Program-made: the position numbers and the translations under genes
In this document: positions 1 to 64,000 of the stretch, piece after piece
How positions within the stretch are numbered: position 1 is the stretch's first letter
Layout of the letters: the number at the start of each line of letters is the position of its first letter
The notes under the pieces: generated by a model
The model's input: only the letters and a program-made list of their open reading frames with translations
Databases searched by the model: none
Told to the model about the DNA's origin: nothing
NCBI GenBank assembly: GCA_012728115.1
Contig: JAAYFS010000055.1
Coordinates: forward strand, 11,779 to 75,778
Origin: Bacillota bacterium
Lineage (GTDB): Bacteria; Bacillota; Limnochordia; Darwinibacteriales; JAAYFS01
Direction of reading: 5' to 3'
DNA: 64,000 nt

Positions 1-186
1 CAGTTATACTTTTTGATACCAGATATCGTATATTCGCATCCAAATGCTCATTTAAATTTTGTTCAAACCGAAAAATGGCTCGGAGAAGTATGTAGTAAGA
101 TTCAAAGAACCCAGGATATTAAGGAATATCCCAAAGGAAAAGATTGCGCTTTTTGTGGTTATGCATGCGAGTTGTTCCATATCTAA
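1..186 (+). CDS. 3' end of an upstream gene, product unknown (C-terminus ...KDCAFCGYACELFHI)
   Basis: Frame-1 ORF is open from the window edge to the stop at 184-186. The overlapping 61-aa ORF 59..244 is probably spurious. Confidence 0.25.
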   Translation, partial: QLYFLIPDIVYSHPNAHLNFVQTEKWLGEVCSKIQRTQDIKEYPKGKDCAFCGYACELFHI

Positions 187-256
187 CATGATCTATCATG
201 CGTGTCCAAAATTCTTATCTATCAATTTTGTCGAACAGTCTTAGGGAGGAAGATCC

Positions 257-1498
257 ATGCCATTTACCAAACAAGAAATCGGAGATGGTGTTCGGTTACA
301 TCTATGTGATAATAGCCGTTACAAAACGATTACGGTGAAAATCTTCATCCAACAAGAAATTTCGGAGGAACATGTTACTCAAACTGCTATCATCCCTTTT
401 TTATTGCTCCGCCAGCTTCAATATGAAGAATTCGCGGGGGTAAGCTTTAAAGGTGATATTATTAAAACTGGGGATCTCCAAATTATCGAATTCAGTATGG
501 AGATGGTATTACCAGAATTCCTTCCCTATGGTCAAAAAATGGCGAAAACGGCGTGCAAGACCCTTTGGAAACAGATTTCTGATCCTGAGTTAGTAAGGAA
601 GGCATTTAATAAAAAAGATTTTGAGCTTGAGCGATTAGCCTTAAAAAATAGACTTAATGATAGAGTGAATAATCGATCAACCTTTGCTCGATACCGTGCT
701 ACCCGTCATATAGGTTATTTAGAAGAAATGAAGATTCATCAATATGGGTTGGAAGAATACTTTGAGCAGCTCGAAGTAGAGGAGGTATACGAATACTATA
801 AAGAATTGATTCGCTACCACCCGATCGATATCTTTATAGTTGGAAAAGGGGTAGAGAGGCTTGCCAAAGTCTTTGATGTCTCTGGTTTAAATAGAAAGGC
901 AATTAAGAGATTGACAGTGGCAGAAGAAATTCCACGCGGAACTCCGATTGACTGCTACGATCGCCATAATGTTGAGCAAGGGATCTGTTTGATGTGCTAT
1001 CGAACAGGTCTTAGCTATGCTGATGATGAATTTTTTGAACTGGTAGTCCTTAGCGGAGTGTATAGTAGATTTTCACATTCTAAACTCTTTGTTCATTTGC
1101 GCGAACGAGCAACTTTATGCGAACGGTTACATAGTTTTATAGAACCCACCAAGGGCTACTTGATGGCTGGGGCAACCATCAATGTCCGTGTATATGGCAG
1201 TGTGTTAAGAGTGATGGATCGCCAGTTAGAAGCGATCGAACTAGGTAAGATCACTCCAGCCGAATTGGAAAACACCAAAAAAGCTTTGATCAGGGAATTA
1301 ATCTGTGTTGAAGATAATCCCGTAATGTTAATTTATCAATATCTGATCGCGGTTATTAACCAAAAAGTACGCTCGGTAGAAGAGAAGATCGACTTAATAA
1401 ACCAAGTAACCATCACCAATGTGCAAAAAAGAGCTCTAAATCTGACTCTTGATACTATCTACTTATTCCATGGAGTGCCTAGAAGGAGGAAAAAATAA
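257..1498 (+). CDS. M16 (pitrilysin/insulinase) family peptidase-like protein, probably the non-catalytic partner
   Basis: RBS AGGGAGGAAG lies upstream of the ATG. The 413-aa protein has a stop/start overlap with the next M16 gene, as in YmfF/YmfH-type pairs. Confidence 0.55.
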   Translation: MPFTKQEIGDGVRLHLCDNSRYKTITVKIFIQQEISEEHVTQTAIIPFLLLRQLQYEEFAGVSFKGDIIKTGDLQIIEFSMEMVLPEFLPYGQKMAKTACKTLWKQISDPELVRKAFNKKDFELERLALKNRLNDRVNNRSTFARYRATRHIGYLEEMKIHQYGLEEYFEQLEVEEVYEYYKELIRYHPIDIFIVGKGVERLAKVFDVSGLNRKAIKRLTVAEEIPRGTPIDCYDRHNVEQGICLMCYRTGLSYADDEFFELVVLSGVYSRFSHSKLFVHLRERATLCERLHSFIEPTKGYLMAGATINVRVYGSVLRVMDRQLEAIELGKITPAELENTKKALIRELICVEDNPVMLIYQYLIAVINQKVRSVEEKIDLINQVTITNVQKRALNLTLDTIYLFHGVPRRRKK

Positions 1499-2781
1499 TG
1501 TCCTATTCTTCTCTAATCAACGGCGAACGCCTTTTTTGCCACAGATTTGCTAATGGACTTCGAGCGTACATTTTAGAGAAACCTGGATATAAGCGTCAGT
1601 TAGCAACTCTAGCGGTTCGCTTTGGGTCACTGGATATTAAACACGAACTAATTGGTGTTGGTCAGATCGATGTTCCTGCGGGAAGCGCCCACTTGCTTTC
1701 TCATTTGCTATTGGAAGAGGAAGAAGGAGAAAATGTCTTTCAACGTTTTGCTAATTTAGGTGCTTCGATTGATACAGATACATTTAAGAATATAACTATT
1801 TTTCAAGTCTCAACCTGTGGGAATTTATTAGAGGTGATCACTGAATTAATTGACTTTGTGCACCGACCCTACCTAATTCCAGAACTAACCGAGAAAACCC
1901 GAAAAATAGTGGAACATGAAATCAGAACGTACCAGGGAGATTGTCGGTGGCTAGGAAACAATAATTTGCTTAGCGGACTGTACCAGGAAAACCCCGTAAG
2001 GGTTAGTGAGTATGGCACAGTTGGTTCCATTCGCCAGATTGATACAGAATTGATGTTATTATGCTATCATTCCTTTTATCATCCTGCTAATATGGCACTT
2101 TTTGTAGCGGGTGATGTTTCTGCGCAGAGGGTAGTCGGACAAATATCAAAAGCATTTGCAAAACACGATCATTTTCAAGCACCACAGGTTATTCGCCTTT
2201 ATCAGCATGAACCAGTGGAAGTTTTTCAAAGCAAGGTTGAGGATGAACTCTTTATTTCTCGTCCGTACTATCTTCTCGGCATCAAACAACTTCCTTACTA
2301 TCAGGGTTTTGATTTACTGCGCCATCAACTGATCATGGAGTTTGTCTGCAATATCATCGTTTCTAAAAGTCAATCGTATATAAAAGAACTGTACCGCAGA
2401 AATGTTTTTGACGAAACATTTTTTGCCGAATTTACTGCCAGTATTTATTATGCATATTTGACTATTGGTGGTTTCACCACAAATGTCGCCAGATTCGATG
2501 AAAATTTACGCAAGGCCATCCTAAAACTTAAGCAAGAGCGAATTCGACTTGATCATTTTGAAATTTTCAAGCATAATATTTGTGCCCAACATATTCGTTT
2601 ATTAGAATCAATCGAAACTTATGCGATCAAGTTTCTCGCCTTTCAATTTCAAGGTGTTTACTTTCAAGACTTTGCCCGAGCTTTAGCTAGTATCGACCAG
2701 AGTGATGTTAATAACGCGCTTGAAACAAGTCTTGATTTAAATCAAGCCACGGTCTCGGTGTTACTTCCCGATACCAGGTAG
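1498..2781 (+). CDS. M16 family zinc peptidase (insulinase-like)
   Basis: The 427-aa protein has an N-terminal region GSAHLLSHLLLEEEE at the position of the inverted zinc motif HxxEH...E. It is translationally coupled to the preceding gene. Confidence 0.6.
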   Translation: MSYSSLINGERLFCHRFANGLRAYILEKPGYKRQLATLAVRFGSLDIKHELIGVGQIDVPAGSAHLLSHLLLEEEEGENVFQRFANLGASIDTDTFKNITIFQVSTCGNLLEVITELIDFVHRPYLIPELTEKTRKIVEHEIRTYQGDCRWLGNNNLLSGLYQENPVRVSEYGTVGSIRQIDTELMLLCYHSFYHPANMALFVAGDVSAQRVVGQISKAFAKHDHFQAPQVIRLYQHEPVEVFQSKVEDELFISRPYYLLGIKQLPYYQGFDLLRHQLIMEFVCNIIVSKSQSYIKELYRRNVFDETFFAEFTASIYYAYLTIGGFTTNVARFDENLRKAILKLKQERIRLDHFEIFKHNICAQHIRLLESIETYAIKFLAFQFQGVYFQDFARALASIDQSDVNNALETSLDLNQATVSVLLPDTR

Positions 2782-2790
2782 GAGGTAAAT

Positions 2791-3360
2791 ATGTTAGATA
2801 AGCGTGCTTTAAGGAAAAAATTAATTGCGGAGCGAGATGGAATCGCAAAACAAAGAAAAGCGCGTCTAGAAAAAAGCATTCTAGACTCTCTTTTTAATCA
2901 CGAAGCATATCAAAAAGCTATATCGATCATGACCTATATTGGTTTCGGAAGCGAAATAGACACTTGGCAAATCATTGAACAGGCTTGGGCTAATGGCAAG
3001 ATTGTCTATGTTCCTAAGATCGTCAAAACAACTGAACGCTCAACTATGATCGCAGTAAAAATAAATGAGCGAGACGATTTAGCGGCAGGCACTTGGGGAA
3101 TTCTAGAACCAATAAACTCAGAACCAGCGGATGCAAGCGAAATCGACCTCATTATAGTACCTGGTTTGGCTTTTAATGCTCAAGGGTATCGGATCGGCTA
3201 TGGTGGCGGTTACTATGACCAATTCTTACCGCATGTTAGAGGGCGTACCATTGCCTTATGCTTTGACCGATTTTTGCGTGAAGATATTCCTGTTGAAAGC
3301 TGGGACATTCCTGTAGAAATAATAATTACTGAAAAAAGGGTACTTCCAACAAAGAGGTGA
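2791..3360 (+). CDS. 5-formyltetrahydrofolate cyclo-ligase
   Basis: The motif [27 protein letters not shown] is typical of the MTHFS/YgfA family. The size of 189 aa fits. Confidence 0.8.
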
Positions 3361-3364
3361 TAGA

Positions 3365-4150
3365 ATGGATCGAAAGTGGCTTGATAGGCAAGTTGAAGAA
3401 TTAGGAGAGGCTCTAGCTCAACAGAACCTGGCTTTGGCTGTTCCTGATTTATTTGAGAGTACCTTTAAGGCCAAGATAGAGAGCAATTTGGCAAGATTGA
3501 TTGACCATACTCTTTTAAAACCCGACGCAACTAAGGATGAAATCAAATCCCTCTGCCAAGAGGCAATCGAATATCAATTTGCTTCTGTTTGTGTCAATCC
3601 AAAGTTTGTTGCTTTTGCGTATGAATGTTTGCAAAATAGTGTGATCAAGATACCTGTTTGCACCGTTGTTGGTTTTCCTTTAGGTGCAAACACTACTTTA
3701 GTAAAGGTACTCGAAACTCGTGATGCAATCGCTAATGGTGCAACTGAAATCGATATGGTGCTTGCAATTTCCTCCTTGAAAGAGAAGGACTATGCCGCTG
3801 TTTATCAAGATATTGCTCAAGTAGTGGAGGCAGCAGGCGGTAATATTGTAAAAGTGATCCTGGAAACTTGTTACTTAACTAAGGAAGAGATTGTTAAGGC
3901 TAGTGTACTAGCGAGAATGGCAGGAGCATCTTTCGTTAAGACCTCAACAGGCTTCGGAAGCTATGGAGCCTTGGCGGAAGACGTGGCCCTAATGCGGAGA
4001 GTTGTAGGAGAAAGTATGGGAGTTAAAGCGTCGGGAGGAATAAGAGATCGTTCGACAGCTCTTCAAATGATTGAAGCTGGGGCGACCCGTATTGGAGCTA
4101 GCAAAGGCGTAGAAATAGTTACTGGAAAACCACAGAGCAAAAGTGGGTGA
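3365..4150 (+). CDS. deoC: deoxyribose-phosphate aldolase with an N-terminal extension of about 40 aa
   Basis: DeoC-type core: [17 protein letters not shown], the Schiff-base region FVKTSTGF and the C-terminal SGGIR. Confidence 0.8.
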
Positions 4151-4721
4151 TTACGATAACTGAACACTATTTTTCACAAAATCCGCAATCAAAAAGTACT
4201 CCTCATCGATTAGAAGAAGAGATCAAAGGACAGAGATTGAGAAAGGAACCAAGATCTTGCTTTCTGCTCTTGAACTTAATCCTGGTGAAACTGTTTTGGA
4301 TCTTGGGTGCGGTTATGGACCGATCGGGATTGTAGCTGCTAAAATGGTTGGTCCTCAAGGTAAGGTATACATGGTGGATATCAACGAACGAGCGGTAGAA
4401 TTAGCAAAACAAAATGCAACAATTAATGGCGTGGATAATGTTGATATTCGTGTAAATGACGGTTTGAACGGGTTAAATATTGATTTCGACTGTATAATTA
4501 CTAACCCGCCAATTAGGGCTGGAAAACAAGTGATATATAAAATGGTTGATGATGCCTACGAACGTTTAAAAGCTGAAGGGCGCTTGATCATGGTTATTCG
4601 CATGAAACAAGGAGCAAAAAGCATGGAACAAAAGCTCCAAGAACTATTTGATGAGGTACATACCATAGAGAGAAAATCGGGTTATCGCGTCCTATTAGCA
4701 CAAAAAATTACCTCCTCTTAG
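4147..4721 (+). pseudogene. RsmC/YbxB-like class I SAM-dependent methyltransferase split across two frames (frameshift or internal deletion)
   Basis: The N-terminal piece [17 protein letters not shown]...GQRL (frame 1) and the C-terminal piece LELNPGETVLDLGCGYG...ITNPP (frame 3, TTG at 4257) overlap. The expected TDxGVFS segment between them is missing. Confidence 0.5.
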
Positions 4722-4779
4722 CGCTAGTTCTAATGACTACTGTAGCTTGAATTATAGGAGGAACTGTGGAGGATAAAAA

Positions 4780-5826
4780 ATGTATCCCCGTATGTACTTT
4801 TATTTAAAAAAGCTCGAACATAATACCAGGATCATTGTTGAACGCTGCAAGCAAAATGGGATTAAGGTAGTGGGTGTAACCAAGGTTAGCTGTGGGATTC
4901 CAGAAATTGGACAAGCAATGCTTAATGGTGGAGCATTTGCATTAGGGGAATCACGATTGGAAAATATAAAAAGAATCCGTTCTGGATGTTGTGGAGATCC
5001 AGAAATTTGGTTGCTACGTTCACCAGCAATCAGTGAGATTTCAGATGTTATTGAATACGTTGATGTAAGTCTAAACACTGAACTATCAGTTCTTGCAGCA
5101 CTGAGTAAAGAGGCTGAAAAAAGAGGAAAGAAACATCGAGTAGTATTAATGGTAGAGATGGGAGATTTTCGGGAAGGCATCTTACCTTCAAAGCTACCGC
5201 AACTCTACCAAGAAGCAGCAAAATTTAACGGCATTAAAATAACTGGGATAGGTACTAATTTATATTGTTTTCAAAGTGGCCCACCGACGTGGGAAACCTT
5301 TACTGAGTTAGAAAATTTGAATGAGCAATTAAAAAACGATTTCGGGATAAGCAATCTCTTTATTACAGCAGGTAATAGTAGTGCTTTAGGTTTGCTCAAG
5401 AAAACGGCGGTAAGGGAAGCACCTTTATTTGATCCAAGTACAAGTAATCATATCTTTCGGATCGGCGAGAGTATTTTTCTAGGAAGAGATCTGGTGACGG
5501 GTGAACCGCTAGCAGAATGTTATCTTGATGCTTGTATTATTGAAGGAGAGGTTATCCAAGTCCAACCTAAGCCATTAGTTCAAAAGAGCGGGGATAATCG
5601 TATCGTTAACCAAGCAATTGTAGCGATAGGTACCCAGGAACTAGGGGCTGGCTCACTGTGTCCGATAGATCCTAATGTGCATATACTAGGAGCAAGTAGT
5701 GACCATCTAGTTGTTGTTATCGAACAACAGAACATCAAGGTTGGTTCAATTCTTAGTTTTATCCCAAACTACCAAGCATTGTTAGGATTATCAGATTCCA
5801 GTTATGTCAGCAAAGTGTTGGTTTAA
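4780..5826 (+). CDS. Alanine-racemase-fold PLP enzyme (ornithine racemase/YhfX-like predicted amino-acid racemase)
   Basis: The N-terminus MYPRMYFYLKKLEHNTRIIVERCKQNGIKVVGVTKV has a Lys in the VTKV motif that is typical of fold-III PLP racemases. Length is 348 aa. Confidence 0.55.
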   Translation: MYPRMYFYLKKLEHNTRIIVERCKQNGIKVVGVTKVSCGIPEIGQAMLNGGAFALGESRLENIKRIRSGCCGDPEIWLLRSPAISEISDVIEYVDVSLNTELSVLAALSKEAEKRGKKHRVVLMVEMGDFREGILPSKLPQLYQEAAKFNGIKITGIGTNLYCFQSGPPTWETFTELENLNEQLKNDFGISNLFITAGNSSALGLLKKTAVREAPLFDPSTSNHIFRIGESIFLGRDLVTGEPLAECYLDACIIEGEVIQVQPKPLVQKSGDNRIVNQAIVAIGTQELGAGSLCPIDPNVHILGASSDHLVVVIEQQNIKVGSILSFIPNYQALLGLSDSSYVSKVLV

Positions 5827-5835
5827 TAACCATGA

Positions 5836-5864
5836 TTGCCTAACCTAAGACTCTATGATATTAT
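5836..5864 (+). promoter_or_regulatory. candidate sigma-A promoter of the ADP-kinase-like gene
   Basis: TTGCCT (5836-5841), a 17-bp spacer and an extended -10 TGaTATTAT (5856-5864). Confidence 0.4.
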
Positions 5865-5922
5865 ATTTTAAGAGTTTATCGTTTATTATTGGAGGTATTA
5901 TCTAACTGGAGGTATTTTCTAA

Positions 5923-7359
5923 ATGGAAGCAGTCTGGGAACAAAGGGTTAAAGAAGCAGTAAAGCAAAAAATCACTGGTAGAATTTTTTCCGCATTTAAT
6001 ACTAATATAGATGTAATTGTTCATTTGAACAAACAAATTATTAAACAATGGATAGACTCTACAGAAGGCTGTACTGTAGAGGCTTTAAATTCTATAGACG
6101 TAGATAACCTCGAAGTAGTAAGAGATAAATTAGATTTCTTAGCAGTTATTAAAGATTGTTTAGGGAAGGGTAAGAGCTTCTACATTGTACTAGAAGATCT
6201 CTCTTTATTCGATTGGCTGGAGGAGAATACTCCTGCACGCAGAGAAGAAATGGGTGGACAAGCAGGAATTATCGCCAACCAAATGGCTGCTCTCGATGCT
6301 ACATCGGTAGTATATACCTCGCTTCTGTCACAAAAGCAAGCTAATCTTTTCTTCCCTGAAGTATTGACACCAGTGATTGATGATAATGGCTTAAAACTTA
6401 ATCCAGTAATCGAAAGTGCAAACAAAGAAGATAGTACCAAGATTAACTGGATCTTTGAATATGCAAAAGGCATAGAATTTGACTTTGGTGGCGAAAAAGT
6501 AATCACCCCGAGAGCAAATCGCGTAATTCTCTCAACTCGTCCTGAAGGTGCAGTAATGACCTTTAAAGGACAGGTAGCTGACCACTTACCAGAGTTAGGG
6601 GAAAAGATCGATGTTGCTTTTATGGCTGGCTATCACTACTGTCCAACCGAAGAAAAAGCAATGCAAGAATACCTCACTGATTGTATTGAGGGGTTAAGAA
6701 AATTAAAACAAAACAATTCTAATCTGCATTTACACTTCGAATATGTGCCAATGAAGGATCAAGAAGCAGAAAAGAAAATGCTAACAGCAGTAGCTCAAGA
6801 AATTCAATCCTTCGGTATTAACGAAAACGAGATCAAAAGAGTACTAGCTGGATTTGGTTTCCAAAAAGAAGCGGACGAGATCGAGAAAGACGAAAGAGCA
6901 TTCTCCTTATACGAAGGGGCCTTAAGGATAATGGAGACTCTTGGTTTCGAACGAATCCAAGTTCATAATCTAGGTTACTATGTCTTAGTGCTCAAAAAAC
7001 CTTATCCAGTAGCCTTAGATCAGGTGCGAGCTTCTTGTCTCTATGCGTCAGCAGTAAATGCCATTAAGGCTAAGTACGGCGGATACGTAAAAGCAGAACA
7101 AGTAAAAGAAGCAGCTTCATTTGGTCTATCCACTATCGGAATCGAACAAATAAAAGGTTTTGAGGCTGAAATGAAGAGAAAAGGTATAGTTGTTCCTGAT
7201 AACTTCCTGGAAGAAGGAATAATAGAGTACGACAACCATTACCTAATGATTGTTCCTGCCCATGTAGTCCCCAATCCTATTAGTACTGTAGGAATGGGTG
7301 CTACCATCTCATCTTCTTCGTATGCTTGCGAATTCAGCTACGTTAGTCAAATGCGATAA
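5923..7359 (+). CDS. ADP-dependent glucokinase/phosphofructokinase-family (archaeal-type ribokinase-superfamily) homolog
   Basis: Motifs present: the NxNxD motif FNTNID, MGGQAGIIANQM, KQANLFF, and C-terminal PISTVGMGATISSSSYACEFS at the position of the GXGD motif. An intrinsic terminator follows. Confidence 0.55.
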   Translation: MEAVWEQRVKEAVKQKITGRIFSAFNTNIDVIVHLNKQIIKQWIDSTEGCTVEALNSIDVDNLEVVRDKLDFLAVIKDCLGKGKSFYIVLEDLSLFDWLEENTPARREEMGGQAGIIANQMAALDATSVVYTSLLSQKQANLFFPEVLTPVIDDNGLKLNPVIESANKEDSTKINWIFEYAKGIEFDFGGEKVITPRANRVILSTRPEGAVMTFKGQVADHLPELGEKIDVAFMAGYHYCPTEEKAMQEYLTDCIEGLRKLKQNNSNLHLHFEYVPMKDQEAEKKMLTAVAQEIQSFGINENEIKRVLAGFGFQKEADEIEKDERAFSLYEGALRIMETLGFERIQVHNLGYYVLVLKKPYPVALDQVRASCLYASAVNAIKAKYGGYVKAEQVKEAASFGLSTIGIEQIKGFEAEMKRKGIVVPDNFLEEGIIEYDNHYLMIVPAHVVPNPISTVGMGATISSSSYACEFSYVSQMR

Positions 7360-7367
7360 AGTTGGAA

Positions 7368-7396
7368 ACTGCGGGATGTCTCGCAGTTTTCTTTTG
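7368..7396 (+). terminator. intrinsic terminator after the ADP-kinase-like gene
   Basis: ACTGCGG-GATGTC-TCGCAGT followed by TTTTCTTTT. Confidence 0.65.
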
Positions 7397-7483
7397 TAGT
7401 TTGGAAAGGAATATTCACAAAGATTACCGAATTACATCAATGAGTTAAGTGAAAAGGGTTATCTTCCGTGGAGGGATGCCAAA

Positions 7484-8431
7484 GTGTTAAATGAACTGAA
7501 GATATTCTCGGGTAGAGCCCATCCTGAACTTGCCCGCGAGATTTGTTCAGTATTGCAGGTGGAAATAGGCCGTTCGGAAATTATAAAATTCACAAATGAT
7601 AATTCTTTTGTTCGGATTTATGAAAGTGTACGTGAAGCAGATGTTTACGTTGTTCAACCATCATGCGAACCTGTGAATGATGGGATTGTAGAACTTCTTA
7701 TCATGGTTGATGCCCTTCGGAGAGCATCGGTAAAACGAATAACTGCAGTTCTACCCTACTTTCCGTACGGAAGATCAGATAAAAAGGACCAACCGCGAAT
7801 TTCGATCACTGCAAGATTAATGGCAGATCTTCTGGAAGTCGCTGGTGTGGATAGAGTACTTTCTGTAGATTTACATGCACCCCAAATTCAGGGTTTCTTC
7901 AAGATCCCTGTAGACCATTTGACAGCAATTCCGATTTTTGCCGCTTATTTTCAAGAAAAGAATCTTTCCGATCTAGTAATAGTTGCTCCAGATGCTGGCA
8001 GAGCGAAAATGGCACGTCAATATGCCAGAAGACTTAACTGTCCGATGGCGATCATTGATAAGCGCAGAGTTGCTAACGAGGAAAAAGTGGTTATGGAAAG
8101 CGTAATGGGGGATGTCGAAGGTAAACGTTGTCTATTAGTCGATGATGAAATAAGCTCTGGTGCTTCGATAGTTGCTGCAGCAAATACCCTAGAGAAATTT
8201 GGTGCAGCAGAAATATATGCTGCGATTACGCACCCGATTCTTTCAGGAATGGCGCCACAGCGAATAGCATCGTCACCGATTAAGGAATTAGTGGTAACTA
8301 ATTCGGTTCCCGTACCCGAAGAGAAACGGAATGGGAAAATCAAAGTACTTAGCATTGCACCTTTACTAGGGGAAGCTATTTGGTGTATTCATAACGGGGT
8401 TTCAGTCAGTAAGGTTTTTGAGAAGGAATAA
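7484..8431 (+). CDS. prs: ribose-phosphate pyrophosphokinase
   Basis: Full-length PRPP synthetase pattern: FSGRAHPELA...DLHAPQIQGFF...PRT domain. Confidence 0.9.
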   Translation: MLNELKIFSGRAHPELAREICSVLQVEIGRSEIIKFTNDNSFVRIYESVREADVYVVQPSCEPVNDGIVELLIMVDALRRASVKRITAVLPYFPYGRSDKKDQPRISITARLMADLLEVAGVDRVLSVDLHAPQIQGFFKIPVDHLTAIPIFAAYFQEKNLSDLVIVAPDAGRAKMARQYARRLNCPMAIIDKRRVANEEKVVMESVMGDVEGKRCLLVDDEISSGASIVAAANTLEKFGAAEIYAAITHPILSGMAPQRIASSPIKELVVTNSVPVPEEKRNGKIKVLSIAPLLGEAIWCIHNGVSVSKVFEKE

Positions 8432-8439
8432 AGAGAGGG

Positions 8440-8865
8440 ATGAAGAGCATGAGAGCACTGATACTACATACCGAAGAACCAAAGACAATTAAATGGGCTA
8501 ATGCATTGAGAGATGCTTTAGCAACCCATAATTGCAAAGTGGATCTAGTTGTCGCCAAAGAAAACCATTCCACTCCGATAGGTACTTCCCAGTATCGCTT
8601 GATCATAATGTTATCAAATTTTTCTGGTCTATTTAAGCCAAAACTACCTAATGCGGTTGATGATGCTCTCAAGCAATGTTCTCGTGTCCAGGGTAAGAGA
8701 GGAGCGGCATTCCTACCTGCAAAGCTTGGTTCTACTAAGGCCTTGAAAAACTTAATGGAAAAAATGGAACAACAAGGAATATTTGTCGAAGATTTTGGAG
8801 CCATTCGAAACCAAGTACAAGTCGAGAAAATTGCTGAAAGGCTGATGAATCTCCTAAATCCATAA
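8440..8865 (+). CDS. hypothetical protein, possibly with a flavodoxin-like fold
   Basis: A 141-aa ORF with a proper gene context and a downstream hairpin. No diagnostic motif was recognised. Confidence 0.4.
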   Translation: MKSMRALILHTEEPKTIKWANALRDALATHNCKVDLVVAKENHSTPIGTSQYRLIIMLSNFSGLFKPKLPNAVDDALKQCSRVQGKRGAAFLPAKLGSTKALKNLMEKMEQQGIFVEDFGAIRNQVQVEKIAERLMNLLNP

Positions 8866-8869
8866 ACGA

Positions 8870-8896
8870 AGAACCGCCCTCATAGAGAGCGGTTCT
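8870..8896 (-). terminator. hairpin between convergent genes, likely the nadE terminator
   Basis: AGAACCGC-N11-GCGGTTCT. The U-rich tail is on the minus-strand side only. Confidence 0.4.
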
Positions 8897-8905
8897 CACT
8901 TAAAC

Positions 8906-9685
8906 TTAAGACCGTTTGTATGCAGTAGGTACAGCTCGCTTATGGGCTGTAACTTTGTGGAGATGTTCGATCCTTTCCCGATCTTTGTCTGGGATCGGTT
9001 CTCCTTGTAAATATTTATCAATCATTTCATAGGTGGTTCCGATTTCAGCCTCATCAGTTTGCCCCTCCCAAAGGCCAGCAGAGGGGACTTTAGCTAAGAT
9101 TTCATCTGGGATGTTTAAAGCTTCAGCCAGCTTATATACCTCACCCTTGGTAAAATCGGCAAGGGGCAGAATATCGCAACCACCGTCACCGTACTTAGTA
9201 AAGTAGCCTGTATAAAGTTCGGCTGCGTTGTCGGTACCTACGACTAAGTAGTTTAAGAAATTAGCAACTGCATAAATAACAGACATACGTAAACGAGCAC
9301 GCAAATTGGCATCGGTCAGTTTAAGGATACTATCCTTAGTTGTAAATAACCCGATCTTTTTTAACTCATTGGATATTCCAGTTAAGATACTGGTGTGATC
9401 TTCGCTTAAATCGATTTCGAAACTAGTTAGACCGATTTTTTCGGCAACATCCCTTGCGTCAAGCGCATCTTGCGGATTAGAAAAGATGGGTATAATTACA
9501 CCAAGAGAGTGGTTCGGAAAGGCTTGTTTAATAAGGGCTGCAACCACAGCAGAATCGATTCCGCCACTGAGACCGACAACCAAACCTTGGCAATTTGCTT
9601 CTTTTACTCGATCTTGTAACCAATTAACTATATGTGGGATTTCGTTTGTGATATCCATTAATAATTCCTCCTGAAATAAATTCAA
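8906..9685 (-). CDS. nadE: NH3-dependent NAD+ synthetase
   Basis: The PP-loop motif GLSGGIDSAVV is present. The 259-aa size fits. Confidence 0.85.
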   Translation of the reverse strand: MNLFQEELLMDITNEIPHIVNWLQDRVKEANCQGLVVGLSGGIDSAVVAALIKQAFPNHSLGVIIPIFSNPQDALDARDVAEKIGLTSFEIDLSEDHTSILTGISNELKKIGLFTTKDSILKLTDANLRARLRMSVIYAVANFLNYLVVGTDNAAELYTGYFTKYGDGGCDILPLADFTKGEVYKLAEALNIPDEILAKVPSAGLWEGQTDEAEIGTTYEMIDKYLQGEPIPDKDRERIEHLHKVTAHKRAVPTAYKRS

Positions 9686-9765
9686 GAACCCTTATGGTGG
9701 AATAAACTATATACTATTACAGGCCCTTTGTCAATAAACCACGCTTGTGTTGGAGGTGTATGTTG

Positions 9766-10908
9766 GTGAAAAAACTAGACTTAAGAATACCTGGTCCAGT
9801 TCCACTACCTGAACAAGTACTACGTGCAAATGCTCAACCAATGATCAATCATCGCGGAAAAGATTTTACTGCAAGACTACCCGTGATTTTAAATAGATTG
9901 CGCCCCCTTTTTGGAACTAAAGAAAATATTCTCCTGCCACTCACTGGTTCTGGCACTGCTGCGATGGAAGCAGCAGTAGTCAACGTTGTAAGCCCAGGTG
10001 ATTCTGTCTTAGTCTTGGTAGGAGGATCTTTTGGTGATCGCTGGCTGCAAATGTGTCATCGGTTTGGAGCAAAAATTTATGCAATTCACTACCCGTGGGG
10101 AGAAGCAGCTGATCCTAATTTAGTAAGTGAATATTTAAAACAGCATCCCGAAATCAAAGCGATCTTTGTTACTCATAATGAATCTTCGACTGCTGTTTTA
10201 AATGACATTCAAGCGCTAGCCGAAGCTCGCAGCGATTCTGATGCATTGATTATAGTGGATGCGGTAAGTTCCTTAGGTGGCACCCCTGTTGAGATGGATG
10301 CTTGGGGACTTGATGTTGTTGTGACCGCTTCCCAAAAATGCTTAATGGCACCACCAGGACTATCATTTATTTGTTTATCTTCGCGTGCCAGAGAAGTTGT
10401 CAGTAAAACGGAATCGTTGAAATATTATTTCGATCTTAGTTTATATGAACAGATGCTCGAAAGCGGCGAAACGCCATTTACTCCTAATTTGTCTGCCTTT
10501 TTTGCTTTAGAAGAATCCTTAAAGCTAATCGAAGAAGAAGGATTAGAGCAAATCTTCAAACGCCATATTTTGTTAAGAGATATGGCACGCGCAGGAATCA
10601 GAGCGTTGGATATACCATTATTAGTTAAAGACGAGTGGGCATCGCCAACAACAACGAGCGTTGCACCTCTCGGTGTTGATGTAGACAAAATCAGGCTCAT
10701 GATCCGCGATGAACTTGGTGTGGAACTAGCTGGAGGTCAAGGACAACTAGCTGGAAAAATATTCCGGATCGGTCACATGGGATATGTTACTCCACTAGAT
10801 ATACTGACTTGTCTAGCCGCCATAGAAATCGCATTCAAGAAGCCTGGGCAAGCGGTCGCTGCCGCTGAAAAAACGTGGAGGTTTAAGGATGAAAGCGGTA
10901 TTGTTTGA
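9766..10908 (+). CDS. class V aminotransferase (serine-pyruvate/alanine-glyoxylate aminotransferase family)
   Basis: A PLP-dependent AGXT-like sequence. The frame is open from TTG 9745. The GTG at 9766 is chosen for its spacing from the RBS GGAGGTG at 9752-9758, but ATG 9760 is also possible. Confidence 0.7.
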   Translation: MKKLDLRIPGPVPLPEQVLRANAQPMINHRGKDFTARLPVILNRLRPLFGTKENILLPLTGSGTAAMEAAVVNVVSPGDSVLVLVGGSFGDRWLQMCHRFGAKIYAIHYPWGEAADPNLVSEYLKQHPEIKAIFVTHNESSTAVLNDIQALAEARSDSDALIIVDAVSSLGGTPVEMDAWGLDVVVTASQKCLMAPPGLSFICLSSRAREVVSKTESLKYYFDLSLYEQMLESGETPFTPNLSAFFALEESLKLIEEEGLEQIFKRHILLRDMARAGIRALDIPLLVKDEWASPTTTSVAPLGVDVDKIRLMIRDELGVELAGGQGQLAGKIFRIGHMGYVTPLDILTCLAAIEIAFKKPGQAVAAAEKTWRFKDESGIV

Positions 10909-11536
10909 TCTAGATGAAACACTATTACGCATCGATTTCGATAGATTTATGCACCAATATCTCGAGGCTATTTCCCGATATTTTTCCAATTATCTTGAGC
11001 CTAAGATTTTTGTGCAAGAATTACTCAATGGCGTGGAAGTTATGCTCAAAACCAATGATCCACAGCGAACTATTATTGAAGTATTTGCCGATTATTTTTT
11101 CTCAAGCACAGGTTTAGATCCCAATCTGATGCAGAAGTTTACGCAATTCTATCTCGATGAATTTCCCAAGCTTGCTCATGTTTCGCAAGAGATACCTGAA
11201 GCGAAAGAAGTCATTAAAACCGCTTTCGATAAAGGGTATAAAGTGGTGATCGCTACTAATCCTGTTTTCCCATCTGAAGCAATTCATGAACGACTAAGAT
11301 GGGCTAAGGTATCGCATTTTGATTATGATTTGATTACCTCAGGAGATAATATGCACAGTTGTAAACCACATCTGACTTATTATCAAGAAATTGCCCAAAT
11401 TATCGATGTTCCTCCGGAACAATGTTTAATGGTGGGCGACGATATTGAAAATGATGGTCCGGCAGCAAAAATTGGCATGAAAACATTCCTCCTTACAAAC
11501 GGACGCAAACTAATCGATGTAGTAAGTATTCTCTAA
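10889..11536 (+). CDS. HAD-superfamily hydrolase
   Basis: The N-terminal FDLDETLL matches the DxDxT motif. The 215-aa size fits. Confidence 0.7.
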   Translation: MKAVLFDLDETLLRIDFDRFMHQYLEAISRYFSNYLEPKIFVQELLNGVEVMLKTNDPQRTIIEVFADYFFSSTGLDPNLMQKFTQFYLDEFPKLAHVSQEIPEAKEVIKTAFDKGYKVVIATNPVFPSEAIHERLRWAKVSHFDYDLITSGDNMHSCKPHLTYYQEIAQIIDVPPEQCLMVGDDIENDGPAAKIGMKTFLLTNGRKLIDVVSIL

Positions 11537-11556
11537 GCCAAAGAAGGGACGTAGCC

Positions 11557-12333
11557 ATGGAATTCACTGTTTTAGATGCGATCGATATTCTCTTAGTTGC
11601 ATACATGATCTATCGACTTATGAATTTGATTCGCGGGACCAGAGCAACCACTTTAATTAAGGGACTAGCAATAATATTCGTCGCCAGTGTGGTCGCTCGT
11701 CTCTTTAATTTGAAAACTGTTAGTTGGCTTTTGGATCGAGGAACAACAGTGATTTTAGTTGCTCTCCCTGTAGTTTTTTACCCTGAACTTAGAAGAGCAC
11801 TTGAACAGATCGGGAAAGGGCAATTGTTTTCGCGCTTTAATGTAGCTTCACGTGCGGAGATCGACCAAACAGTTGAACAAATCGTTTCGGCGTGCGTAGG
11901 ATTAAGTGCAAGGCGGGTTGGGGCGTTAATAGCGATCGAGCGAGAAATTGGTTTACAAGAGTATGCTGATACAGGAATAAGGGTTGATGCCCTTGTTTCC
12001 AAAGAACTAATAAGCACTATTTTTGAACCGAAATCATTACTTCACGATGGCTCGGTGATTATTCGTGATGAAAGAATAGTTTCGGCTGCTTGTGTCCTGC
12101 CTCTGACTGAGAGACAAATAGATAAACGGCTTGGCACAAGGCATAGAGCTGCGGTTGGTCTAAGTGAGCAAACCGATGCTCTAATCGTAGTGGTTTCGGA
12201 AGAAACGGGAGTAATTTCCCTTGCTGTCGGTGGCCGTTTAATCCGATATTTAAATGAAAAACGCTTAAAAGAGTTATTGAATTATTATTGGCAAAGAATA
12301 AGCGACCATCCCTTTCGAAGGAGGGGTGAGTAA
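11557..12333 (+). CDS. cdaA: diadenylate cyclase CdaA (DisA_N domain, membrane-anchored)
   Basis: Three N-terminal TM helices are followed by a DAC domain (ALIAIEREIGL...HDGSVIIRD...TRHRAA). Confidence 0.85.
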   Translation: MEFTVLDAIDILLVAYMIYRLMNLIRGTRATTLIKGLAIIFVASVVARLFNLKTVSWLLDRGTTVILVALPVVFYPELRRALEQIGKGQLFSRFNVASRAEIDQTVEQIVSACVGLSARRVGALIAIEREIGLQEYADTGIRVDALVSKELISTIFEPKSLLHDGSVIIRDERIVSAACVLPLTERQIDKRLGTRHRAAVGLSEQTDALIVVVSEETGVISLAVGGRLIRYLNEKRLKELLNYYWQRISDHPFRRRGE

Positions 12334-12335
12334 GA

Positions 12336-12470
12336 AATGGCAAAATTCGGTAACCTAATTCGAGTTTCCTTTCGCAAACTTAAGAATATCATAAAAGATG
12401 AAACTCTTTACTTGCGCTTACTTGCCTTATTCTTAGCGATAGTTCTTTGGTTTTTGGCATCAAAAACTTA
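12336..12470 (+). CDS. 44-aa remnant of the CdaA regulator CdaR (YbbR), N-terminal TM helix only
   Basis: MAKFGNLIRVSFRKL...LRLLALFLAIVLWFLASKT* resembles the YbbR N-terminus. It sits between cdaA and glmM and has a GGAGG sequence upstream. Confidence 0.35.
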
Positions 12471-12508
12471 AGAGAACAGGGGGAATTTAATGTGGAGGTT
12501 GATTTAAA

Positions 12509-13846
12509 ATGACTAGACTATTCGGTACAGATGGAGTTCGAGGAGTAGCCAATGAAACACTCACACCAGAATTAGCGTTTAAACTAGGTCGGGCGGGTGC
12601 GGCAGTGCTAACAGAAGGTTCTTCACGCCCCAAGGTTGTGATCGGAAGGGACCCACGGATCTCGGGACAGATGCTCGAATCTGCTTTGATAAGTGGAATT
12701 ACTTCGATCGGTGCAGATGTTATTCTTCTCGGGGTGGTAACCACTCCTGCAGTAGCATACTTGACAAAGTATTTAAAAGCAGATGCTGGAGTTATGATCT
12801 CTGCATCGCACAATCCATACTATGATAATGGAATCAAATTTTTCTCTTCATCAGGATTCAAATTATCTGATGAGGTTGAAGACACGATTGAGCGGCTTTT
12901 AGATAGCCAGTTGCTTCCACGGGCGAAGGATGACAGAATTGGACGAGTTTACCCCTACAAAGAAGCTAATAGCCAATACCAAGACTTCTTAAAATCCTGT
13001 ATCGATTTTGACCTTAATGGAGTACATATCGCAATCGATTGTGCAAATGGTTCTAGCAGTGGGGTTGCTATTGAATTATTAAATTCCCTTGGAGCACGGG
13101 TATCTGTTTTTAACAATAATCCAAATGGACTTAATATCAATGTTAAATGTGGCTCAACTTATCCAGAGGCGATTCAAGAGTACGTCCAAAAGGTTGGTGC
13201 CGACCTTGGTTTAACCTTTGATGGAGATGCCGATCGTGTATTAGCTGTCGATGAGAAAGGACAGCTAATAGATGGAGATAAGATCTTAGCGATTTGTGGT
13301 CTAGCGATGCTAAGAGAAGGAACTTTGAAGAATAAAAAGATCGTTGCCACCGCGTATAGTAATGGTGGATTAATTCAGGTATTTAAGGAACATGGCGGCG
13401 ATGTGATCCTTGCTGGAGCAGGAGATAGGTATGTACTTGAAGCGATGCAAGAACATGATCTAGTTTTAGGAGGTGAGCAATCGGGCCATATCATTTTTTT
13501 AGAGCATAGCACAACTGGTGATGGTTTATTAACCGCTCTAATGCTTCTTTCTGTTTTCAAAAAAAGCGGGAAACCACTTAGTGAACTAGCTGAGGTTATG
13601 CCAGAATATCCGCAGATTTTAGTAAATGTTAGAGTGAGCTCGAAAGAAGGATGGGAGGAAAATCCTAGAATTCAACAAGCTCTCGGAGAGGCAGAAAAAG
13701 AATTAGGCTCACAAGGGCGATTGTTTGTAAGAGCATCGGGAACCGAACCACTCATTCGGATCATGGGTGAGCATCCAGATAAAGAAGTTGTAGAAAAAGT
13801 TGTCGATGCTGTTGCTTCCGTTGTCCGAACAGAACAGGGGGTATAA
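12509..13846 (+). CDS. glmM: phosphoglucosamine mutase
   Basis: MTRLFGTDGVRG and the phosphoserine loop SASHNPYYDNGIKFF are present. Confidence 0.9.
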   Translation: MTRLFGTDGVRGVANETLTPELAFKLGRAGAAVLTEGSSRPKVVIGRDPRISGQMLESALISGITSIGADVILLGVVTTPAVAYLTKYLKADAGVMISASHNPYYDNGIKFFSSSGFKLSDEVEDTIERLLDSQLLPRAKDDRIGRVYPYKEANSQYQDFLKSCIDFDLNGVHIAIDCANGSSSGVAIELLNSLGARVSVFNNNPNGLNINVKCGSTYPEAIQEYVQKVGADLGLTFDGDADRVLAVDEKGQLIDGDKILAICGLAMLREGTLKNKKIVATAYSNGGLIQVFKEHGGDVILAGAGDRYVLEAMQEHDLVLGGEQSGHIIFLEHSTTGDGLLTALMLLSVFKKSGKPLSELAEVMPEYPQILVNVRVSSKEGWEENPRIQQALGEAEKELGSQGRLFVRASGTEPLIRIMGEHPDKEVVEKVVDAVASVVRTEQGV

Positions 13847-13850
13847 GTTT

Positions 13851-15605
13851 ATGTCGGGTATTATCGGATATTTGGGAGAACAAGAAGCTTTTTCAAAAAT
13901 ATTAGCTGGACTAAAAAAACTTGACGATCGAGGATATGATTACACAAAGATCTCAGTCCTCAATCAGGGTAAGCTACAGCACGATAGTTTCGGTGGCTTG
14001 CTAGCAAATGGTCAAGATAGCAATAACTTAACTGGTTCGGTCGGCGTAGGTATTACCACATGGCAAACTCATCGCAGGCTAGTTACTGATGGAACAGAAA
14101 AGTTTACTGTAGTTCAGAATGGTTTCATTGAGCACCAAAGCGTAGATGGTAATGACACAGTCGGTTCTACAATTACTCATTTGCTCGAAGAAAATTACCG
14201 AGAAAATGATGCTATCTCAATTAATCGAGCTATTCAGCAATTAAACGGCGCATTTGCACTAATAGTGATTCATTCTAATCATCCCGAGCAACTTTTTGTC
14301 GGTTGCCAAAAAAGTCCGTTGCTGATTGGCAGAAGCGTAGATGGAGTTTTCGTAGTAAATGATTTTAAAGCACTACCTTCGACCATAGAAGAAGTATATA
14401 TTCTCAATAGCGGAGAAACAGGAATTCTTTCCTTAAATCAGTGTGAATTTTTTGATCAAGACCTAAAACCGATTGAGAAAACAGCCTTAAAATTAATTGA
14501 TAATCAAGAGTTAGTTACGAAATTAGGGTTCGACCACTTTATGTTAAAAGAGATTTGTGAACAACCACAGGCGCTTCAGGACACTGTCCAGGCATGTTTA
14601 AGAGAAAAAGATGGGGAATTCCTGGTTGATCCAAATTTGAAACTATCGCTGACGGATGTAAAAAAGATTCACATTCTTGGCATGGGTACAGCAAGACATG
14701 CAGGACTTTTGGGCAAGGATTTAATTGAAAAAATCTTACGAATACCAGTTGAAGTTCACTTTGGCTCTGAGTTTGCTTATAGCGATCCGATCGTGAATGA
14801 AGATCATCTAACTATCGTAATCAGCCAATCTGGTGAAACCGCTGATACTTTGGCGGGATTACGTGAAGCGAAGCGAAAGGGTTCACGAATTTTAGCGATT
14901 ACGAATGTGATAGGTAGTTCGATCGCTAGAGAAGCAGATGATGTGTTCTATACTCTTGCTGGTCGAGAAATAGCGATCGCATCAACTAAGGCGTATCTTG
15001 CACAAATTACCGCTTTGCTTATGATCACGCTCTACGTTGCTCAACAACAGAAGATTAAAATAGACCAGGAACTATTAAAGGATCTCCTTAGAATACCTTC
15101 CATCTTGAGTAGATTCATCGATGAGTTTAAAGATTTCGCCAAAGATCTTGCCAATAGGCTGAAAGATGAACGCAATATCTTTTATCTTGGTCGGGGACTC
15201 GATTATGCTGTTGTTGCGGAAGGATGCTTAAAATTAAAAGAAACCACCTATATCCACGCGGAAGCCTATTCTGCAGGCGAGTTTCGTCACGGAACGATCG
15301 CCTTAGTTGAAGAAGGTTTTCCAGTGATTTCGGTAGCTTGTACCCCTCAAGTTCATGATAAGCTTGTCAAAAACTTGGAGGAAGTTAAGGAACGAGGTGC
15401 ATTCCTAACAGTACTAACCACAAGCGATACCTTGGCCCTTAAGAATCTAGCAGATCAATTTTACGTACTACCTGTAGTAAATGATCTTCTTACCCCTCTG
15501 ATCAGTGTGGTAGCACTACAACTGATCGCATATCACACCGCGTTGGCAAAAGGAAATGACGTTGATAAGCCACGCAATTTAACAAAGAGTATCACTTCGG
15601 AGTGA
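13851..15605 (+). CDS. glmS: GlmS-family protein (glutamine-fructose-6-phosphate aminotransferase homolog). The isomerase (SIS) domains are intact; the N-terminal glutaminase domain is degenerate, with Cys1 replaced by Ser.
   Basis: It starts MSGIIGY where MCGIVGY is expected. The SIS motifs SQSGETADTL, TKAY, HAEAY..GE..HG and the C-terminal DVDKPRNLTKS are conserved. RBS GGGGG precedes the ATG. Confidence 0.8.
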   Translation: MSGIIGYLGEQEAFSKILAGLKKLDDRGYDYTKISVLNQGKLQHDSFGGLLANGQDSNNLTGSVGVGITTWQTHRRLVTDGTEKFTVVQNGFIEHQSVDGNDTVGSTITHLLEENYRENDAISINRAIQQLNGAFALIVIHSNHPEQLFVGCQKSPLLIGRSVDGVFVVNDFKALPSTIEEVYILNSGETGILSLNQCEFFDQDLKPIEKTALKLIDNQELVTKLGFDHFMLKEICEQPQALQDTVQACLREKDGEFLVDPNLKLSLTDVKKIHILGMGTARHAGLLGKDLIEKILRIPVEVHFGSEFAYSDPIVNEDHLTIVISQSGETADTLAGLREAKRKGSRILAITNVIGSSIAREADDVFYTLAGREIAIASTKAYLAQITALLMITLYVAQQQKIKIDQELLKDLLRIPSILSRFIDEFKDFAKDLANRLKDERNIFYLGRGLDYAVVAEGCLKLKETTYIHAEAYSAGEFRHGTIALVEEGFPVISVACTPQVHDKLVKNLEEVKERGAFLTVLTTSDTLALKNLADQFYVLPVVNDLLTPLISVVALQLIAYHTALAKGNDVDKPRNLTKSITSE

Positions 15606-15609
15606 GGTC

Positions 15610-15996
15610 ATGGAAAGCATCATCGGCAATGGGATAGATATTATTGAAATTGGCCGAGTCAAAAAAGCGATGCAACGTAAGGGCTTTATTGATCGGATCT
15701 ATACAAAGAATGAGCAAGAATATCTTAAGAATAAACCTTATGCCTCTTGGGCTGCGCGTTTTGCAGCCAAAGAGGCAGTTATGAAAGCATTAGGTCTAGG
15801 ATTACGCGAAGGAATTCGTTTTGTTGACATTGAGATCTCAAATGATCCATACGGAAAACCACATATCACTCTATATGGTAGAAGCCTTGAAATAGCGAAT
15901 GAGTTAGGGATTTCACGGTGGTTAATTAGTCTATCTCACAGCAAGGATTTGGCTATAGCCGATGTTTTAGCGATTAAAACTGAATGTCGAAAATGA
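15610..15996 (+). CDS. acpS: holo-[acyl-carrier-protein] synthase
   Basis: GNGIDIIEIGRV at the N-terminus and a size of 128 aa fit AcpS. Confidence 0.8.
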   Translation: MESIIGNGIDIIEIGRVKKAMQRKGFIDRIYTKNEQEYLKNKPYASWAARFAAKEAVMKALGLGLREGIRFVDIEISNDPYGKPHITLYGRSLEIANELGISRWLISLSHSKDLAIADVLAIKTECRK

Positions 15997-16012
15997 GGAG
16001 TTACTTAGTAGG

Positions 16013-17539
16013 ATGAGAGTTGTTACAAGTGAAGAAATGAAAACGATCGATAGAATTGCAATTCAGGAGAAGGGTATTCCAAGCCTGAGTTTGATGGAGA
16101 ATGCAGGAAGTAGCGTAGTAAGAGCTATTGAAGATAGATATGGTTCGTTAACTGCTAAACGGATCTTGGTGCTAGTAGGTCGTGGTAATAACGGCGGGGA
16201 TGGTTTGGTTGCAGCTAGGCATCTTCTAAACAAAGGAGCACAAGTAAAAGTATTTATGCTCCACCCAGCAAATGAACTTTCACCAGAATGCCTAAAGAAT
16301 TTCGAGATTTTTAAGGCTCTTAATGGTGAATACCACTATATTACCGAACGAGATATCCATAAACTTAAACTAAGTATTGGCATTTCGGATATTGTAATCG
16401 ACGCTATTTTAGGTATAGGTGCCAAGGGTCCGTTAAAGGGACTTTATGCTACTGTGGTTGAGATTTTAAACAGTATTGATTGTAAGGTAGTAGCGATCGA
16501 TGTTCCTAGCGGCGTAGATGCCACAACAGGTAAAGTGGAGAGTGTTGCAGTTAGGGCAGACCTAACCGTTGTTCTTGGTCTGATGAAGCAAGGATTACTG
16601 CTATTGTCTGGCTTGGAATATGTCGGTGATTGGGTGGTTGCAGATATCGGAATACCGTATTCGCTAGCCTCTACAGTCAGGCGCTTTGTTACGGATGAGT
16701 CATTATACAAAGCCATTCCAACTAGACCGCGTGATGGTCATAAAGGGACTTTCGGTCATGGGTTAGTGGTTGCAGGTTCTAGGACTATGGCTGGTGCGGC
16801 ATATCTAACAAGTATAGCGATGTTGCGTGCGGGTGCTGGCATGGTGACCTTAGCCGTTCCAGAAAGTATCGCAGGCTTGTTTCCACCGAGCGAAATTATG
16901 ATCGTTCCCATTCCAGATACGCGTGATGGTTGTTTTGGGCGGACAAGTATTGCCAAGATCCTTGAACTATTTCCAGGTAAGGATGCGCTAGTTTTAGGAC
17001 CTGGGTTGGCGAGAATTGATGAAATAACCGAAGTCGTGCTAGAACTATTACTCAACTGGAAAGGCCCGTTGGTTTTAGATGCTGATGGAATAAATGCTAT
17101 CAGCGGTCAAGTAGATATGATTTTGGCGATCAATGAAGAACAGCGAAAGAACTGGATCCTCACTCCGCATCCAGGAGAAATGTCGCGACTAACAGGGGTG
17201 GATTTAGTCAAGATTATCGAAGATAGAGTTTCAATTGCTTATGAAACACAAAAAAAGCTTCAAGTAAACGTTGTTCTCAAAGGATTTCCTACTATAGTGG
17301 TTGGACCAAAACAGCTCTATCTGAATATCACAGGAAATCCTGGAATGGCCTCAGCGGGTATGGGGGATATTCTTTCGGGAATAATCGGGGGCTTGCTCTG
17401 CCAGAAAGTAGCTCCGTTAGAGGCGGCAGCTTTGGGAGTATATGTGCACGGAAAAGCAGGTGATTGTGCTAAACAGACAAAAGGGGAACGAGCATTGATC
17501 GCATCAGATGTAATTGATGCCCTCCCAGCGGTTTTGTAG
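16013..17539 (+). CDS. nnr: bifunctional NAD(P)H-hydrate epimerase/ADP-dependent dehydratase (YjeF N+C)
   Basis: GRGNNGGDGLVAARHL marks the YjeF_N domain. A C-terminal carbohydrate-kinase domain follows. Confidence 0.8.
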   Translation: MRVVTSEEMKTIDRIAIQEKGIPSLSLMENAGSSVVRAIEDRYGSLTAKRILVLVGRGNNGGDGLVAARHLLNKGAQVKVFMLHPANELSPECLKNFEIFKALNGEYHYITERDIHKLKLSIGISDIVIDAILGIGAKGPLKGLYATVVEILNSIDCKVVAIDVPSGVDATTGKVESVAVRADLTVVLGLMKQGLLLLSGLEYVGDWVVADIGIPYSLASTVRRFVTDESLYKAIPTRPRDGHKGTFGHGLVVAGSRTMAGAAYLTSIAMLRAGAGMVTLAVPESIAGLFPPSEIMIVPIPDTRDGCFGRTSIAKILELFPGKDALVLGPGLARIDEITEVVLELLLNWKGPLVLDADGINAISGQVDMILAINEEQRKNWILTPHPGEMSRLTGVDLVKIIEDRVSIAYETQKKLQVNVVLKGFPTIVVGPKQLYLNITGNPGMASAGMGDILSGIIGGLLCQKVAPLEAAALGVYVHGKAGDCAKQTKGERALIASDVIDALPAVL

Positions 17540-17565
17540 TTTATAGAGTTATGGAGTGATTAAGC

Positions 17566-18675
17566 ATGGGAAAACAAACGAGGCCTGCATGGGTTGAAGT
17601 AAATCTAGCTAGCATTGCCTACAACGTTCAGTATTTCAAAAAATTGATCCATGAGAATTGTCAATTGTTGGCCGTCGTTAAAGCAAATGCTTATGGTCAT
17701 GGTGACTTAGCTGTTGTGAGAACAGCTTTATCCAATGGGGCTACTTGGATAGGAGTCGCTTTACCTGAAGAAGGAGTAAGATTAAGGCGAGCAGGGATCG
17801 CTGCTCCAATTTTGGTACTGGGTGCAGTTGGACAAGAACAACTAGAACTATGTGTTACTAAAGATCTCGCCTGTACGGTTTTTCAATGGAGTATTGCTCA
17901 AAGCCTCTCGAATCTTGCAATAAGATACAACAAAACAGTTAGAGTGCACTTAAAAATAGATACAGGTATGGGACGTTTAGGTATTTTACCTTCGGAAGCG
18001 TTACGATTTGCAATCGCGGTAAGTAGATTACCTGGAATTCAGATTCAAGGGATTCTTACTCATTTTGCGACTGCTGATCAACCAGAAGATCAATATGTTC
18101 ATTGGCAGTTAGAGCAATTTGAAAAAGTAATCGCTGAACTCAGCGCTCACCACATTAATATTCCAATTAAGCATTGTGCTAATACCTCTGCGGTGCTCTT
18201 TTTACCAGAGGCACATTTTGATTTGGTAAGAGTGGGAATCGGTTTGTATGGATTGCATCCCCAAGGGAAAAGAAGTAATTTACATCCCGCAATGAGTTTT
18301 AAGTGTCGGATAGCGGCAGCGCGTCGAGTACCAGCAGGGTCAGCGATTAGTTATGGAGCTAGTTATATTACCAAGAAGGAAACAACGATTGCAATTTTGC
18401 CTGTAGGATATGCAGATGGAGTTAGCCGTAGGCTAAGTAATCAGGGAGAGGTTTTGATCGATGGAAATAGGTTTCCGATCATAGGGAAGGTGTGTATGGA
18501 TCACTGCATGGTCGATGTCGGAGATTTTCCAATCGAAATCGGACAAGAAGTGACACTTATCGGACGTCAAGGGAATCAGGAAATAACAGTAGAAGACTGG
18601 GCAGATTGGTTAGGTACAATAAACTACGAGGTTCCTTGTATGATTAGTGAAAGGGTACCACGAATCTATACATGA
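17566..18675 (+). CDS. alr: alanine racemase
   Basis: The PLP-Lys motif AVVKANAYGHG is present. Length is 369 aa. Confidence 0.85.
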   Translation: MGKQTRPAWVEVNLASIAYNVQYFKKLIHENCQLLAVVKANAYGHGDLAVVRTALSNGATWIGVALPEEGVRLRRAGIAAPILVLGAVGQEQLELCVTKDLACTVFQWSIAQSLSNLAIRYNKTVRVHLKIDTGMGRLGILPSEALRFAIAVSRLPGIQIQGILTHFATADQPEDQYVHWQLEQFEKVIAELSAHHINIPIKHCANTSAVLFLPEAHFDLVRVGIGLYGLHPQGKRSNLHPAMSFKCRIAAARRVPAGSAISYGASYITKKETTIAILPVGYADGVSRRLSNQGEVLIDGNRFPIIGKVCMDHCMVDVGDFPIEIGQEVTLIGRQGNQEITVEDWADWLGTINYEVPCMISERVPRIYT

Positions 18676-18718
18676 GGAAGGAAGTTCTTTATCAGATATT
18701 GAATATATATATCTAGAT

Positions 18719-18907
18719 TCATGGAATTTTATTAGCTTTTCTCGAAATTACCTTCGTAGGAATTTGGATCGTCAGAATCGGATTGATGAAGGCTCGATCA
18801 AGTTCTTTTTTTATCTTCTTTGCGTCTTCCTCACTAGCTAAATAACGATCTGCAAAGGGTAACCTGACATTTACTTTTCTTTCAAATTGATCGGAATGTT
18901 GTTGCAT
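18719..18907 (-). CDS. small ribbon-helix-helix (CopG/antitoxin-like) protein, solo
   Basis: KVNVRLPFADRYLASEEDAKK resembles an RHH N-terminus. No partner toxin is present. Confidence 0.3.
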   Translation of the reverse strand: MQQHSDQFERKVNVRLPFADRYLASEEDAKKIKKELDRAFINPILTIQIPTKVISRKANKIP

Positions 18908-19020
18908 AGTGATTCCTCCTGCTACAACTTATTCCTGCTGAAATGAATTGGAATAGGAAAGACTTCCTGTTTTTTCTTTGTTCCAGCTTACTAATACCCA
19001 ATTTTGGAGGTGGATTGACC

Positions 19021-19419
19021 ATGAGTCATCCCGATATGCGTGATGTAATCCTGTTATATCAGAAACAAATTGGGCTTCTTTCCAGTTCTCAGCGCGATCA
19101 ATTATATAAGTTTTTTGAGGAAGGCATGTCTCCTTTTGTGTTAGGATGTGCTATCCTCAGAGCGAAGGAACAAAAACAAAGAAACAAACGAATTTCGTTT
19201 AATTATATAATTGCTATCATAAAAGATTGGATGGAACATGGGCTGACTACCGAAGAAGCTTTTAAGGATTATTGGATCGATAGTCATTCCTCATCATCAT
19301 ATAGGGGGGAAAGAAATGCTGCGGCTAAAGGATTGCCCAAGAGATTTGTTCGAAGCGATTACAAATATACAAAGCCAGATCCACCGCCCAAAGGTTTCTT
19401 TTCGTTCCTGGATGATTAA
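19021..19419 (+). CDS. DnaD/DnaB_2-domain protein (short; replisome-organiser-like)
   Basis: EEGMSPFVLGCAILRA...ISFNYIIAIIKDWMEHGLTTEEA matches the DnaD C-terminal domain signature. RBS GGAGGTGG precedes the ATG at 19021. Confidence 0.6.
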   Translation: MSHPDMRDVILLYQKQIGLLSSSQRDQLYKFFEEGMSPFVLGCAILRAKEQKQRNKRISFNYIIAIIKDWMEHGLTTEEAFKDYWIDSHSSSSYRGERNAAAKGLPKRFVRSDYKYTKPDPPPKGFFSFLDD

Positions 19420-20155
19420 GTATGGCTTACGTAGATTCTACTACACTTTAGCACATCACTGCCCAGATTGTAACGAGCCACGAAAAGCGGTTTTTCGCTT
19501 GCATCCATTTCCAGTACCAGCCAGGTACGGAAAAGGTGATTGGTTCTACTCAGACTGTTCCTGCATCTTTAGCGCGAGACGTCAAGAAAGAAATCAATTT
19601 CAAGCGATGATAAGCCAGGATTTTGTGGATCCTTTACCAGTGGCACTTAGAGGTCATAGCTTTGTGAACTTCAAAGTCGGAGAATACAATCGTGATGCAT
19701 ATGAGGCTTGTACAAGCTTTGCAAAAAATTTTGCTAGGATCAAGGACGGTAAGGGACTATTACTTTTTGGTAAGTCGGGTGCGGGTAAGACACATTTAGC
19801 ATGTGCGGTTGTCAATGTGCTTAAAGAAAAATATAGTGTAGCTTTTACTTATGTACCAGCATTGATGGAGGAGATTAGGGTTAGGCCAAACTGGCTTGAA
19901 AAATACTTAAATGTCGATTTACTGGTGTTAGACGATCTGGGAACTCAGCGCGAAAGCGATTGGGCTTTAGAAAAACTACTGATCATTATCGATGGAAGAT
20001 TGAATAACTACAAGCCAACTATTTTTACCACGAACTACGATTTACTAGATCTTGAACATCGTGTTGGTATGAGACAAGCATCGATGATTTTAGGCAATAA
20101 TCATCAAGTCTTAGTTGGTGGACCAGATTGGCGAACAATTCATCTTAGTTCATGA
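19316..20155 (+). CDS. DnaC/DnaI/IstB-like AAA+ ATPase (helicase-loader-like) with an N-terminal Cys-rich zinc ribbon
   Basis: Walker A LLFGKSGAGKTHLACAV, Walker B LLVLDDLGTQ and the CPDCNEP...DCSC motif are present. Start could also be ATG 19412. Confidence 0.65.
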   Translation: MLRLKDCPRDLFEAITNIQSQIHRPKVSFRSWMIKYGLRRFYYTLAHHCPDCNEPRKAVFRLHPFPVPARYGKGDWFYSDCSCIFSARRQERNQFQAMISQDFVDPLPVALRGHSFVNFKVGEYNRDAYEACTSFAKNFARIKDGKGLLLFGKSGAGKTHLACAVVNVLKEKYSVAFTYVPALMEEIRVRPNWLEKYLNVDLLVLDDLGTQRESDWALEKLLIIIDGRLNNYKPTIFTTNYDLLDLEHRVGMRQASMILGNNHQVLVGGPDWRTIHLSS

Positions 20156-20163
20156 GAAAGAAG

Positions 20164-20220
20164 CAAAAAAAGAGGTTGTTTATTGTGTGAACCACACACC
20201 GTAAACAACCTCTTTTGATT
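20164..20220. terminator. bidirectional intrinsic terminator
   Basis: A 14-bp stem AAAGAGGTTGTTTA/TAAACAACCTCTTT is flanked by A- and T-runs between convergent genes. Confidence 0.7.
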
Positions 20221-20288
20221 TAGCGTTACTTTCACTGTTACTCTTAAACTTTTTCTCTTATTTTTTCATTTTACTTCTTGTTACGTCT

Positions 20289-21035
20289 CTAAATAATCTT
20301 GCTTAAGAAACTCCGCGTTCTTGGGTTTTGAGGGTTAGAAAAGAGTTCCTCGGGTGAGTTTTGTTCAGCGATTTTTCCATCATCCATAAAGATTACTCGA
20401 TCGCCGACTTCTTTGGCAAAGCCCATTTCGTGAGTTACTACTACCATCGTCATTCCCTCGCGGGCAAGTTCTTTCATAACTTCTAAAACCTCACCGATCA
20501 TTTCTGGATCTAACGCAGAGGTTGGTTCATCAAACAACATAACCTTAGGTCTCATCGCTAAAGCGCGGGCAATTGCTACCCGTTGCTGCTGTCCACCAGA
20601 TAACTGGTCTGGGTAACTATTTGCCTTATCGCTTAAACCAACCTTTTCGAGAAGATTCAATGCCTGTTCGGTTGCTTCTTCTTTAGATTGTTTTCTTACT
20701 TTAAGTGGACCGAGAGTAATGTTATCGATTACCTTCTTATGAGGGAATAGATTAAACCTTTGAAACACCATTCCCATATCTTGACGTAGTTTATTAAGAT
20801 TGGTCTTCGGATTAATGACCTCGCCGTTAAAAATAATATCGCCTGAGGTAGGGGTTTCTAAATAGTTTAAGCATCTTAAAAAGGTACTTTTCCCACTTCC
20901 TGATGGTCCGATCACTACAACCACTTCGCCGACTTTAATCTCGGTAGTAATCCCTTTTAGAACTTCGAGCTTGCCGAAGTTTTTGTATAGATCAACAACC
21001 TGAATAATGTTGGAATTGTTGTTATTGGTGGTCAT
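20289..21035 (-). CDS. polar amino-acid ABC transporter ATP-binding protein
   Basis: Walker [10 protein letters not shown], the signature LSGGQQQR and Walker [12 protein letters not shown] are present. Confidence 0.85.
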
Positions 21036-21739
21036 GCTGAATCACCTACTCGCAAATTTTTCTCGGCTAGCGCGACCAAGCGAGAAATAGTAAATGTCAT
21101 TATCAAGTAGATCAAGGCTACCGCGAACCAGACCTCAAATGGGCGAAATGTTCGTGTCATGATAATGTTTCCTTTGCGGACTAATTCTTCTAGGGCGATC
21201 GCGGAAACTAAAGAAGAGTCTTTCAAGAGAGCAATAAACTCATTTCCTAGTGGAGGAACAATTCTTCGAAAGGTCTGAGGTAGAATAATATATTTCATAG
21301 TTTGAGTATAAGTCATTCCTAGCGATTGAGCAGCTTCCACTTGCCCCTTATCGATCGATTGAATGCCAGCCCTCACAATTTCTGCTACATACGCTCCGCT
21401 ATTAAAACTTAAAGCAATTACTGCGGATAAATAAGCAGGCAATGATGTATTTATAATAGCTGGAATACCATAGAATATAATGAATATCTGGACAAGTAAT
21501 GGGGTACCCCGAGTAAAATCGATATATACAGCAGCTAAATATCGGAAAGGAGTACGAGTGATTCTTAACATTCCCATGATCGTACCGATAATAATTCCAA
21601 AAAAGACTGCAATCGCGGTTAACTTGACCGTAAGCCAAGCTCCTTCGAGCAATAAAGGCATGGACTCCCATACTAAGTCCCAACGAAAATCCATTTTTTC
21701 ACCTCCGAAAAAAAAGTGCGCAACCAATAGGCGGCGCAC
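21032..21739 (-). CDS. polar amino-acid ABC transporter permease (HisM/HisQ family)
   Basis: A multi-TM protein with an EAA-like loop (AQSLGMT). It is coupled to the ATPase gene. Start may be the downstream Met (MDFRW). Confidence 0.8.
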
Positions 21740-21757
21740 TTTGGCTTATCTTTTTAA

Positions 21758-22549
21758 TTAATTTTCATCTGGGAACCATTTGTTATAAATCTCGTCATAC
21801 TTGCCGCTTTCTTTGAGCTGTTGTAAAGCAGCGTTGATTTTTTCAAGCAACTCAGGATTTTGCTTTCTAACAGCGATTCCAAAGAAATCTGGTTCACCAA
21901 ATAAAGAACCTAGCGACTTAAGTGGAGCATTTGGATTGTTTTTTAAATAAGCATTTACAACTGGCAGGTCAATGATCGCAGCATCTGCTTGACGATTGAT
22001 TACTGCTAAAATTGCTTCAGGAACTGTGTTGAAACGTAGTACTTGGTTGATTCCTTCAATGTCATATGTAGCTACAAGATCGCCAGTTGTTCCGATTTGC
22101 ACAGCAACTTTAGCACCTTCTAATTGATCAACAGCGGTAATCTTTTTGTTATCGTTTCTTACTAGAACAGCTAATTCAGCTGCGTAGTAAGGATCCGAGA
22201 AACTGACAGATTCTTCTCTCTCAGGTGTGATAGTTACACCAGCAATTACAACGTCCCATTGGTTAGCTAAGATGCCAGGAATTAAACCGTCGAATCCAAC
22301 GTTAACGATTTCTACTTCCATTTCAAGAATCTTACCGATTTCACGGATGAGGTCCATATCAAAGCCCACTAATTCATTTGTTTTTTCATCCACAAATTCA
22401 AAGGGCATGAACCCAGCTTCTGTTGCAACTCTAAGTACATTAGTGTTGGCAAGAGAACCAATACTAAACAAAGAAACAATGATAAGACCCATGAGCAACA
22501 GCGACGTAAATTTTCTCATCAAAAACACTCCTTTTTTTGTTTCAAACAA
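21758..22549 (-). CDS. amino-acid ABC transporter substrate-binding protein (SBP family 3)
   Basis: A signal peptide is followed by an SBP_bac_3-like sequence. It is the first gene of a minus-strand operon. Confidence 0.8.
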   Translation of the reverse strand: MFETKKGVFLMRKFTSLLLMGLIIVSLFSIGSLANTNVLRVATEAGFMPFEFVDEKTNELVGFDMDLIREIGKILEMEVEIVNVGFDGLIPGILANQWDVVIAGVTITPEREESVSFSDPYYAAELAVLVRNDNKKITAVDQLEGAKVAVQIGTTGDLVATYDIEGINQVLRFNTVPEAILAVINRQADAAIIDLPVVNAYLKNNPNAPLKSLGSLFGEPDFFGIAVRKQNPELLEKINAALQQLKESGKYDEIYNKWFPDEN

Positions 22550-22687
22550 TAATTATGAGGTAATTATACCAAGGAAGTAAAATTTATGCAAGATAATATT
22601 TTTGGAAATTCATGTAAACAATCCTTGAAACTGCAGGTTAAATATAGTTTGAGGCGAATAAAAAATTATTCAAAGGGGGAAGGCGAT

Positions 22688-23425
22688 ATGAATATTTATG
22701 CTGACTATCATACACATACCCGTTATAGTCATGGTAAAGGTACAGTGATGGAAAATGTGGCGGCAGCGGTCAAAATAGGCTTACGGGAGATAGCGATCAG
22801 CGATCACGGACCTGCCCATATGTTTGGAATAGGGATAAAAAATCTCTCTATTTTAGATCAAATCCGCCAAGATATTCAAGAAGCGAGTAGGATCTATAAA
22901 AACATAAAAATTTTGACTGGTATCGAAGCGAATGTAACTAGTATCAAAGGGGATATAGATTTGCCAGAAGAATGGCGGGATAAAGTAGATCTCCTTCAAG
23001 TAGGTTTGCATCTAATGGTACGCCCAACAAAGTGGGGCGAAGGTTTAGTTCGCTATGGCATCCATTATCTTAGAGGTCTCTCGCCATCTTTGCGGACAAG
23101 ATCTCGAATTATCAATACCGAAGCAATCACTAATGCTGTCTATCGGCATAAAATAGATATTATAACCCATCCTGGGCATCGAATGGATATTGATACAAGA
23201 GAATTAGCCAGAGCCTGTTATTTAAGAAATACTGCTTTGGAGTTAAATGCTAGTCACGATCATATTACGCCTGAATTTATCGAAATATCTGCTATGGAAG
23301 GAGCAAAATTTGTGATCGGTAGCGATGCCCATACACCTTCACGTGTAGGAGATTTTAAGAGAGTAGTCGAATTAGCTAAAGAAGCCGGCCTTGGCCCAGA
23401 GCAAATACTTAATGCCGTGAATTAA
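22688..23425 (+). CDS. PHP-domain phosphoesterase (histidinol-phosphatase HisJ/YcdX-like)
   Basis: MNIYADYHTHTRYSHG is the PHP motif. RBS AAGGGGGAAGG precedes ATG 22688. Confidence 0.7.
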   Translation: MNIYADYHTHTRYSHGKGTVMENVAAAVKIGLREIAISDHGPAHMFGIGIKNLSILDQIRQDIQEASRIYKNIKILTGIEANVTSIKGDIDLPEEWRDKVDLLQVGLHLMVRPTKWGEGLVRYGIHYLRGLSPSLRTRSRIINTEAITNAVYRHKIDIITHPGHRMDIDTRELARACYLRNTALELNASHDHITPEFIEISAMEGAKFVIGSDAHTPSRVGDFKRVVELAKEAGLGPEQILNAVN

Positions 23426-23628
23426 TCTGCATTCAGCTAAAGGTAGGTCAAAGGAGGCAAAACATAAGGGGCGATCAAGGTTGGCAAAAGTAAAAGAGGT
23501 AGGTAAAAGTAAACAAAGATAGAAAAAGACAGATAAAGATAGATATAAAACAGGAAGTAATTTACAGATAGTTGAAAGTAGGTAAGCGAAAGGTTGGTTA
23601 TTCTGGGGACTTGGGGGGAATAGAGGCT

Positions 23629-24933
23629 ATGAAACGTTTAAAGTGGTTCCTACCTGGCATGGGTGTTAAGAGATGGATTGGTCTCATAATGGCTGGCTTG
23701 GTATTAGTGATGCTAGGGACAACTCTTTTAATCAACACCCACTTTTTTGCAGAGGTGGAGGTTACCCTTTATCGTTTAGTACAACAGCTACAACAGCACC
23801 ATGGACTTTTTGGTATAGTAGTAGGGGTTGTGATAATCGCACTCGGTCTTTTTCTTGGAGGATTTGGCATTCGTCGAGCGATTGACTCTTTAGTGAAATC
23901 TATCCGTCCTGAAGAATCAGAAAATCTAGTAGATGTTGTTTATAAAAACAGGAGTCTCCAAAAGGGTCCAAAAATTACTGTGATCGGAGGCGGTACGGGG
24001 CTAGCTACGATGCTACGGGGTTTAAAAGAACATAGTTGCAATATCACTGCGATCGTAACCGTTGCCGATGATGGCGGTAGTTCAGGAAGAATTCGGGAAG
24101 AACTTGGAATGCTTCCACCAGGCGATATCCGTAACACTCTTACCGCTTTGGCAGATACCGAACCATTGATGGAAAAACTCTTCCAACATCGCTTTTCCCG
24201 TGGGAAGGGTTTGAATGGACATAGTTTCGGTAATCTTTTTATTGCTGCGATGACGGAGATCACTGGTGATTTCGAAGAAGCGATAAGAGAGTGTAGCAAA
24301 GTCTTAGCGGTCAGAGGGCATGTGATACCATCAACCTTAGAGACTGTGCAATTGCGAGCAGAGTTTTGCGATGGAACAGAAGTTACTGGGGAAAGCAAGA
24401 TTCCGCTTTCGAATAAAAAGATTGCTCGTGTATGCTTAGAACCAAGTAATGCGACCGCACTCCAAGAAGCTATTGAATCAATCCTTAATTCAGAAGTAGT
24501 GGTCTTAGGACCAGGTTCGCTTTATACCAGTGTGATACCAAACTTACTTGTCGATGGGATTGTTGATGCCTTAATGAAAACTAATGCCGCCCGCATCTAT
24601 GTATGCAATATAATGACTCAGCCAGGTGAAACAGATGAGATGACCGCTAGTGAACATCTTAAGGCACTATTTGATCATAGTGGTGGCAGGAAGATTGTTG
24701 ACTATTGCATTATAAATAATCAACGCCTTACTACCGCCCAGAGACAGAAATATAGTTTAGAAAAAGCTTTCCCTGTAGTTGCGGATTTGCAAAAGATCGA
24801 ACAGTATGGAGTTCAGCCAGTATTAGCGCCATTAATAAACCAATCCGACTTGGTGCGCCATGATTCTTTAAGACTTGCCGAGGAGATCTTAAACATTTCT
24901 CATCTAAAAAAGAACAATAAGTGGGTTATTTAA
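23629..24933 (+). CDS. YvcK/CofD-like gluconeogenesis-factor family protein (UPF0052) with an N-terminal two-TM extension
   Basis: The core ITVIGGGTGLATMLRGL...VADDGGSSGRIREELGMLPPGDIRN is present. About 90 aa of hydrophobic N-terminal extension precedes it. Confidence 0.75.
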   Translation: MKRLKWFLPGMGVKRWIGLIMAGLVLVMLGTTLLINTHFFAEVEVTLYRLVQQLQQHHGLFGIVVGVVIIALGLFLGGFGIRRAIDSLVKSIRPEESENLVDVVYKNRSLQKGPKITVIGGGTGLATMLRGLKEHSCNITAIVTVADDGGSSGRIREELGMLPPGDIRNTLTALADTEPLMEKLFQHRFSRGKGLNGHSFGNLFIAAMTEITGDFEEAIRECSKVLAVRGHVIPSTLETVQLRAEFCDGTEVTGESKIPLSNKKIARVCLEPSNATALQEAIESILNSEVVVLGPGSLYTSVIPNLLVDGIVDALMKTNAARIYVCNIMTQPGETDEMTASEHLKALFDHSGGRKIVDYCIINNQRLTTAQRQKYSLEKAFPVVADLQKIEQYGVQPVLAPLINQSDLVRHDSLRLAEEILNISHLKKNNKWVI

Positions 24934-24972
24934 AAATCTCGCCTCATAGATTTGTTTAAGGGGGCGAGAATA

Positions 24973-25812
24973 ATGAAACGGATGCTATCTATCTTAATTA
25001 TCGTTAGCTTACTCGGAATTGGTATTCCTACAGTGTTTCGCACCATTCATCGCCGAATCGTAGGAGTAAATTCTGGGGTAACCCTTAATGGGCGGAATAT
25101 GGAATATTATTACCCTAAGGAAGTTAGGATCATTGTTGAGCAGTTTGCTCGGTCAATGAACCAAGAGCCGATTAATGCTTCCTTAGAGAAAGTAACAGGG
25201 TCGATTGTGCCTGAGAAGAATGGACTAATTGTTGATATAGATAAAACGGTATATGATGTGATCCACGCACCAGCTGGTTCCCAATTAACTGTAAGCATAA
25301 TTGAAGTACTACCAGAGTTTCGGAAAGAACACCTAGAATTACTTACGGATATTCTCGGTGATTTTTCTACTCCTTTAATGGGTGGACCTGGTAGGATCAA
25401 TAATCTAAAACTTTCTTTAGCCGCGATGAATAATACTATCGTGATGCCAGGAGAAGTCTTTTCTTTTAATGAAGTAGTTGGGGAACGCACGGAGGAAAAA
25501 GGTTACAAACATGCACCAATTATTCTCGGTGAAACAGTGGTTCCAGGTGTTGGGGGCGGGGTGTGCCAAATCTCAACAACCTTGTACAATGCAGTGAAAC
25601 GCGCAGGGTTGGAAATAGTAGAACGAAGCATACACTCGTTACCACCAAGCTACATACGCCACGGAGATGATGCTGCGGTAGCATGGCCGTATACCGACTT
25701 TAAATTTCGTAACAACCGCTCAACCGCGATTATCGTAAAAGCAGAACCCCAAGGTTGGCGGGCGAGAGTATGGATCGTCGGTATTGACGAGGAGGAAGAG
25801 GGGGCTCGTTAA
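24973..25812 (+). CDS. VanW-family protein
   Basis: The VanW motif GGGVCQISTTLYNA is present. The N-terminus is a signal anchor. Confidence 0.7.
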   Translation: MKRMLSILIIVSLLGIGIPTVFRTIHRRIVGVNSGVTLNGRNMEYYYPKEVRIIVEQFARSMNQEPINASLEKVTGSIVPEKNGLIVDIDKTVYDVIHAPAGSQLTVSIIEVLPEFRKEHLELLTDILGDFSTPLMGGPGRINNLKLSLAAMNNTIVMPGEVFSFNEVVGERTEEKGYKHAPIILGETVVPGVGGGVCQISTTLYNAVKRAGLEIVERSIHSLPPSYIRHGDDAAVAWPYTDFKFRNNRSTAIIVKAEPQGWRARVWIVGIDEEEEGAR

Positions 25813-26712
25813 TTGAGTTTTTCGGAAAAGACTAAAAATGAACTAGCCAGATTAATTCCTGAGGCGCGTTGTTGTAAAATTGCTGAACTAAGTGCCTTTT
25901 ATGACTTTAATGGCTTCTTATTGGGAAATAATAACTATCAGTATCTGGACTTTTATCACTCCTCACCAGTGGTTGCGCGCAAAATTCTGCTTCTTTTAAA
26001 AGGACTGGTAGCTGATATTAAGACTCAAGTTCTCGTCAAACGAACGAAGGCGAAAAACCATATGTGCACTGTACGAGTCCTGGATCTGGTTGAAGCCCAG
26101 TTTGTTTACTCGCTAATGAAAAAAAGAAAATTCTTGGATGAACAAAAACGAGTTCCGTTTTTTAAGTGTTGTCGTCGTTCCTACCTACGGGGAGCGTTCT
26201 TGAGCCAAGGTTCGATTGCCGATCCAGGCAAAACTTATCATTTTGAGATCTCAATCGAAAACACTGAAGTTGCAGCTCGGGTTTTCGAAACGATGAATTC
26301 ACTCTTACTCGAACCAAAGATAATGATGCGCAAAGCCAATCACGTTATCTATCTTAAAGACGGCGAAAAAATCGTTGAGGTTCTCAATAACATGGGCGCC
26401 CATAACGCTTTGTTAAAGTTAGAAAACGTGAGAGTTATAAAGGATATGCGTAACCAAGTAAATAGACTAGTAAATTGCGAAACGGCAAATGTGGACAAGA
26501 CTGTCAAGGCCGCGATGAAACAAGTCGCCGAGATTCAAAAAATTGAAGATACGATCGGGATTACTAAACTTCCAGAAAAGCTTCAGGAAATAGCCAGATT
26601 AAGACTAGCTAATCCGTACGCATCCTTAAAGGAATTAGGTGAACTGGCGGATCCACCGATGAGTAAATCAGGGGTAAACTATCGGATGAAACAGCTTTTG
26701 GAAATAAGTTAA
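25813..26712 (+). CDS. whiA: DNA-binding protein WhiA
   Basis: TTG start after GAGGAGGAAGAGGGGG. A C-terminal HTH and a LAGLIDADG-like middle domain are present. It occupies the usual position after the yvcK-like gene. Confidence 0.85.
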   Translation: MSFSEKTKNELARLIPEARCCKIAELSAFYDFNGFLLGNNNYQYLDFYHSSPVVARKILLLLKGLVADIKTQVLVKRTKAKNHMCTVRVLDLVEAQFVYSLMKKRKFLDEQKRVPFFKCCRRSYLRGAFLSQGSIADPGKTYHFEISIENTEVAARVFETMNSLLLEPKIMMRKANHVIYLKDGEKIVEVLNNMGAHNALLKLENVRVIKDMRNQVNRLVNCETANVDKTVKAAMKQVAEIQKIEDTIGITKLPEKLQEIARLRLANPYASLKELGELADPPMSKSGVNYRMKQLLEIS

Positions 26713-26815
26713 GAAATTGATGAGGGACAGTATAAAGATTGTAATTTCAGATTTTGTGAAGGATTTTTCATTAGATGGCAAGAATAGAATAATCAGGAAG
26801 TAACTACAATGTTTG

Positions 26816-26855
26816 CGGGACAAATAAAGATTCCCGGGACAATTACGATCCAAAT
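26816..26855 (+). promoter_or_regulatory. putative CggR operator (tandem CGGGAC direct repeats)
   Basis: GCGGGACAAATAAAGATTCCCGGGACAATTACGATC carries two CGGGAC half-sites 19 bp apart. It lies directly upstream of cggR, as in the B. subtilis cggR-gapA operator. Confidence 0.5.
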
Positions 26856-26865
26856 AAGGGGATGA

Positions 26866-28909
<2,044 letters not shown>

Positions 28910-28970
28910 GAAGCTAATACCAAGCCCCCTGTCTGGGGGCTCCCCATTTTAATGGCAAGGAGGAGATCAG

Positions 28971-30152
28971 ATGAATAAAAAGACAATTCGCGATCTTGAT
29001 TTTAATAACAAACGGGTGTTGACCAGAGTAGATTTTAATGTTCCAATGAAGGATGGAGTCATTACTGACGATAAAAGAATTACCGCAGCTTTACCAACCA
29101 TTAAATATCTCTCAGAGCAAGGTGGCAAGGTAATTTTAATGTCGCACTTTGGCAGACCCAAAGGTCAAGTTGTCGACTCAATGAGATTAGACCCAGTTGC
29201 AAAAAGACTTTCTGAACTTCTCGGTAAACCAGTTTTAAAGCTTGACGATTGCATCGGAGAAGAAGTTCAAAAAGCGCTCGAAGGCATGCAACCTGGCGAT
29301 GTTGCATTGTTAGAAAACGTTAGATTCTACGCTGAAGAAGAGAAGAACGATCCCGAGTTTGCTAAAAAACTTGCATCGCTTGGTGATGTATACGTGAACG
29401 ACGCTTTCGGTGCCGCACATAGAGCGCACGCTTCTACAGCAGGTGTAGCAGAATATCTACCAGCAGTATCTGGTTTCTTAATGGAAAAGGAACTCCAATT
29501 CTTAGGCGAAGCTGTTAATAATCCGAAGCGTCCATTTGTTGCCATTCTCGGCGGAGCAAAAGTATCCGATAAGATCGCAGTGATCACTTCTCTCTTAGAA
29601 AAGGTTGATACCTTGATCATTGGTGGAGGTATGGCATATACTTTCCTTAAAGCTAAGGGATATGAGATCGGTAAATCACTATTGGATGCAGAAAGAATCG
29701 AATTTTGCCAAGGCTTAATTAAAGATGCTGAAGCAAAAGGCGTTAAGTTACTTCTGCCAGTTGATGTAGTAGTAGCTTCGGAATTTTCGGCAGATGCAGA
29801 CAATAAGGTTGTAGACGCTGATCAAATCCCAGCTGATTGGGAAGGTTTAGATATCGGTCCTAAGACCAGAGAACTCTTTGCAGAAGCAATTAAAAGCGCC
29901 GCAACAGTTATTTGGAACGGACCAATGGGAGTATTTGAATTCCCAGCGTTTGCTAAAGGAACAACTGCAGTTGCTCAAGCTTTAGCAGATAGCGATGCGA
30001 TTACCGTAATCGGCGGTGGGGACTCAGCTGCTGCAGTAGAACAAGCTGGATTAGCTGAAAAAATGACCCATGTCTCAACTGGTGGTGGCGCATCCTTAGA
30101 GTTCTTAGAAGGAAAAGAATTACCAGGGGTCGCTGCTCTTGACGATAAGTAA
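28971..30152 (+). CDS. pgk: phosphoglycerate kinase
   Basis: A 393-aa protein with the canonical PGK N- and C-domain motifs. Confidence 0.9.
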
Positions 30153-30171
30153 TGAAACTAGAGGTGAAACA

Positions 30172-30927
30172 ATGCGAAAACCGCTCATTGCAGGTAACTG
30201 GAATATGCATAAGACAGTGGCGGAGGCGATTGAGGCTTGCCGCATCCTAGAAACTTTGGTCCAAGATGATCAAGTTGAGACTGTTATTTGCGCTCCATTT
30301 ACCTGTTTATCCGCGCTAGCTGCCCTAGGAATGAAGAAAGTTAAAATCGCTGCTCAAAATATGTTTTATGAAGAACAAGGTGCCTATACAGGGGAAATCT
30401 CTCCTGTAATGCTTCGCGACGTTGGTTGTGATTACGTTATTATCGGACATTCCGAACGCCGTGAATACTTTGGTGAAACTGATGAAACAGTAAACAAGAA
30501 AGTACATACAGCGTTGAAGTTCGATATCAAACCGATAGTCTGTGTTGGTGAAAGTTTAGAACAAAGAAAGAACGGGCAAACCGAATCCTTGGTTACTTCG
30601 CAAGTTGAGCAAGCTTTCTCAGGGGTAGATGAGGCAGATGCGCAAAAAATAGTAGTTGCTTACGAGCCTATTTGGGCGATCGGCACAGGCGAAACAGCTA
30701 GCGCCGAAGAAGCGAATAGAGTGATTAAAATAATCAGGGCTACACTTAAGAATCTTTATAGTGAAGAAGTAGCCGCAAATATCAGAATCCAATATGGTGG
30801 CAGTGTCAAACTCGAAAACATCAAAGAATTGATGGAGCAATCTGATATTGATGGTGCTTTAGTCGGAGGTGCAAGTTTAAATCCTGAGACTTTTGCATCG
30901 ATGATAAACTATAAATCTCTAAAATAG
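30172..30927 (+). CDS. tpiA: triosephosphate isomerase
   Basis: MRKPLIAGNWNMHKT and AYEPIWAIGTG are present. The start is ATG 30172 with RBS GAGGTG. Confidence 0.9.
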   Translation: MRKPLIAGNWNMHKTVAEAIEACRILETLVQDDQVETVICAPFTCLSALAALGMKKVKIAAQNMFYEEQGAYTGEISPVMLRDVGCDYVIIGHSERREYFGETDETVNKKVHTALKFDIKPIVCVGESLEQRKNGQTESLVTSQVEQAFSGVDEADAQKIVVAYEPIWAIGTGETASAEEANRVIKIIRATLKNLYSEEVAANIRIQYGGSVKLENIKELMEQSDIDGALVGGASLNPETFASMINYKSLK

Positions 30928-30953
30928 TTGTAGCAGTGAGAGGAGGTCGCAAT

Positions 30954-33784
<2,831 letters not shown>

Positions 33785-33835
33785 CAGACTTGCTTCAAGG
33801 TCAAGGATATGCTAAAATAATGGTTGTGTAAATAA

Positions 33836-34078
33836 GTGGTGGCGGGAGGTGCCAGCAAGGTGCAAACATTTTTGATGGTGGTCCAATTCTTGGTTGCGTT
33901 AGGCTTAATCGTCGCAGTCTTGATGCAAAAAAGTTCCGCTGAAGGGTTAGGTTCCATCGGTGGTGGAAGCAAAATGTTTTTCGATAAAGCTTCAGCGAAA
34001 GAACGGGCTTTAGAAAAGGCCACTACTTATCTAGCCGTTGGATTTATGGTTCTATCCGTGGTCCTTGGGATTATTTAG
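33836..34078 (+). CDS. secG: preprotein translocase subunit SecG
   Basis: A small two-TM protein with a Gly-rich loop (GLGSIGGGS). It follows eno. The start may be the internal ATG at 33875. Confidence 0.7.
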   Translation: MVAGGASKVQTFLMVVQFLVALGLIVAVLMQKSSAEGLGSIGGGSKMFFDKASAKERALEKATTYLAVGFMVLSVVLGII

Positions 34079-34103
34079 ATGAAGTAAGAAAGCAAAATAT
34101 TAA

Positions 34104-34130
34104 GGGGAGTGCGAAGGCACTTCCCTTTTA
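34104..34130 (+). terminator. intrinsic terminator of secG
   Basis: GGGGAGTGC-GAAG-GCACTTCCC followed by TTTTA. Confidence 0.65.
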
Positions 34131-34176
34131 GTATTGGTCGATCGTAGTAATTGGCAAAGACTAAACCAAGAATATA

Positions 34177-34215
34177 AAACTAGATTGAAAAAGGGGCTAA
34201 ACATCAGATGTTTAG
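34177..34215 (-). terminator. intrinsic terminator of the RND gene
   Basis: A 13-bp stem AGGGGCTAAACAT/ATGTTTAGCCCCT, with a U-run on the minus-strand transcript. Confidence 0.65.
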
Positions 34216-34263
34216 CCCCTAAAAATCACCCCTAATTATACTTTGAACCAAGCCTTTAATTCT

Positions 34264-37200
34264 TTAAGACAATGTTGCTTGCTTTTCTTGTTTAACATCC
34301 GCTTTATCTCTATGGAATAAATCGTATAGAACTGGAATGAACACCAGTGTTAAAGCGGTTGCGTAGATCAAACCGCCGATCGTAGTAATCGCTAGCGGCT
34401 GAATCATTTCCGCTCCCATACCCAAACCGATCGACATGGTTGAAAGACCAAAGATGGTTGTGATTGCAGTCATTAGAATAGGTCTTAGACGGGTATTACC
34501 CGCTTCAATAATTGCTTTGCGTTTTTCCATGCCGCTTTCTCGCAATTGATTGACATAGTCCACGAAGACAATCCCGTTGTTAACTACAATTCCTGTTAGA
34601 ATAATCAAACCGAGAAACGCCACGATACTTAGAGGGTTGTTTGTAAACAGTAACGCTAAGAATCCTCCAGTAAAGGCTAGTGGGATGGTAAACATCACTA
34701 TGAACGGTGATAGCAAGCTTTGGAACTGTGCAACCATTACTAGGTAGATTAAGATCACTCCAAGAACTAGCATTAAAGTTAGATCGTCAAAGGCATCCGT
34801 GATCAATTCTTGTTCGCCACCGATTGCGATACGATATCCTTCTGGCATGTCAAAATCGTTGATTAGCGCTTCTACTTCACGACCGACAAGTCCGATGTTG
34901 TAACCATCGGCAACTCCAGCTGTGACCGTAACATATCTTTGGAGGTTCTCTCGATAAATCGATGAGAAGCCTTCGCTTTCGCTTATTTCAGATATTTCCT
35001 CAATACTGATTTCGCCACCAATCATCGAAGGCAAGGTTGTTTTCCGAAGCTCATCGATGGTTAGAGACTGCAAGCTCTTTTGGTCAGTAACTACTATATC
35101 GTAGTCTCTGTTGCCAACGGTTAAAGTGGTTGTTGCTTTCGGTGGAGAGAGCAGCTGATTTACCTTCAAGAACACCTGAGCAACAGTTATTCCATGACCG
35201 ATTCCCTTAGCTTTATCAACGTTAATCTTTAATTCAGCTGCACGTTTTCCGATACCATCCGAAACGTCAACTGTACCTTCGACGGAACGTAGCTTTTCGG
35301 CAAAATCCATTGCTAAAGCCTGGAGAGTATCAAGATCTCTACCAGAGATGGTAACTGCGATTTCTCCGCCAGCGAAGGTAGAGATGTCCATACTAGTATC
35401 AGTAACAGTAATTTCAGCATCGATATCAGCGGTTTTTTCTCTAATTATTTGCGCGATTTCATGAGTTGACTTGGAGCGTTCATCTTTTAAGAGTACATAG
35501 TAGGATAAGGAATCACTGTTATTTCCTCCTAAACTACCAAAACTGAGTCCTATGATTGAACCGCCACCCATTTGAGCTCCTACAGTTTCTACTTCATCGA
35601 TTTTGGAAATAAGCTCGCCTATTTTATCTGCGGTTGCAACAGCGTTTTCAAAAGATGTACCTGGGGTTAACGAAACTTGCACCATTAATTGGCCAGTATC
35701 TGCGGCAGGGAAGAACTCTGTTCCTACTCTTAATGAGCCAAGTAGGCTAAGCACGAAAAGAATAAGCACAAAACTAATGACAGCCCATTTTTTATTGAGT
35801 GCAAAGTTTAGTACTTTATTATACAATCCTTTGGGTTTATCAAGTGTACGATGGGTCTTTTTAGTATTCTTCAAGGTATTAGCAGCGATCACTGGTACCA
35901 AAGTTAGGGCAACGAGTAAACTTGCTAGTAATGAAAAAGTAATAGTTAGACCCATATCCGAAAAGACCTGTCTGGTTAAGCCCTTAGTAAAGACAATTGG
36001 TAGAAATACAGCGATTGTAGTTAGAGTGGAGGAAGCGATTGCTCCTGCAACTTGGTTAGCTCCTTGAATAGCCGCTTCTTTGGCGCTCTTTCCTTCGCTG
36101 CGCATTCTAAAGATATTTTCGATTACTACGATTGAGTTGTCGACTAACATCCCAACGCCAAGGGCTAGACCACCCATTGAGATAATATTTAATGACACAT
36201 TTGAAAAATACATTAATACGAAAGCTGTGACCAACGAAATTGGAATAGAAAGTCCAACAGCGATCGTTGGTTTAATATCTCTTAAGAATAGTAAAAGAAC
36301 TAGGATTGCTAGAACTCCACCAGAGATCAAGTTAGAAACGATCGAATCTAGCACGATATCGACGTATTTTCCTTGATCCATAAGAGGGACAATAGTAACC
36401 CCTTCATGTTTCTTCATAATCTCTTCGGCTCGTTGCCTGACTTCAGCTGCCACATCAGAGGTGGAATGTTCAGCTTGTTTTTGGATTGTCAACACTATGG
36501 AATCTTTCCCATTAACCTTGTTGTATGAGGTTTCGGAGTTATCCGTTATGCTAATGTCGGCAATGTCGCTAAGAACTACAGGAGGAATGTTTCCGATCGG
36601 GATAGAGAAGATAGGAAGTTGCTCTAATTCCTTTATACTCTTAATTCTATCACCAGTTCGGACCAGATAGTTAGTGCCTTGATCAGAGAGATACCCAGCT
36701 GGAACATTGAGATTTTGACCTTGAATCATACCCGCGATCAATTCTGGAGTAATCGCAAAATCCTCTAATCCTTCAAAATCAAAACCTTTAAGTAATCCAG
36801 GCATAAAGAACACAGCTGACATAATTGTTTGTTGGATCTCATCCGTTGTTTCTTGGATCTTTTCATCGTTTAGAATCACGTTGATGGTTGATTCTAATAA
36901 ACCGCTTGCGGAGACAGATGCTACACCATCAATTCTCTCGAATTCTGGGATGATAGTATTTTGAATAAATGCGGATGAATCAGCTAAAGATTGCCCTTCT
37001 ACAGCTACCGAGAGAACGGATATTGGAAGCATATCTGGGTTTATTCTTAAAATCATTGGGGAGTTGACGCTGTCTGGCATATAGGCTTTAATCATATCAA
37101 GACTTTCGCGTATTTCGATCATTGCGGTATCCATATTGGTGTCTCCAAAGAACTCGAGAATAACGATCGAAATATTCTCGCTTGATATGGAGTTAACGTT

Positions 37201-37440
37201 ACGGATATTGCTTAAAGATAGCATAGATTGTTCAATAGGTCTACTGACCGCTAATTCAACCTCTTCTGGACTAGCCCCAGGATAAATCGTTGCGACAATT
37301 GCATAAGGTAGATTCATACTTGGTAACAGATCCGTTGACATATTGATCACTGAAACCGCACCAAGAATTAGCACAACGATTACAGCTACTAATATAGTAT
37401 AGGGTTTGTTTACACTAAATCTAGGCAGCAAATCATTCAC
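34264..37440 (-). CDS. RND-family efflux transporter permease (AcrB/SwrC-like)
   Basis: A 1058-aa protein with 12 predicted TM helices and two large loops. No membrane-fusion-protein gene is adjacent. Confidence 0.85.
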   Translation of the reverse strand: MNDLLPRFSVNKPYTILVAVIVVLILGAVSVINMSTDLLPSMNLPYAIVATIYPGASPEEVELAVSRPIEQSMLSLSNIRNVNSISSENISIVILEFFGDTNMDTAMIEIRESLDMIKAYMPDSVNSPMILRINPDMLPISVLSVAVEGQSLADSSAFIQNTIIPEFERIDGVASVSASGLLESTINVILNDEKIQETTDEIQQTIMSAVFFMPGLLKGFDFEGLEDFAITPELIAGMIQGQNLNVPAGYLSDQGTNYLVRTGDRIKSIKELEQLPIFSIPIGNIPPVVLSDIADISITDNSETSYNKVNGKDSIVLTIQKQAEHSTSDVAAEVRQRAEEIMKKHEGVTIVPLMDQGKYVDIVLDSIVSNLISGGVLAILVLLLFLRDIKPTIAVGLSIPISLVTAFVLMYFSNVSLNIISMGGLALGVGMLVDNSIVVIENIFRMRSEGKSAKEAAIQGANQVAGAIASSTLTTIAVFLPIVFTKGLTRQVFSDMGLTITFSLLASLLVALTLVPVIAANTLKNTKKTHRTLDKPKGLYNKVLNFALNKKWAVISFVLILFVLSLLGSLRVGTEFFPAADTGQLMVQVSLTPGTSFENAVATADKIGELISKIDEVETVGAQMGGGSIIGLSFGSLGGNNSDSLSYYVLLKDERSKSTHEIAQIIREKTADIDAEITVTDTSMDISTFAGGEIAVTISGRDLDTLQALAMDFAEKLRSVEGTVDVSDGIGKRAAELKINVDKAKGIGHGITVAQVFLKVNQLLSPPKATTTLTVGNRDYDIVVTDQKSLQSLTIDELRKTTLPSMIGGEISIEEISEISESEGFSSIYRENLQRYVTVTAGVADGYNIGLVGREVEALINDFDMPEGYRIAIGGEQELITDAFDDLTLMLVLGVILIYLVMVAQFQSLLSPFIVMFTIPLAFTGGFLALLFTNNPLSIVAFLGLIILTGIVVNNGIVFVDYVNQLRESGMEKRKAIIEAGNTRLRPILMTAITTIFGLSTMSIGLGMGAEMIQPLAITTIGGLIYATALTLVFIPVLYDLFHRDKADVKQEKQATLS

Positions 37441-37443
37441 TCC

Positions 37444-37875
37444 TTAACTTTCTAAAATTTGATTAAATTTCTCTAGACCGGTGATAATGGTCAGCATTTC
37501 TGCTGTTGAGGATTTACAAAAGAGGTGACCGAAGAAGTCTTTGAACTTCTGCTCTATTTGAAGAGTTAACTCATCGACCTTTTCAGTTAACTCAACGGTA
37601 ACCACTCGACGATCGCTTGTACTTCTATTGCGGGCTACTAATCCGTCCCTTTCTAATCGATCGATTATTCCAGAAGTGGTACTTTTGGTTAGCCCCATTT
37701 CCGCACTAATTTCACTAATATTCATCGGGCCTTGCTCTAAAAGAAGTAGAAGGATAGACATCTGTGGAAGGGTTAACTCGGAACCCTCAAAATACTCTCG
37801 TATGTATTTTTGTAGTTTCTTCTGTATCTTACTCATAAGTTCGAAAATAATTCTAGAATGTTCCTCGTGACACAC
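37444..37875 (-). CDS. MarR-family transcriptional regulator
   Basis: A winged HTH (LTLPQMSILLLL...GLVAR) in a 143-aa protein. It is the first gene of the marR-RND operon. Confidence 0.8.
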   Translation of the reverse strand: MCHEEHSRIIFELMSKIQKKLQKYIREYFEGSELTLPQMSILLLLLEQGPMNISEISAEMGLTKSTTSGIIDRLERDGLVARNRSTSDRRVVTVELTEKVDELTLQIEQKFKDFFGHLFCKSSTAEMLTIITGLEKFNQILES

Positions 37876-37929
37876 TTAATCACCACCCTCCGAACATTTT
37901 GCTATTTTCCAGACAATTATATGAAAACA

Positions 37930-37958
37930 GTTCGGAAACGAATAGTTTGCATCCGAAC
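37930..37958 (-). promoter_or_regulatory. candidate MarR operator (perfect 7-bp inverted repeat)
   Basis: GTTCGGA-N15-TCCGAAC lies between the predicted promoter and the marR start. Confidence 0.35.
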
Positions 37959-37972
37959 CAATTACGATTCTT

Positions 37973-38001
37973 AGTATAATTTATGGAAATTTCACCGTCA
38001 A
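37973..38001 (-). promoter_or_regulatory. sigma-A-like promoter of the marR-RND operon
   Basis: On the minus strand, TTGACG (37996-38001), a 17-bp spacer and TATACT (37973-37978). Confidence 0.4.
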
Positions 38002-38023
38002 TAGCTAATAAGGAAAATTAATA

Positions 38024-38050
38024 AAAAAACCGTCATAAAGACGGTTAAAA
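38024..38050 (-). terminator. intrinsic terminator of ssrA
   Basis: Minus-strand AACCGTC-TTTAT-GACGGTT followed by TTTTTTT. Confidence 0.7.
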
Positions 38051-38057
38051 TCATATT

Positions 38058-38408
38058 TGGTGGAGGTGAGCGGAGTTGCACCGCTGTCCGCAAGTGAAAT
38101 TACATTGGCCTCTCCGAGCGCAGCTACAATTTTAGAATCTCGCCAAAACACACTCCTTGTAGCTGGATTATGTTCTAGCCAGCCCATTACATTCCCCCAG
38201 AGTGCTGGGCGATTCCTCTGAAGTAACCTGCTAAGTTGACACCAGGTTTATTCCCGCAGGTAAAGAACAAACTGGCGTAACTGCTATCTTAAGCAGCTAA
38301 AGCGTAATTATTATCTGCAATTATTTTAGGTCCCAAATTTAACGAGGTTTGGGGATCTCGGCTCGCTTCCAATGCTCTTCCTACCTACGTCGAAACTAAT
38401 TCACCCCC
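38058..38408 (-). ncRNA. ssrA: transfer-messenger RNA (tmRNA)
   Basis: The minus strand reads 5' GGGGGTGAATTAGTTTCGACG ... tag ORF GCAGATAATAATTACGCTTTAGCTGCTTAA (ADNNYALAA*) ... T-arm AGCGG-TGCAACT-CCGCT, then CACCTCCACCA 3'. Length is about 351 nt. Confidence 0.8.
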
Positions 38409-38449
38409 AAGTGTTTAACACAATTGGGTTCACTAAACGTGCATTAAAT

Positions 38450-38478
38450 ATAATATCATATTTTGGAGTTAGCGTCAA
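38450..38478 (-). promoter_or_regulatory. sigma-A promoter of ssrA
   Basis: On the minus strand, TTGACG (38473-38478), a 17-bp spacer and an extended -10 TGaTATTAT (38450-38458). Confidence 0.55.
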
Positions 38479-38765
38479 TGTTGAAACTCATTTGGCTCTA
38501 GATTTCACCATTGTTTATCATGGTTGATTTTATAAGCATCACAGGAAAATTACAAGGAATTATTTATTTCAAAACCAGCGAATGTAAAACAAGGAATTTT
38601 AAGATGTTAATTCTTAACTTCTTTCCTTATATTTAAAGGGAAAGAAGTGTATGTTTCGAACAGAGATAATTAAAAAGACACGTTTAATCATCTGGTAATG
38701 GTAAGGACATTAAATTTGAGGATTGCAAGGCGTAACTGTGGAAAATAATCCGTTCCGTAGGGGGA

Positions 38766-40340
38766 ATGATGATGAGAAAACCGATCGTATTGGTGGTAAT
38801 GGACGGTATTGGGAAGGGCAAAGGGGATTTTAGTGATGCTGTTAGTTTAGCCAATACACCCACTCTCGATATGTTAATGACTAATTATCCAAACATCTTA
38901 ATTAAGGCACATGGTACTGCTGTCGGGTTACCTTCTGATGCTGATATGGGAAACAGCGAAGTAGGGCATAACGCGTTGGGATGCGGACAAATCTATTCTC
39001 AAGGAGCGAAGTTAGTAAATGAAAGTATTGAAAGAGGAGAAATCTTTGAATCTGATGTTTGGCATGAAGTGATCTCAAATTGTCTTAACAATAATTCCAT
39101 CTTACATTTTATCGGACTTTTATCTGATGGGAATGTTCACTCGAATATCAATCACTTAAAGTCGATGATCATCAAAGCCAAAGAAAGCAATGTAACCAAA
39201 GTCAGGGTTCATATTCTACTCGATGGTCGTGATGTTCCAGCTACTTCTGCTCTTGAATACGTTGATGATCTAGAAAGCCTGCTTGCAGAACTTAATTGCG
39301 ATAACTTCGATGCTCGCATAGCCTCTGGTGGAGGTAGGATGAAAATTACGATGGATAGATATCAAGCAAACTGGGATATGGTAAGACTAGGTTGGGAAAC
39401 GCATGTGCTTGGTGAGGGTAGACAGTTTACTTCTGCTCTTGAGGCTATCAAGTCGTATCGCGAGGAATTTAACGTGATCGATCAAGATCTTCCGCCTTTT
39501 GTGATCGCTGAAAATGGAAATCCTGTTGGAAGAATGAATGATGGCGATAGCGTAATCTTTTTTAATTTCCGTGGTGATCGGGCAATTGAAATAAGTATTG
39601 CCTTCGACTATCAAGATTTTGATAAATTTGATCGGAAGTATGTTCCAAAGGTGGTTTACGCAGGGATGCTTCAGTATGATGGAGACATCAATGTTCCCAA
39701 GAAATATCTTGTTAGTCCGCCAAACATCAAAAACACCTTGTCAGAGCTATTGGTGGAACATAGGATAAAGCAATATGCTGTATCGGAGACCCAAAAGTAT
39801 GGGCATATGACCTACTTTTGGAATGGAAATAGGAGTGGAAAGTTTAGCGATGAGCTGGAAGTGTTTTATGAAGTACCATCGGATCAGGTGCCTTTTGAAC
39901 AGCGTCCTTGGATGAAAGCAGCAGAAATAACTGATAAAGTAATTGAAGCGATTGAATCGGGAGAATACGGCTTCATCCGTTGTAATTATCCAAACGGTGA
40001 TATGGTAGGGCATACTGGCAACATTGATGCGACAATTATCGGTGTAGAAGCAGTTGACTTAGGTTTGGCAAGAATACTAGAGGCTGTCACCAAAAAAGAT
40101 GCAATCCTAATTGTAACAGCTGATCATGGCAATGCGGATGATATGGTAGAGATTGATAAATCGGGGAATCTGCAAATGAAAACCGCTCATTCGCTGAACC
40201 CCGTACCTTTTATTATCTTTGACAAAAACAAGGCATACAGTATTAAACCAGGTAATTATGGACTCGCGAACGTAGCTCCCACCATCGCTCGCTTATTCAA
40301 TCTAGACATACCAAAGCATTGGGAGGAGAGTATGGTATAG
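38766..40340 (+). CDS. second, divergent 2,3-bisphosphoglycerate-independent phosphoglycerate mutase paralog
   Basis: The 524-aa protein has iPGM motifs (VLVVMDGIG, NSEVGH, LLDGRDV, ADHGNADDM). It is far more divergent than the operon copy at 30954..32498. Confidence 0.8.
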   Translation: MMMRKPIVLVVMDGIGKGKGDFSDAVSLANTPTLDMLMTNYPNILIKAHGTAVGLPSDADMGNSEVGHNALGCGQIYSQGAKLVNESIERGEIFESDVWHEVISNCLNNNSILHFIGLLSDGNVHSNINHLKSMIIKAKESNVTKVRVHILLDGRDVPATSALEYVDDLESLLAELNCDNFDARIASGGGRMKITMDRYQANWDMVRLGWETHVLGEGRQFTSALEAIKSYREEFNVIDQDLPPFVIAENGNPVGRMNDGDSVIFFNFRGDRAIEISIAFDYQDFDKFDRKYVPKVVYAGMLQYDGDINVPKKYLVSPPNIKNTLSELLVEHRIKQYAVSETQKYGHMTYFWNGNRSGKFSDELEVFYEVPSDQVPFEQRPWMKAAEITDKVIEAIESGEYGFIRCNYPNGDMVGHTGNIDATIIGVEAVDLGLARILEAVTKKDAILIVTADHGNADDMVEIDKSGNLQMKTAHSLNPVPFIIFDKNKAYSIKPGNYGLANVAPTIARLFNLDIPKHWEESMV

Positions 40341-41071
40341 GGGTTGGGTTTTTTAGCAAGCATACAAGCTAGCGGCGAGATCTGCCGTTACCCAGGGCAA
40401 AGCTGCACCAGATAACATTTCGCTCTTACGGCGTGATTAAGTTAATGATTGAGGTGGGGAATAGGGAAAATTTTTGAATCACCGCTAAGCCTCGAAAAAA
40501 TCGTTTGTGCAAGGAAGGCTTGTTATTAGACTAGATAGAGAAGTTGCATAGGAAAGTTACAGGTATCTTGATTGATAGGCTAACGTTATTGCTAATTAAT
40601 GGAAGATAGTTGGACAAAAGGTTTTATTTTGAAAGAGAACGTAGGCGCGGAATTTGCGAATAATACCAAATAGGTGTTGAACCAATGTGAAAAACTGGGG
40701 TTAATAGAACTCAACCATCTATCATTGTTAAAAGGAATAAAATGTGGATACGTCCTTTTACACAGACTATGGTGATGGTAAGACGCTTCTGGGGTAATAG
40801 CGGGGACGATTAATGATCAAATCAAGATCATATACTATGATGGTATTAATAACTCACCCATGATGGAAGTCCAGATGATCTGGAGGGTATTTTCCCCTTT
40901 AGCGGTCAGTGCGAACCACAAATGAACATAAAATCCTGGGAGGTTCCCACATAGCTCTAGAAGCCCATTACAGGGTCTTACAAGGAAAAATGTTAAATAA
41001 ATAGAAATAAAAAATGCGGTTCGCACACACTGCTTTTGAAACAAGCCTATGGAAAGGGTTTGTGCACCCTA

Positions 41072-41236
41072 CGGTCGCACCCTGTGCGGGTGCGTGGATT
41101 GAAACCGTCACTTAAATGTAACAGCCAAATCTCCTGCACTGTCGCACCCTGTGCGGGTGCGTAGATTGAAACTCTTTGCTTCGCGCATAATGTTTTCGCC
41201 TTCTTTGTCGTACCTTGTGCGGGTGAGCGGATTTTA
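41072..41236 (+). CRISPR. orphan CRISPR mini-array of 3 repeats and 2 spacers; 32-nt type I-C-like repeat GTCGCACCCTGTGCGGGTGCGTGGATTGAAAC
   Basis: Repeats lie at 41072-41103 (consensus), 41139-41170 (1 mismatch) and 41205-41236 (degenerate terminal copy). Spacers are 35 and 34 nt. The ...ATTGAAAC 3' end is typical of I-C/I-B repeats. No cas genes are in the window. Confidence 0.65.
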
Positions 41237-41657
41237 ATCTTAAGAAAACAATGTTTTAAATCTGAACCCTACTTTTTAGAACTATTTTATCTGAAATTCG
41301 CTAACAGCGAGTTTTTTTAAAAAAGGACTTTTTACTACGTTTTTAATCAAGGACTAGTACTCTTATTCCATCCCCTCTCTACTATTAAGAAATGAATACT
41401 ACCCTATTATCCCATGCATACTCTAACTGCATTCAATTTTTTATATATTAACAATGCCCCTACTGATTGGTCGGATGTCGCATCTTATTTAAGATGTTAT
41501 CCAAACTAATATCGCCTTGACCCAAAGAATCAGCGGTATTATCTTAAAAAGTGGGTGCGCAACCACCGGTTGCGACATTTCCAAGTGCAATATATAGAAT
41601 AGCAACCAGGGTTTTTGATAGGATAAAGCTAATTATTGAAGCAAAAGAGGTGGTAAA

Positions 41658-42248
41658 ATGAAATTGGATGAAAAAATCCTTTACTGTCGTAAAAGAGCGG
41701 GGTTATCGCAAGAGGAATTAGGTGAGAAAATAGGAGTATCTCGTCAAGCAATCAGCAAATGGGAGACAGGGGAATCTGTTCCAGAATTAGGAAAAATTAT
41801 ACTTTTGGCAGATATTTTTCAAGTAACAACAGATTGGTTGTTAAAGGATGGAGAAGGGGAGGAAGTTAGAGATTCAAAAGAAGCTCAGGCTGTGAATATA
41901 ACTCCTAATTGGGTAGAGTCCATTCCTGGTGTAATAGGCAATTTAATTAAAAAATATGGTTGGTTGTTCGGTGTATATTTGGCGATCTCAGGAGCAATAT
42001 CTATTGGTTTTGGAATTGCTGGTAAATTGATGTTCCGAAGTTTTATGCAAAACTCTCCTTTTTCAAATGAAACAACCTTCTTTTTCGATGCTCCAGGGTT
42101 TTCTGCCAGTAACTCTTTCGGCTTTGGAGTTAGTTCGGATCCATCCTCTTATATAACTGGATTCGTGATCATACTGGGAACCATTTTTCTTGTAGGTGGT
42201 ATAATTCTGGCTATCGTTCTAAAAAGAAAAGGGGTAGAGAAGGTATAA
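41658..42248 (+). CDS. membrane-anchored XRE-family HTH transcriptional regulator
   Basis: The N-terminal HTH_3 (LSQEELGEKIGVSRQAISKWETGE) is followed by two predicted TM helices (WLFGVYLAISGAISIGFGIAG and ITGFVIILGTIFLVGGIILAIVL). Confidence 0.7.
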   Translation: MKLDEKILYCRKRAGLSQEELGEKIGVSRQAISKWETGESVPELGKIILLADIFQVTTDWLLKDGEGEEVRDSKEAQAVNITPNWVESIPGVIGNLIKKYGWLFGVYLAISGAISIGFGIAGKLMFRSFMQNSPFSNETTFFFDAPGFSASNSFGFGVSSDPSSYITGFVIILGTIFLVGGIILAIVLKRKGVEKV

Positions 42249-42453
42249 AAAAGAAAAAATTATGGTAAAAGACCGCTACAGTTCTGATTTGCCTCTCCAA
42301 ATGCTAGGTTTTTCTGTCTAACATTTTGGGTGCAGATCATCACGCAGCGGTCGTTTTAATGTCCCTTGATTCTTAATCGACTTTAACGGGTCAGGCAACT
42401 CCGAATGACTCCTTCAACGCCAACATGCTCGAACAACGCAATCGGAGTGCTTC

Positions 42454-43539
42454 CTAAAATAGTAGAAGTAGATCGAATAGATCGAACATATAGTTAAACA
42501 ATTGAATTTCGGTTTCGGAAATACCAATCGAACTTTCATCAAAAATGAAAACCAGGTCAATTCTAGCGATCTCTTGAATTATTTCCGCTCGTTGCTCACG
42601 CGTGGTTAGCTCGCCTCGCGTTACTATCATTGCTAGGCGCTCTGACATCACAAAACCAAAAGAAAAAGCGTCGGTTTCTAAAATAAATAGTATTTTATCT
42701 GGTATCAGAGCTGCTTCGTCAAATAAATTTTCCATAATTACGATCGGATAACTTACCACGCCGTCGGAAGCTAGTGCAATAACAAAGATTGGTTCGGTTT
42801 CCATCACATCTTCATTATCGAGAACGGCAAGCAATTGTTCGAAAATATCCATCTGATGGATAGATATTATTTGAAAACCTTCTGGTAATGGTAAGGATGA
42901 GATGTTTGCCCAAGGTACAAGACTGCTAAACTCTTCCGTAGTAATTCTCGTTATGGTTGAACCAAGGGGAAATTCGGGAATACTAGCTAAATCAAGCTTT
43001 GAAATATCTGGATCATAATCTACGACAATCGTTTCTCGCACATAGATAATATTACCTTCATCATCGTACTGATAGAATTTTAGAATTAAGCCGCTTTCTA
43101 AATCGACGTATAATGTATTCACTAACCTATTATCCCTTTTATGGTAGAGTTCGATAACGATACAGTCTCGTTCTGCTACCTGTTGGAAATCAACTATTCT
43201 GAACTCATAGTTTGATAGAAGAAGACTAAGGTTGTCGCTTGTTCTTCGAAACTGTACTTCCTCCTTCAAATTATATTCCAATTGGAATTGTTGAAATGGG
43301 ATGATGGAATCTTCTCCATCTGAACCAGTTTGAAGAACGTAAATATTATCAACATAGTAGATCTCCGTTGTGGTAGCATACGTTTCATCTAAGTAAACAG
43401 TGGTAATTTGCTTAAAATATACGTTTTCGAACTTAGGTTTCGCAATAGGAAGCCAATAATCAATCTTTGCCGAAACCATCATGGAAAAACTTAGCAATGC
43501 AAGTACGCAGACCAACATACTGAACGCTATTCTTTTCAT
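42454..43539 (-). CDS. secreted protein of unknown function, paralog A of a tandem family (possible LolA/RseB-like fold)
   Basis: A signal peptide in a 361-aa protein. It shares blocks with the next two genes: NYEFRIVDFQQVAERDCIVIELYHKRDN, VDYDPDIS, PEGFQ and C-terminal TREQRAEIIQEIARIDLV. Confidence 0.6.
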   Translation of the reverse strand: MKRIAFSMLVCVLALLSFSMMVSAKIDYWLPIAKPKFENVYFKQITTVYLDETYATTTEIYYVDNIYVLQTGSDGEDSIIPFQQFQLEYNLKEEVQFRRTSDNLSLLLSNYEFRIVDFQQVAERDCIVIELYHKRDNRLVNTLYVDLESGLILKFYQYDDEGNIIYVRETIVVDYDPDISKLDLASIPEFPLGSTITRITTEEFSSLVPWANISSLPLPEGFQIISIHQMDIFEQLLAVLDNEDVMETEPIFVIALASDGVVSYPIVIMENLFDEAALIPDKILFILETDAFSFGFVMSERLAMIVTRGELTTREQRAEIIQEIARIDLVFIFDESSIGISETEIQLFNYMFDLFDLLLLF

Positions 43540-43689
43540 AGGCCTTTTCTGCCACCTTTCTTTTACTTTTCAAGCTTGCATCCATTTTGGGATTGACAAC
43601 CAAGAATCGCTGGTTTTGGCTACGGACATCAAAAAATGTCACTATAGCCTTAGATACGTTGAGTCCAATTAAAGACTTGGAACAGCTCT

Positions 43690-44730
43690 TTATTCCCTGG
43701 TTAAATCAAGAACCAGCTCAATATTAGTTAAAGCCTTTATAATCTCTATTCTTTCTTCGTGAGATATCACATCGCTGGTAATTGCTATAGCCATATCTTG
43801 ACCTTCATTTAAAACAATTGCAATGGTAGTAGCAGAAAGTTTTTCAACAATAGCAATTATTGCTTCTGGTAACAATTCAGCAACACTTTCTAAGAGCGAA
43901 TCGAACATTATTACGATATCTATGGTTTCTAGGCCGTCAGAGATTATAATGGTAAAACCAGTCGATTGATAGGTCTGCTGAGGTGATCTCGAAGAAGCAT
44001 CCTGAAAATCCAAAACCTCTGTTTCGTATATTGCATGAAAGAAATCTACTGCTCGAAACCCTTCTGGCGATAGTAAGGAGTCAAGATCCACCCATGGCAG
44101 GCGTTCGAGGAGTTCGGTTTTAGATATGCGTTCGAAATGAACTACCGTGTCATTGGTGGAAGTATTATCCAGATTGATATGAGAAACATCTGGATCGTAA
44201 TCTACACTTACTGCTTCGTAGGACTCGACCAATTTTCCATCCTCGTCGTAATAGTATTCGTTGAGACTTATTCCAGTTTTAAGATCGACTACATATTTTA
44301 TTTTCAAAGAATTTTGTTTTTTATCATGCAGCTCGATCACCACGCAGTCTCGAGCTAATACTTGTTGAAAACCAACTATTCGCAACTCATAGTTTGAAAA
44401 AAGGACTTCAAGATATTCGCTTAAACGCCATGTAGCGGTCTGAAGTTCTGGGTCGTATTCCTGTATTCTCTGGGCTGAGTCTGTGCTAAATAAACCTTCT
44501 GCGGTTTCCGTTATTTCAACAAACGTGTTATCAAAAAGATAGTATTCAACTATTGATGTATAAACCTCATCCGCATACTCGACATACTTTTGCTTTAGAT
44601 ATAATTTTTCAAAATTGTTTTCAATAAAAGGGAATCCTGGTGGTAGGGCATCAGATATCATTATTGACTGACTGACCAAAAACAATAAGCAAAAACATAA
44701 ACAGGAAATCGTTTTTTCATTTCGTCTCAA
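43690..44730 (-). CDS. secreted protein of unknown function, paralog B
   Basis: A signal peptide in a 346-aa protein. Shared blocks: NYELRIVGFQQVLARDCVVIELHDKKQN, VDYDPDVS, PEGFR, HEERIEIIKALTNIELV. Confidence 0.6.
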   Translation of the reverse strand: MRRNEKTISCLCFCLLFLVSQSIMISDALPPGFPFIENNFEKLYLKQKYVEYADEVYTSIVEYYLFDNTFVEITETAEGLFSTDSAQRIQEYDPELQTATWRLSEYLEVLFSNYELRIVGFQQVLARDCVVIELHDKKQNSLKIKYVVDLKTGISLNEYYYDEDGKLVESYEAVSVDYDPDVSHINLDNTSTNDTVVHFERISKTELLERLPWVDLDSLLSPEGFRAVDFFHAIYETEVLDFQDASSRSPQQTYQSTGFTIIISDGLETIDIVIMFDSLLESVAELLPEAIIAIVEKLSATTIAIVLNEGQDMAIAITSDVISHEERIEIIKALTNIELVLDLTRE

Positions 44731-44781
44731 TCCGCCTTATATTAAATTTTAATCCTTTAGAAAACCATTAGGCGAATCGCC

Positions 44782-45839
44782 CTAAAATAAATATTGTAAC
44801 CAAAAGTCGGAAGAGTTAACATTATCAATGTTGGTTAACGACTGGATGACCTCTGTTCGTTGTTCGTGTGTCATAAAATCGCCTTCGATCATGATCACAA
44901 TAGGAGTTGGGTCAAAAACTATGCCTATCGTTGAGTTTTGGTATTCAGCAATTGCAAGTATTGTTTCGTCGCTAAATTCAATACTATCTTCTGTGAGATA
45001 AGGGACTTGGATTTGAATCGTGAATAGATTCAAACCATCGGACACAATAATGATTAGGAAAAGATCTTGGTGTTCATCTTTGGTTTCCGTAATTGACTCA
45101 GTAATATATTCTGATTCGATGTCAAGAGCTACAGAAATAATCTCGGCGAAGCCTATAACTTGAAAGCCTTCTGGCAGAGGCAAGGACGTAAGATTTATCC
45201 ATGGAACAAGCTCAGCGAACTCTTCGGCGGTATAAATTAAACCGTCGAACTCAACACCGAAATTTGTAATACCATCTGCTTCAAGTACAGATAAATTGGG
45301 ATCGTAGTCAATTTCCAGTGTTTCCATACTAGCAATAATATTACCTTCGCTATCATATCGGTACTCCTTCAGAATATGGTTCGTCTCTATATCAACAATC
45401 ACTGTAAACACCAATGAATTGTCTTTTTTCTTGTAGACATCCATTTCGATACAGTCGCGTCCTGCAACTTCTTGGAAACCTACCATTCTAACTTCGTAGT
45501 TTGATAAAAAGACTTTTTTGCTTCTGTTGATCTTATTACTTTTTCCATAAAACCGAAATTGCTCTGCAATCTAAATGTTTCGTCCTCTACCCATTCGTCA
45601 AATTGTCGAGCCTTGAATTGAGTAATTATTGTATCCTCACCGAAGTAAAAGTCCGCCTCAAGTTTGAAAACTTCTGGTCCGTGATCAGTAAAGACTACTT
45701 TGGCATAAATGTTATCCACCTTTTTTTCAAGAAACATAAGTATAGGATACGCGAAAGTTATAGGCTCTGCTAGCGCAATGCTCGATACGATAAACACTAT
45801 CGCTAGACAAATCATAGAACTAGTTAACACTTTTTTCAT
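44782..45839 (-). pseudogene. paralog C of the same family, disrupted by a frameshift
   Basis: The N-terminal piece (45480..45839, with signal peptide) and the C-terminal piece (44782..45570, an open frame without ATG that contains FLSNYEVRMVGFQEVAGRDC) overlap in different frames. Together they are about 360 aa, like the intact paralogs. Confidence 0.5.
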
Positions 45840-46220
45840 TCATGAAGACCGCCTTTCATTGTATTTTATGGTTCAAAAAATATGTTGCATCTTTAAAAAA
45901 GTTAGCCAAAAAAATAAACAAAAACGGACATAAGTTTCTTGTTCTGCAAATACTAATTTTGACATCAATTTAATACAATACTTAAATTATTTATTCTAAA
46001 ATCCTTTACCAAATTGGACAAGAATCAATTAAAAAATAAAGGAGGACCCCATATTGATGTTGCCCCCTAATTCCGTGTCTGGATTTGAGGGTTCGCATCA
46101 TATCTGAGTATCCTCCTAAATCAACGCTATTTTTTACATGACTTTAATACCGTTCTCAATCTTAATCATTATTCCAAACTAAACTCAAATCAAAGCCAAA
46201 CCAAAACTAAAAACCCAACT

Positions 46221-46676
46221 TTAACGCTTACTTAAAGCTCTTTCAATTCGCCGTGCTGCATCTTTCTTGGCGATCGCGTCTCTCTTATCATATTTACGTT
46301 TACCCTTAGCTACCGCTAGTTCAATCTTACATTTCCCTCTTTTGAAATAAAGTCTCAAGGGAATCAAGGTATAACCTTGCTCCTGAGTTCTGCCTACCAA
46401 GCGATTAATTTCCCGCTTATGTAGTAAAAGTTTGCGGACACGTAAAGGGTCATGGTTAAATCGATTGCCTTGCTCGTAAGGGCTGATATGCATCCCGTGA
46501 AGAAAAACTTCGCCATCTTTAATTCTGGCAAAACTATCGCTAATATTAACTTTCCCTAAACGCAAGGATTTTACCTCTGTTCCTTGCAGAGCAATCCCAG
46601 CTTCGATAGTATCTTCGATAAAGTAATCATGTCGTGCTTTTCGATTATGAGTAATAATCTTAATTTCTTCCACCAT
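46221..46676 (-). CDS. smpB: SsrA-binding protein
   Basis: [30 protein letters not shown] is present in a 151-aa protein. Confidence 0.9.
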
Positions 46677-46811
46677 TCTTCACCCTCTCGTGTTATGATC
46701 TAAATTATAACAAAGAACGATGCGCATCTCAATCTACAGCAAAAAAAGCAGGATAAGACTTAAAAAAAGCGAAGTGTTTTCTCGCTACCATCAAAACAGG
46801 AGGGGCAAAAG

Positions 46812-48569
46812 TTGATTAGGAGCAGATGTTTTTTTTATTTATGTAGCATCATACTAATACTTGGTCTTGCAGCCCAAAATAATTATGCCAAAGCCTTTGA
46901 ACTATTTATCGGAGAAAGATCGATTGAGCTAGAATCGCCCCTAATGGTGGTCAACGGCAAAATTCTCGTTCCATTGCAGTTAATTTCAGATGAATTTGAG
47001 GCAATTACAAAAGTTGATCAAGAGAATAACTCTATCGAAATTGATATCCAAAACGACAAGATAACAATGTATCTTGGTAGCACAGATGTCCTATACAACG
47101 GGAAAAAAGAAACTTTGGAAGTCAGCCCACGCCAAAGTAATGATACAATAATGGTACCTTTAGGCTTCATTGCTGATAAATTAGGAGTAAACGTTTCGTT
47201 AGGTTTCTCTGAAATCCAGAATTTGGATTCAAAAGAAACAAATACTGATCACGAATCGCCAAATAATGAAAGAATAGTATATATTGGTGGTCCGCGTTCC
47301 CAGATCTTTCTTGATGTAAAAGAATATACTGGATATCGAAGCACTTTATTAACCAACCCAGATCGGCTTGTCGTCGATATCCTAGGTTATGAAGGCGAAC
47401 CTTTAGAGGAAACCATAATCGATGGAGCGATCGTAAAAAGCGTTGAAAGCACCTTGCTGGATGCCAATACTTTACGAGTGTTTTTTTACTTTAATATCTC
47501 TACGGGTTATGAAATTAAGAATCTTCCCGAAGGCGGGCTTACTGTTGATTTTAACTACTTAATCGATACGGTGGGTTTTGAAAGAATCAATAACAAACCG
47601 ATTATCTGGTTTAATGCGAGCGATAAACCAGAGATAACAGAAATAGAGTTAGTGGATCCACAACGGTTAGTACTTGATCTTCATGATTCTACCTTGCTTG
47701 GGCAAGCAAGAGAATATGAAGTTTCGGATAGTGTTGTGAGGCGTTTACGAATAAGCCAGTTAAACTCAGCAACCACTAGAATTGTGCTAGAATTAAATTC
47801 ACCGATGGTATCCTTACACTATGGCTTTGCTAACGAACGATTAGAGATGGTAATGTTCGAAGGAACCTCGGAAATGGCCCAAGAATATTTAGCGAAGCTT
47901 GAAATGCAGAAACAGGAATCAGAAACAATTCCTCAGGATTTTGAAGTAGATGAGTACATAGTCAGCGAAGGAACAATTCTTACAGATATTGAAAGTGAAA
48001 TTTCTCTTCTTAAAGGAAGAATTATTTGTATTGACCCAGGACATGGCGGGTCGGATCCAGGGTCGATTGGACTTCAAGGTACTTATGAAAAGGATGTAGT
48101 ACTGTCGATCTCACTCTTATTAGGTAATTTACTTGAAGGAGCGGGCGCTAAAGTGGTTTATACCAGAGACGATGATAGCTATATCTCGATCTTTGAAAGA
48201 CCAATGGTTGCGATGCGCCATGATTCGGAAATCTTGATTTCGATTCATGCTAACGGATATGTCGGAGGATTGGTGAGTGGAACCGAAACCTTGTACCATC
48301 CAAAAGATACCCTCAATCTTATATTAGCTGAAGCAATTCAAACACATTTGATTGATGCGATTCAATTACCCAACAGAGGTTTAATTCAACGACCAGATCT
48401 GGCACTTTTAAGAGTATCTGAAATACCGACGGTATTAGTCGAGGTCGCATTTATCACTCACCCAAAAGAAGAACAGCTACTTAAAGCTGAAGGATTTCAG
48501 CTGATGGTAGCGGAAGGAATTTTTCGTGGTATTCTAGAGTTTTTTGAAATTCTAGCAAGCGAGAGGTGA
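46812..48569 (+). CDS. N-acetylmuramoyl-L-alanine amidase (Amidase_3) with N-terminal copper-amine-oxidase-like and spacer domains
   Basis: A signal peptide is followed by KILVPLQLISDEF and MVPLGFIADKLGV repeats, then the C-terminal DPGHGGSDPG...SIHANG amidase_3 core. Confidence 0.75.
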   Translation: MIRSRCFFYLCSIILILGLAAQNNYAKAFELFIGERSIELESPLMVVNGKILVPLQLISDEFEAITKVDQENNSIEIDIQNDKITMYLGSTDVLYNGKKETLEVSPRQSNDTIMVPLGFIADKLGVNVSLGFSEIQNLDSKETNTDHESPNNERIVYIGGPRSQIFLDVKEYTGYRSTLLTNPDRLVVDILGYEGEPLEETIIDGAIVKSVESTLLDANTLRVFFYFNISTGYEIKNLPEGGLTVDFNYLIDTVGFERINNKPIIWFNASDKPEITEIELVDPQRLVLDLHDSTLLGQAREYEVSDSVVRRLRISQLNSATTRIVLELNSPMVSLHYGFANERLEMVMFEGTSEMAQEYLAKLEMQKQESETIPQDFEVDEYIVSEGTILTDIESEISLLKGRIICIDPGHGGSDPGSIGLQGTYEKDVVLSISLLLGNLLEGAGAKVVYTRDDDSYISIFERPMVAMRHDSEILISIHANGYVGGLVSGTETLYHPKDTLNLILAEAIQTHLIDAIQLPNRGLIQRPDLALLRVSEIPTVLVEVAFITHPKEEQLLKAEGFQLMVAEGIFRGILEFFEILASER

Positions 48570-48573
48570 GTAT

Positions 48574-49089
48574 ATGAACAACCGAAGATTCATAAGCATA
48601 TTACTGTTGCTGTTAGTAATATTTGCGAGTATTAGAATCGGGACTGAAAAATTGATCGACATCTTCTCGCCATCCCGTAACGAATACTTTATTGTCTACT
48701 TCGCTTCTGTGGATGCAACTAGATTAGTGCCCGAATATCGATCGGGTAAGGGAACGATCGAAGAAAGGCTCCTGGCTTTGCAAAATGGGCCACAGACCGC
48801 TGGTTTAGTTAATGTTTTAAGCAAGGGTGCGCGCCCATTAGCCTATGAAGTAAGAGGCGATACTCTTTTTGTTAGCTTTAGTAAAGAATTAGTGCTAAAT
48901 CATCCTGGCGGCAGTGCTGGTGAACTGATCACAATTTACGGGATCGTGAATACTTTGACGGAGATACCTGAAATTAAGCGGGTTCAAATTCTTGTGGAAG
49001 GCAGGTTTATCGAAACTTTAGCGGGTCATGTTTCATTACTCCAACCACTTGAAAGGGATCCCACACTTTTAGGTAGTTCTCTTATTTAA
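48574..49089 (+). CDS. GerMN-domain (sporulation/germination-associated) protein
   Basis: A signal anchor precedes a GerMN-like block (LQNGP...ITIYGIVNTLTEIPEIKRVQILVEG). Confidence 0.6.
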   Translation: MNNRRFISILLLLLVIFASIRIGTEKLIDIFSPSRNEYFIVYFASVDATRLVPEYRSGKGTIEERLLALQNGPQTAGLVNVLSKGARPLAYEVRGDTLFVSFSKELVLNHPGGSAGELITIYGIVNTLTEIPEIKRVQILVEGRFIETLAGHVSLLQPLERDPTLLGSSLI

Positions 49090-49129
49090 TGCATATAATA
49101 AGAAAAAGAATGGAAAGTGGAGGCACATT

Positions 49130-50005
49130 ATGGCAAAATCCAATGCTCCGATCGGAATTTATGATTCTGGTGCAGGAGGTTTGACTGTTTGGCAGGCTTT
49201 AAGAAAAGTTTTAAAAGAAGACCTGATTTATTATGCCGACACTGGTCATCTTCCTTACGGAGATAAAAGTCGGCAGCAAATAATTTCATACTCAGATACT
49301 GTAATCAATTTCCTGAAGAAATTCAAAGTCAAAGCGATCATCGCTGCATGCAATACATCTAGTGCCCTCGCTGTTCCGATTTTCCAACCGCAGAGTTCGA
49401 TCCCAATTTTCGGAGTAATCGAACCGGCTGTTCAAAGTGCTATTAGCATAAGTAAGAATAATCGAGTCGGGTTACTTGCTACCAATGCAACGGTTAATAG
49501 TGGGGCTTATGATAAAATATTCGCTCAACAGGCTCCATTAATAAAGCTTTTTTCCCAAGGCTGCCCCAAATTAGTGCCTTTAATCGAAGCGGGACAATAC
49601 GATGGACCAGAAGTGGAGGCGGCAGTGAAAGAATATGTGCTTCCGCTTTTAAAAAACGACGTGGATACCATCGTACTAGGTTGCACTCATTATCCTTTTA
49701 TTTTGCCCGTAATCAGGCGGATCGCTGGAGGAGATGTGGCGATCGTAGACCCTGCTTGGCAAACAGCTTTAAATGTAAAAAAATCGCTAGCTGATATGGG
49801 GATTTTGTCGAATCAAACTCAGGCAAATTATAGTTTTTATGTTAGTGGGGACCCGTGGGAGTTTTCGGTAAGAGCTCACCAATTCTTGGGTGAAAAGCTA
49901 GATAATGTTTCTAAGCATATTCAATCAGAAATCGAGGCAGAAACTGGCGCAGAAGCTGGATTAAAATCGTTGATTCCAATATGGAGAGGGAAAAAAGATG
50001 AGTGA
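49130..50005 (+). CDS. murI: glutamate racemase
   Basis: IGIYDSGAGGLTV and ACNTSS are present. Confidence 0.85.
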   Translation: MAKSNAPIGIYDSGAGGLTVWQALRKVLKEDLIYYADTGHLPYGDKSRQQIISYSDTVINFLKKFKVKAIIAACNTSSALAVPIFQPQSSIPIFGVIEPAVQSAISISKNNRVGLLATNATVNSGAYDKIFAQQAPLIKLFSQGCPKLVPLIEAGQYDGPEVEAAVKEYVLPLLKNDVDTIVLGCTHYPFILPVIRRIAGGDVAIVDPAWQTALNVKKSLADMGILSNQTQANYSFYVSGDPWEFSVRAHQFLGEKLDNVSKHIQSEIEAETGAEAGLKSLIPIWRGKKDE

Positions 50006-51380
50006 ATGGAAAGGGAAACGAGTGGTTGTTGTTGGTTTAGGGGTAAGTAACATACCTCTGATCAGATTTTTGTTGCGCAAAGGAGCAATTGTCGAAGGGC
50101 GCGACAAAAAATCGCCAGAGAAACTTGGTGAACGATATTTTGAACTCCGTGGCTTGGGAGTAGATTGTCTCCTTGGTGCCAACTATCTGAATGACTTAGA
50201 TAAATTTGACACCGTTTTTCTTTCACCAGGGATTCCTAAAAATTTACCAGAATTACGTGCTATCCAAGGTGTCGTTCCATTTTCCAGTGAGACTGAGCTA
50301 GTACTTCGCTATGCAAAAGCTCCCATTTTCGGTATTACAGGTAGCAGTGGTAAAACCACAACAACGACTTTAGTTGGTGAAATGTTAAAAGCAAGTGGGC
50401 TACCAACTTATGTTGGCGGTAATATTGGAGTTCCTTTGATTGAAGAAATAGAATCGATTCCTGAACATGCTAGAATAGTACTGGAATTATCGAGTTTTCA
50501 ATTAGAGCTATTAAATCAAAGCCCTCATGGAGCTTTGATTACGAATATCAGCGAGAACCACTTAGATATTCATGGAACCATGGATAATTATATCCAAGCC
50601 AAGAAACAAATTTTTACCCATCAAACAGATGAAGATATCGCTGTTTTTAATTTTGATGATCCTTTAACTAAAGAAATGGGTAAGGAAAGTACTGGAAGTG
50701 CTTTTTATTTCAGCAAAAATGAGCCTGTTCCGAGAGGGACGTTTACGTATGAAAAAATAATCTACTTTCGTAATGGACCGCATGCTTATCCTGTAATTGA
50801 TCAAGGCGATATTCGATTACGTGGCGAGCATAATTTGGAAAATGTGTTGGCTGCATCACTCTTGGCTCATTTGGCAGGAGCCGATTGGCATTCGATCAGA
50901 GGTGTAGCCAAAAGATTTACAGGTGTACCACATCGCTTAGAAAAGGTGCAAACCATCAAAGGGGTTACATATTACAATGACTCGATAGCGACTACTCCAA
51001 CCAGAGCTATCGCTGGAGTTAAATCGTTTAAAGAACCAGTGATTCTAATCGCGGGTGGCTATGATAAATTGCTCTCTTTCGATGAATTTGCTGATGTGGT
51101 TACCGATCGTACAGTAAAAACTTTAATTCTATTTGGGGCAACTGCCAAAAAGATCCAGAAATGTGTGGAAGAAACCGCAAAAAGAAAGGGTAATCCCAAA
51201 AAACCACAAATAGTTCTGGTAAGCGACTTAGAGGATGCGGTTGGTCTTACCTCACAAATAGCAAATCGTGGCGATATTGTGCTACTATCGCCAGCATGTG
51301 CATCTTTTGATATGTATAATAGTTTCCAAGAGCGGGGACAACATTTTCGGGATTTAGTTGCTCGTTTGCTCGAAAGCTAA
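49998..51380 (+). CDS. murD: UDP-N-acetylmuramoylalanine-D-glutamate ligase
   Basis: GITGSSGKTTTTTLVGEML is present. Length is 460 aa. Confidence 0.85.
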   Translation: MSEWKGKRVVVVGLGVSNIPLIRFLLRKGAIVEGRDKKSPEKLGERYFELRGLGVDCLLGANYLNDLDKFDTVFLSPGIPKNLPELRAIQGVVPFSSETELVLRYAKAPIFGITGSSGKTTTTTLVGEMLKASGLPTYVGGNIGVPLIEEIESIPEHARIVLELSSFQLELLNQSPHGALITNISENHLDIHGTMDNYIQAKKQIFTHQTDEDIAVFNFDDPLTKEMGKESTGSAFYFSKNEPVPRGTFTYEKIIYFRNGPHAYPVIDQGDIRLRGEHNLENVLAASLLAHLAGADWHSIRGVAKRFTGVPHRLEKVQTIKGVTYYNDSIATTPTRAIAGVKSFKEPVILIAGGYDKLLSFDEFADVVTDRTVKTLILFGATAKKIQKCVEETAKRKGNPKKPQIVLVSDLEDAVGLTSQIANRGDIVLLSPACASFDMYNSFQERGQHFRDLVARLLES

Positions 51381-51434
51381 GGAGATTTTTGATATCCTTA
51401 TTTATATATTTCTTTATATTCAGGAGGGGTTACT

Positions 51435-52172
51435 TTGAGTAGAGCTGATGGTAGGCTACCTCATCAACTGCGTGAGGTTGTCATTACGAGAGGATATTTA
51501 AAACATGCAGAAGGGTCGGTATTGATTGAGGTAGGCGATACCAAGGTATTATGTGCAGCATCCGTGGAAGATAAGGTGCCAACATTTTTGCGTGGACAAG
51601 GCATGGGTTGGATAACCGCGGAATATTCAATGTTGCCACGGGCAACTGAAATCCGAAACCCACGTGAATCATCTCGTGGCCGTATTGGTGGACGCACACA
51701 TGAAATTCAAAGATTGATCGGGCGAGCTTTACGAAGTGTAGTGGTTTTGACTGCTCTTGGTGAAAGAACGTTTTGGATCGATTGTGATGTTATCCAAGCT
51801 GATGGCGGTACGCGTACTAGCTCGATTACAGGTGCATACGTGGCGATGGTCGATGCTTTAAGTAAACTAGAGTTACCAACAATGCCTATAACTGATTATT
51901 TGGCAGCTGTGAGCGTGGGTATTGTTGAGGATGAACTGCTTTTGGATCTAAATTACCTTGAAGATTCCAGTGCCCAAGTTGATATGAATGTTGTGATGAC
52001 TGGAACAGGAAAATTAGTTGAAATCCAAGGGACAGCAGAGCAAAATCCTTTTACAAAGGATCAGATGCATGCTATGATGCAATTAGCGGAAAGCGGGATC
52101 CAAGAGTTAATTGCGATCCAGCGTCAAGTACTAACTCAAGATCTGGCAGAGCATTTCAAAGGACAATCATAA
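51435..52172 (+). CDS. rph: ribonuclease PH
   Basis: [13 protein letters not shown]...[12 protein letters not shown] is present. TTG start. Confidence 0.9.
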
Positions 52173-52792
52173 TGCAGAAGAATCGTTTAGTTATTGCCTC
52201 ACAAAATCTCAATAAAGTAAAAGAGATCAAAAGCATCTTAGTTGATCTTAATTATGAAGTACTACCAGCTTTCCAAGTAATCGGTACATTGGAAATTGAA
52301 GAAGATGGAAGTACCTTTGAGGAAAATGCTAAAAAGAAGGCGTTATTAACTGCTAAAGCAGCAGATTGTTTAGCATTAGCTGATGATTCAGGGTTGGAGG
52401 TAGCAGTTTTAAACAATCAACCTGGAGTTTATTCAGCTCGTTATGCAGGCGAACAGGCCACTGACGAGGATAATAATCAAAAGCTTTTAAGTGCATTAGC
52501 GGATATTCCCGAAGGTTCACGCCAAGCGAGATTCAGATGTGTAATTGCTATCGCCGATCCGCAAGGAAAAGTGGTCACGTGCGAAGGAATTTGCAATGGT
52601 CGCATAACTTTTAAGCCTCGAGGAGATAATGGATTTGGTTATGATCCTCTCTTTTTAGTTGAGGAATATGGCAAGACTTTTGCGGAACTAGAGACAGGTA
52701 TTAAGAATAAAATAAGTCATCGGGCGATGGCTTTACAAAAGGCAAAAGAGATTTTAGCAGGAGATTTAGCAAAAAATTTTTTAGGAAATTAA
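52172..52792 (+). CDS. rdgB: non-canonical purine NTP pyrophosphatase (RdgB/HAM1)
   Basis: The ITPase motifs (VIASQNLNK...FGYDP) are present. It is coupled to rph. Confidence 0.85.
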   Translation: MQKNRLVIASQNLNKVKEIKSILVDLNYEVLPAFQVIGTLEIEEDGSTFEENAKKKALLTAKAADCLALADDSGLEVAVLNNQPGVYSARYAGEQATDEDNNQKLLSALADIPEGSRQARFRCVIAIADPQGKVVTCEGICNGRITFKPRGDNGFGYDPLFLVEEYGKTFAELETGIKNKISHRAMALQKAKEILAGDLAKNFLGN

Positions 52793-52801
52793 ATAAAGTA
52801 G

Positions 52802-52830
52802 TTGACATCCATCGTATCGTATGGTACTAT
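52802..52830 (+). promoter_or_regulatory. sigma-A promoter of the tRNA cluster
   Basis: TTGACA (52802-52807), a 17-bp spacer and an extended -10 TGgTACTAT (52822-52830). Confidence 0.55.
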
Positions 52831-52844
52831 AAGTCTTGCGAGTT

Positions 52845-52922
52845 CGGGGCGTAGCGCAGTTTGGCTAGCGCGCCTGCCTTGGGAGCAGGAGGTCGGAGGT
52901 TCAAATCCTCTCGCCCCGCCCA
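52845..52922 (+). tRNA. tRNA-Pro (anticodon TGG)
   Basis: The cloverleaf has the acceptor CGGGGCG/CGCCCCG and the anticodon loop CTTGGGA. CCA is encoded. Confidence 0.8.
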
Positions 52923-52973
52923 GATATATAAAATTCTATCCCATAACAATTGTTATCATTGTTATCCAAATTA

Positions 52974-53047
52974 GCGGGTGTAGCTCAATGGTAGAGCACT
53001 GGCCTTCCAAGCCAGCTGTGTGAGTTCGATTCTCATCACCCGCTCCA
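52974..53047 (+). tRNA. tRNA-Gly (anticodon TCC)
   Basis: GCGGGTGTAGCTCAATGGTAGAGCA... with the anticodon loop CTTCCAA and the T-arm GTTCGATTC. CCA is encoded. Confidence 0.8.
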
Positions 53048-53058
53048 TTTTTCTATTA

Positions 53059-53134
53059 GCGCCTGTAGCTCAGGGGATAGAGCATCGGACTTCTAATCCG
53101 AGTGTCGCAGGTTCGATTCCTGCCAGGCGCGCCA
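53059..53134 (+). tRNA. tRNA-Arg (anticodon TCT)
   Basis: GCGCCTGTAGCTCAGGGGATAGAGCA... with the anticodon loop CTTCTAA. CCA is encoded. Confidence 0.8.
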
Positions 53135-53139
53135 GTCGT

Positions 53140-53217
53140 GGTGGGTATAGCTCAGTTGGTTAGCGCGCCAGGTTGTGGCCCTGGAGGTCGCCGGTTCGAG
53201 TCCGGTTACTCACCCCA
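53140..53217 (+). tRNA. tRNA-His (anticodon GTG) with an encoded G-1
   Basis: GGTGGGTATAGCTCAGTTGG... with the anticodon loop TTGTGGC. G-1 pairs with C73. CCA is encoded. Confidence 0.8.
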
Positions 53218-53231
53218 TTTTGAATAATAAG

Positions 53232-53258
53232 AGCCTAGCAAAACGCTAGGCTTTTTTG
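53232..53258. terminator. bidirectional intrinsic terminator (tRNA cluster and hydrogenase-like gene)
   Basis: AGCCTAGC-AAAAC-GCTAGGCT followed by TTTTTT. Confidence 0.7.
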
Positions 53259-53299
53259 TTACTTATTTTTACTAAATCCACAAAGCAATAGACTTCCTA

Positions 53300-54709
53300 T
53301 TACTTAGCGCTTAATCTACGTTTTGATGAAAGGAGCTCTTCGGTCGATGCAGTCCTTCTAAAGAAATCCAGAGCAGGTAGATTTTCTAAAGTCTCCAGAT
53401 AATCTGCCTGCTTCGCATGCTTGTTTACATAATTAGCACCGAGGCTACTATCGATCAATGTTCCAGGTCCGCCGACGCATCCATTGATACACGCCATCCC
53501 TTCCATGAAATTTGCTTTTAACATTCCAGCTAACCTTTGTTTTAGTAGTTCATTACATTCCTTGATTCCATTACCTCTAACGGCTACTATCTTACATTCA
53601 GGATCAATACCTTGAACTGCTCTTTTTATTGCTTGGGTAACCCCGCCAGTGTGAGCAAATATTCTTCCATCATGTGAAGCATTGCTTAACGATATTTCAG
53701 GCATAGTATTCAAATTTCCTATGTCGCTAACTTCAAAAATCAAACTCATTTCTTTATAAGTTAACACGCAATCTATTGCACCTTTCATATCAGGAAGTTT
53801 ACTTTCTCCTTTTTTGGCGGTGCACGGACCAATAAAGACCACACGGCAATCAGGTTCACTTCTTTTAAGTAATCTACCAAGAGCAATCATCGGCGATACC
53901 GAATTCGAGACAACTGCGGTGAGTGAAGGGAGAGTTATTTCAATCAAACGCATAAAAGCTGGACAGCAACAGGAAGTGATCATAAAAGGGTCCTGACTAT
54001 GGTAGCGTTCAACAAATTCTTTTGCTTCCAAAGTTGTGATTATATCTGCCGCCATAGCAACTTCATATACGTCAGAAAACCCAAGGATTTTCAATGCCCC
54101 AACAATCTGTTCGGGAGTAATTCCTGGTCCAAATTGTCCAACAAAGGAAGGAGCAAGAATAGCATAAATACTTTCGCCAGTGCTCGCATTAAAAAGAAGT
54201 TGAGCAACTTTCGCGATATCAGATCGTTCAGCTAACACTCCACCGATACAGGCATGTACACAATACCCACATTCAATGCAGTAGTCTTCGTTGATTATTC
54301 TAATTCCTTCATCGTTAATTTTGATCGCGTTGGTCGGGCAAGCTCTTTCGCAATCGCTCGGCGAATCACAATCGGTACAAGGTTTTAAAAATTTTACCAG
54401 GGGTGGTTTAACATCAGCGACATCAGTTTCTTCGAATAAGAAGTTTAAGTAATTCTTTGCAATTTCAATTTGGTCGTCGATGTGGCCATCGATTTGATCT
54501 CGCGCTTGCTCATTAAATTGTTTTTTAAACTGCGCTTCGTCTGCGTTTTGATTTCTGCCCTGATCTTCGCACTGATTATTGGCATTACTATCAGTGTAAA
54601 AACATTTCTGCAGAATATCATTGATCAATTCTTCTTTACTCTTTGTACTGCCGTTTTTGATCTCCCTGATTACGTGGAGAAGAAGGCGTTCCGAAAATGG
54701 ATTTGGCAT
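53300..54709 (-). CDS. [FeFe]-hydrogenase-like protein (H-cluster domain plus two 4Fe-4S ferredoxin motifs) with an acidic Q/D/E-rich N-terminal region
   Basis: Ferredoxin motifs CERACPTNAI and CIECGYCVHAC. H-cluster-like motifs TSCCCPAF (L1), FIGPCTAKKGE (L2) and EGMACINGCVGGPG (L3). ATG at 54709 follows GAGGTGA. Confidence 0.6.
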   Translation of the reverse strand: MPNPFSERLLLHVIREIKNGSTKSKEELINDILQKCFYTDSNANNQCEDQGRNQNADEAQFKKQFNEQARDQIDGHIDDQIEIAKNYLNFLFEETDVADVKPPLVKFLKPCTDCDSPSDCERACPTNAIKINDEGIRIINEDYCIECGYCVHACIGGVLAERSDIAKVAQLLFNASTGESIYAILAPSFVGQFGPGITPEQIVGALKILGFSDVYEVAMAADIITTLEAKEFVERYHSQDPFMITSCCCPAFMRLIEITLPSLTAVVSNSVSPMIALGRLLKRSEPDCRVVFIGPCTAKKGESKLPDMKGAIDCVLTYKEMSLIFEVSDIGNLNTMPEISLSNASHDGRIFAHTGGVTQAIKRAVQGIDPECKIVAVRGNGIKECNELLKQRLAGMLKANFMEGMACINGCVGGPGTLIDSSLGANYVNKHAKQADYLETLENLPALDFFRRTASTEELLSSKRRLSAK

Positions 54710-54788
54710 TTTATCACCTCGATGTTTGTTTTGGTCAAATGATTGAGAAAAAAATAACAATATGCTATAATGCTAGTGCTGGTGAATC

Positions 54789-55598
54789 ATGAAATGGGGA
54801 AGAATGATGAGATCGCTAAAAGTATTAAAGGGTGCTGTTTTCCCAATTTTTATCCTGATAATTTGGTTACTAAGCAGTCGTCACTCAACAAACAATCTAA
54901 TTCCAGCTCCTAACGAAGTAATTAACGCTATTAGTAATCTTTGGGCACGTGGCGAAATTCAAAAGCATGTCAGTATTAGTCTGATCCGTGTCCTAAAAGG
55001 TTTTGGCTGGGCAGCTATTATTGGCGTTCCGCTTGGATTATGCTTCGGTGTGTTTACTAAGTTCAGACTTTGGCTAATGCCTACTCTCCATTTCTTACGT
55101 CAAATTCCACCGATCGCTTGGATCCCACTTTTTTTAATCTGGTTTGGGATCGGCGAAGGTTCCAAAAGTGCCGTTATTTTTTACGCAGCCTTCTTTCCAG
55201 TATTACTAAACTCTTTGCTTGGGATTGAACAGATTCCAAGACGTTTTTGGGAGGTAGGCAAGGTACTCGAATTCGATTATTTAAAGTTTCTCTGGAGATT
55301 AGTATTACCAGCAAGCCTGCCATCGATTATGGCTGGATTAAGACTTGGGATGAGTATGAGTTGGCGGGCATTGGTAGCAGCAGAAATGATCGCCGCTACC
55401 AGCGGTCTCGGTTACTTGATTATGTCCGCTCGTTCTTTAGTACGAATGGATGAAATGGTGGTTGGGATCCTACTAATTGGTCTAATTGGTATCCTTATCG
55501 ATGCCTTCTTTATTTGGTTAGAGAGATTCTTAGCACCTTGGAATAAAGAAACTTTAGGAGTAGGGGAAAATGAGAGAAGCATTGCTTCAAGCGGTTAA
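54789..55598 (+). CDS. ABC transporter permease (SsuC/TauC/NrtB-type)
   Basis: A six-TM protein with the EAA loop (AAEMIAATSGLGY). It is the first gene of a permease-ATPase-SBP operon. Confidence 0.75.
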   Translation: MKWGRMMRSLKVLKGAVFPIFILIIWLLSSRHSTNNLIPAPNEVINAISNLWARGEIQKHVSISLIRVLKGFGWAAIIGVPLGLCFGVFTKFRLWLMPTLHFLRQIPPIAWIPLFLIWFGIGEGSKSAVIFYAAFFPVLLNSLLGIEQIPRRFWEVGKVLEFDYLKFLWRLVLPASLPSIMAGLRLGMSMSWRALVAAEMIAATSGLGYLIMSARSLVRMDEMVVGILLIGLIGILIDAFFIWLERFLAPWNKETLGVGENERSIASSG

Positions 55599-56322
55599 CA
55601 TCACAAAGATTTTTGAGGGTAAAACTAGGGTAGAAGCTTTGCGTTCGATCGATTTGGCAATAAACCAAGGAGAGTACGTGGCAATTCTTGGTCCAAGCGG
55701 ATGTGGCAAAACCACGCTTCTGCGAATTTTCGCTGGCTTAACCAAACCAACCACAGGAAAGTGTACTTTCTTGGGGGAGGAAATCAATAAACCGAATCGC
55801 CAAAGAGCACTCGTTTTTCAGGACCCCCGTTTATTTCCTTGGCTCACAGTTCGTGGCAATATTGAATTGGCGATAAAGAAGCAAGCTTTCATTGAAGCTA
55901 ATGAAAGAATAGTTGAGTTATGTAAAAAAATGCAACTATCCGAGTTTATGTATTCTTATCCTCATGAATTATCGGGTGGGATGGCAAAGCGGGTTGCCTT
56001 AGCACGAGCTCTAGCAGGGGATCCAAAACTTCTTTTGCTAGATGAGCCATTAGCTCATTTAGATAAAAACATTCAACTTTCATTGCTTAATGAACTACAT
56101 CGATTATGGAAGGATGGTCTAACATCAGTCCTTGTTACCCATGACGTTGATGAGGCTTTAATGCTTGCTACCAGGATCATTATTCTAAGTGCGAGACCAG
56201 CGCAGATCATCGCCAATCAACAAATTTCTCTTCCCTTTCCCAGGGATCCATTGGATGGAGAATTTGTTCAACTCAAAGAAAAAATAATGAAAATTAATTC
56301 AGGAGTAGGTGAACCAGAATGA
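55570..56322 (+). CDS. ABC transporter ATP-binding protein (SsuB/TauB-type)
   Basis: Walker A GPSGCGKTT, the signature LSGGMAKR and Walker B LLLDEPLAHLD are present. Confidence 0.85.
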   Translation: MREALLQAVNITKIFEGKTRVEALRSIDLAINQGEYVAILGPSGCGKTTLLRIFAGLTKPTTGKCTFLGEEINKPNRQRALVFQDPRLFPWLTVRGNIELAIKKQAFIEANERIVELCKKMQLSEFMYSYPHELSGGMAKRVALARALAGDPKLLLLDEPLAHLDKNIQLSLLNELHRLWKDGLTSVLVTHDVDEALMLATRIIILSARPAQIIANQQISLPFPRDPLDGEFVQLKEKIMKINSGVGEPE

Positions 56323-57230
56323 AAAGAATTTTAATAGCAGTTTTAGTGATTATTCTTGCGGCTGGAGCTGGGATGGGACTAGCAAATTCCGCATCTTTAT
56401 CGATTACGTACAACCCGATGCCTTTTAATCTTCCAAGTATGGTTGAGAAGGAGCAAAAACTTCTTGAACAGCAAGGGTTAAAAGTTGCTTACAGCAGTTT
56501 CCAAGCTGGTTTTGCCATGACAGAGGCGATGGCAGCCAAAGAGTTGGACATCGCAGTGGTAATGGGCGCAACTTCAGCGATCACTTCCAAAGCCGGGGGA
56601 AGAGATATTAAAATTGTCGCGGCTTATTCCCAAGCGCCATCAGCATTTGCTTTGGTAACTCGTCCTGATGGGATCGAACTTAAAGATTTAAAAGGAGCAA
56701 AAATTGCGGTTCCAGTAGGAACAGAAGCACATTATCTATTAGCCAAAATTCTAAAAGAGCAAGGACTTACCTTTAATGATATCGAGGTAATCAATATGAT
56801 GGTTCCCGATGGTGTCGCTGCTTTACAAGCAAAGCAAGTCGATGCAGCGATGGCGGTCGAACCTGTTTTAAGTAGGCTTGAAGGTGCAGGGCAAATAAGG
56901 GTGCTTCGGAATGGTGTTGGCCTGATTTCAGGTCTCACTGTAAGTACAATTCGTGGAGACCTAGTTGGTGATGAGCGAGTAGAAAAATTCCTTACCGCAC
57001 AACAACACGCACTCCAATTTATTAGTGAAAACAACGAAGAGGCCCTAGCGATTGCCCAACGCGATACAGGCTTACCACGAGCAATTATTGAAAAGATTGC
57101 ACCAAAGTATAACTTTAGTATGGAAATTACTGAGGAAGTGAAGGCTAGCTTAGAGGAAACGATTGAGTTTCTCTATGCAGAAGGTTTAATCCAAAGGAAG
57201 ATTTCGGTCGAGGATTTGTTGCTCGAATAA
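56319..57230 (+). CDS. ABC transporter substrate-binding protein (NMT1/SsuA/TauA-like)
   Basis: A signal peptide precedes a periplasmic binding fold. It is coupled to the ATPase gene. Confidence 0.65.
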   Translation: MKRILIAVLVIILAAGAGMGLANSASLSITYNPMPFNLPSMVEKEQKLLEQQGLKVAYSSFQAGFAMTEAMAAKELDIAVVMGATSAITSKAGGRDIKIVAAYSQAPSAFALVTRPDGIELKDLKGAKIAVPVGTEAHYLLAKILKEQGLTFNDIEVINMMVPDGVAALQAKQVDAAMAVEPVLSRLEGAGQIRVLRNGVGLISGLTVSTIRGDLVGDERVEKFLTAQQHALQFISENNEEALAIAQRDTGLPRAIIEKIAPKYNFSMEITEEVKASLEETIEFLYAEGLIQRKISVEDLLLE

Positions 57231-57294
57231 GTAAATAACTAATTGGCTAATAGCTCAGACAGTAAGTTAGCAACAGAATCAGCAAAACAATTAG

Positions 57295-57350
57295 AAAAAG
57301 CTCTTGATACCATAAGGGGACGTTCCACTTTGATATCAAGAGCCTTTTTT
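57295..57350. terminator. bidirectional intrinsic terminator
   Basis: A5-GCTCTTGATA...TATCAAGAGC-T6 (10-bp stem) between convergent genes. Confidence 0.65.
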
Positions 57351-58224
57351 ATTTTGGAACTACCACTGAAACAGCTTTTGGCATTAACTTTGCGTTCATC
57401 GGGGTTGAACTACGTAAATCCCCATCAAACATCTTCGGTAGTACCAAATCCGATTCGATTGTCACTTCTCGACCTTCGTAAAAAGAGCAAGCGGGATTGT
57501 TCACATGTTTGCCAAAATACACCCTGGGCAATGTCCATAGCAAACGAGGTTTAGAGATCTCATTAATCACAAGGATAGTAAACTTACCATCATCATACCT
57601 AGCTTCTGGTGCAAATTTCAAACCTCCGCCACCATAAGGCATATTCATCAGGAAAACACCAATAGTTGAAGTTTCAAAACTCTTACCATCGATAGTAATT
57701 TTAACGTGATGAATTGGAAGCAGGCGAATCGTTTGGAAGGTAGCGACTAGGATCGCTGGGGATCCACGAAGTAATCCGTCGCGATGCCGATTGACATAAT
57801 CGATAACGGACACTGGAAATCCGACCGAAGCTAGCACTCCAAATACTTTGTCGGATTCTAAGCCAACATCCATTTTTGTAAATCTTGGATTAAGGATGGT
57901 TTCCAACGCTTTGTTATAATCACGAGGTATACCAAGACCTCTTGCGTAATCATTACCCGTACCAGCAGGAATAATACCAAGAGAACTTTTTGTATTGTAT
58001 ACTCCTTCTAATACCTCGCCGATTGTTCCATCTCCACCGAGGGCACATACAATCTCGTGTTTTTCTGCTGCTTTATGTGCCAACTCAATGGCCTCTCTTG
58101 AGCGAGTAGTAAAAATAAATTCAAAATCGGCATTCTTACTAGCTAGTTGAGCACGTACTTCTTCTCCGACTTTTTTTCCGCGACCTCTTCCTGCCAGAGG
58201 ATTAGCGATTACGGCAAGACTCAT
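57349..58224 (-). CDS. diacylglycerol kinase-family lipid kinase (YegS/DagK/BmrU)
   Basis: The DAGK_cat motif (IANPLAGRGRG...ALGGDGTIGEV) is present. Length is 291 aa. Confidence 0.8.
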   Translation of the reverse strand: MSLAVIANPLAGRGRGKKVGEEVRAQLASKNADFEFIFTTRSREAIELAHKAAEKHEIVCALGGDGTIGEVLEGVYNTKSSLGIIPAGTGNDYARGLGIPRDYNKALETILNPRFTKMDVGLESDKVFGVLASVGFPVSVIDYVNRHRDGLLRGSPAILVATFQTIRLLPIHHVKITIDGKSFETSTIGVFLMNMPYGGGGLKFAPEARYDDGKFTILVINEISKPRLLWTLPRVYFGKHVNNPACSFYEGREVTIESDLVLPKMFDGDLRSSTPMNAKLMPKAVSVVVPK

Positions 58225-58299
58225 AAAATGCCCTCCCAGAATAATACCAAATTAATAACAACGGATTAATGTTCGGTATTCCTGGCGGTACTTCCTGCT

Positions 58300-59097
58300 T
58301 TATCCTAATTTTCCTTCACGAGATTTAGAAATATAGTTTAGGCAATATTCATCTTTACCCAATAAAGCTTCGGTAGCCCAAATGCTGATCATTAATTGAT
58401 TATCAAGCGGGTTGAGGATTGCACCGTCCATTCCCGCCGCCATAGCAGCCACCAAAAAGGCTTGATTAATGTATTTGCGTGAAGGCAGCCCATAAGAGAT
58501 ATTACTTAGTCCACATGCGATATGCACTTCAGGGAAAAGCCTTTTTACTTCCCTCATAGTCTCAAGCGCTACTACGCCAAAATGTGAACCAGTGCCGATC
58601 GGTTGAACCATCGGATCGATAAAGATATCATCACTAGCAACACCTTTTTGGGTTAGATCATTGATTAAACTCCCAGCGATCTTGACTCGTTTTTCAGCGG
58701 TTTCAGGCATTCCTGAATCATCCATACACAGGGCAATAACTCGTGTTTTGTATTCTAATACTAACGGAAGAATGCTATTAAACCGTTCTTTCTCATAAGA
58801 AATCGAATTAATGATCGGAGTGCCGTTACGATTGTGTTTTAAAGCTTTCTCAATCGCAACTGGATTTGGTGAATCGATCGACAATGGGGCATTGACCGCA
58901 GTTTGAACAACTTCAGTTAACCATGCTAATTTCTCAGGTTCGTCCTTTTCGAAAACTCCAGCATTAATATCTATATAATTAGCGCCAGCCTCAAATTGAG
59001 TTTTTGCTAAATTGGCGATCACTAATTCATCCATTTGAGCTATTGCACTATGAACTTCTTTGATCGAGCTATTAATCTTTTCGCCAATAATGATCAT
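58300..59097 (-). CDS. pterin-binding methyltetrahydrofolate:corrinoid methyltransferase-like protein (AcsE/MtrH family)
   Basis: IIGEKINSS plus a DHPS-like TIM barrel (GANYIDINAG, NSISYEK). The ATG at 59097 follows AAGGAGTG. The frame extends to GTG 59106. Confidence 0.6.
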   Translation of the reverse strand: MIIIGEKINSSIKEVHSAIAQMDELVIANLAKTQFEAGANYIDINAGVFEKDEPEKLAWLTEVVQTAVNAPLSIDSPNPVAIEKALKHNRNGTPIINSISYEKERFNSILPLVLEYKTRVIALCMDDSGMPETAEKRVKIAGSLINDLTQKGVASDDIFIDPMVQPIGTGSHFGVVALETMREVKRLFPEVHIACGLSNISYGLPSRKYINQAFLVAAMAAGMDGAILNPLDNQLMISIWATEALLGKDEYCLNYISKSREGKLG

Positions 59098-59267
59098 TAT
59101 AAACACTCCTTCAAGGATTTAATTACGGGTATTATAGCTTAAGTACCAATAATATTCAAGATTTTGCCAGAAACGATTGATTAAATTGGTTTTATAAATT
59201 AATATTTAAGTTGGGGTTAAAAAAGTTAACGTTTATGTTTAACCAATAATTAAAGGAGGCACAAAGA

Positions 59268-60947
59268 ATGGCAATTAAGACTGATATTGAAATCGCCCAA
59301 GAGGTGGAAATGAAACCGATTCAGGAAGTGGCTAGTTCGATCGGTATAAGCGATGATCGCTTGGAATTGTATGGAAAATACAAAGCTAAGGTCGATTACA
59401 ATATCTTAAAAGACAAGCAGAATGAGCCAGATGGAAAGCTAATCTTAGTTACCGCCATTAATCCTACTGCTGCGGGCGAAGGGAAGACCACAGTTACGGT
59501 TGGTCTCGGTGACGCACTAAACCAGCTAGGTAAAAAAGTCATGATTGCCTTGCGTGAACCATCAATGGGACCAGTTTTTGGCGTGAAAGGTGGAGCAGCG
59601 GGTGGTGGATATGCCCAAGTTGTTCCGATGGAAGATATTAACCTTCACTTCACGGGAGATATGCACGCGATCAGTGCAGCTAACAATCTTTTAGCCGCAA
59701 TGCTCGATAACCATATCTATCAAGGAAATCAATTAAATATCGATGTTAGAAGAATTACATGGAAACGCGTTGTTGATATGAACGATCGTCAATTACGTGG
59801 TATAGTGAATGGTTTGACTGGAAGAGTTAATGGAGTGCCTCGTGAAGATGGTTTTGATATCACGGTGGCTTCAGAAGTAATGGCTATTCTTTGCCTTGCG
59901 AGTGATATTGATGATCTGAAAGAACGACTCGGTCGTATCGTTGTCGGTTATACCTATGATGAACAACCTGTGACCGCAAAAGATCTTAAAGCTAATGGTG
60001 CTATGGCTGCGCTTTTAAAAGACGCTCTCAAACCAAATCTTGTTCAAACCTTAGAACATACCCCAGCCTTTGTCCATGGCGGCCCATTTGCTAATATTGC
60101 TCATGGTTGTAATAGTTTGATGGCTACCAAGATGGCTTTGAAGTTAGCGGATTACGTTGTTACCGAAGCGGGATTTGGTGCTGATTTAGGTGCAGAAAAA
60201 TTCCTCGACATTAAATGTCGTTTTGGTGGACTAACTCCAAGTGCTGTAGTAATTGTAGCTTCGATTCGGGCGCTTAAGAACCATGGCGGAGTAGCCAAGG
60301 ATAAATTAGGCGAAGAGAATCTGGAAGCCCTTAAGAATGGTATGCCAAACTTAATTAAACATATTGAAAACATTACGCAAAACTTTGGTTTACCTGCAGT
60401 AGTTGCTATCAATAGATTCCCAACTGATACCGAAGCTGAAATTAAGCTTGTTGAAGAACTTTGTCAGCAACAAGGTGTGAACGTTGCCTTGACCGAAGTT
60501 TGGGCGAAGGGTGGCGCTGGTGGAGTCGAACTGGGCAAGGAAGTACTCCGGTTAATCGACGAGGGCAAGAATGAGTTTAAGTTCACCTATGGTGATAGTC
60601 TCTCGATTAGAGAAAAGATTGAAACCATAGCAAAGAAGGTCTACGGCGCCGATGGAGTAGACTTTGTTGGAACCGCGGGCAAAGAAATTGATAAGATCGA
60701 GGAAATGGGTTTTGGTAACCTACCTATTTGTATGGCTAAAACTCAATACTCCTTATCGGATGATCCAACGAAGCTCGGACGTCCGAGTGGATTTAGAATT
60801 AGTGTCAGAAACGTAAAAGTATCCGCTGGCGCTGGATTTGTTGTCGCATTGACAGGTACCATTATGACTATGCCTGGTTTACCAAAAGTCCCAGCTGCCG
60901 AACGAATCGACGTTGATTCAACAGGAAAGATTTCAGGACTATTCTAA
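59268..60947 (+). CDS. fhs: formate-tetrahydrofolate ligase
   Basis: [11 protein letters not shown]..., the P-loop TPAGEGKTT, and full length of 559 aa. Confidence 0.9.
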
Positions 60948-61088
60948 ATTCGAGGGAATAAAAAAAGAGTTAAAGAAAAAATAAAGGAAATAAATAGAGG
61001 TTGTCGAATAAAATGAAAATAAATAAGTCGCCAACTTAGTTAATTTGGTCACAAAATCCCCATTGGTTTCCAATGGTAACAAAGGTGG

Positions 61089-61421
61089 ATGACTATGTAT
61101 TGGAATGACAACCTCATAAAAATTATGTTCGCTATTGGTATTTTAATGTCTACCCTCTTCTTTGGCTGGGTGTTTGTCTTCTCGGGAGATCTGAATGAAG
61201 TAGGCGTGACCAGTATCGATTTTGAGGAATTATCGCTTAAACCTGGTCAGCTGTATTTCTACCCGATTGTCAGTCTCTTAATTTTTGTTGCAGCATTCTT
61301 TTTTGCCAAGGAACTATACAACGCAAGCCCATCAATAGCGTACAGGGTGATTGTCTCAGGGGAGTTTGCCCAGCTCATTCTTCTCGCGATGTTTTTTTGG
61401 ACTACGAAACATGTTTTTTGA
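61089..61421 (+). CDS. hypothetical membrane protein
   Basis: A 110-aa protein with 3 predicted TM helices. RBS AAGGTGG. Confidence 0.4.
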   Translation: MTMYWNDNLIKIMFAIGILMSTLFFGWVFVFSGDLNEVGVTSIDFEELSLKPGQLYFYPIVSLLIFVAAFFFAKELYNASPSIAYRVIVSGEFAQLILLAMFFWTTKHVF

Positions 61422-61478
61422 TTAATAACCTCAACCTCTTTCGTAAATACTACATTCGAAGGAGGTGCGGTCTAGATT

Positions 61479-61625
61479 ATGGCAAAACAGAATAGATCCC
61501 AAAACAAAAATCGCAAAAAGAAGGACAGAGCGAAAGGGCTGGATACCAATAATCTTTTTGAGACAGCTGAAGAGTTGACTGAGAAGGATCGCAAAGAACA
61601 ACAAAATAATCGTGAAAATAGATAA
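61479..61625 (+). CDS. small (48-aa) highly charged hypothetical protein
   Basis: MAKQNRSQNKNRKKKDRAKGLD...RENR*. RBS GGAGGTG is 11 nt upstream. An intrinsic terminator lies directly downstream. Confidence 0.3.
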   Translation: MAKQNRSQNKNRKKKDRAKGLDTNNLFETAEELTEKDRKEQQNNRENR

Positions 61626-61651
61626 TTATTGAAGAAATAAGGGGCTAAACA

Positions 61652-61685
61652 AAGGGCTATCGCGAAGATAGCCCTTTTGTTATTT
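61652..61685. terminator. bidirectional intrinsic terminator
   Basis: AAGGGCTATC-GCGAA-GATAGCCCTT followed by TTGTTATTT. Confidence 0.6.
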
Positions 61686-62082
61686 CATGAAACTTTTGCG
61701 TGAGTTTTTGACTAGTACTCATTACCTCATCTACATCTTGTTCCCAGATATTTTGATAAAGGATACTAATCAAAGAATCGATTTCCTCAACAATACCTAA
61801 AGTGTTTTTGTTGCTTTGAGGACGAAATAATACCCAAGTTTCCTCAAGAGTCTTGGCTGTTCTGGAAGCGCTCCCCCATTTACCTTCATTCGCAAATTTG
61901 GCAACATCATCAATTAATCTTTGTAAATCGCCAGGATCGTTTGCAGTACTTTCTTTTGGGCTAGCAGTATCTAAGCGAATAAATCTAAGTTGAGATATTC
62001 TTGATTCCACATCCTGTTGTAATATTCCAATGGCAATTAGACACACTAAAATGAGAACCACGATAATAATTTGACCGCGCAT
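61657..62082 (-). CDS. hypothetical membrane-anchored protein
   Basis: An N-terminal TM helix (IIIVVLILVCLIAIGIL) and RBS AGGAGG before the MRGQ start. The frame extends to 62121. Confidence 0.4.
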   Translation of the reverse strand: MRGQIIIVVLILVCLIAIGILQQDVESRISQLRFIRLDTASPKESTANDPGDLQRLIDDVAKFANEGKWGSASRTAKTLEETWVLFRPQSNKNTLGIVEEIDSLISILYQNIWEQDVDEVMSTSQKLTQKFHEITKGLSSR

Positions 62083-62204
62083 TTTCATTCCTCCTGCTTT
62101 ACTTCTAGCAGTTATAAACATAGTTTTCCCAGTATTGAAATTTAAAATTAGTTCAAACTACACTTACGAACAGGTAAATATAGTATAAGGAGTGAGCCAT
62201 CCCT

Positions 62205-63326
62205 GTGAAAGTGGCTTGGATCGTTCGACAAGCAGAAGGGGGGATGTTAGTCCATCTGCGGCAGCTTTTGATGGGTATGAAAGACCAGTATGACATCTTG
62301 ATCGCTGGTCCGCGCAACTTAGAAACCATTGCCAAAGATGGTGCTAAATACTTTCCAGTGGAGATCAATGATGGGATTCTACCAGGAAAAGATCTAAAAG
62401 CCATCTGGCAGTTGACCAAGATTTTTAAACACGAATGTCCTGACATAATTCATCTTCATGGTCTCAAAACACTAGTAGTAGGTGTTCCTGCAGCCAAAAT
62501 AGCAAGAAAGGGTAAATTGCTATTTACAGCGCATAATTGTCTCCCCAAAAGAAATCCAGGAAGGATGTCTGCACTCCATACTCGTATCCAAAAAAGGCTT
62601 CTTAACAGCCTTGATTTGATTATCGCTGTCTCGGATTTCGTCAAAAAAGAGATTACGGAATATACCTCCTCTTACAAGGTAAGAACGATCCATAATGGTG
62701 TGGATTGTAGTAAATTTGAGGGCTTTAACCGGGCTGAAGCGCGAGTTCAATCTCATGCAGTATCAGGGGAGTTAGTGGTCGGTACAGTTGCAAGGTTATT
62801 TCCAGGGAAAGGCATCGACACTTTGTTACAAGCGGCATCTTTAGTGGTTAAGGTATTACCCAACATCCGTTTCGTGATCGTTGGTGATGGACCAGAAAGA
62901 GATAAATATAAAGCCTATAGCAAGGCGTTAGGGATAGATAACAAAGTGGAATTCTTAGGCTTTCGCAATGACGTTCCTCAGTTAATGGCTGGCTGGGATG
63001 TTTTTGCCTTGCCAACTCATTCCGAAGGGTTTAGTTTAAGTGTCTTGGAAGCGATGGCTTCTCGCTTGCCCGTAGTGGTTTCCGATGTACCAAGTCTACG
63101 GGAAATGGTTGTTCCTGGACGAAGCGGTTACTTAGTGCAACCAAAGGATAGCCCTGGCTTTGCTCGTGCTATCATCACTTTACTAAAGGATTTGCCACGT
63201 TCAAGAGCAATGGGTGAAGCCAATCTTCGTCGCGTTCGCCAATACTTTGGCACAGACCAGATGTTGAAAAACACCATCAAGGCATACTGTGATCTAGTAC
63301 GGGAGGATAGTTTTTATGATTTTTAA
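62205..63326 (+). CDS. glycosyltransferase family 4 (GT-B, group-1)
   Basis: EGFSLSVLEAMASRLPVVVSD is the E-x7-E motif region. GTG start after AAGGAGTGAG. Confidence 0.8.
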   Translation: MKVAWIVRQAEGGMLVHLRQLLMGMKDQYDILIAGPRNLETIAKDGAKYFPVEINDGILPGKDLKAIWQLTKIFKHECPDIIHLHGLKTLVVGVPAAKIARKGKLLFTAHNCLPKRNPGRMSALHTRIQKRLLNSLDLIIAVSDFVKKEITEYTSSYKVRTIHNGVDCSKFEGFNRAEARVQSHAVSGELVVGTVARLFPGKGIDTLLQAASLVVKVLPNIRFVIVGDGPERDKYKAYSKALGIDNKVEFLGFRNDVPQLMAGWDVFALPTHSEGFSLSVLEAMASRLPVVVSDVPSLREMVVPGRSGYLVQPKDSPGFARAIITLLKDLPRSRAMGEANLRRVRQYFGTDQMLKNTIKAYCDLVREDSFYDF

Positions 63327-64000
63327 AAAACAATATCCTAAACTCTTTTTAATCCTAGCTTGTTTACTTCTGAACGGATTTTTTTCTTTAAGGGGTTTTG
63401 CTCAAGAAACTGATCCTAAGGTATACCTGATCCTTTGGCATGGCATTAGGTGGGAACATTTAGTGGAAAGTGATTGGTTGAATGAAGGACAATTCGGTTT
63501 TGGCATTATGAACGTTCGTTCAGCTGGAGGTGCCCCTATTGAAGGGGGATATCTTTCGATCGGTAGTGGTTCCCGTGCTTATGGGATTACTGGAGCAGGC
63601 GAGGTTTTTATGAGCGAAGAACCGTATAAAGGTCAAGAAGCAGGTGTGGTATATAGAACTAGAACTGGTATAGACCCTTCGGAAATCGTTAATGTACGGA
63701 TAGCTAATATCCTTGATGTAAATAAACAGGCTAATTATCCTTTGGCAATCGGTTCACTCGTTGATTATTTGATAAAACATGGAAAAGAAGTAACTGTGTA
63801 TGGCAATAGCGACACTAAGGATCAACGAACTAGATGGGCTGGGCTGGTAGGGATGGATTCCTTAGGGAGAGTATTTAATGGGCAAATCAATGATGCTTTA
63901 TTGCTCGAAGATGATGAATATCCTTTCGGATTAAAAACCGATTATTCTTTACTACTTAAATTAGCTACTTCGACCGATGCTGATTTAGTAATTATCGATC
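63316..64000 (+). CDS. secreted protein of unknown function (5' partial; it runs off the window end)
   Basis: The ATG at 63316 overlaps the GT4 stop. A signal peptide (LFLILACLLLNGFFSLRGFAQE) is present, and the frame is open to position 64000. Confidence 0.5.
   Translation, partial: MIFKKQYPKLFLILACLLLNGFFSLRGFAQETDPKVYLILWHGIRWEHLVESDWLNEGQFGFGIMNVRSAGGAPIEGGYLSIGSGSRAYGITGAGEVFMSEEPYKGQEAGVVYRTRTGIDPSEIVNVRIANILDVNKQANYPLAIGSLVDYLIKHGKEVTVYGNSDTKDQRTRWAGLVGMDSLGRVFNGQINDALLLEDDEYPFGLKTDYSLLLKLATSTDADLVIID

Follow-up and report, generated by a model that had tools for sequence, protein, structure and literature searches.

ADP-dependent sugar kinases are described in the literature as consisting of a ribokinase-like large domain and a small lid domain. 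For AncMsPFK, G115 and Q116 were assigned as contacts of the sugar ring, and K179 and N181 as the residues binding the phosphate of fructose 6-phosphate (F6P), the latter two being kept only in phosphofructokinase (PFK)-specific and bifunctional enzymes (PMC7948494). R206 is an Arg conserved family-wide, and R212 is a marker of PFKs and bifunctional enzymes (PMC7948494). Glucose binding is attributed to a Glu at the position of AncMsPFK E90 (E72 in ancMT), specific glucokinases have a His at the position of N181, and the Asp of the GXGD motif acts as the catalytic base (PMC7948494). The occurrence of the family in bacteria was stated in the same 2020 paper (PMC7948494). In the literature searched, no characterised bacterial member was apparent and nothing was found on members from Limnochordia; a search for the quantitative effect of mutating the Asp was likewise unproductive.

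Here, we analysed a gene from a metagenome assembly of a Limnochordia bacterium, situated in a stretch of 64 kb that is referred to as the window. The gene very probably represents the local orthologue of a conserved Limnochordia ADP-dependent sugar-phosphate kinase, with the Ala at position 460 being either a private null or hypomorphic allele or a consensus error.

Family assignment

The gene under study is:
5923..7359, + strand: ADP-dependent sugar(-phosphate) kinase gene, protein NLY11642.1, locus tag GX020_08165, 478 aa, ATG to TAA, PF04587, with a phosphofructokinase-type residue signature

A Pfam search with this ORF yielded PF04587 (ADP_PFK_GK) with an E-value of 7.8e-67 and 226 bits (cut-off 27), and the match is full-length, with residues 20-467 covering positions 2-428 of the 430-position profile. 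The top NCBIfam match was the ADP-PFK model TIGR02045 with 292.6 bits, which is below its equivalog cut-off of 408.1 bits, and the glucokinase models scored about 157. With phmmer, the best PDB match was AncMsPFK (6c8z, E 4e-76). The overall fold of an AlphaFold (AF2) model of the protein (pLDDT 94.5, pTM 0.92) agrees with the solved ADP-dependent kinases, which occupy Foldseek ranks 1-22 throughout, 6c8z being first; TM was 0.81-0.85 for the best archaeal matches, followed by ribokinase and adenosine kinases at about 0.4. The ORF belongs to the archaeal-type ADP-dependent sugar kinases, as a preliminary description of the locus had supposed from four motifs, all of which are present, and is an ordinary bacterial representative of them. 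Its nearest solved relatives are ADP-phosphofructokinases of the Methanosarcinales type. The GC content of the gene (0.38) resembles that of its surroundings (0.38-0.43), so that there is no sign of recent transfer and a foreign composition was ruled out.

Among known enzymes, AncMsPFK and the ADP-PFKs of Methanosarcinales (6c8z, 6xio; EC 2.7.1.146) are the best match both by sequence and in Foldseek. The kinase has in common with AncMsPFK the NxNxD, GGQ and HxE motifs as well as K179, N181, R206 and R212, and its residues 402-445 align to AncMsPFK without gaps, a segment with a deletion or a poor alignment in the case of ancMT, the M. jannaschii enzyme and the P. horikoshii PFK. It differs from AncMsPFK in that the two are only about 30% identical, in its bacterial host, in the replacement of E90 by Y87 (Tyr, His, Leu or Phe in the bacterial relatives) and of Q244 by an invariant His238, and in the Ala that stands for Asp471 in the window assembly. 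The ADP-specific PFK of Pyrococcus horikoshii (1u2x, 3drw) belongs to the same family and has the same fold; neither this enzyme (GKPAAV) nor the kinase (GKSFYIV) contains the glucose-marker Glu, and both carry the K, N and R markers of F6P-phosphate binding (PMC7948494). It is, however, more distant (E 1e-52) and does not have the C-terminal insert. The ADP-glucokinases of Thermococcus litoralis, Pyrococcus and mouse/human (ADPGK) likewise share the Pfam family, the fold and the GXGD/NxNxD/HxE scaffold, but give far weaker scores (E 1e-34 or worse), and the kinase differs from them in lacking the Glu that corresponds to E90 and in having Asn, not His, at the position of N181.

Active-site residues

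The motifs of the kinase are located as follows:
5995..6012, + strand: FNTNID, the NxNxD sugar-binding motif, aa 25-30; N26, N28 and D30 correspond to AncMsPFK N32, N34 and D36
6250..6285, + strand: MGGQAGIIANQM, aa 110-121; G112 and Q113 correspond to AncMsPFK G115 and Q116
6439..6462, + strand: KINWIFEY; K173 and N175 correspond to AncMsPFK K179 and N181
6508..6540, + strand: PRANRVILSTR; R200 and R206 correspond to AncMsPFK R206 and R212
6733..6741, + strand: HxE motif, H271-F-E273; neither residue varies within the bacterial clade
7276..7338, + strand: C-terminal block PISTVGMGATISSSSYACEFS, aa 452-472, with the GXGD motif changed from D to A
7300..7302, + strand: codon 460, GCT (Ala), at the catalytic-base position of GXGD

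The NxNxD motif, the GGQ loop and the conserved Arg were all found (N26, N28, D30, G112, Q113, R200); in an alignment of 29 sequences of the clade N28 is conserved to at least 90% and the other five are invariant. KQANLFF lies at aa 138-144. The markers of PFKs and bifunctional enzymes, K179, N181 and R212, are present as K173, N175 and R206, while those of glucokinases and of bifunctional GK/PFK enzymes are absent, as Y87 takes the place of the Glu and N175 that of the His. None of the 72 relatives from other species that cover the E90 site contains a Glu there; Tyr, His, Leu or Phe was found instead. AncMsPFK Q244 corresponds to H238 and D471 to A460, and apart from position 460 the catalytic and sugar-binding residues are intact. 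The signature of K173, N175 and R206 together with the missing glucose-marker Glu points to a phosphofructokinase-type enzyme. As a separate observation, two phosphate-contact positions are unlike those of the archaeal enzymes, namely Y87 for E90 and H238 for Q244.

In the form carrying Asp460, N26, N28, D30, G112 and Q113 would hold the sugar ring, and the 6-phosphate would be bound by K173 and N175 with R206 nearby, R200 being the counterpart of the family-wide Arg. The phosphoryl group would be supplied by Mg-ADP with the HxE motif (H271/E273), and Asp460 of GXGD would serve as the general base deprotonating the acceptor hydroxyl. Given these residue roles, the enzyme would most likely phosphorylate fructose 6-phosphate, or a ketose phosphate resembling it, in an ADP-dependent reaction. 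The substrate is thus predicted from the residues only; ADP is likewise the predicted donor, and a strongly reduced or abolished activity would be expected of the D460A form. Since at least one related organism (L092) has a canonical PfkA next to pyk, the physiological substrate could also be another sugar phosphate.

Position 460 in other assemblies and in homologues

The kinase was aligned pairwise with five solved ADP-dependent kinases by HMMER. In all five alignments GMGATIS falls on G[IL]GDTIS without gaps, which places A460 on the Asp of GXGD, so that the change from GXGD to GXGA noted in the preliminary description was read correctly: the window protein has GMGA where the family has its catalytic base. 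At the DNA level, GCT differs from GAT by one transversion, A to C at base 7301. Four further assemblies of the species have A at this base (GAT, Asp); C is confined to the window assembly. The conspecific protein P0121, encoded in two ENA assemblies, is the same as that of the window except for D460. Window and conspecific contig L001 show 99.86% DNA identity across a 13.1-kb block containing the kinase gene; of their 28 SNPs in 17 kb a single one, at 7301, lies in the 1437 bp of the gene. L002 and L003 also have A at 7301, and the 3'-terminal 776 nt of the gene region, present in the Logan contig L091, match the window except at this base.

Beyond the species, the motif reads GMGD in 119 of 119 other homologues listed and GxGD in 77 of 77 motif-covering relatives from other GTDB species, paralogues included, and of the family-wide 50%-cluster representatives, 141 extend over the motif and 140 of these have the Asp. 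The orthologues in MAGs of Limnochordia and other Bacillota, which bear the PGAP name 'ADP-dependent glucokinase/phosphofructokinase' and are 50-65% identical to the kinase, lie in the same synteny block behind the same promoter-like element and have the Asp in GMGD throughout; only the copy of the window MAG has Ala. D460A is therefore private to one metagenome assembly and does not characterise the lineage or the family: with Asp in the conspecific assemblies and the homologues, the failure at GXGD belongs to one allele or assembly and not to the gene lineage. A D-to-A change at the level of the lineage was rejected on the tails of the 119 homologues, the 77 relatives from other species and the 141 family representatives. 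Decay or relaxed constraint was rejected as well: of the 50 columns without variation in the other 119 sequences, 460 is the sole one at which the window protein differs, and the gene has one SNP in 1437 bp relative to the conspecific contig L001.

Origin of the Ala460 allele

A singleton change of one base, with no drift at other conserved residues, speaks against an evolved pseudo-kinase and in favour of either a consensus error or an allele private to this assembly. These two origins were rated about equally likely. There is close to an even chance that GAT is what the organism itself has and that the MAG shows C at 7301 through a sequencing or consensus error. In favour of an error, the window has 11 private SNPs in about 16 kb, ten of them transitions and the one at 7301 the sole transversion; the residue is one that is invariant in the bacterial clade, with Asp in all but one of the family representatives; and the assembly contains a second private disruptive lesion. 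The latter is a 43-nt deletion at 4226/4227, 3 kb upstream, which lies between 11-nt direct repeats and frameshifts a methyltransferase. Moreover, 16 of the 120 metagenome-derived homologue sequences show at least one singleton deviation at otherwise invariant columns, and such one-offs are thus common background. On the other hand, the strain of the window is truly distinct: its private SNPs are mostly ordinary transitions, synonymous or conservative, and their density is far above that of typical consensus errors, so that real private variants do exist in it.

The same density is consistent with true strain divergence and hence with a real loss-of-function or hypomorphic allele, a recent mutation in a dispensable kinase at the level of the strain, to which we give a chance somewhat short of even. 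Related organisms have 2-3 paralogues and at least one of them a canonical PfkA, so that a loss could be tolerated, and the 43-nt lesion nearby would fit a strain accumulating deleterious variants. Against such an allele speak the absence of further decay (0 other differences in 1437 bp), the transversion, which is atypical among the private SNPs of the strain, and the fact that no paralogue lies in the window. Indeed, tblastn found no second copy of the kinase there, and a compensating copy within the 64 kb was therefore rejected; in related genomes the paralogues lie at a distance of about 19 kb, towards the side not contained in the window.

Genomic context

The kinase gene is surrounded by the following features:
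3365..4150: DeoC, Pfam PF01791
4780..5826, + strand: alanine-racemase-fold (PLP fold type III) protein, Orr-like, upstream of the kinase
5836..5864, + strand: promoter-like TTGCCT-17-TATTAT with upstream TG (extended -10), in the 96-bp gap
5890..5923, + strand: 17-nt tandem duplication TGGAGGTATT[A/T]TCTAA[C/A] with two GGAGG Shine-Dalgarno boxes, in the 96-bp gap
7364..7391, + strand: terminator-like hairpin of 12 pairs followed by a T-run, directly 3' of the stop codon
7484..8431: prs, between the kinase and 8440..8865
8440..8865, + strand: 141-aa protein without a Pfam family; among downstream neighbours of the kinase it is the one that orthologous loci retain most constantly

Both elements that had been proposed for the 96-bp gap, a promoter and a duplicated Shine-Dalgarno block, were found. 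The arrangement TTGnCn ... TGnTAnnAT is also present upstream of kinase orthologues in other species. The duplicated block is a true tandem duplication, with its second GGAGG box 10 nt 5' of the ATG; it is identical in L001, the one conspecific contig checked, and was not seen in the other species compared.

The upstream neighbour had been taken for an alanine-racemase-fold, ornithine-racemase-like protein. Ala_racemase_N is indeed its sole Pfam domain, and ornithine racemase Orr (NF040742) is its best NCBIfam match, with 271 bits against a cut-off of 480; a search by sequence gave no solved homologue. The link that had been suggested between this gene and the kinase proved weak. Participation of both in one pathway, for instance with an amino-sugar or amino-acid-derived substrate, is quite improbable. 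It would agree with about a dozen orthologous loci of other species in which the Orr-like gene immediately precedes the kinase in the same orientation. Against it, the kinase is served by a conserved promoter of its own and by a terminator, the Orr-like gene was not detected in some of the orthologous loci, L007 and L008 have an Amidase_3 gene immediately 5' of the kinase, and other loci have a LigB/AMMECR1-domain gene and a radical-SAM gene separating racemase and kinase. Furthermore, the whole block is mixed housekeeping synteny comprising M16 peptidases, 5-FTHF cyclo-ligase, DeoC and a methyltransferase, with CdaA and GlmM further on. The pairing of the Orr-like gene with the kinase is not constant. 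An operon of the kinase with the Orr-like gene or with prs is not supported either, given the separate promoter and terminator and the variation among orthologous loci.

The DeoC gene was also considered as an archaeal class-I FBP aldolase partner of the kinase. This was set aside on the basis of PF01791 and of what we take, by eye, to be typical deoxyribose-phosphate aldolase motifs.

Discussion

The replaced Asp had originally led to the proposal of a pseudo-kinase, a sugar-phosphate binding protein or an enzyme with different chemistry. A selected Ala460 in a regulator that binds sugar phosphate or ADP, or in an enzyme using another base, is very improbable and this reading is largely refuted, for although Ala really occupies the catalytic-base position and the retained ligand-binding residues make binding without turnover physically plausible, Ala is absent from the four conspecific assemblies and from the homologues, relatives and 140 of 141 representatives examined, it is accompanied by no other change at conserved sites, and the gene otherwise shows zero divergence from the allele bearing Asp. 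A pseudo-kinase would be marked by catalytic loss across a lineage, usually together with active-site drift, and what was found is a singleton with no other deviation. Equally, there is hardly any chance that Ala460 is genuine and maintained, which would make the protein a dead F6P/ADP binder, a natural pseudo-kinase at the very start of its evolution.

Less far-reaching, more probable and beyond the kinase gene itself is the reading that the paralogue groups of Limnochordia-type Bacillota may include ADP-dependent kinases for substrates besides F6P and glucose. In these paralogue groups altered sugar-site residues were observed, and in L095 and L096 the gene overlaps a class-II aldolase gene.

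The family had been called rare in bacteria. This holds across phyla and does not hold within Limnochordia-type Bacillota, where it is common, often with 2-3 paralogues per genome.

For the kinase itself, a conserved enzyme with a private allele or a consensus error at one base, one conspecific contig settled the question of the missing Asp. The case thus calls for caution: a catalytic residue missing in a single MAG does not amount to a new function before orthologues or, failing that, conspecific assemblies have been checked. What the Limnochordia-like kinases phosphorylate, and what they do alongside a bacterial-type glycolysis operon, are modest rather than pressing questions. For the family as a whole, the ADP-dependent sugar kinases emerge as a well-conserved, multi-paralogue family in the Limnochordia-like Bacillota of anaerobic digesters and sediments.

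Family assignment and catalytic motif

The kinase gene encodes a protein in which each of the four motifs quoted in the preliminary description could be located:

5923..7359, + strand, kinase ORF, ATG to TAA, 478 aa
7300..7302, + strand, codon 460, GCT (Ala), aligned with the Asp of GXGD
Residues 25-30, FNTNID motif
Residues 110-121, MGGQAGIIANQM motif
Residues 138-144, KQANLFF motif
Residues 452-472, PISTVGMGATISSSSYACEFS motif

ADP_PFK_GK (PF04587) spans residues 20-467 with an E-value of 7.8e-67 at near-complete profile coverage (positions 2-428 of 430; Pfam), confirming the proposed membership in the ADP-dependent kinase family. The top NCBIfam model was TIGR02045 (ADP-specific phosphofructokinase), whose score of 292.6 bits is below the equivalog cut-off of 408.1, yet well above those of the two glucokinase models (approximately 157 bits). 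Sequence comparison against solved structures ranked 6c8z, the reconstructed Methanosarcinales ADP-PFK ancestor AncMsPFK, first (E 4e-76), followed by ancMT, the bifunctional M. jannaschii enzyme and the P. horikoshii PFK, with glucokinases being far weaker. The same ADP-dependent kinases were returned by Foldseek (TM 0.81-0.85) for an AlphaFold2 model built from 29 homologues (pLDDT 94.5, pTM 0.92). The GC content of the gene is in line with that of its surroundings. The protein is an uncharacterised new member of an already known family, for which the searchable literature apparently contains no characterised bacterial representative.

In all pairwise alignments to solved kinases, GMGATIS of the query aligns gap-free on G[IL]GDTIS. 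Ala460 therefore stands where GXGD has its Asp, a residue that in AncMsPFK is strictly conserved and represents the catalytic base (PMC7948494), and the D-to-A change noticed earlier is exact.

Occurrence and origin of Ala460

A homologue search of 5.8 billion proteins yielded 120 listed proteins with bit scores of 435-1071, and all 119 other proteins among these listed matches contain GMGD. The second full-length member of the 90% cluster (P0121, from two ENA assemblies) shares 477 of its 478 residues with the window protein and differs by D460 alone. L001 (ERZ18327520), a contig from another assembly of the same species, is 99.86% identical to the window over a 13.1-kb block with the kinase gene and 99.76% identical over another 4.2 kb; both aligned blocks together contain 28 SNPs. 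The single SNP within the 1437-bp kinase gene is at base 7301 (window C, GCT; L001 A, GAT), and the A is also found in the conspecific contigs L002 (ERZ2647963) and L003 (ERZ2648073). Likewise, in a fourth data set, the 3′ 776 nt of L091, a 1637-bp Logan contig (ERR6222553; protein P0002), equal the window except at 7301. In its 5′ half, L091 looks like another species (P0017-like), with approximately 25-60 differences from the window in every 100 nt; it is thus either a recombinant or a chimeric assembly, and the junction falls within a conserved part of the kinase gene.

GxGD is also kept in all 77 motif-covering relatives from other GTDB species representatives, two further paralogue groups included, and Asp is present in 140 of the 141 motif-covering representatives of a family-wide set (50% clusters from 1.84 billion proteins). 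Of the 50 columns without variation among the other 119 homologues, 460 is the only one at which the window protein departs. As a control, at least one singleton deviation at such columns was found in 16 of the 120 sequences, and one-off changes at conserved sites are therefore normal background in metagenome-derived proteins. Ala460 is private to a single allele or assembly.

Relative to L001-L003, the window has 11 private SNPs in approximately 16 kb and represents a slightly distinct strain of its species. Ten of these SNPs are transitions, the sole transversion being 7301. Also private is a 43-nt deletion at 4226/4227, lying between a pair of 11-nt direct repeats (AGGACAGAGAT); it is either a real repeat-mediated event or a misassembly. 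It frameshifts an MTS-family (RsmC/PrmC-like) methyltransferase of 205 aa in L001-L003:

4257..4721, methyltransferase remnant, TTG-started, 154 aa, truncated by the 43-nt deletion

This pair of private, disruptive lesions, lying within 3 kb of each other, is compatible with a less accurate consensus having produced both of them, and to about the same degree with a strain that bears deleterious variants, 7301 and the deletion among them. A genuine, maintained pseudo-kinase allele is very improbable, and the notion of a kinase homologue whose evolution dispensed with the catalytic base is not supported: Asp is present in P0121, L001-L003, L091 and 119 of 119 homologues, the conspecific allele is intact and the kinase gene is otherwise free of signs of decay. 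Whether allele or artefact, Ala460 is not an evolved feature.

Predicted substrate and mechanism

Residues were mapped by alignment to AncMsPFK.

Sugar-site and catalytic residues of AncMsPFK, their window counterparts and their roles (roles from PMC7948494)
N32, N34, D36: N26, N28, D30; NxNxD motif, in which N32 and N34 touch the phosphate and D36 the sugar ring
E90: Y87; Glu conserved in glucose-using enzymes only
G115, Q116: G112, Q113; sugar-ring contacts
K179, N181: K173, N175; F6P phosphate binders, conserved in PFK-specific and bifunctional enzymes only
R206: R200; Arg conserved family-wide
R212: R206; marker of PFK/bifunctional enzymes
Q244: H238; contacts the phosphate in the archaeal enzyme, always His in the window protein's clade
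D471: A460; catalytic base

Glu at the E90 position was never found in the bacterial relatives compared. With the PFK markers kept and this Glu lacking, the signature points to a phosphofructokinase-type ADP-dependent kinase, not a glucokinase, with F6P-type substrate and ADP donor as predictions. In the Asp460 form, sugar phosphate and Mg-ADP would bind and the domains then close; Asp460 would remove the proton of the acceptor hydroxyl, and ADP would then donate its phosphoryl group to the acceptor. The Ala460 form should keep ligand binding and turn over very slowly.

Expression signals and genomic context

5836..5864, promoter-like element TTGCCT-17-TATTAT with upstream TG, ahead of the kinase gene
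5890..5923, 17-nt tandem duplication (Shine-Dalgarno block)
7364..7391, 12-bp hairpin and T-run after the kinase stop codon

Promoter-like sites are no more numerous in this region than in shuffled controls. The previously noticed site ahead of the kinase gene was recovered, and its TTGnCn ... TGnTAnnAT arrangement is also present upstream of orthologues in other species, which supports the element as real. Together with the hairpin and T-run it suggests that the gene is probably monocistronic. The "oddly duplicated" Shine-Dalgarno block is a true tandem duplication, identical in L001 and absent in the other species compared; it looks neutral, with the second copy serving the ATG.

The block comprises, in order, M16 peptidases, 5-FTHF cyclo-ligase, DeoC, the methyltransferase, the ornithine racemase (Orr)-like gene, the kinase, prs, a 141-aa unknown, NadE, class-V aminotransferase, HAD, CdaA, GlmM and GlmS; this synteny of mixed housekeeping genes is retained around orthologues with at least 50% identity. 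In approximately 12 species the Orr-like gene is the immediate upstream neighbour of the kinase. At several orthologous loci (e.g., L023, 3375-5841) LigB/AMMECR1-domain (PF02900 + PF01871) and radical-SAM genes lie between both; at still others no Orr-like gene was detected, and L007 and L008 have an Amidase_3 gene directly upstream of the kinase. prs adjoins the kinase in the closest relatives only, and more distant paralogues have unrelated contexts. Given such variable neighbours, the case for the kinase and the racemase-fold protein working as a pair is poor, and the link raised by their adjacency is weak. As an Orr equivalog this protein was rejected (271 bits, cut-off 480); a separate full-length alanine racemase gene is located at 17566..18675. 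The 141-aa protein (8440..8865) belongs to no Pfam family. Of all downstream neighbours it is the one found most constantly at orthologous loci, and it also adjoins a few more distant kinase paralogues.

Distribution and paralogues

The earlier description of the family as rare in bacteria holds only in part. Overall the family comprises few members (441 clusters at 50% identity, E <=1e-3, from 1.84 billion proteins), but in Limnochordia-type Bacillota MAGs PF04587 kinases are common, often with two to three paralogues per genome. Bacterial members are already mentioned in PMC7948494. Same-contig pairs (L011/L056, L071/L074, L018/L080, L085/L067) are often approximately 19 kb apart, and one MAG has three paralogues (L021/L088/L052). 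By sugar-site residues, three groups are distinguished, K-x-N-W (that of the window), K-x-N-[YF] and [HR]-x-P-W, the last of which lacks Lys and Asn for the F6P phosphate; GxGD is kept in all three, and the glucose-marker Glu occurs in none. P0105, of the [HR]-x-P-W group, overlaps the end of a class-II aldolase gene (PF01116) by 4 nt (L095, 3003-5341; L096, 400-2738), with a ROK regulator and a GFO/IDH/MocA oxidoreductase upstream in L095, which suggests an ADP-dependent ketose-phosphate kinase/bisphosphate aldolase pair for a non-fructose sugar.

The window contains a complete, typical Firmicutes cggR-gap(A)-pgk-tpi(A)-pgm (iPGM)-eno operon (26866..33784) and, 5 kb downstream, a second iPGM paralogue (38766..40340). 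In L092 (3798-6258), from a related organism, canonical PfkA (PF00365) and pyruvate kinase are encoded near the PF04587 paralogue P0115. Since PfkA and such a paralogue occur in one organism, ADP-dependent kinases are not a simple replacement of classical PFK in this lineage. The sole non-Asp representative of the family-wide set, P0163 (484 aa, 31% identical with the window protein), reads TAGLGSVFS, with Ser for Asp, and would be the place to look if a real Asp-less clade exists in the family.

Follow-up and report, generated by a model that had tools for sequence, protein, structure and literature searches.

GlmS (EC 2.6.1.16; E. coli structures 1JXA, 2J6H and 4AMV) carries out the first committed step toward UDP-GlcNAc, and hence toward peptidoglycan, and is an antibiotic target. 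Its N-terminal Cys has been treated as absolute, to the point of serving as a genetic selection, and in the E. coli enzyme either deletion of the Cys codon or its replacement by Ala abolishes complementation (PMC11822699). The canonical enzyme is also described as unable to take ammonia as the nitrogen donor (PMC9272926). The underlying reaction, Fru6P + NH4+ = GlcN6P, is reversible with K of ~0.2 M (PMC11593775), overexpression of NagB can stand in for GlmS (PMC11822699), and the deaminase NagB-II uses or releases free ammonia without any glutaminase, by means of a Ser/Glu/His set (PMC10201695). NagB-II (Shewanella, 3HBA and 8EOL) and archaeal GlmD are single-domain proteins of ~330 residues without the N-domain of GlmS; GlcNAc6P acts on them as an allosteric activator, and their genes lie in a catabolic context.

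Ntn-type domains that have lost the Cys nucleophile and yet are kept beside an active C-terminal synthetase occur in the AsnB-derived beta-lactam synthetase and carbapenam synthetase. These enzymes belong to another family and use other chemistry for a new reaction, whereas the gene described here has kept its ancestral locus and partners unchanged. It lies in a 64-kb stretch of DNA (the window) from a deep-branching member of the Bacillota and encodes a GlmS-family protein, window GlmS, that begins with Met-Ser. In retaining the N-domain while lacking its nucleophile, window GlmS resembles the C1A (PDB 3OOJ), Cys-codon deletion and Ala variants of the E. coli enzyme; those variants are laboratory-made and give no growth support (PMC11822699), whereas this is a natural housekeeping-locus gene with many further changes. 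Judged by its sequence, window GlmS is the housekeeping-locus GlmS of its lineage, with the glutamine site dismantled and the predicted site for Fru6P binding, imine formation and isomerization kept.

A GlmS with serine at the nucleophile position

Window GlmS scores 529.4 bits against TIGR01135 (cut-off 418.05) and 540.5 bits against NF001484 (cut-off 381), and aligns over its full length with E. coli GlmS (4amv, E 1e-97, 34% identity), with which it shares the two-domain fold. Foldseek matches its AF2 model best to E. coli GlmS and human GFAT-1 (E 1e-45 to 1e-47), with the C1A mutant 3OOJ first; as canonical GlmS sequences supplied the alignment for the model (pLDDT 82.8), it leans toward the GlmS fold. 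The features of the locus are collected in Table 1.

Table 1. Features of the window glmS locus, in window coordinates
Feature	Position	Strand	Basis
cdaA (diadenylate cyclase), first gene of the conserved module	11557..12333	+	CdaA_N, DAC
44-aa ORF at the cdaR position, apparently the N-terminal membrane anchor only	12337..12471	+	324-aa YbbR-domain gene at the same place in relative L083
glmM (phosphoglucosamine mutase)	12509..13846	+	PGM_PMM I-IV
glmS-family ORF, 584 aa	13851..15605 (stop codon included)	+	TIGR01135, NF001484, 4amv alignment, AF2, fold matches
Codon 2, TCG = Ser, at the Cys1 nucleophile position	13854..13856	+	Sequence; independent assemblies agree
Degenerate N-terminal Ntn, glutaminase-type domain, residues 1 to ~222	13851..14516	+	No Pfam GATase match; 16/36 columns deviant; AF2
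Q-loop remnant I68-T-T70-W71-Q-T-H-R75 (E. coli H71-T-R73-W74-A-T-H-G78); Arg73 lost, Trp74 kept	14052..14075	+	Alignment
Isomerase/synthase domain, two SIS repeats and C-tail	14517..15602	+	Pfam SIS twice (E 4e-50); 37/42 columns kept; fold match
I376 = E. coli Val399 (V399I)	14976..14978	+	Ile in 0/330 canonical GlmS; common to P0155 only
Catalytic block K461/E464/H480 = E. coli Lys485, Glu488, His504, all kept	15231..15290	+	Alignment
C-tail L-T578-K579-S-I581-T-S583-E; Lys603, Thr606 kept; A602T, V605I, V607S	15579..15602	+	Alignment

The ORF opens with an ATG (13851-13853) behind an AGGGGG Shine-Dalgarno sequence at 13836-13841, and the protein begins MSGIIGY. A first-pass annotation of this DNA had read Ser in place of Cys at codon 2, and the reading holds: the codon is TCG, two steps from TGY, and the sole upstream in-frame start, TTG at 13800, would yield MSMLLLPLSEQNRGYKF-MSG, an extension without Cys, which excludes an MCG... 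start. The same N-terminus is found in three full-length copies (NLY11650.1, an NCBI MAG protein, and the ENA assemblies ERZ18327520 and ERZ2647963) and in two partial ones (ENA fragment P0122 and JGI contig L178), with TCG at codon 2 across independent assemblies. This identity excludes a read or assembly error at codon 2. That the gene as a whole might be an artefact of sequencing, assembly or gene calling is refuted by the same recurrence and has negligible probability, the more so as many coordinated substitutions, two in-frame deletions and the lack of an alternative Cys start all speak against it. Nucleotide identity among the window, L001 and L082 is 99.76-99.89%, with no synonymous and one or two non-synonymous differences in glmS, too few for dN/dS; with every known copy above 99.7% identity, any purifying selection that acts on the N-domain is beyond measurement.

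Degeneration of the glutaminase-type domain

Window GlmS was compared residue by residue with E. coli GlmS, whose numbering is used below, and with 119 to 330 canonical GlmS sequences. In the N-domain 20 of 36 near-invariant columns are kept; the 16 that deviate include Cys1, His71, Arg73, His97, the DSAG block and the 80-88 loop. The motif GIGHTRWATHG reads GVGITTWQTHR (H71I, R73T, A75Q and G78R), DSAG reads DYTK and His97 is Gln. Two in-frame deletions remove the 80-88 loop with His86 and ~13 residues after NGxIE, and the protein is 25 residues shorter than canonical GlmS. A Pfam search of window GlmS returned no GATase model (GATase_6, GATase_7) even at E 0.1. The domain is 35% identical to canonical N-domains, against 48% for that of E. 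coli GlmS, and an exhaustive search with it gave a best match of only 105 bits and no similarly degenerate relative nearer than 35-38% identity.

The altered glutaminase landmarks described in the first-pass annotation are thus borne out, except for the oxyanion residues, whose loss it had expected an alignment to confirm: Asn98 and Gly99 are both kept. Also kept are Trp74, Thr76, His77 and Arg26-Gly27-Tyr28-Asp29, and the equivalent of Asp123 depends on the alignment (D102 in one, V104 in the other). The AF2 model has a folded N-domain core, with strands and helices predicted, and low pLDDT at residues 73-75 and 96-103. In solved GFAT structures Arg26, Tyr28 and Trp74 stabilize the C-loop, and the glutamate/glutamine pocket of GFAT-1 is lined by residues that include the equivalents of Arg73 and His86 (PMC7000685). 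As Cys1 and both of these pocket residues are gone, the glutaminase site is very probably non-functional, and the earlier prediction that glutamine is not hydrolysed in the canonical way is very probably correct.

Window GlmS could still be an amidotransferase for glutamine or another amide if Ser1 acted as the N-terminal nucleophile after Met removal, as in the Ser-type Ntn hydrolases, but to this we give little probability. A Met-Ser start permits removal of the initiator Met, and the protein keeps Asn98, Gly99, Thr606, Trp74 and possibly Asp123. There are also several natural lineages (L161 and L184 among them) in which Ser1 is combined with a completely canonical glutamine site, so that Ser1 may be workable in some GlmS. 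In window GlmS, however, the pocket that such a nucleophile would serve is gone (R73T, H71I, H97Q, the His86 loop, the rewritten Q-loop and DSAG), no GATase profile matches, and AF2 confidence is lowest at precisely the altered segments.

Retention of the isomerase domain

In the C-domain, by contrast, 37 of 42 near-invariant columns are kept, all catalytic residues among them. The phosphate loop S347-Q-S-G-E-T352 is present as S325-T330, K579 is the equivalent of Lys603, and the catalytic block retains Lys485, Glu488 and His504, residues with described roles (PMC9272926, PMC7000685); I489T and K503R fall inside this block. The modelled domain matches solved isomerase domains with TM ~0.9 and rmsd ~2.5 Å. 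Four of the five deviations lie at the sugar site or in the C-tail (V399I, A602T, V605I and V607S, at the channel exit), the last three at columns that are at least 98% conserved, and Thr at 602 occurs in none of 330 canonical GlmS. Trp74 and Leu601 of the ammonia-channel lining are kept and A602T and V605I are changed; the equivalent of Ala602 contacts that of Trp74 in hGFAT2 (PMC7948480). At position 303, which belongs to the equivalents of the deaminase catalytic set, window GlmS has Ala, the residue also found in 284 of 331 canonical sequences. The first-pass description of the SIS domains and C-terminal Lys region as intact therefore stands for the two SIS repeats, Lys603 and Thr606, but not for residues 602, 605 and 607.

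The asymmetry between an N-domain that has lost so much and a C-domain that has lost so little is too great for whole-gene decay to be likely. It bears on the view that window GlmS is a relic or pseudoenzyme, either drifting or kept for some task other than catalysis, such as one in the CdaA-GlmM-GlmS/GlmR regulatory network, while the cell obtains GlcN6P through a second canonical GlmS, through NagB or by scavenging GlcNAc/GlcN. We regard this as unlikely. The isomerase domain does evolve faster than expected (47% identical, against 61% for a canonical pair at equal GlmM divergence), and both domains are accelerated relative to GlmM, as a relic would be, but the complete catalytic set argues otherwise.

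An intact isomerase site that receives no nitrogen would default to converting Fru6P to Glc6P, and the isomerase domain is known to have phosphoglucose-isomerase-like activity (PMC7948480). That window GlmS has become such an enzyme, running a side reaction of GlmS/GFAT without nitrogen delivery, has very little probability: the Schiff-base residue Lys603, the C-tail and the coupling to glmM are all kept, GlmS/GFAT turns this reaction over slowly (0.32 per min in hGFAT2; PMC7948480), and the context gives no hint of such a role.

Genomic context

The cdaA-glmM-glmS context proposed at first reading is present, with cdaA and glmM adjoining. The glmM stop codon, TAA at 13844-13846, ends 4 nt ahead of the glmS start, so that glmS is translationally coupled to glmM as part of a shared glmM-glmS arrangement with canonical loci. 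This gap leaves no room for a glmS ribozyme; relatives carry one here, whereas in the window lineage neither ribozyme nor remnant was found near glmM-glmS at E up to 1. Ribozyme loss together with the cdaR stub is consistent with a general erosion of the module, as a relic might show. Against this, the gene keeps its housekeeping position and its coupling to glmM. With murD, murI, alr and a cell-wall amidase among its genes, the organism needs UDP-GlcNAc. No second glmS or nagB occurs in the 64-kb window or in the few kilobases past its 3' end; as this amounts to ~70 kb of the genome in all, a second canonical glmS, a nagB or an amino-sugar salvage pathway may lie elsewhere and would leave window GlmS dispensable or with a different role. 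Ten GlmS clusters named 'Firmicutes/Bacillota bacterium' include a single NLY accession, NLY76447.1, which lies too far from NLY11650.1 for the two to come from one MAG.

A chiefly catabolic GlcN6P deaminase of the NagB-II type, with a vestigial N-domain, would share both its chemistry and its catalytic residues with the SIS-fold deaminases (PMC10201695), would run in the thermodynamically favoured direction (PMC11593775) and would need no glutaminase half. The isomerase domain is indeed homologous to that of NagB-II (8EOL, E 9e-33), and the equivalents of the NagB-II catalytic Ser, Glu and His (GlmS 347, 488 and 504) are kept. We nevertheless consider this function improbable. The match to the deaminases stops short of the C-tail, the deaminase profiles score far below their cut-offs (159.7 bits against 430 for NF046059, NagB-II; 86.6 against 580 for NF041128, GlmD), and window GlmS, at 584 residues with a GlmS-homologous N-domain of 222, is unlike the single double-SIS deaminases. 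Genes for NagA, an amino-sugar transporter and a nag regulator are all missing from the 64-kb window and from the sequence just past its 3' end, where a 115-kb ENA contig continues with FtsW/RodA and trigger factor, and the partner to which the gene is coupled, glmM, is biosynthetic.

Horizontal transfer of glmS was considered and rejected, as the GC content is uniform (~0.39-0.44) across the locus. The host is an uncultured anaerobic bacterium. From the accession series, its habitat may be rich in ammonia.

A second, independent serine-type GlmS in Limnochordia

A second Ser1 GlmS, P0155, is encoded in a Limnochordia MAG (locus L083) within the gene order cdaA-cdaR-glmM-glmS-acpS-nnr-alr, with synteny as in the window. 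It lacks the same N-domain residues as window GlmS (C1, Y25, S30, R73, A75, N84, H86, P87 and H97), and its only deviations from the near-invariant C-domain columns are V399I and A602T, both as in window GlmS and in none of the 330 canonical sequences; I489T is shared as well. P0155 differs in being less decayed, in matching the GATase Pfam models and in lacking the 13-aa deletion, and its locus differs from the window in keeping cdaR and the ribozyme. Its Ser codon is AGC rather than TCG. In the isomerase-domain tree 195 of 200 bootstraps place P0155 with canonical Cys1 GlmS and only 3 of 200 make it the sister of window GlmS, which itself sits on a long branch and so has only an approximate place in this tree. 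Common ancestry of the two Ser1 states was therefore rejected on the tree and on the different Ser codon families, and the origins are independent.

The repetition of V399I and A602T in an independent lineage suggests that the sugar/ammonia site is under selection and not drifting, an argument from convergence that draws on two lineages only, and it weighs against a decaying, non-catalytic window GlmS. So does the ribozyme upstream of P0155, which is at full strength (98.7 bits, against 89-110 bits in canonical relatives). The feedback logic that it implies suits a GlcN6P producer; a ribozyme that destroys the mRNA at high GlcN6P would be ill suited to controlling a catabolic deaminase.

Proposed mechanism

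Because the residues that split glutamine are lost and the sugar-handling half is kept, window GlmS may form GlcN6P from free ammonia. We tentatively favour this reading, at a little under even confidence: a glutamine-independent GlcN6P synthase whose N-domain serves as a lid. Fru6P would bind to the SIS domains and form a Schiff base with Lys579 (Lys603) as in GlmS; nitrogen would then come from free NH3/NH4+ instead of glutamine, by the SIS-only chemistry of NagB-II and GlmD run in reverse; and Glu464 (Glu488) and His480 (His504) would complete the isomerization to GlcN6P, which the coupled GlmM would take over. The N-domain would act as a structural lid, with Arg26, Tyr28 and Trp74 ordering the C-tail above the sugar site. 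That the N-domain residues kept are those that hold the C-loop supports such a lid, with the same tentativeness as the rest of the reading. Since canonical GlmS is described as unable to use ammonia, window GlmS would need to have gained access, perhaps by way of the stripped glutamine pocket and a channel exit altered by V399I, A602T, V605I and V607S.

The first-pass annotation had offered three functions, and the context favours the ammonia-dependent synthase among them over a GlcN6P deaminase-like enzyme or a pure pseudoenzyme, a biosynthetic role being indicated by the coupling to glmM, the peptidoglycan genes in the window and the Ser1 analogue behind a glmS ribozyme. If the proposal is right, an amidotransferase reputed to refuse ammonia (PMC9272926) would have become an ammonia-dependent GlcN6P synthase. 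It is possible, though we hold this more loosely, that there is a natural class of glutamine-independent GlmS in at least two Bacillota lineages, with a dead Ntn lid, with V399I and A602T fixed, and acting as the sole route to UDP-GlcNAc. Two independent housekeeping-locus cases with the same two substitutions make the existence of an ammonia-dependent GlmS testable, and with it the identity of the residues that gate ammonia access and the reason why a non-catalytic glutaminase domain is kept.

Other serine-type GlmS homologues

Cys1, called invariant in the first-pass annotation, is not so in nature: a metagenome scan contained at least 120 GlmS-family proteins with Ser1, most of them, among the matches listed, with an otherwise intact glutamine site. 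Ser1 by itself is thus not diagnostic. A large clade from Terriglobia/Acidobacteriia (e.g. L085:2216-4102) shares with window GlmS the Ser for Cys1 and the annotation as GlmS, but its glutamine pocket is wholly intact, Lys replaces Glu488 (E488K) and Thr replaces S347, positions 399 and 602 carry the canonical Val and Ala, the proteins have 620-645 residues with inserts, and the neighbouring genes are deacetylases, without glmM. The persistence of so large a clade with both catalytic residues replaced lends some weight to the view that a GlmS homologue such as the one in the window can survive as a pseudoenzyme. Annotation pipelines label all of these proteins, the Terriglobia Ser1/Lys488 clade included, as 'glutamine--fructose-6-phosphate transaminase', and metabolic reconstructions that use such names may therefore be wrong.

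Ser1 in the Window GlmS Homologue

The 584-residue GlmS-family product of the window begins MSGIIGY, and the first-pass annotation's reading of serine in place of Cys1 (E. coli GlmS numbering throughout) is confirmed by its TCG codon 2. The upstream in-frame MCG start considered there does not exist, as the only upstream in-frame start, TTG at 13800, lies inside glmM and yields MSMLLLPLSEQNRGYKF-MSG, in which Cys is absent. An identical protein is found in NCBI as NLY11650.1 (from a "Firmicutes/Bacillota bacterium" MAG), versions with one or two substitutions occur in the ENA assemblies ERZ18327520 and ERZ2647963, and it is also present in a fragment from ENA and on the JGI contig L178. Every one of these copies has the N terminus MSGIIGY, and this agreement across several independent sources excludes a sequencing error as the source of Ser1.

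Both NCBIfam models for GlmS match the protein above their curated thresholds (529 versus 418 bits and 540 versus 381 bits), and its alignment with E. coli GlmS spans the full length (E 1e-97). Pfam recognizes two SIS domains in it and gives no match to GATase_6 or GATase_7 even at E 0.1. An AlphaFold2 model derived from 73 canonical homologues reaches a pLDDT of 82.8 and has a folded N-domain core, with low confidence at residues 73–75 and 96–103 (the former Q-loop and a deleted segment) and in the C-tail. The top Foldseek matches of this model are E. coli GlmS and human GFAT-1, and isolated isomerase domains match it at a TM of about 0.9.

The Glutaminase Site Is Dismantled and the Isomerase Site Conserved in the Alignment

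An alignment of the window protein, E. coli GlmS and 330 canonical GlmS has 78 near-invariant columns (at least 98% conserved). The window protein deviates at 16 of the 36 columns in the glutaminase (N) domain and at 5 of the 42 in the isomerase (C) domain. The N-domain losses comprise Cys1 to Ser, Tyr25 to Asp, Ser30 to Tyr and Gly32 to Lys; His71 to Ile, Arg73 to Thr, Ala75 to Gln and Gly78 to Arg in the Q-loop; Asn84, His86 and Pro87 through deletion of the 80–88 loop; and His97 to Gln together with Asn103, Glu125 and Ser191. About 13 residues are deleted after NGxIE, and Asp123 lies opposite V104 and so counts as lost in the 330-sequence alignment, which is ambiguous at this point. Retained are Gly2, Ile3, Arg26-Gly27-Tyr28-Asp29, Thr72, Trp74, Thr76, His77, Asn98 and Gly99 in the N-domain, and Lys485, Glu488, His504, Lys603, Thr606, the SQSGET loop and Ser401 in the C-domain.

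Human GFAT-1 builds its glutamate pocket from the counterparts of Arg73, Trp74, Thr76, His77, His86 and Gly99; the counterparts of Tyr28 and Trp74 stabilize the C-loop, and those of Tyr25 and Arg26 form hydrogen bonds with the backbone of this loop (PMC7000685). By these roles the window protein has lost the nucleophile and two pocket residues (Arg73 and His86) while retaining most residues through which the N-domain docks onto the C-tail. The earlier inference that glutamine is not hydrolyzed in the canonical way is thus well supported; the predicted losses from the E. coli alignment hold for Cys1 and Arg73, but Asn98 and Gly99 are kept.

Median N-domain identity to canonical GlmS is 35% for the window protein versus 48% for E. 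coli GlmS against the same set, and the C-domain values are 50% versus 45.5%. GlmM served to calibrate divergence: between two canonical genomes with 54% GlmM identity, GlmS identity is 57% in the N-domain and 61% in the C-domain, whereas at 52% GlmM identity the window protein gives 30% and 47%. Acceleration affects both halves and is far stronger in the N-domain.

The five C-domain deviations (V399I, K503R, A602T, V605I and V607S) are not random, and all but K503R fall in the sugar site or C-tail. Val399, Ala602 and Val605 recur in descriptions of the residues that line the active site of the isomerase (PMC9272926). The equivalents of Ala602 and Leu601 contact that of Trp74, which forms the ammonia channel with C-tail residues (PMC7948480).

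A Second Dismantled GlmS and Other Ser1 Proteins

An exhaustive search using just the N-domain brought up two other proteins beginning MSG and no close relative (best hit 105 bits, 35–38% identity). One, P0155 (601 aa, from a Limnochordia MAG), has C1S, R73Y, H77N, H97Y, a shortened 80–88 loop and DGAG for DSAG; its nearest relatives, at 55–56% identity, are all canonical MCG proteins. The other, P0225, is a 243-aa N-domain fragment with a degenerate pocket (GIGQTHSENDG; H97L, N98S).

In a neighbor-joining tree of the isomerase domain, 195 of 200 bootstraps place P0155 with canonical GlmS of Limnochordia, and only 3 make it the sister of the window protein. Its Ser1 codon is AGC, that of the window protein TCG, and these Ser codon families interconvert only via a non-Ser codon. 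Placement and codons together indicate that the glutaminase losses were most likely independent, the same pattern of dismantling having arisen at least twice. Nine near-invariant N-domain columns deviate in both proteins (C1, Y25, S30, R73, A75, N84, H86, P87 and H97), and the only two C-domain deviations of P0155 are V399I and A602T, identical to those of the window protein; neither Ile399 nor Thr602 occurs in any of the 330 canonical GlmS. For overlap of positions alone, the hypergeometric p is about 0.012 per domain.

Textbooks give Cys1 of GlmS as invariant, and the first-pass annotation took it so, a premise that fails repeatedly in environmental data: a metagenome scan (ATG-TCN-GGN-ATH-NTN-GGN, 60 unspecified bases, RGYD codons) returned at least 120 matches. 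Most of those listed form a Terriglobia/Acidobacteriia clade annotated as GlmS (620–645 aa, 85–100% mutual identity), with Ser1, the whole glutamine pocket, Glu488 (the isomerase base) changed to Lys and Ser347 to Thr. Its neighbors encode PIG-L, histone-deacetylase-family (Hist_deacetyl) and YdjC deacetylases, not glmM or glmU, and it is probably a distinct, uncharacterized paralogue family. Elsewhere, L161/L184 (610 aa) are canonical apart from Ser1, and L116/L126/L157 (605 aa), L131, L125 and L112 add one change (Q348E, K485L, H71D/H86Q or N98K). Since Ser1 lineages with an intact glutamine site have Val399 and Ala602, the V399I/A602T pair tracks loss of the pocket and not Ser1 itself; the diagnostic of the window protein is Ser1 with pocket loss and the 399/602 changes, not Ser1 alone.

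Locus and Proposed Function

The window runs DeoC, methyltransferase, ADP-PFK/GK-family kinase, PRPP synthetase, NH3-type NadE, aminotransferase, HAD hydrolase, cdaA, 44-aa ORF, glmM, glmS, acpS, nnr and alr; then YvcK/CofD, VanW, whiA, cggR-gap-pgk-tpi-pgm-eno, tmRNA and smpB; and genes for a cell-wall amidase, a GerM-like protein, MurI, MurD, Fe-hydrogenase, FTHFS and a pterin-binding CdhD-like protein. This is a housekeeping region with glmS in the housekeeping position, and by its gene content the organism makes peptidoglycan and needs UDP-GlcNAc. Gene order at the P0155 locus (L083) matches, with cdaA, cdaR, glmM, glmS, acpS, nnr and alr. The window lacks cdaR (the YbbR-domain regulator of CdaA), at whose place L083 has a 324-aa YbbR gene; the 44-aa ORF looks like a remnant of its N-terminal membrane anchor. 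No glmS ribozyme was detected in the window at E up to 1, the glmM-glmS spacer (13847–13850) being 4 nt, a spacing that implies translational coupling of the two genes. In three related Bacillota loci a glmS ribozyme (89–110 bits) separates glmM from glmS.

Features of the window and of comparison loci (positions without a locus name refer to the window)
Feature	Position	Strand	Remark
ADP-specific phosphofructokinase/glucokinase family protein, 478 aa	5923-7359	+	PF04587, E 8e-67
NAD synthetase, short type, 259 aa	8906-9685	-	NAD_synthase domain only, glutaminase domain absent
44-aa ORF (MAKFGNLIRVSFRKLKNIIKDETLYLRLLALFLAIVLWFLASKT)	12337-12471	+	between cdaA and glmM
Shine-Dalgarno AGGGGG	13836-13841	+	5' of glmS start
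glmM stop TAA	13844-13846	+	4 nt ahead of glmS start
glmS-family ORF, 584 aa	ATG 13851, stop 15603-15605	+	
glmS codon 2, TCG (Ser)	13854-13856	+	
Cofactor-independent phosphoglycerate mutase	30936-32498	+	iPGM_N + Metalloenzyme; gap-pgk-tpi-pgm-eno operon
Second cofactor-independent phosphoglycerate mutase	38766-40340	+	iPGM_N + Metalloenzyme; alone, adjoins tmRNA gene
Fe-only hydrogenase large subunit	53300-54760	-	
Pterin-binding CdhD-like protein	58300-59106	-	
Formate-tetrahydrofolate ligase	59268-60947	+	
glmS ribozyme, P0155 locus	L083:7373-7526		98.7 bits; between glmM and glmS
glmS ribozyme, Dethiobacter (canonical)	L002:11362-11515		110 bits
glmS ribozyme, Symbiobacterium (canonical)	L005:12361-12520		89 bits
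Terriglobia/Acidobacteriia Ser1 clade	L085:2216-4102	-	members generally L084-L203
Terriglobia/Acidobacteriia Ser1 clade	L204-L206:8001-9875		

The best explanation, which we advance tentatively and at a little under even chances, is that the window protein is an ammonia-dependent GlcN6P synthase, still making GlcN6P with nitrogen from free ammonia. We infer this because SIS-only NagB-II runs the isomerase-domain chemistry with free ammonia and the same residues (PMC10201695), the GlcN6P/ammonia reaction is reversible (K about 0.2 M; PMC11593775), E. coli can do without GlmS when NagB takes its place (PMC11822699), the L083 mRNA is under GlcN6P-triggered self-cleavage, a control that suits a producer and not a consumer, and coupling to glmM would provide a downstream pull on the product. 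The L083 ribozyme is undecayed although the N-domain of P0155 has decayed. Retention of Arg26, Tyr28, Trp74, Asn98, Gly99 and Thr606, with the recurrent V399I and A602T, suggests that the N-domain survives as a lid ordering the C-tail; more speculatively, the emptied pocket and channel may offer a route for ammonia.

The main rival is that the protein is a relic or regulator, with another source of GlcN6P as backup. Counting against ammonia use are a report that GlmS cannot use it (PMC9272926), acceleration of the C-domain as well, and erosion of ribozyme and cdaR in the window lineage. As to a backup, the 64-kb window and the extra sequence reached contain neither nagA nor nagB, and no amino-sugar transporter or further glmS; such a gene may lie elsewhere in the genome. 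In the literature searched we found no account of a naturally occurring GlmS that lacks the Cys nucleophile or whose glutaminase domain is degenerate.

Genome Setting

GC is uniform across the glmS locus. GlmM is at most 52–56% identical to anything in species-representative genomes, and the Limnochordia locus is closest for both CdaA and GlmM, which points to a deep-branching Bacillota lineage. Short-type NAD synthetases are ammonia-dependent, and the ADP-specific phosphofructokinase/glucokinase family, found mainly in archaea, is uncommon for a member of the Bacillota. The hydrogenase, CdhD-like and FTHFS genes suggest an anaerobic, Wood-Ljungdahl-type life (acetogenic or syntrophic acetate-oxidizing). 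The NLY/NLN/NLM accession series (proteins of "Firmicutes/Limnochordia bacterium" MAGs) leads us to suspect that the organism comes from an anaerobic digester, an origin that would fit these genes and an ammonia-rich habitat. The DAGK-like protein at 57352–58224 is identical on a 542-kb contig (L209; GCA_900198705.1, FZPS01000134.1), where the same families follow (NMT1, ABC ATPase, a shorter permease gene) amid entirely different surrounding genes, as would result from a mosaic assembly or from rearrangement in a relative.

Follow-up and report, generated by a model that had tools for sequence, protein, structure and literature searches.

A real yet ordinary rearrangement separates smpB from ssrA in one Bacillota lineage and holds three RseB/MucB-like genes

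Introduction

In this article, I will discuss a locus of a Bacillota bacterium at which smpB and the tmRNA gene ssrA, both read from the minus strand, lie 7.8 kb apart. The window is a stretch of 64,000 nucleotides from a metagenome-assembled genome (GCA_012728115.1, JAAYFS010000055.1:11779-75778), and all positions are counted from its first letter. Both genes are genuine: the tmRNA call, which an earlier note on this DNA had allowed might be wrong, is upheld at 38058..38408 (tag ADNNYALAA) by ARAGORN and by a full-length match to Rfam RF00023 (174 bits), and smpB (46221..46676) matches Pfam SmpB with an E-value of 1e-64, which together confirm the separation that the note had described. A sigma70-type promoter-like site (TTGACG-17-TATTAT with a TG extension; 38450..38478, minus strand; 10/12 in a consensus scan) would serve ssrA and has an equivalent in the short smpB-ssrA spacer of two relatives (L001 and L002); a consensus match to an intrinsic terminator lies 3' of ssrA (38028..38046, minus strand; scan and sequence), and smpB has a promoter-like site of its own (46704-46732; consensus match, 11/12 in the promoter scan). 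To judge by these consensus matches, each gene would be expressed from its own promoter and, because of this, trans-translation would be unaffected.

On the ssrA side, the interval 38409..46220 begins with a second iPGM gene of the gpmI type (38766..40340, plus strand), transcribed divergently from ssrA, whose product belongs to a Clostridia-type clade and passes the TIGR01307 equivalog model (450.5 bits; cutoff 330.65). The protein shares 39% identity with the product of the canonical gpmI, encoded at 30936..32498 in a cggR-gap-pgk-tpi-gpmI-eno operon, and in alignment it carries the motifs GNSEVGH, DGRD, NGDMVGH and ADHGN, which are catalytic in iPGMs. It had been called a divergent second iPGM, and a second iPGM it is, but not a divergent one in the sense of decaying, being 70-83% identical to hundreds of proteins. 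Its closest homologues lie in unrelated contexts (one, 83% identical, sits on a 33%-GC contig with an identical transposon module on either side), and its flanks are not conserved in the homologous loci. Between the canonical gpmI and its orthologue in the nearest relative, identity is only 71%. Horizontal transfer of the second copy is suggested, provided that the L083 organism is phylogenetically distant from this one.

Behind this gene runs the longest gene-free stretch of the window (1317 nt, 40341..41657), previously described as long, decayed and non-coding; gene-free it is, but not visibly decayed, since only the CRISPR repeats were matched, and no remnant of a cas or other gene, when six-frame Pfam, three-frame PADLOC and Rfam searches (E up to 1) were run, together with tblastx searches of all loci gathered for comparison and blastn searches of plasmids and phages. 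Its first part (40341..41073) has no detectable homologue, and the 3' end of that part, AT-rich at 40990-41020, is presumably the leader of an orphan type I-C-like CRISPR mini-array (41074..41238, plus strand) with three 32-nt repeats (41074-41105, 41141-41172 and a degenerate 41207-41238) and two spacers of 35 and 34 nt, where zero repeat matches are expected by chance. The repeat ends in ATTGAAAC, is 31/32 identical to that of a P. acidaminophilum array beside an annotated type I-C cas7c gene (the closest match) and also matches the arrays of N. vulgaris pDV1; the mini-array noted earlier is confirmed, and the I-C label fits, by association with the cas7c-linked array and not by a repeat classifier. 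Repeat length and ending, spacers of 34-35 nt and a degenerate terminal repeat are all shared with other orphan or degenerate type I-C arrays, whereas here there are only two spacers, no exact match of either in viral contigs by exact search, and no adjoining cas gene or remnant, cas3-cas5-cas8c-cas7-cas4-cas1-cas2 being absent from the array-flanking proteins and the translated upstream DNA. Such a mini-array would be a remnant, functional only if I-C cas genes lie elsewhere in the genome.

Next comes a gene for an XRE-family HTH regulator (41658..42248, plus strand; Pfam HTH_3, E 1e-17) with two C-terminal transmembrane (TM) segments, read from the sequence, and an external loop of about 40 aa, in agreement with the membrane-anchored XRE regulator reported earlier. 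The remainder is taken up by three tandem paralogs on the minus strand, encoding RseB/MucB-like secreted proteins of 361 aa (paralog 1, 42454..43539) and 346 aa (paralog 2, 43690..44730; Pfam MucB_RseB, E 1e-6; 33% identical to paralog 1) and a third copy (44782..45839) that is frameshifted into ORFs of 119 and 234 aa at an A6/T5 tract around 45506-45519, with the same sequence in L081, an independent assembly. Hydrophobic N-terminal signal sequences can be read in paralogs 1 and 2 and in the N-terminal ORF of paralog 3, so the description of three tandem secreted paralogs, one of them frameshifted, holds. That of recent paralog decay does not: the copies are 33-42% identical to one another, too little for a recent duplication, and independent assemblies show the frameshift to be fixed. 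The most interesting cargo of the interval is this set of three genes for a rare envelope sensor of RseB/MucB-like type. Between paralog 3 and smpB, a spacer (45840..46220) holds an ORF of 24 codons that has a ribosome-binding site (AGGAGG) and, by scan, no terminator-like site.

A small RseB/MucB-fold family in Bacillota

The paralogs, set down in the earlier note as of unknown function, are of a known kind: they are homologues of RseB and MucB with the two-domain fold of these proteins, an N-terminal LolA-like half-barrel followed by a C-terminal domain. Pfam PF03888 matches paralogs 1 and 2 at 30.3 and 28.6 bits (cutoff 22.3), in each case over the second half of the domain only, paralog 3 has no match to this model, and none of the three matches MucB_RseB_C. 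The NCBIfam RseB model gives 18.9 bits, well short of its cutoff of 368, and a family profile compared with PDB sequences finds MucB at an E-value of 2e-5 and RseB at 0.06. A first AF2 model, built from three sequences, was too poor (pLDDT 53) and was discarded. A word-seeded search with a paralog returned that paralog alone, and an exhaustive profile search was required for the family, which has 57 representatives among 1.84 billion proteins.

Elsewhere, members of the family have company. In L095, L097 and L100 they belong to operons in which a gene for an ECF sigma factor (TIGR02937, 82-96 bits; cutoff 43) is followed by that of a small single-TM protein, which directly precedes the RseB-like gene, and L098 has a sigma-less tandem pair of RseB-like genes, one copy of which is broken. 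The earlier statement that the gene set fits no system that can be named is thus partly resolved, as to the RseB/MucB homologues and their ECF sigma operons elsewhere. Compared with E. coli RseB and P. aeruginosa MucB, the family is only 14-20% identical, and its C-terminal domain, duplicated in some members, is matched by no sequence model; compared with the rpoE-rseABC and algU-mucABCD modules, its sigma factors are nearest to SigW-type models and not to RpoE, its small TM proteins fit no RseA/MucA family, and the window holds no sigma/anti-sigma gene or remnant, only the gene itself in triplicate with one copy broken. By analogy with RseB and MucB, the proteins would be exported to bind either a lipidic ligand or a membrane regulator by its external segment, and at this locus they would act without an adjacent sigma/anti-sigma pair.

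The split is real and derived

The comparison with relatives that the earlier note had proposed finds smpB and ssrA contiguous: ssrA follows smpB after 39-106 nt in all five of the nearest relatives whose flanking genes are in the same order (L001, L002, L091, L092 and L093), and because these keep the short gap, the split is supported as lineage-specific and derived. In the ancestral arrangement of this group, cggR-gap-pgk-tpi-gpmI-eno-secG converges on ssrA and smpB, after which come amidase-gerM-murI-murD-rph and tRNAs; L091 has the gene order of the window minus two extra blocks, since this species also carries a MarR regulator and an RND permease (34264..37875, minus strand) between the 3' end of ssrA and secG (33836..34078). 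This second lineage-specific block is missing from L001, L091, L092 and L093, and L002 has a different 7.3-kb block instead. Databases contain no SmpB relatives between 98% and about 80% identity to that of this lineage, and its nearest relatives there are named Limnochordia or Darwinibacteriales.

Across Bacillota more widely, ssrA lies within 1 kb of smpB in 56 of 72 assessable smpB loci, bearing out the claim that the two are normally adjacent; 12 of these 56 adjacent tmRNA genes were found by Rfam and missed by ARAGORN, and synteny statistics drawn from ARAGORN alone would exaggerate how often the pair is separated. Frequent neighbours of smpB are secG, rnr and ssrA, in the canonical Firmicutes order secG-(rnr)-smpB-ssrA (PMC4131195). 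In the present group secG, smpB and ssrA are still neighbours, with the glycolytic operon adjoining secG, but ssrA-smpB converges on secG, rnr is missing from the locus, and in this species insertions have come between smpB and ssrA and also between ssrA and secG.

Discussion

How did 7.8 kb come to lie between these genes? It is scarcely credible that the separation was produced by assembly or binning, through a chimeric contig that brought unrelated DNA up against the flanks of smpB and ssrA (with the CRISPR repeats as one conceivable joining point), even though the source is a metagenome-assembled genome and the independent contig L081 stops at 41367, about 130 nt beyond the array. Contigs L081 and L082, from other samples and 99.4% and 99.6% identical to the window at the nucleotide level, keep smpB, the paralogs and the XRE gene contiguous as they are here, the second iPGM and SmpB are six protein accessions apart in the NCBI record of the genome (NLY11673.1 and NLY11679.1) and lie on a contig for which an equal length is reported, an ENA contig size of 115,548 nt is reported for both the second iPGM and a 99% SmpB, and composition is uniform across the junctions of the interval; since at least three independent assemblies of one species share the split, a chimera is excluded. 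A more familiar explanation is a classical, perhaps degraded, ssrA-targeted island, in which a site-specific recombinase inserted one foreign element at the tmRNA gene, its integration module disappearing afterwards. tmRNA genes are indeed frequent integration sites (PMC4131195; PMC3146451), ssrA islands that lack an integration module exist (PMC3146451), and the interval, with its pseudogene, is gene-poor, 31.5% of it being non-coding (flanks, 4.8% and 9.4%). Like the Dehalococcoides ssrA-GIs (PMC3146451) and the Islander class (Mantri and Williams, 2004, as cited in PMC4131195), the locus has lineage-specific accessory DNA adjoining the tmRNA gene, with a CRISPR array, regulators and a pseudogene as cargo and a second variable block 3' of ssrA. 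However, islands specific to ssrA enter the gene at its 3' end, so that the element lies downstream and is bounded by a direct repeat of that end (PMC3146451), whereas the present block lies on the 5' side, between 38408 and smpB, where the hot-spot logic of the earlier note does not apply. Probes of 27, 22 and 18 nt from the ssrA 3' end, with 3-5 mismatches allowed, found no second copy in the window, only ssrA itself and one chance site inside cggR. Neither a recombinase, an integrase nor a transposase is encoded in 38409..46220, where all ORFs of at least 100 aa are assigned, no recombinase remnant was found in 40341..41080 (six-frame Pfam, three-frame PADLOC), and att-like repeats are absent; border inverted or direct repeats came up as 70-80% matches inside genes and were taken as chance. 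Even the MarR-RND block, which is on the 3' side, has neither att repeats nor an integrase. Composition, a supporting and not strictly defining criterion for an ssrA island, points the same way, in that the six ORFs of the block have a GC3 of 0.29-0.37 (core 0.336 +/- 0.032) and a Karlin B of 0.19-0.41 (core 0.292 +/- 0.059), each within the range of the other genes of the window. With its parts found in unrelated contexts elsewhere as well, an ssrA-targeted island is very improbable here, and of the horizontally acquired or rapidly evolving accessory module proposed earlier, the accessory nature stands, and core-like GC3 and codon bias give no hint of a recent foreign origin.

The split is rather a real yet ordinary local rearrangement with no mobile island, and the interval is probably a lineage-specific, non-mobile mosaic that built up, in one isolated Bacillota lineage, within the short spacer between smpB and ssrA. 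Its parts have different histories (the Clostridia-type iPGM, the orphan I-C array, the XRE-TM gene and three old RseB-like copies, one a fixed pseudogene), and at least two recombination events, illegitimate or driven by homology, would have formed it in place of site-specific integration; it would also have been resident long enough to acquire the composition of its host. It may instead go back to a single ancient insertion that was later ameliorated, and part of it could be one functional unit and not patchwork, given that the XRE-TM gene neighbours the RseB-like genes. A bolder version, in which the XRE-TM protein takes the place of RseA or MucA and the three RseB-like proteins bind its loop of about 40 aa and so control its activity or proteolysis, an RseB-type sensor moved from an ECF sigma/anti-sigma pair to a one-component, membrane-tethered transcription factor, would draw on the two-domain fold and signal peptides of the paralogs, on the small single-TM protein that the family follows downstream of an ECF sigma factor elsewhere, and on the XRE-TM gene being, in a window that lacks a sigma/anti-sigma pair, the nearest regulator, 205 nt away. 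I consider it unlikely: the XRE-TM gene and the paralogs run towards each other and hence are not co-transcribed, no XRE-TM homologue stands beside the sigma-less tandem copies of L098 or the family member of L100, and HTH-plus-TM proteins are common and generic, the HTH part alone matching other families. Quite unlikely, too, is the wider proposal of a rare RseB/MucB-fold clade of envelope sensors, present in a few Limnochordia-like Bacillota and normally the third gene of an ECF sigma/anti-sigma-like operon, that has here been uncoupled, triplicated and placed beside an XRE-TM protein that it could gate.

What, then, does the locus teach? The linkage of smpB and ssrA can be broken by the plain accretion of accessory DNA that bears no hallmarks of a mobile element, and nearness to a tmRNA gene is by itself no proof of an island. 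As posed, the finding is of minor importance, and the caution about ARAGORN and the RseB-like family are of more use. A search of the accessible literature found no paper linking RseB with diderm Firmicutes, and the family appears to be a very small and undescribed one of RseB/MucB fold in Bacillota, with ECF operons in three lineages. Its operons of ECF sigma factor, small TM protein and RseB-like protein extend the envelope-stress architecture of Proteobacteria into Bacillota.

The split and its setting

In the window, the tmRNA gene ssrA (38058..38408, minus strand; tag ADNNYALAA; ARAGORN and Rfam RF00023 concordant, 174 bits, full length) lies 7,812 bases from smpB (46221..46676, minus strand; Pfam SmpB, E 1e-64), and every element that the earlier note had listed between them was found: a second gpmI-type iPGM (iPGM#2), a gene-free stretch, a CRISPR array, an XRE regulator and three tandem paralogs. 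Since smpB, the paralogs and the XRE gene occur in identical order in contigs of the same species from two other metagenomes (L081, 99.4% nucleotide identity; L082, 99.6%), in the NCBI MAG the accessions of iPGM#2 (NLY11673.1) and SmpB (NLY11679.1) differ by six, and the frameshift sequence of the third paralog is unchanged in L081, the split is not an artefact.

The statement that the two genes are normally adjacent was checked on 80 Bacillota smpB loci among the matches listed, each with 10-kb flanks (72 assessable, 8 not), where tmRNA genes were called by ARAGORN and Rfam. It largely stands: ssrA is within 1 kb of smpB in 56 of the 72 assessable loci, 1.7-9.2 kb away in 3, and not found by either program in a flank of at least 3 kb at 13, chiefly Negativicutes, and on these Rfam-corrected counts adjacency, though typical here, is not a universal rule in this section of the phylum. 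ARAGORN missed 12 of the 56 adjacent genes (at L002, L009, L016, L018, L026, L033, L034, L056, L062, L064, L066 and L077, including Neobacillus, Desulfosporosinus, Robertmurraya, Rossellomorea and several MAGs), all recovered by Rfam RF00023 directly 3' of smpB at 129-177 bits.

Among nearer kin, a protein collection of about 5.8 billion clusters holds no SmpB between 98% and 80% identity to that of the window, and the next relatives carry the names Limnochordia or Candidatus Wallacebacter (order Darwinibacteriales). Five such loci (L001, L002, L091, L092 and L093) have the flanking order tRNA Pro-Gly-Arg-His, ham1-rph, murD, murI, gerM, AMIN-amidase and smpB in common with the window, and in all five ssrA adjoins smpB across 39-106 nt, so that synteny bears out the earlier note and, among these loci, places the split in the source species only. 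L091 is the clearest case: there cggR-gap-pgk-tpi-gpmI-eno-secG and ssrA-smpB converge as they do in the window, only with two blocks fewer. Two insertions in the window are thus derived: the 7.8 kb that separates smpB from ssrA, and a MarR regulator with an RND permease (34264..37875) between the ssrA 3' end and secG (33836..34078). That second site is the one expected for ssrA islands; L001, L091, L092 and L093 have nothing there, and L002 has a 7.3-kb block of other content (8473..15799; GNAT, beta-lactamase-like, ABC transporter and two-component system genes); neither an integrase nor an ssrA-end repeat was found in either block. Throughout the group ssrA-smpB (window 38058..46676) converges on the glycolytic operon and secG (26866..34078) with no rnr adjoining smpB, whereas Bacillus and Clostridium have a co-oriented secG-rnr-smpB-ssrA. 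The public MAG contig of L001, DGEY01000064.1, terminates in an untrimmed Nextera adapter (CTGTCTCTTATACACATCT, 10520..10545).

Because ssrA and smpB each keep a promoter-like site, and ssrA its predicted terminator, trans-translation is probably unaffected by the split. The layout of the ssrA promoter-like site matches the short smpB-ssrA spacers of L001 and L002; no terminator-like site was seen 3' of smpB. The spacer downstream of smpB also contains a 24-codon ORF (MMRTLKSRHGIRGQHQYGVLLYFL, ~46028..46102, minus strand) with an AGGAGG ribosome-binding site, and a CCAAA-type short tandem repeat lies at 46174..46205.

Contents of the interval

The second iPGM (38766..40340) scores 450 bits on the gpmI equivalog model, above the cutoff of 331, and shares 39% identity with the canonical gpmI of the glycolytic operon; with 70-83% identity to hundreds of Clostridia-type proteins, it is a conserved enzyme and no decaying duplicate. 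Its closest homologues stand in unrelated gene contexts, none near ssrA, one that is 83% identical lies between two identical transposase/AAA modules (L083, GC 0.33), and the canonical gpmI orthologues of the window and its nearest relative share just 71% identity, which together suggest that iPGM#2 was acquired horizontally. The L083 modules (185..5326 and 13938..18498; rve/Mu-transposase-C, AAA_22 ATPase, CLB_0814 family and small ORFs) enclose ABC exporters, the iPGM#2 homologue and another rve gene, a layout resembling a composite transposon with a glycolytic enzyme as cargo.

Beyond it comes the longest gene-free stretch of the window (40341..41657, 1,317 nt), with a CRISPR array (41074..41238) of three 32-nt repeats, the last degenerate, and spacers of 35 and 34 nt. 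An array next to a cas7c annotated as type I-C has a repeat identical to this one at 31 of 32 positions, and the pDV1 arrays of N. vulgaris match it as well; around the window's own array neither cas genes nor remnants of them were detected, and neither spacer has an exact match among viral sequences. Calling this stretch decayed, as the earlier note did, remains a guess, since its DNA outside the repeats matches nothing searched; what can be measured is that 31.5% of the interval is non-coding, against 4.8% and 9.4% in its flanks.

Next comes an XRE HTH protein whose C-terminal part has two transmembrane segments (XRE-TM, 41658..42248), followed by the three paralogs in tandem, all on the minus strand, of which the third is split by a frameshift. 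They are only 33-42% identical among themselves, so the duplications are old, and with the same frameshift sequence in L081 the supposed recent decay falls away. Their Pfam MucB_RseB matches are weak and N-terminal; a word-seeded homology search returned only the query protein, and an exhaustive profile search of 1.84 billion proteins just 57 family representatives, about a dozen of them full-length. In three independent Bacillota lineages (L095 3397..5850; L097/L096, L097 2684..4560; L100/L101, L100 5137..7071) a member with the RseB/MucB fold is encoded after an ECF sigma factor and a single-TM protein of 105-121 aa without a family match, in overlapping reading frames, like an rpoE-rseA-rseB-type operon. 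The window itself lacks sigma and anti-sigma genes and any remnants of them. Judging from the fold, from this operon context elsewhere and from the analogy to RseB and MucB, the window's paralogs are, most likely, envelope proteins that are exported and bind a ligand or a partner. Several members (454-495 aa) have a duplicated C-terminal domain. Another locus (L098/L099, GC 0.42) has two tandem copies, one fragmented, and no sigma factor; in L098 the pair (5880..8867) lies downstream of PadR, MacB/FtsX-type ABC transporter and AhpC genes; in its first gene the lipoprotein-like signal (LVGC) falls in a different frame, and its second gene is split into three ORFs, which parallels the window's decaying tandem array.

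Discussion

What, then, is this interval? The earlier note proposed a horizontally acquired or rapidly evolving accessory module at a tmRNA hot spot for islands, but ssrA-specific islands lie downstream of ssrA and are delimited by the gene and a directly repeated copy of its 3' end (PMC3146451), whereas the 7.8-kb block is on the 5' side. Probes of 18-27 nt, allowing 3-5 mismatches, revealed no second copy of the ssrA 3' end in the window or the five relatives, the interval's ORFs include no recombinase, and none of the six departs in GC3 or Karlin codon bias from the range spanned by the remaining genes of the window; the lower total GC of the paralogs (0.36-0.38 versus 0.41) is absent at third codon positions and so reflects amino-acid composition. 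The position, the lack of a repeat and of a recombinase, and the core-like composition thus make an ssrA-targeted island very unlikely. A more interesting possibility, that the RseB-like paralogs act on the neighbouring XRE-TM, finds little support, as the paralogs and XRE-TM are transcribed towards each other and family members in L098 and L100 have no XRE-TM homologue alongside.

Best supported is a functionally heterogeneous mosaic, which would have accreted in the smpB-ssrA spacer through non-site-specific recombination and may have been resident long enough to look native. As a lineage-specific islet between smpB and ssrA, it adds one more case to a familiar kind of genome variation; the RseB/MucB-like family with ECF-sigma operons in Bacillota, for which the searchable literature seems to have no description, is the only element of the locus with some wider interest.

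What the first reader, a model, noticed from the sequence alone, without database searches (positions are those of the whole stretch)
41072..41236. Orphan three-repeat CRISPR mini-array with type I-C-like repeats and no cas genes
The 32-nt repeat GTCGCACCCTGTGCGGGTGCGTGGATTGAAAC ends in the ...GGATTGAAAC 3' handle typical of type I-C/I-B repeats. It occurs as a consensus copy, a copy with 1 mismatch and a degenerate terminal copy. Spacers are 35 and 34 nt. No cas gene is present anywhere in the 64-kb window. Upstream lies 0.7 kb of non-coding, decayed-looking DNA (40341..41071) that could be a remnant of a cas1-cas2-leader region. The array sits inside the smpB-ssrA insert next to an XRE regulator. 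It is either a relic of a lost system or a trans-served mini-array.
Basis: partly seen in the sequence, partly recalled or inferred. Interest (0 to 1): 0.55.

Follow-up and report, generated by a model that had tools for sequence, protein, structure and literature searches.

The report
Stranded type I-C CRISPR mini-array
This is a real two-spacer type I-C CRISPR array with an intact leader whose neighbouring cas genes have been deleted; its spacers still differ between nearly identical strains and match viruses, so it is an ordinary kind of isolated array that has probably stayed in use.

Summary
Three 32-nt repeats lie at 41074-41105, 41141-41172 and 41207-41238 (degenerate), with spacers of 35 and 34 nt. 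No cas gene of any type occurs in the 64-kb window.

It is a true type I-C array. The exact repeat occurs in large arrays beside cas7c-cas4-cas1-cas2 in two Bacteroidales MAGs. The 165 nt upstream carry the inverted-repeat motif shared by type I-C leaders from four phyla, at the conserved distance.

A faint but significant cas1 3' pseudogene trace (40502-40795, four in-frame stops) and a possible cas2 stop-proximal trace (40874-40902) precede the leader.

The new result is that four samples of strains 98-99.7% identical in the flanks carry four different array contents. One alternative first spacer matches a phage tape-measure gene 35/35 with the type I-C TTC PAM. Another matches an integrative element 23/23.

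So spacers were renewed long after the local cas genes decayed. That most likely needs type I-C proteins acting in trans, which I could not verify.

This is a new member of a known kind (isolated or orphaned arrays). Interest is modest.

The parts
40502..40795 (+). cas1 (Cas1c) 3'-terminal pseudogene trace. It corresponds to about residues 237-330 of a 341-343-aa Cas1c and spans 98 codons with 4 in-frame stops.
   Evidence: A self-built Cas1c HMM (122 sequences) has its best hit in the whole window here: 8.2 bits at nt 40502-40645, HMM positions 237-280. None of 326 real window segments (max 4.5) and none of 1000 dinucleotide shuffles (max 7.4) reach that score. Smith-Waterman scores against two Cas1c proteins exceed all 300 shuffles, and the alignment extends to residue 330 at nt 40795. 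Identity is 28%, against 52-61% among intact Cas1c from different phyla. Pfam and NCBIfam did not detect it.
40874..40902 (+). Possible cas2 stop-proximal trace: GAT GAT CTG GAG GGT ... TAG reads DDLEG..FPL*, with one frameshift.
   Evidence: It aligns by position and sequence with the Cas2 C-termini DLEGPLIF* (B. mycoides), DPEGPLIL* (D. vulgaris) and NPEGILII* (L005). Each of those ends 2-20 nt before the leader motif. It is not statistically supported: a Cas2 HMM and Smith-Waterman scoring are at background. About 260 nt of cas2 must have been deleted.
40909..41073 (+). Type I-C leader (165 nt). It has inverted-repeat arms GTGCGAACC (40909-40917) and GGTTCCCAC (40942-40950, 1 mismatch), a third copy GGTTCGCAC (41018-41026), and an A/T-rich stretch between them.
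   Evidence: The TGCGAAYC motif lies 164-165 nt upstream of repeat 1 in the window and in three arrays of L004 and L005. The same inverted repeat lies at -160 to -177 in leaders of D. vulgaris, B. mycoides, Paenibacillus and Peptoclostridium. The leader is identical in strains L017 and L019 apart from sequencing-type indels.
40978..41007 (+). Possible weak sigma-70-like promoter in the leader: TTACAA, 18-nt spacer, TAGAAA.
   Evidence: Read by eye, with 9 of 12 consensus positions. The promoter scan did not call it because the -10 hexamer lacks the final T. This is inference only.
41074..41105 (+). Repeat 1: consensus, identical to the Bacteroidales type I-C repeat.
   Evidence: It folds into a 7-bp stem and 5-nt loop with an 11-nt 3' tail, -13.1 kcal/mol.
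41106..41140 (+). Spacer 1 (35 nt, leader-proximal). It differs between strains.
   Evidence: It is replaced by unrelated sequence in L017 and L019. No protospacer was found for the window allele, and there is no self-target in the window.
41141..41172 (+). Repeat 2 (1 mismatch, G23A).
   Evidence: It has the same hairpin as repeat 1. L017 carries a different single mismatch (G21A) at this repeat.
41173..41206 (+). Spacer 2 (34 nt, trailer-end 'anchor' spacer).
   Evidence: It is identical in the window, L017 and L019, and is absent or replaced in L028. No protospacer was found.
41207..41238 (+). Repeat 3: degenerate terminal repeat with 7 of 32 mismatches and a lost hairpin.
   Evidence: 71% identity over the 35-nt family unit. 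Its fold is no better than shuffles, z = 0.34. A degenerate copy at the leader-distal end fixes the array's orientation as + strand.

Best explanation
**What it is.** This is a genuine type I-C CRISPR leader-plus-array module left stranded in a housekeeping region of an uncultured Bacillota (Firmicutes) bacterium from anaerobic digesters. The adjacent cas operon was deleted.

**What remains upstream**
- A heavily decayed 3' third of cas1.
- Perhaps the last ~10 codons of cas2.
- A complete 165-nt leader after those.

**How it most likely works (inferred)**
- The array is transcribed from the leader, or by read-through from the co-oriented iPGM gene.
- Cas5c cuts the pre-crRNA at the base of the repeat hairpin. 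This would give two crRNAs, each with an 11-nt 5' handle.
- The crRNAs are loaded into a type I-C Cascade encoded elsewhere, either on another contig of the genome or on a mobile element.
- Cas1-Cas2-Cas4 acting in trans recognise the conserved leader motifs and insert new TTC-flanked spacers at repeat 1.
- Repeat-to-repeat recombination deletes older spacers, which keeps the array at about two. The trailer spacer is partly protected because its downstream repeat is degenerate.

**Shown**
- Array, leader and repeat family.
- Absence of cas genes in the 64-kb window.
- The cas1 trace.
- Strain-to-strain spacer replacement.
- An exact phage match with a TTC PAM.

**Inferred**
- Transcription and crRNA processing.
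- The existence of trans-acting Cas proteins.
- The balance between spacer insertion and deletion.
For: **Repeat family**
- The exact 32-nt repeat was found in the genome collection only in two Bacteroidales MAGs. There it occurs as 75+17 and 6+6 exact copies directly downstream of cas7c-cas4-cas1-cas2.
- It is about 75% identical to the pDV1 Dvulg array.
- Its hairpin plus 11-nt tail are typical of this family.
- Spacer lengths of 34 and 35 nt are the modal values of those arrays.

**Leader**
- The conserved inverted repeat sits at the conserved distance from repeat 1.
- Leader-motif spacing is reported to be critical for integration in I-C, I-E and I-F systems (bioRxiv 10.1101/2023.05.26.542337).

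**Local cas loss**
- There is no cas gene in the window.
- The cas1 trace is the top Cas1c-profile hit in the window. It lies on the array's strand, just upstream of the leader.
- It has 4 in-frame stops and 28% identity, against 52-61% among intact Cas1c proteins.

**Turnover after the loss**
- L017 is 99.7% identical over 21.5 kb and L019 is 98.1% (a noisy assembly). Both share the same decayed upstream region, leader, spacer 2 and terminal repeat.
- Each has a different first spacer, and the variants of repeats 1 and 2 also differ between assemblies.
- L028 (99.5%) has yet another spacer, next to a truncated terminal repeat.

**The variable spacers are real immune memories**
- The L017 spacer matches an IMG/VR siphovirus-like contig 35/35, inside its tape-measure gene. 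It is preceded by TTC, a trinucleotide with a frequency of 0.9% in that contig. TTC is the type I-C PAM (PMC7913775).
- The L028 spacer matches an integrase-bearing element 23/23, and the match ends exactly at the repeat boundary.

**Differential decay**
- Repeats 1 and 2 match the consensus at 32/32 and 31/32.
- The adjacent cas1 DNA has decayed almost beyond recognition.
- This argues that the array has been maintained or renewed since the loss.

**Precedent.** Isolated arrays that interfere and adapt in trans are documented (PMC13142298; PMC5491264).
Against: - **No cognate cas genes found.** None could be shown for this organism. The top 120 relatives of the matching Cas1c are all Bacteroidota where named. 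The rest of the MAG could not be searched.
- **Repeat 1 differs from repeat 2 in every strain.** The difference is 1 nt in the window and 4 nt in L017. Canonical insertion duplicates repeat 1, so the present arrays are not the simple product of one fresh insertion.
- **Array length.** The three arrays seen complete all have exactly two spacers. That also fits arrays that only shrink.
- **The window's own spacers have no detectable target**.
- **The cas1 trace is weak.** It scores only 8.2 bits, and standard libraries miss it. With pairwise scoring against real window segments it ranks only second or tied first.
- **GC mismatch.** The matched phage has 50% GC against 40% in the host. The spacer may have been captured in another host and imported.
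- **No promoter call.** The scan called no promoter in the leader.
- **Assembly quality.** L019 is a low-coverage, indel-rich assembly, and L028 shows only 27 nt upstream of the repeat.
Confidence: 0.58

Rival explanations
1. Inert relic. The cas operon is gone from the whole genome, and nothing uses or updates the array. The differences between strains arise only from different repeat-to-repeat deletions of a formerly longer, polymorphic array inherited from the cas-bearing ancestor.
For: - No cas gene lies within 64 kb, and none could be linked to this MAG.
- Repeat 1 is never an exact copy of repeat 2. Chimeric or variant repeats are what recombinational deletion produces.
- All three completely seen arrays are equally short.
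- The terminal repeat is degenerate, and in L028 it is also truncated.
- Orphaned arrays left by excision of a cas operon are a recognised class.
Against: - It needs at least four independent deletion histories, all converging on 1-2 spacers, within lineages only about 0.3% diverged.
- The shared cas1 trace is extremely decayed (4 stops, 28% identity). Yet repeats 1-2 are essentially perfect, the leader motif spacing is intact, and two variable spacers still match mobile elements exactly, one with a correct PAM. Spacers as old as the pseudogene should have drifted as well.
Confidence: 0.25
2. Imported cassettes. The array is not updated in place. Repeat-spacer units, or the whole leader-array segment, are swapped in by homologous recombination from other strains or other taxa that carry complete type I-C systems with the same repeat.
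For: - The identical 32-nt repeat is shared with Bacteroidales MAGs, so this type I-C lineage is horizontally mobile.
- Two repeat-loop variants (TGTGC and AGCAC) coexist at the locus in different strains.
- The phage matched by the L017 spacer has 50% GC against 40% in the host.
- Horizontal spread of isolated arrays has been reported in Pseudomonas aeruginosa (PMC13142298).
Against: - The homology arms would be only the leader and 32-nt repeats.
- The flanks show no mosaic of extra SNPs around the array. Outside it there is only 1 SNP in 730 nt upstream, plus 1 SNP and 1 indel downstream.
- None of about 100 spacers in the Bacteroidales arrays matches the locus variants or the phage.
Confidence: 0.12
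3. A mobile-element or viral mini-array, or a solitary-repeat decoy. It would be carried by a prophage or island between smpB and ssrA and used in inter-element conflict or as an RNA anti-CRISPR.
For: The array is tiny and has no cas genes. It lies between smpB and ssrA (tmRNA genes are classic island integration sites), next to an XRE-type gene.
Against: - There is no integrase, phage or plasmid gene nearby. The neighbours are housekeeping genes, and there is no GC anomaly.
- The locus lies on the 5' side of ssrA, whereas islands integrate at its 3' end.
- A full chromosomal-type leader and a cas1 pseudogene trace are present.
- The spacers that could be traced target a phage and an integrative element, as in ordinary host immunity.
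Confidence: 0.03
4. A chance tandem repeat or an assembly artefact, for example a chimeric join with a Bacteroidales array.
For: The window comes from a metagenome-assembled genome, and the exact repeat was otherwise found only in another phylum.
Against: - The chance expectation for the repeat is zero.
- The same leader-array-flank junctions recur in independent assemblies from different samples, including a k=141 contig whose k-mers span almost the whole array.
- The leader and cas1 trace are homologous to type I-C loci.
Confidence: 0.01

Closest known systems
Canonical type I-C (Dvulg) CRISPR-Cas loci, for example the Nitratidesulfovibrio vulgaris pDV1 locus, the Bacillus mycoides plasmid locus, and the Bacteroidales MAG loci L004 and L005
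   Same: - 32-nt repeat with a 7-bp hairpin and a ...GGATTGAAAC tail.
- Spacers of 33-37 nt.
- Array on the same strand as, and downstream of, cas1-cas2.
- Leader of about 165 nt that begins with the GTGCGAAC...TTCGCAC inverted repeat just after the cas2 stop.
- TTC PAM on a traced protospacer.
   Different: - The cas3-cas5c-cas8c-cas7c-cas4 genes and most of cas1-cas2 are missing, leaving only pseudogene traces.
- The array holds two spacers instead of tens.
Isolated CRISPR arrays used in trans, for example the P. aeruginosa type I-F CR3 array (PMC13142298) and Enterococcus faecalis CRISPR2 (PMC5491264)
   Same: - The array lies away from any cas operon but keeps a leader like that of cas-adjacent arrays.
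- Spacer content varies between closely related strains.
- Traced spacers target mobile elements.
   Different: - In those cases the cognate cas genes are known and function was shown experimentally. Here neither is known.
- Those arrays are thought to have arrived by MGE-mediated translocation. This one carries a cas1 pseudogene trace, which points to in-place loss of the operon.
Orphaned arrays left by excision or decay of the cas operon (the class surveyed by Shmakov et al. [quoted passage not shown]
   Same: No adjacent cas genes, a cas pseudogene remnant, a short array and a degenerate terminal repeat.
   Different: Such arrays are usually viewed as inactive vestiges. Here the repeats are near perfect, the leader is intact, and spacers have been replaced since the loss, with exact and PAM-correct targets.
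Virus- or MGE-borne mini-arrays and solitary repeat units
   Same: Very small size (1-2 spacers) and no cas genes.
   Different: The setting is chromosomal and housekeeping, a full leader is present, and there are no mobile-element genes.

Membership tests
Type I-C CRISPR array | Repeat of about 32 nt belonging to the type I-C repeat family (GTCGC...stem-loop...GCGTGGATTGAAAC/T). | tested here: met
   It is 32/32 identical to the repeats of arrays next to type I-C cas genes. It is about 75% identical to the pDV1 Dvulg array and to many Bacillus and Paenibacillus type I-C arrays.
Type I-C CRISPR array | The repeat RNA forms a stable hairpin followed by an 11-nt single-stranded tail, the expected Cas5c substrate that yields the 5' handle. 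| tested here: met
   Repeats 1 and 2 form a 7-bp stem and 5-nt loop with an 11-nt tail, -13.1 kcal/mol, z = -2.4 to -2.7. Repeat 3 has lost the hairpin. Actual cleavage cannot be tested here.
Type I-C CRISPR array | Regular unique spacers of about 33-37 nt. | tested here: met
   The spacers are 35 and 34 nt. The modal lengths in the related arrays are 34 and 35 nt.
Type I-C CRISPR array | Leader with type I-C-specific motifs at a fixed spacing from repeat 1. | tested here: met
   The GTGCGAAC...TTCGCAC inverted repeat lies at -165, as in seven type I-C leaders from four phyla.
Type I-C CRISPR array | Protospacers flanked by a 5'-TTC PAM. | tested here: inconclusive
   Met for the L017 allele of spacer 1: a 35/35 match preceded by TTC. 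For L028 the inferred PAM is TTT, but the 5' end of that spacer is not on the contig. No protospacer was found for either spacer of the window itself.
Complete type I-C CRISPR-Cas locus | Adjacent cas3-cas5c-cas8c-cas7c-cas4-cas1-cas2 operon. | tested here: not met
   There is no cas gene in the 64-kb window. Only a cas1 3' pseudogene trace and a possible trace of the cas2 end remain.
Isolated (trans-served) array, as opposed to an orphaned array | Cognate cas genes present elsewhere in the same genome. | not testable with these tools
   The rest of the MAG (proteins NLY116xx) cannot be enumerated. The Cas1c homologue search returned only Bacteroidota among its named top hits.
Isolated (trans-served) array, as opposed to an orphaned array | Evidence of activity: new spacers gained, or crRNA produced. 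| tested here: inconclusive
   Four strains have four different array contents, with exact MGE matches. However, repeat 1 differs from repeat 2 in each, so deletion or recombination is not excluded. There are no expression data.
MGE- or virus-borne mini-array | Located inside a prophage, plasmid or island. | tested here: not met
   The neighbours are housekeeping genes (a glycolysis operon, smpB, murI and others). There is no integrase or phage gene and no GC shift.

The most novel reading that the evidence does not exclude
A cas-less chromosomal 'standby' array. In this reading a complete type I-C leader with one or two spacer slots is kept under selection after the host lost its own cas operon. 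A horizontally mobile type I-C system repeatedly rewrites it in trans. The exact same repeat circulates in Bacteroidales of similar habitats, so the system may be shared across phyla. Rapid recombinational loss holds the array at minimal length. Immune memory and immune machinery would then be inherited separately in this population.
Probability: 0.2. Interest if true: 0.55.

Novelty: new member of a known kind. Interest (0 to 1): 0.3.

Why it matters
Arrays without neighbouring cas genes are common and are usually dismissed as fossils. At this locus the age of the cas loss can be compared directly with the age of the spacers. The cas loss is old: the pseudogene is heavily decayed and is the same in all the strains whose contigs reach it. 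The spacers are young: they differ between those strains and match mobile elements exactly, one with the correct PAM.

If trans-acting type I-C proteins are confirmed, this would be a clear natural example of immune memory that stays in use after being uncoupled from its cas genes. It would also be a convenient marker for tracking phage-host dynamics of an uncultured digester Firmicute.

In practical terms, the finding warns against scoring such mini-arrays as dead, or as false positives, in genome annotation.

Tried and rejected
**Synteny and extra strains**
- XRE gene as a synteny anchor: its 59-66% identical homologues lie in unrelated neighbourhoods.
- The single metagenome scan with the XRE protein found only two distant HTH matches.
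- The exact-protein look-up of the 524-aa iPGM ORF failed because of the start codon. The 522-aa version worked. The 523-aa NCBI version and the RseB-like protein are not on record.
- The 542-kb NCBI contig that shares GerM is a pseudo-scaffold of short contigs joined by 100 N. It does not contain the locus.

**Cas remnants**
- Pfam and NCBIfam scans of the stop-to-X frame translations found no Cas domain.
- My first by-eye reading of a cas2 remnant in frame 1 (DQIKIIYY) was dropped. Cas2, Cas4 and Cas7 show no signal above shuffles.

**cas genes elsewhere in the genome**
- A search for Cas1c homologues returned only Bacteroidota among the named hits in the best 120.

**Targets of the window's own spacers**
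- INPHARED phages: nothing.
- PLSDB plasmids: nothing.
- IMG/VR with full-length patterns that tolerate every sixth base: nothing.
- IMG/VR with 20-nt half-spacers: nothing.
- Self-targets in the window: none.
- Spacers of the Bacteroidales arrays do not match the window, L017 or the phage beyond chance.
- The L019 50-nt 'spacer' has no match in L018.

**Expression signals**
- The sigma-70 promoter and terminator scan gave no more sites than shuffles, and no + strand promoter in the leader.

**Other tools**
- Tandem Repeats Finder does not report the array, as expected when the spacers are unique.
Full report

Yes. The repeat finder reports one three-copy direct-repeat family with start-to-start spacings of 67 and 66 nt. 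The 32-nt consensus GTCGCACCCTGTGCGGGTGCGTGGATTGAAAC occurs at 41074-41105 with no mismatch and at 41141-41172 with one. None of 100 shuffles gives such matches. A third copy at 41207-41238 has 7 mismatches.

The spacers are 41106-41140 (35 nt) and 41173-41206 (34 nt).

Repeats 1 and 2 fold into a 7-bp stem and 5-nt loop followed by an 11-nt tail (-13.1 kcal/mol). Repeat 3 has lost the hairpin. A degenerate repeat at one end and a leader at the other fix the orientation as + strand.

**2. Surroundings**

The genes around the array are as follows.
- tmRNA lies at 38058-38408 (-).
- A second iPGM paralogue lies at 38766-40340 (+). It is 39% identical to the copy in the gap-pgk-tpi-gpmI-eno-secG operon at 30936-32498.
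- 40341-41657 has no convincing ORF.
- An XRE-HTH membrane protein lies at 41658-42248 (+).
- Two RseB-like genes and two genes of unknown function follow.
- smpB lies at 46221-46676 (-).

There is no GC anomaly. Fifty-eight non-overlapping ORFs cover 89% of the window, and they are housekeeping genes. PADLOC and Pfam find no core cas gene of any type. tblastn with 14 type I-C Cas proteins finds nothing significant.

The window belongs to an NCBI MAG labelled Firmicutes/Bacillota bacterium, with proteins NLY11673, NLY11674 and NLY11679. The same species appears in anaerobic-digester metagenomes.

**3. Repeat family**

The exact repeat (R allowed at position 23) occurs in the GTDB species-representative collection only in two Bacteroidales MAGs. 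There it forms arrays of 75+17 and 6+6 exact copies. These arrays lie directly downstream of cas7c-cas4-cas1-cas2, or of cas8c-cas7c-...-cas2.

The window array also aligns at about 72-77% identity (87% in one partial match) to arrays on 59 plasmids. These include pDV1 of N. vulgaris Hildenborough, where the match lies downstream of, and co-oriented with, cas3-cas5c-cas8c-cas7c-cas4-cas1c-cas2. A B. mycoides plasmid has the same layout. Spacer lengths in the related arrays peak at 34-35 nt. The type I-C assignment is therefore well supported.

**4. The 0.7 kb upstream**

*(a) Leader.* The octamer TGCGAAYC lies 164-165 nt upstream of repeat 1 in the window (40910) and in three arrays of L004 and L005. 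Extending the comparison shows an inverted repeat, GTGCGAAC, about 27 nt, then (A/G)TTCGCAC. It lies at -160 to -177 in leaders of D. vulgaris, B. mycoides, Paenibacillus and Peptoclostridium, and starts 2-20 nt after the cas2 stop. In several leaders a third TTCGCA copy lies near -55. The window has all three elements, at 40909-40917, 40942-40950 (one mismatch) and 41018-41026. Published work states that type I-C leaders carry subtype-specific motifs 100-200 bp upstream of the repeat, and that their spacing is critical for integration (bioRxiv 10.1101/2023.05.26.542337). So 40909-41073 is an intact type I-C leader.

*(b) cas1.* The evidence is as follows.
- Pfam and NCBIfam see nothing in the frame translations.
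- Two divergent Cas1c proteins give collinear weak tblastn hits in one + strand frame.
- Smith-Waterman scores of 52 and 46 exceed all 300 dinucleotide shuffles, with z = 4.5 and 3.4.
- Against all real 570-nt segments of the window, the region ranks second and tied first.
- A Cas1c HMM that I built from 122 sequences scores 8.2 bits on nt 40502-40645 (HMM positions 237-280). That is the best hit in the whole window. None of 326 real segments (max 4.5) and none of 1000 shuffles (max 7.4) reach it.
- The i-E-value was 0.53 in a run of roughly 8000 target sequences. Rescaled by me to the six frames of this one region, that is about 4e-4.
- The pairwise alignment continues to Cas1 residue 330 at nt 40795.

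The trace spans 98 codons, has four in-frame stops, and is 28% identical to Cas1c. Intact Cas1c proteins from different phyla share 52-61% over the same segment. I accept a cas1 3' pseudogene trace at roughly 80% confidence.

*(c) cas2.* There is no statistical signal. The 29 nt before the leader do read DDLEG..FPL* with one frameshift. They align with the Cas2 C-termini DLEGPLIF*, DPEGPLIL* and NPEGILII*, and the stop codon sits in the expected place. Only about 110 nt separate the cas1 trace from the leader, so about 260 nt of cas2 are missing.

**5. Other strains: the main new result**

Exact-protein look-ups recovered the same locus from independent assemblies.

| Assembly | Source | Identity to window | First spacer | Rest of the array |
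|---|---|---|---|---|
| Window | NCBI MAG (contig of 78,536 bp on record) | n/a | CGTCACTT...GCACT (35 nt) | repeat 1 loop TGTGC; repeat 2 has G23A; spacer 2; degenerate repeat 3 |
| L017 | ENA ERZ18327520, 115-kb k141 contig | 99.7% over 21.5 kb | TTGGGATGATGATGCGGGGGGTGGCAGCGGAGGCA (35 nt) | repeat 1 loop AGCAC; repeat 2 has G21A; spacer 2 and repeat 3 identical |
| L019 | ENA ERZ2648073, low coverage, indel-rich | 98.1% | a third, 50-nt sequence | repeat 1 loop AGCAC; same spacer 2 and repeat 3 |
| L028 | Logan SRR28883302 | 99.5% | not on the contig | contig starts 27 nt upstream of the conserved 3' part of the terminal repeat, with a different spacer end and a truncated repeat |

Between the window and L017, the 730 nt upstream of the array differ by one SNP. 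The 420 nt downstream differ by one SNP and one homopolymer indel. The cas1 trace, the leader and the junction with iPGM are shared by the window, L017 and L019.

**6. Are the variable spacers real?**

- *L017 spacer.* It matches IMG/VR contig UViG_3300028603_000306 at 35 of 35 positions and is immediately preceded by TTC. TTC has a frequency of 0.9% in that contig. 5'-TTC-3' upstream of the protospacer is the type I-C PAM (PMC7913775). The protospacer lies in a tape-measure gene, next to Dit, minor-tail, holin and endolysin genes.
- *L028 spacer.* Its visible 23 nt match UViG_3300012886_000340 exactly, and the match stops precisely where the repeat's GTC begins. That contig encodes two serine integrases and a helicase. 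The inferred PAM there would be TTT, but the 5' end of the spacer is not on the contig.
- *The window's own spacers.* Neither has a detectable target in INPHARED, PLSDB or IMG/VR. Neither has a self-target in the window.

**7. Interpretation**

Loss of the local cas operon predates the divergence of these strains, because the window, L017 and L019 share the same decayed remnant. The spacer differences postdate it.

A spacer as old as a pseudogene with four stops in 98 codons should not still match a contemporary phage at 35 of 35 positions with an intact PAM. The repeats should not be 32/32 and 31/32 either. The simplest reading is that the array has been renewed since the loss, and that needs Cas1-Cas2-Cas4 from somewhere.

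The most likely mechanism is trans service by a type I-C system encoded elsewhere in the genome or on a mobile element. Recombinational deletion would keep the array short. Isolated arrays that interfere and adapt in trans are documented (PMC13142298; PMC5491264).

There are four caveats.
- Repeat 1 is never an exact copy of repeat 2, so the present structures are not the direct product of one canonical insertion.
- All three arrays seen complete have two spacers, which also fits deletion-only decay of a longer polymorphic array.
- Import of cassettes by recombination remains possible. The repeat is shared across phyla, and the matched phage has 50% GC against 40% in the host.
- I could not determine whether the genome has cas genes. 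The best 120 relatives of the matching Cas1c are all Bacteroidota where named. The one long related contig proved to be a pseudo-scaffold.

**8. Comparison and novelty**

The element works like, and by repeat, leader, spacer length and PAM belongs to, the type I-C array family. It fails the 'complete locus' test because it lacks adjacent cas genes.

[quoted passage not shown] 2020, as cited in PMC13142298), fits the pseudogene trace. It is therefore a new member of a known kind.

What is mildly unusual is the combination of an old local cas loss with clearly younger spacers that differ between strains, in an array of only two spacers.

**9. Verdict**

- Observation: confirmed.
- Interpretation: supported, and sharpened.
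- Novelty: ordinary in kind. It is a tidy natural case for testing whether stranded arrays stay in use.
- Interest: 0.3.
- Confidence in the composite best explanation: 0.58. By component this is about 0.97 that it is a true type I-C leader-array, about 0.8 that local cas loss left a cas1 trace, and about 0.55-0.6 that it is or recently was served in trans.

Noticed in passing
window 40909-40917, 40942-40950, 41018-41026; L003 ~11430-11470; L027 ~8424-8470; L025, L026, L004, L005 leaders: Type I-C leaders from four phyla share an inverted repeat: GTGCGAAC, about 27 nt, then (A/G)TTCGCAC. It starts 2-20 nt after the cas2 stop, about 160-177 nt upstream of repeat 1. A third TTCGCA copy often lies near -55. 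It is probably one of the subtype-specific leader motifs mentioned in the literature, but I did not find it described explicitly.
   Followed up: partly
L004/L006 (JAVVQG010000016.1) and L005/L007 (JAAVDV0100000xx) compared with window 41074-41105: The 32-nt repeat is identical between this Bacillota MAG and two Bacteroidales MAGs that have large type I-C arrays. The leaders share only motifs. This suggests that one type I-C lineage has spread between phyla.
   Followed up: partly
L028 1-45 (Logan SRR28883302_326329), equivalent to window ~41194-41238: In this strain the terminal repeat reads GTC-A-GGGTGAGCGGATTTTAAT, so the stem-loop half is deleted. The spacer before it is not spacer 2 but a sequence matching an integrase-bearing IMG/VR contig. 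Only 27 nt are visible, so the rest of that array is unknown.
   Followed up: partly
L019 ~8220-8270 (reverse strand), equivalent to window spacer 1: The third strain's 'spacer 1' is 50 nt long and contains GTGGATT, which resembles the repeat's 3' part. It may be a partial repeat plus a 36-nt spacer, or an artefact of a 0.9x-coverage, indel-rich assembly.
   Followed up: partly
window 30936-32498 and 38766-40340: There are two iPGM (2,3-bisphosphoglycerate-independent phosphoglycerate mutase) paralogues, only 39% identical. One lies in the gap-pgk-tpi-gpmI-eno-secG operon. The other stands alone, directly upstream of the cas1 trace.
   Followed up: partly
window 38058-46676: ssrA (tag peptide ADNNYALAA) and smpB are on the same strand but 7.8 kb apart. 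Between them lie the iPGM paralogue, the array, an XRE-HTH protein with transmembrane segments, two RseB/MucB-like proteins and two small proteins of unknown function. AcrB and MarR genes lie on the 3' side of ssrA.
   Followed up: no
L017 12888-13295 and 13684-15890, compared with window 41658-44730: In the L017 assembly the XRE gene and the RseB-like genes are called as several shorter pieces (29+86 aa, and 93+261+323 aa), although the DNA is 99.7% identical. This could reflect frameshifts or assembly errors, or real pseudogenisation in that strain.
   Followed up: no
L032 (GCA_900198705.1, FZPS01000134.1, 542,586 bp): This long NCBI 'contig' is a chain of short contigs joined by runs of 100 N. 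Two pieces are 99.2-99.9% identical to the window, so it is a bin of the same species but useless for synteny.
   Followed up: yes
L025 (Peptoclostridium acidaminophilum megaplasmid NZ_CP007453.1) 3464-9200: A type I-C array of about 70 repeats (GTCGCACCCCGTGCGGGTGCGTGAATTGAAAC) follows cas7c directly, with its leader motif at -165. An IS110 transposase lies upstream, and no cas4, cas1 or cas2 is listed in the PLSDB gene table, which omits pseudogenes. This may be another rearranged type I-C locus.
   Followed up: no
L018 (IMGVR_UViG_3300028603_000306): The phage matched by the L017 spacer has 50% GC against about 40% for the host contigs. That is an unusually large host-virus difference if this bacterium is its host.
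   Followed up: no
window-wide (alignment A4): PADLOC models mad2, mad3 and mad8, AriA, RmrA and Csa3/CARF hit window ORFs at E-values from 1e-6 to 1e-43. Pfam shows these ORFs to be ABC-transporter and HTH or sugar-binding regulator proteins, so I take the hits to be generic domain similarities and not defence systems.
   Followed up: partly
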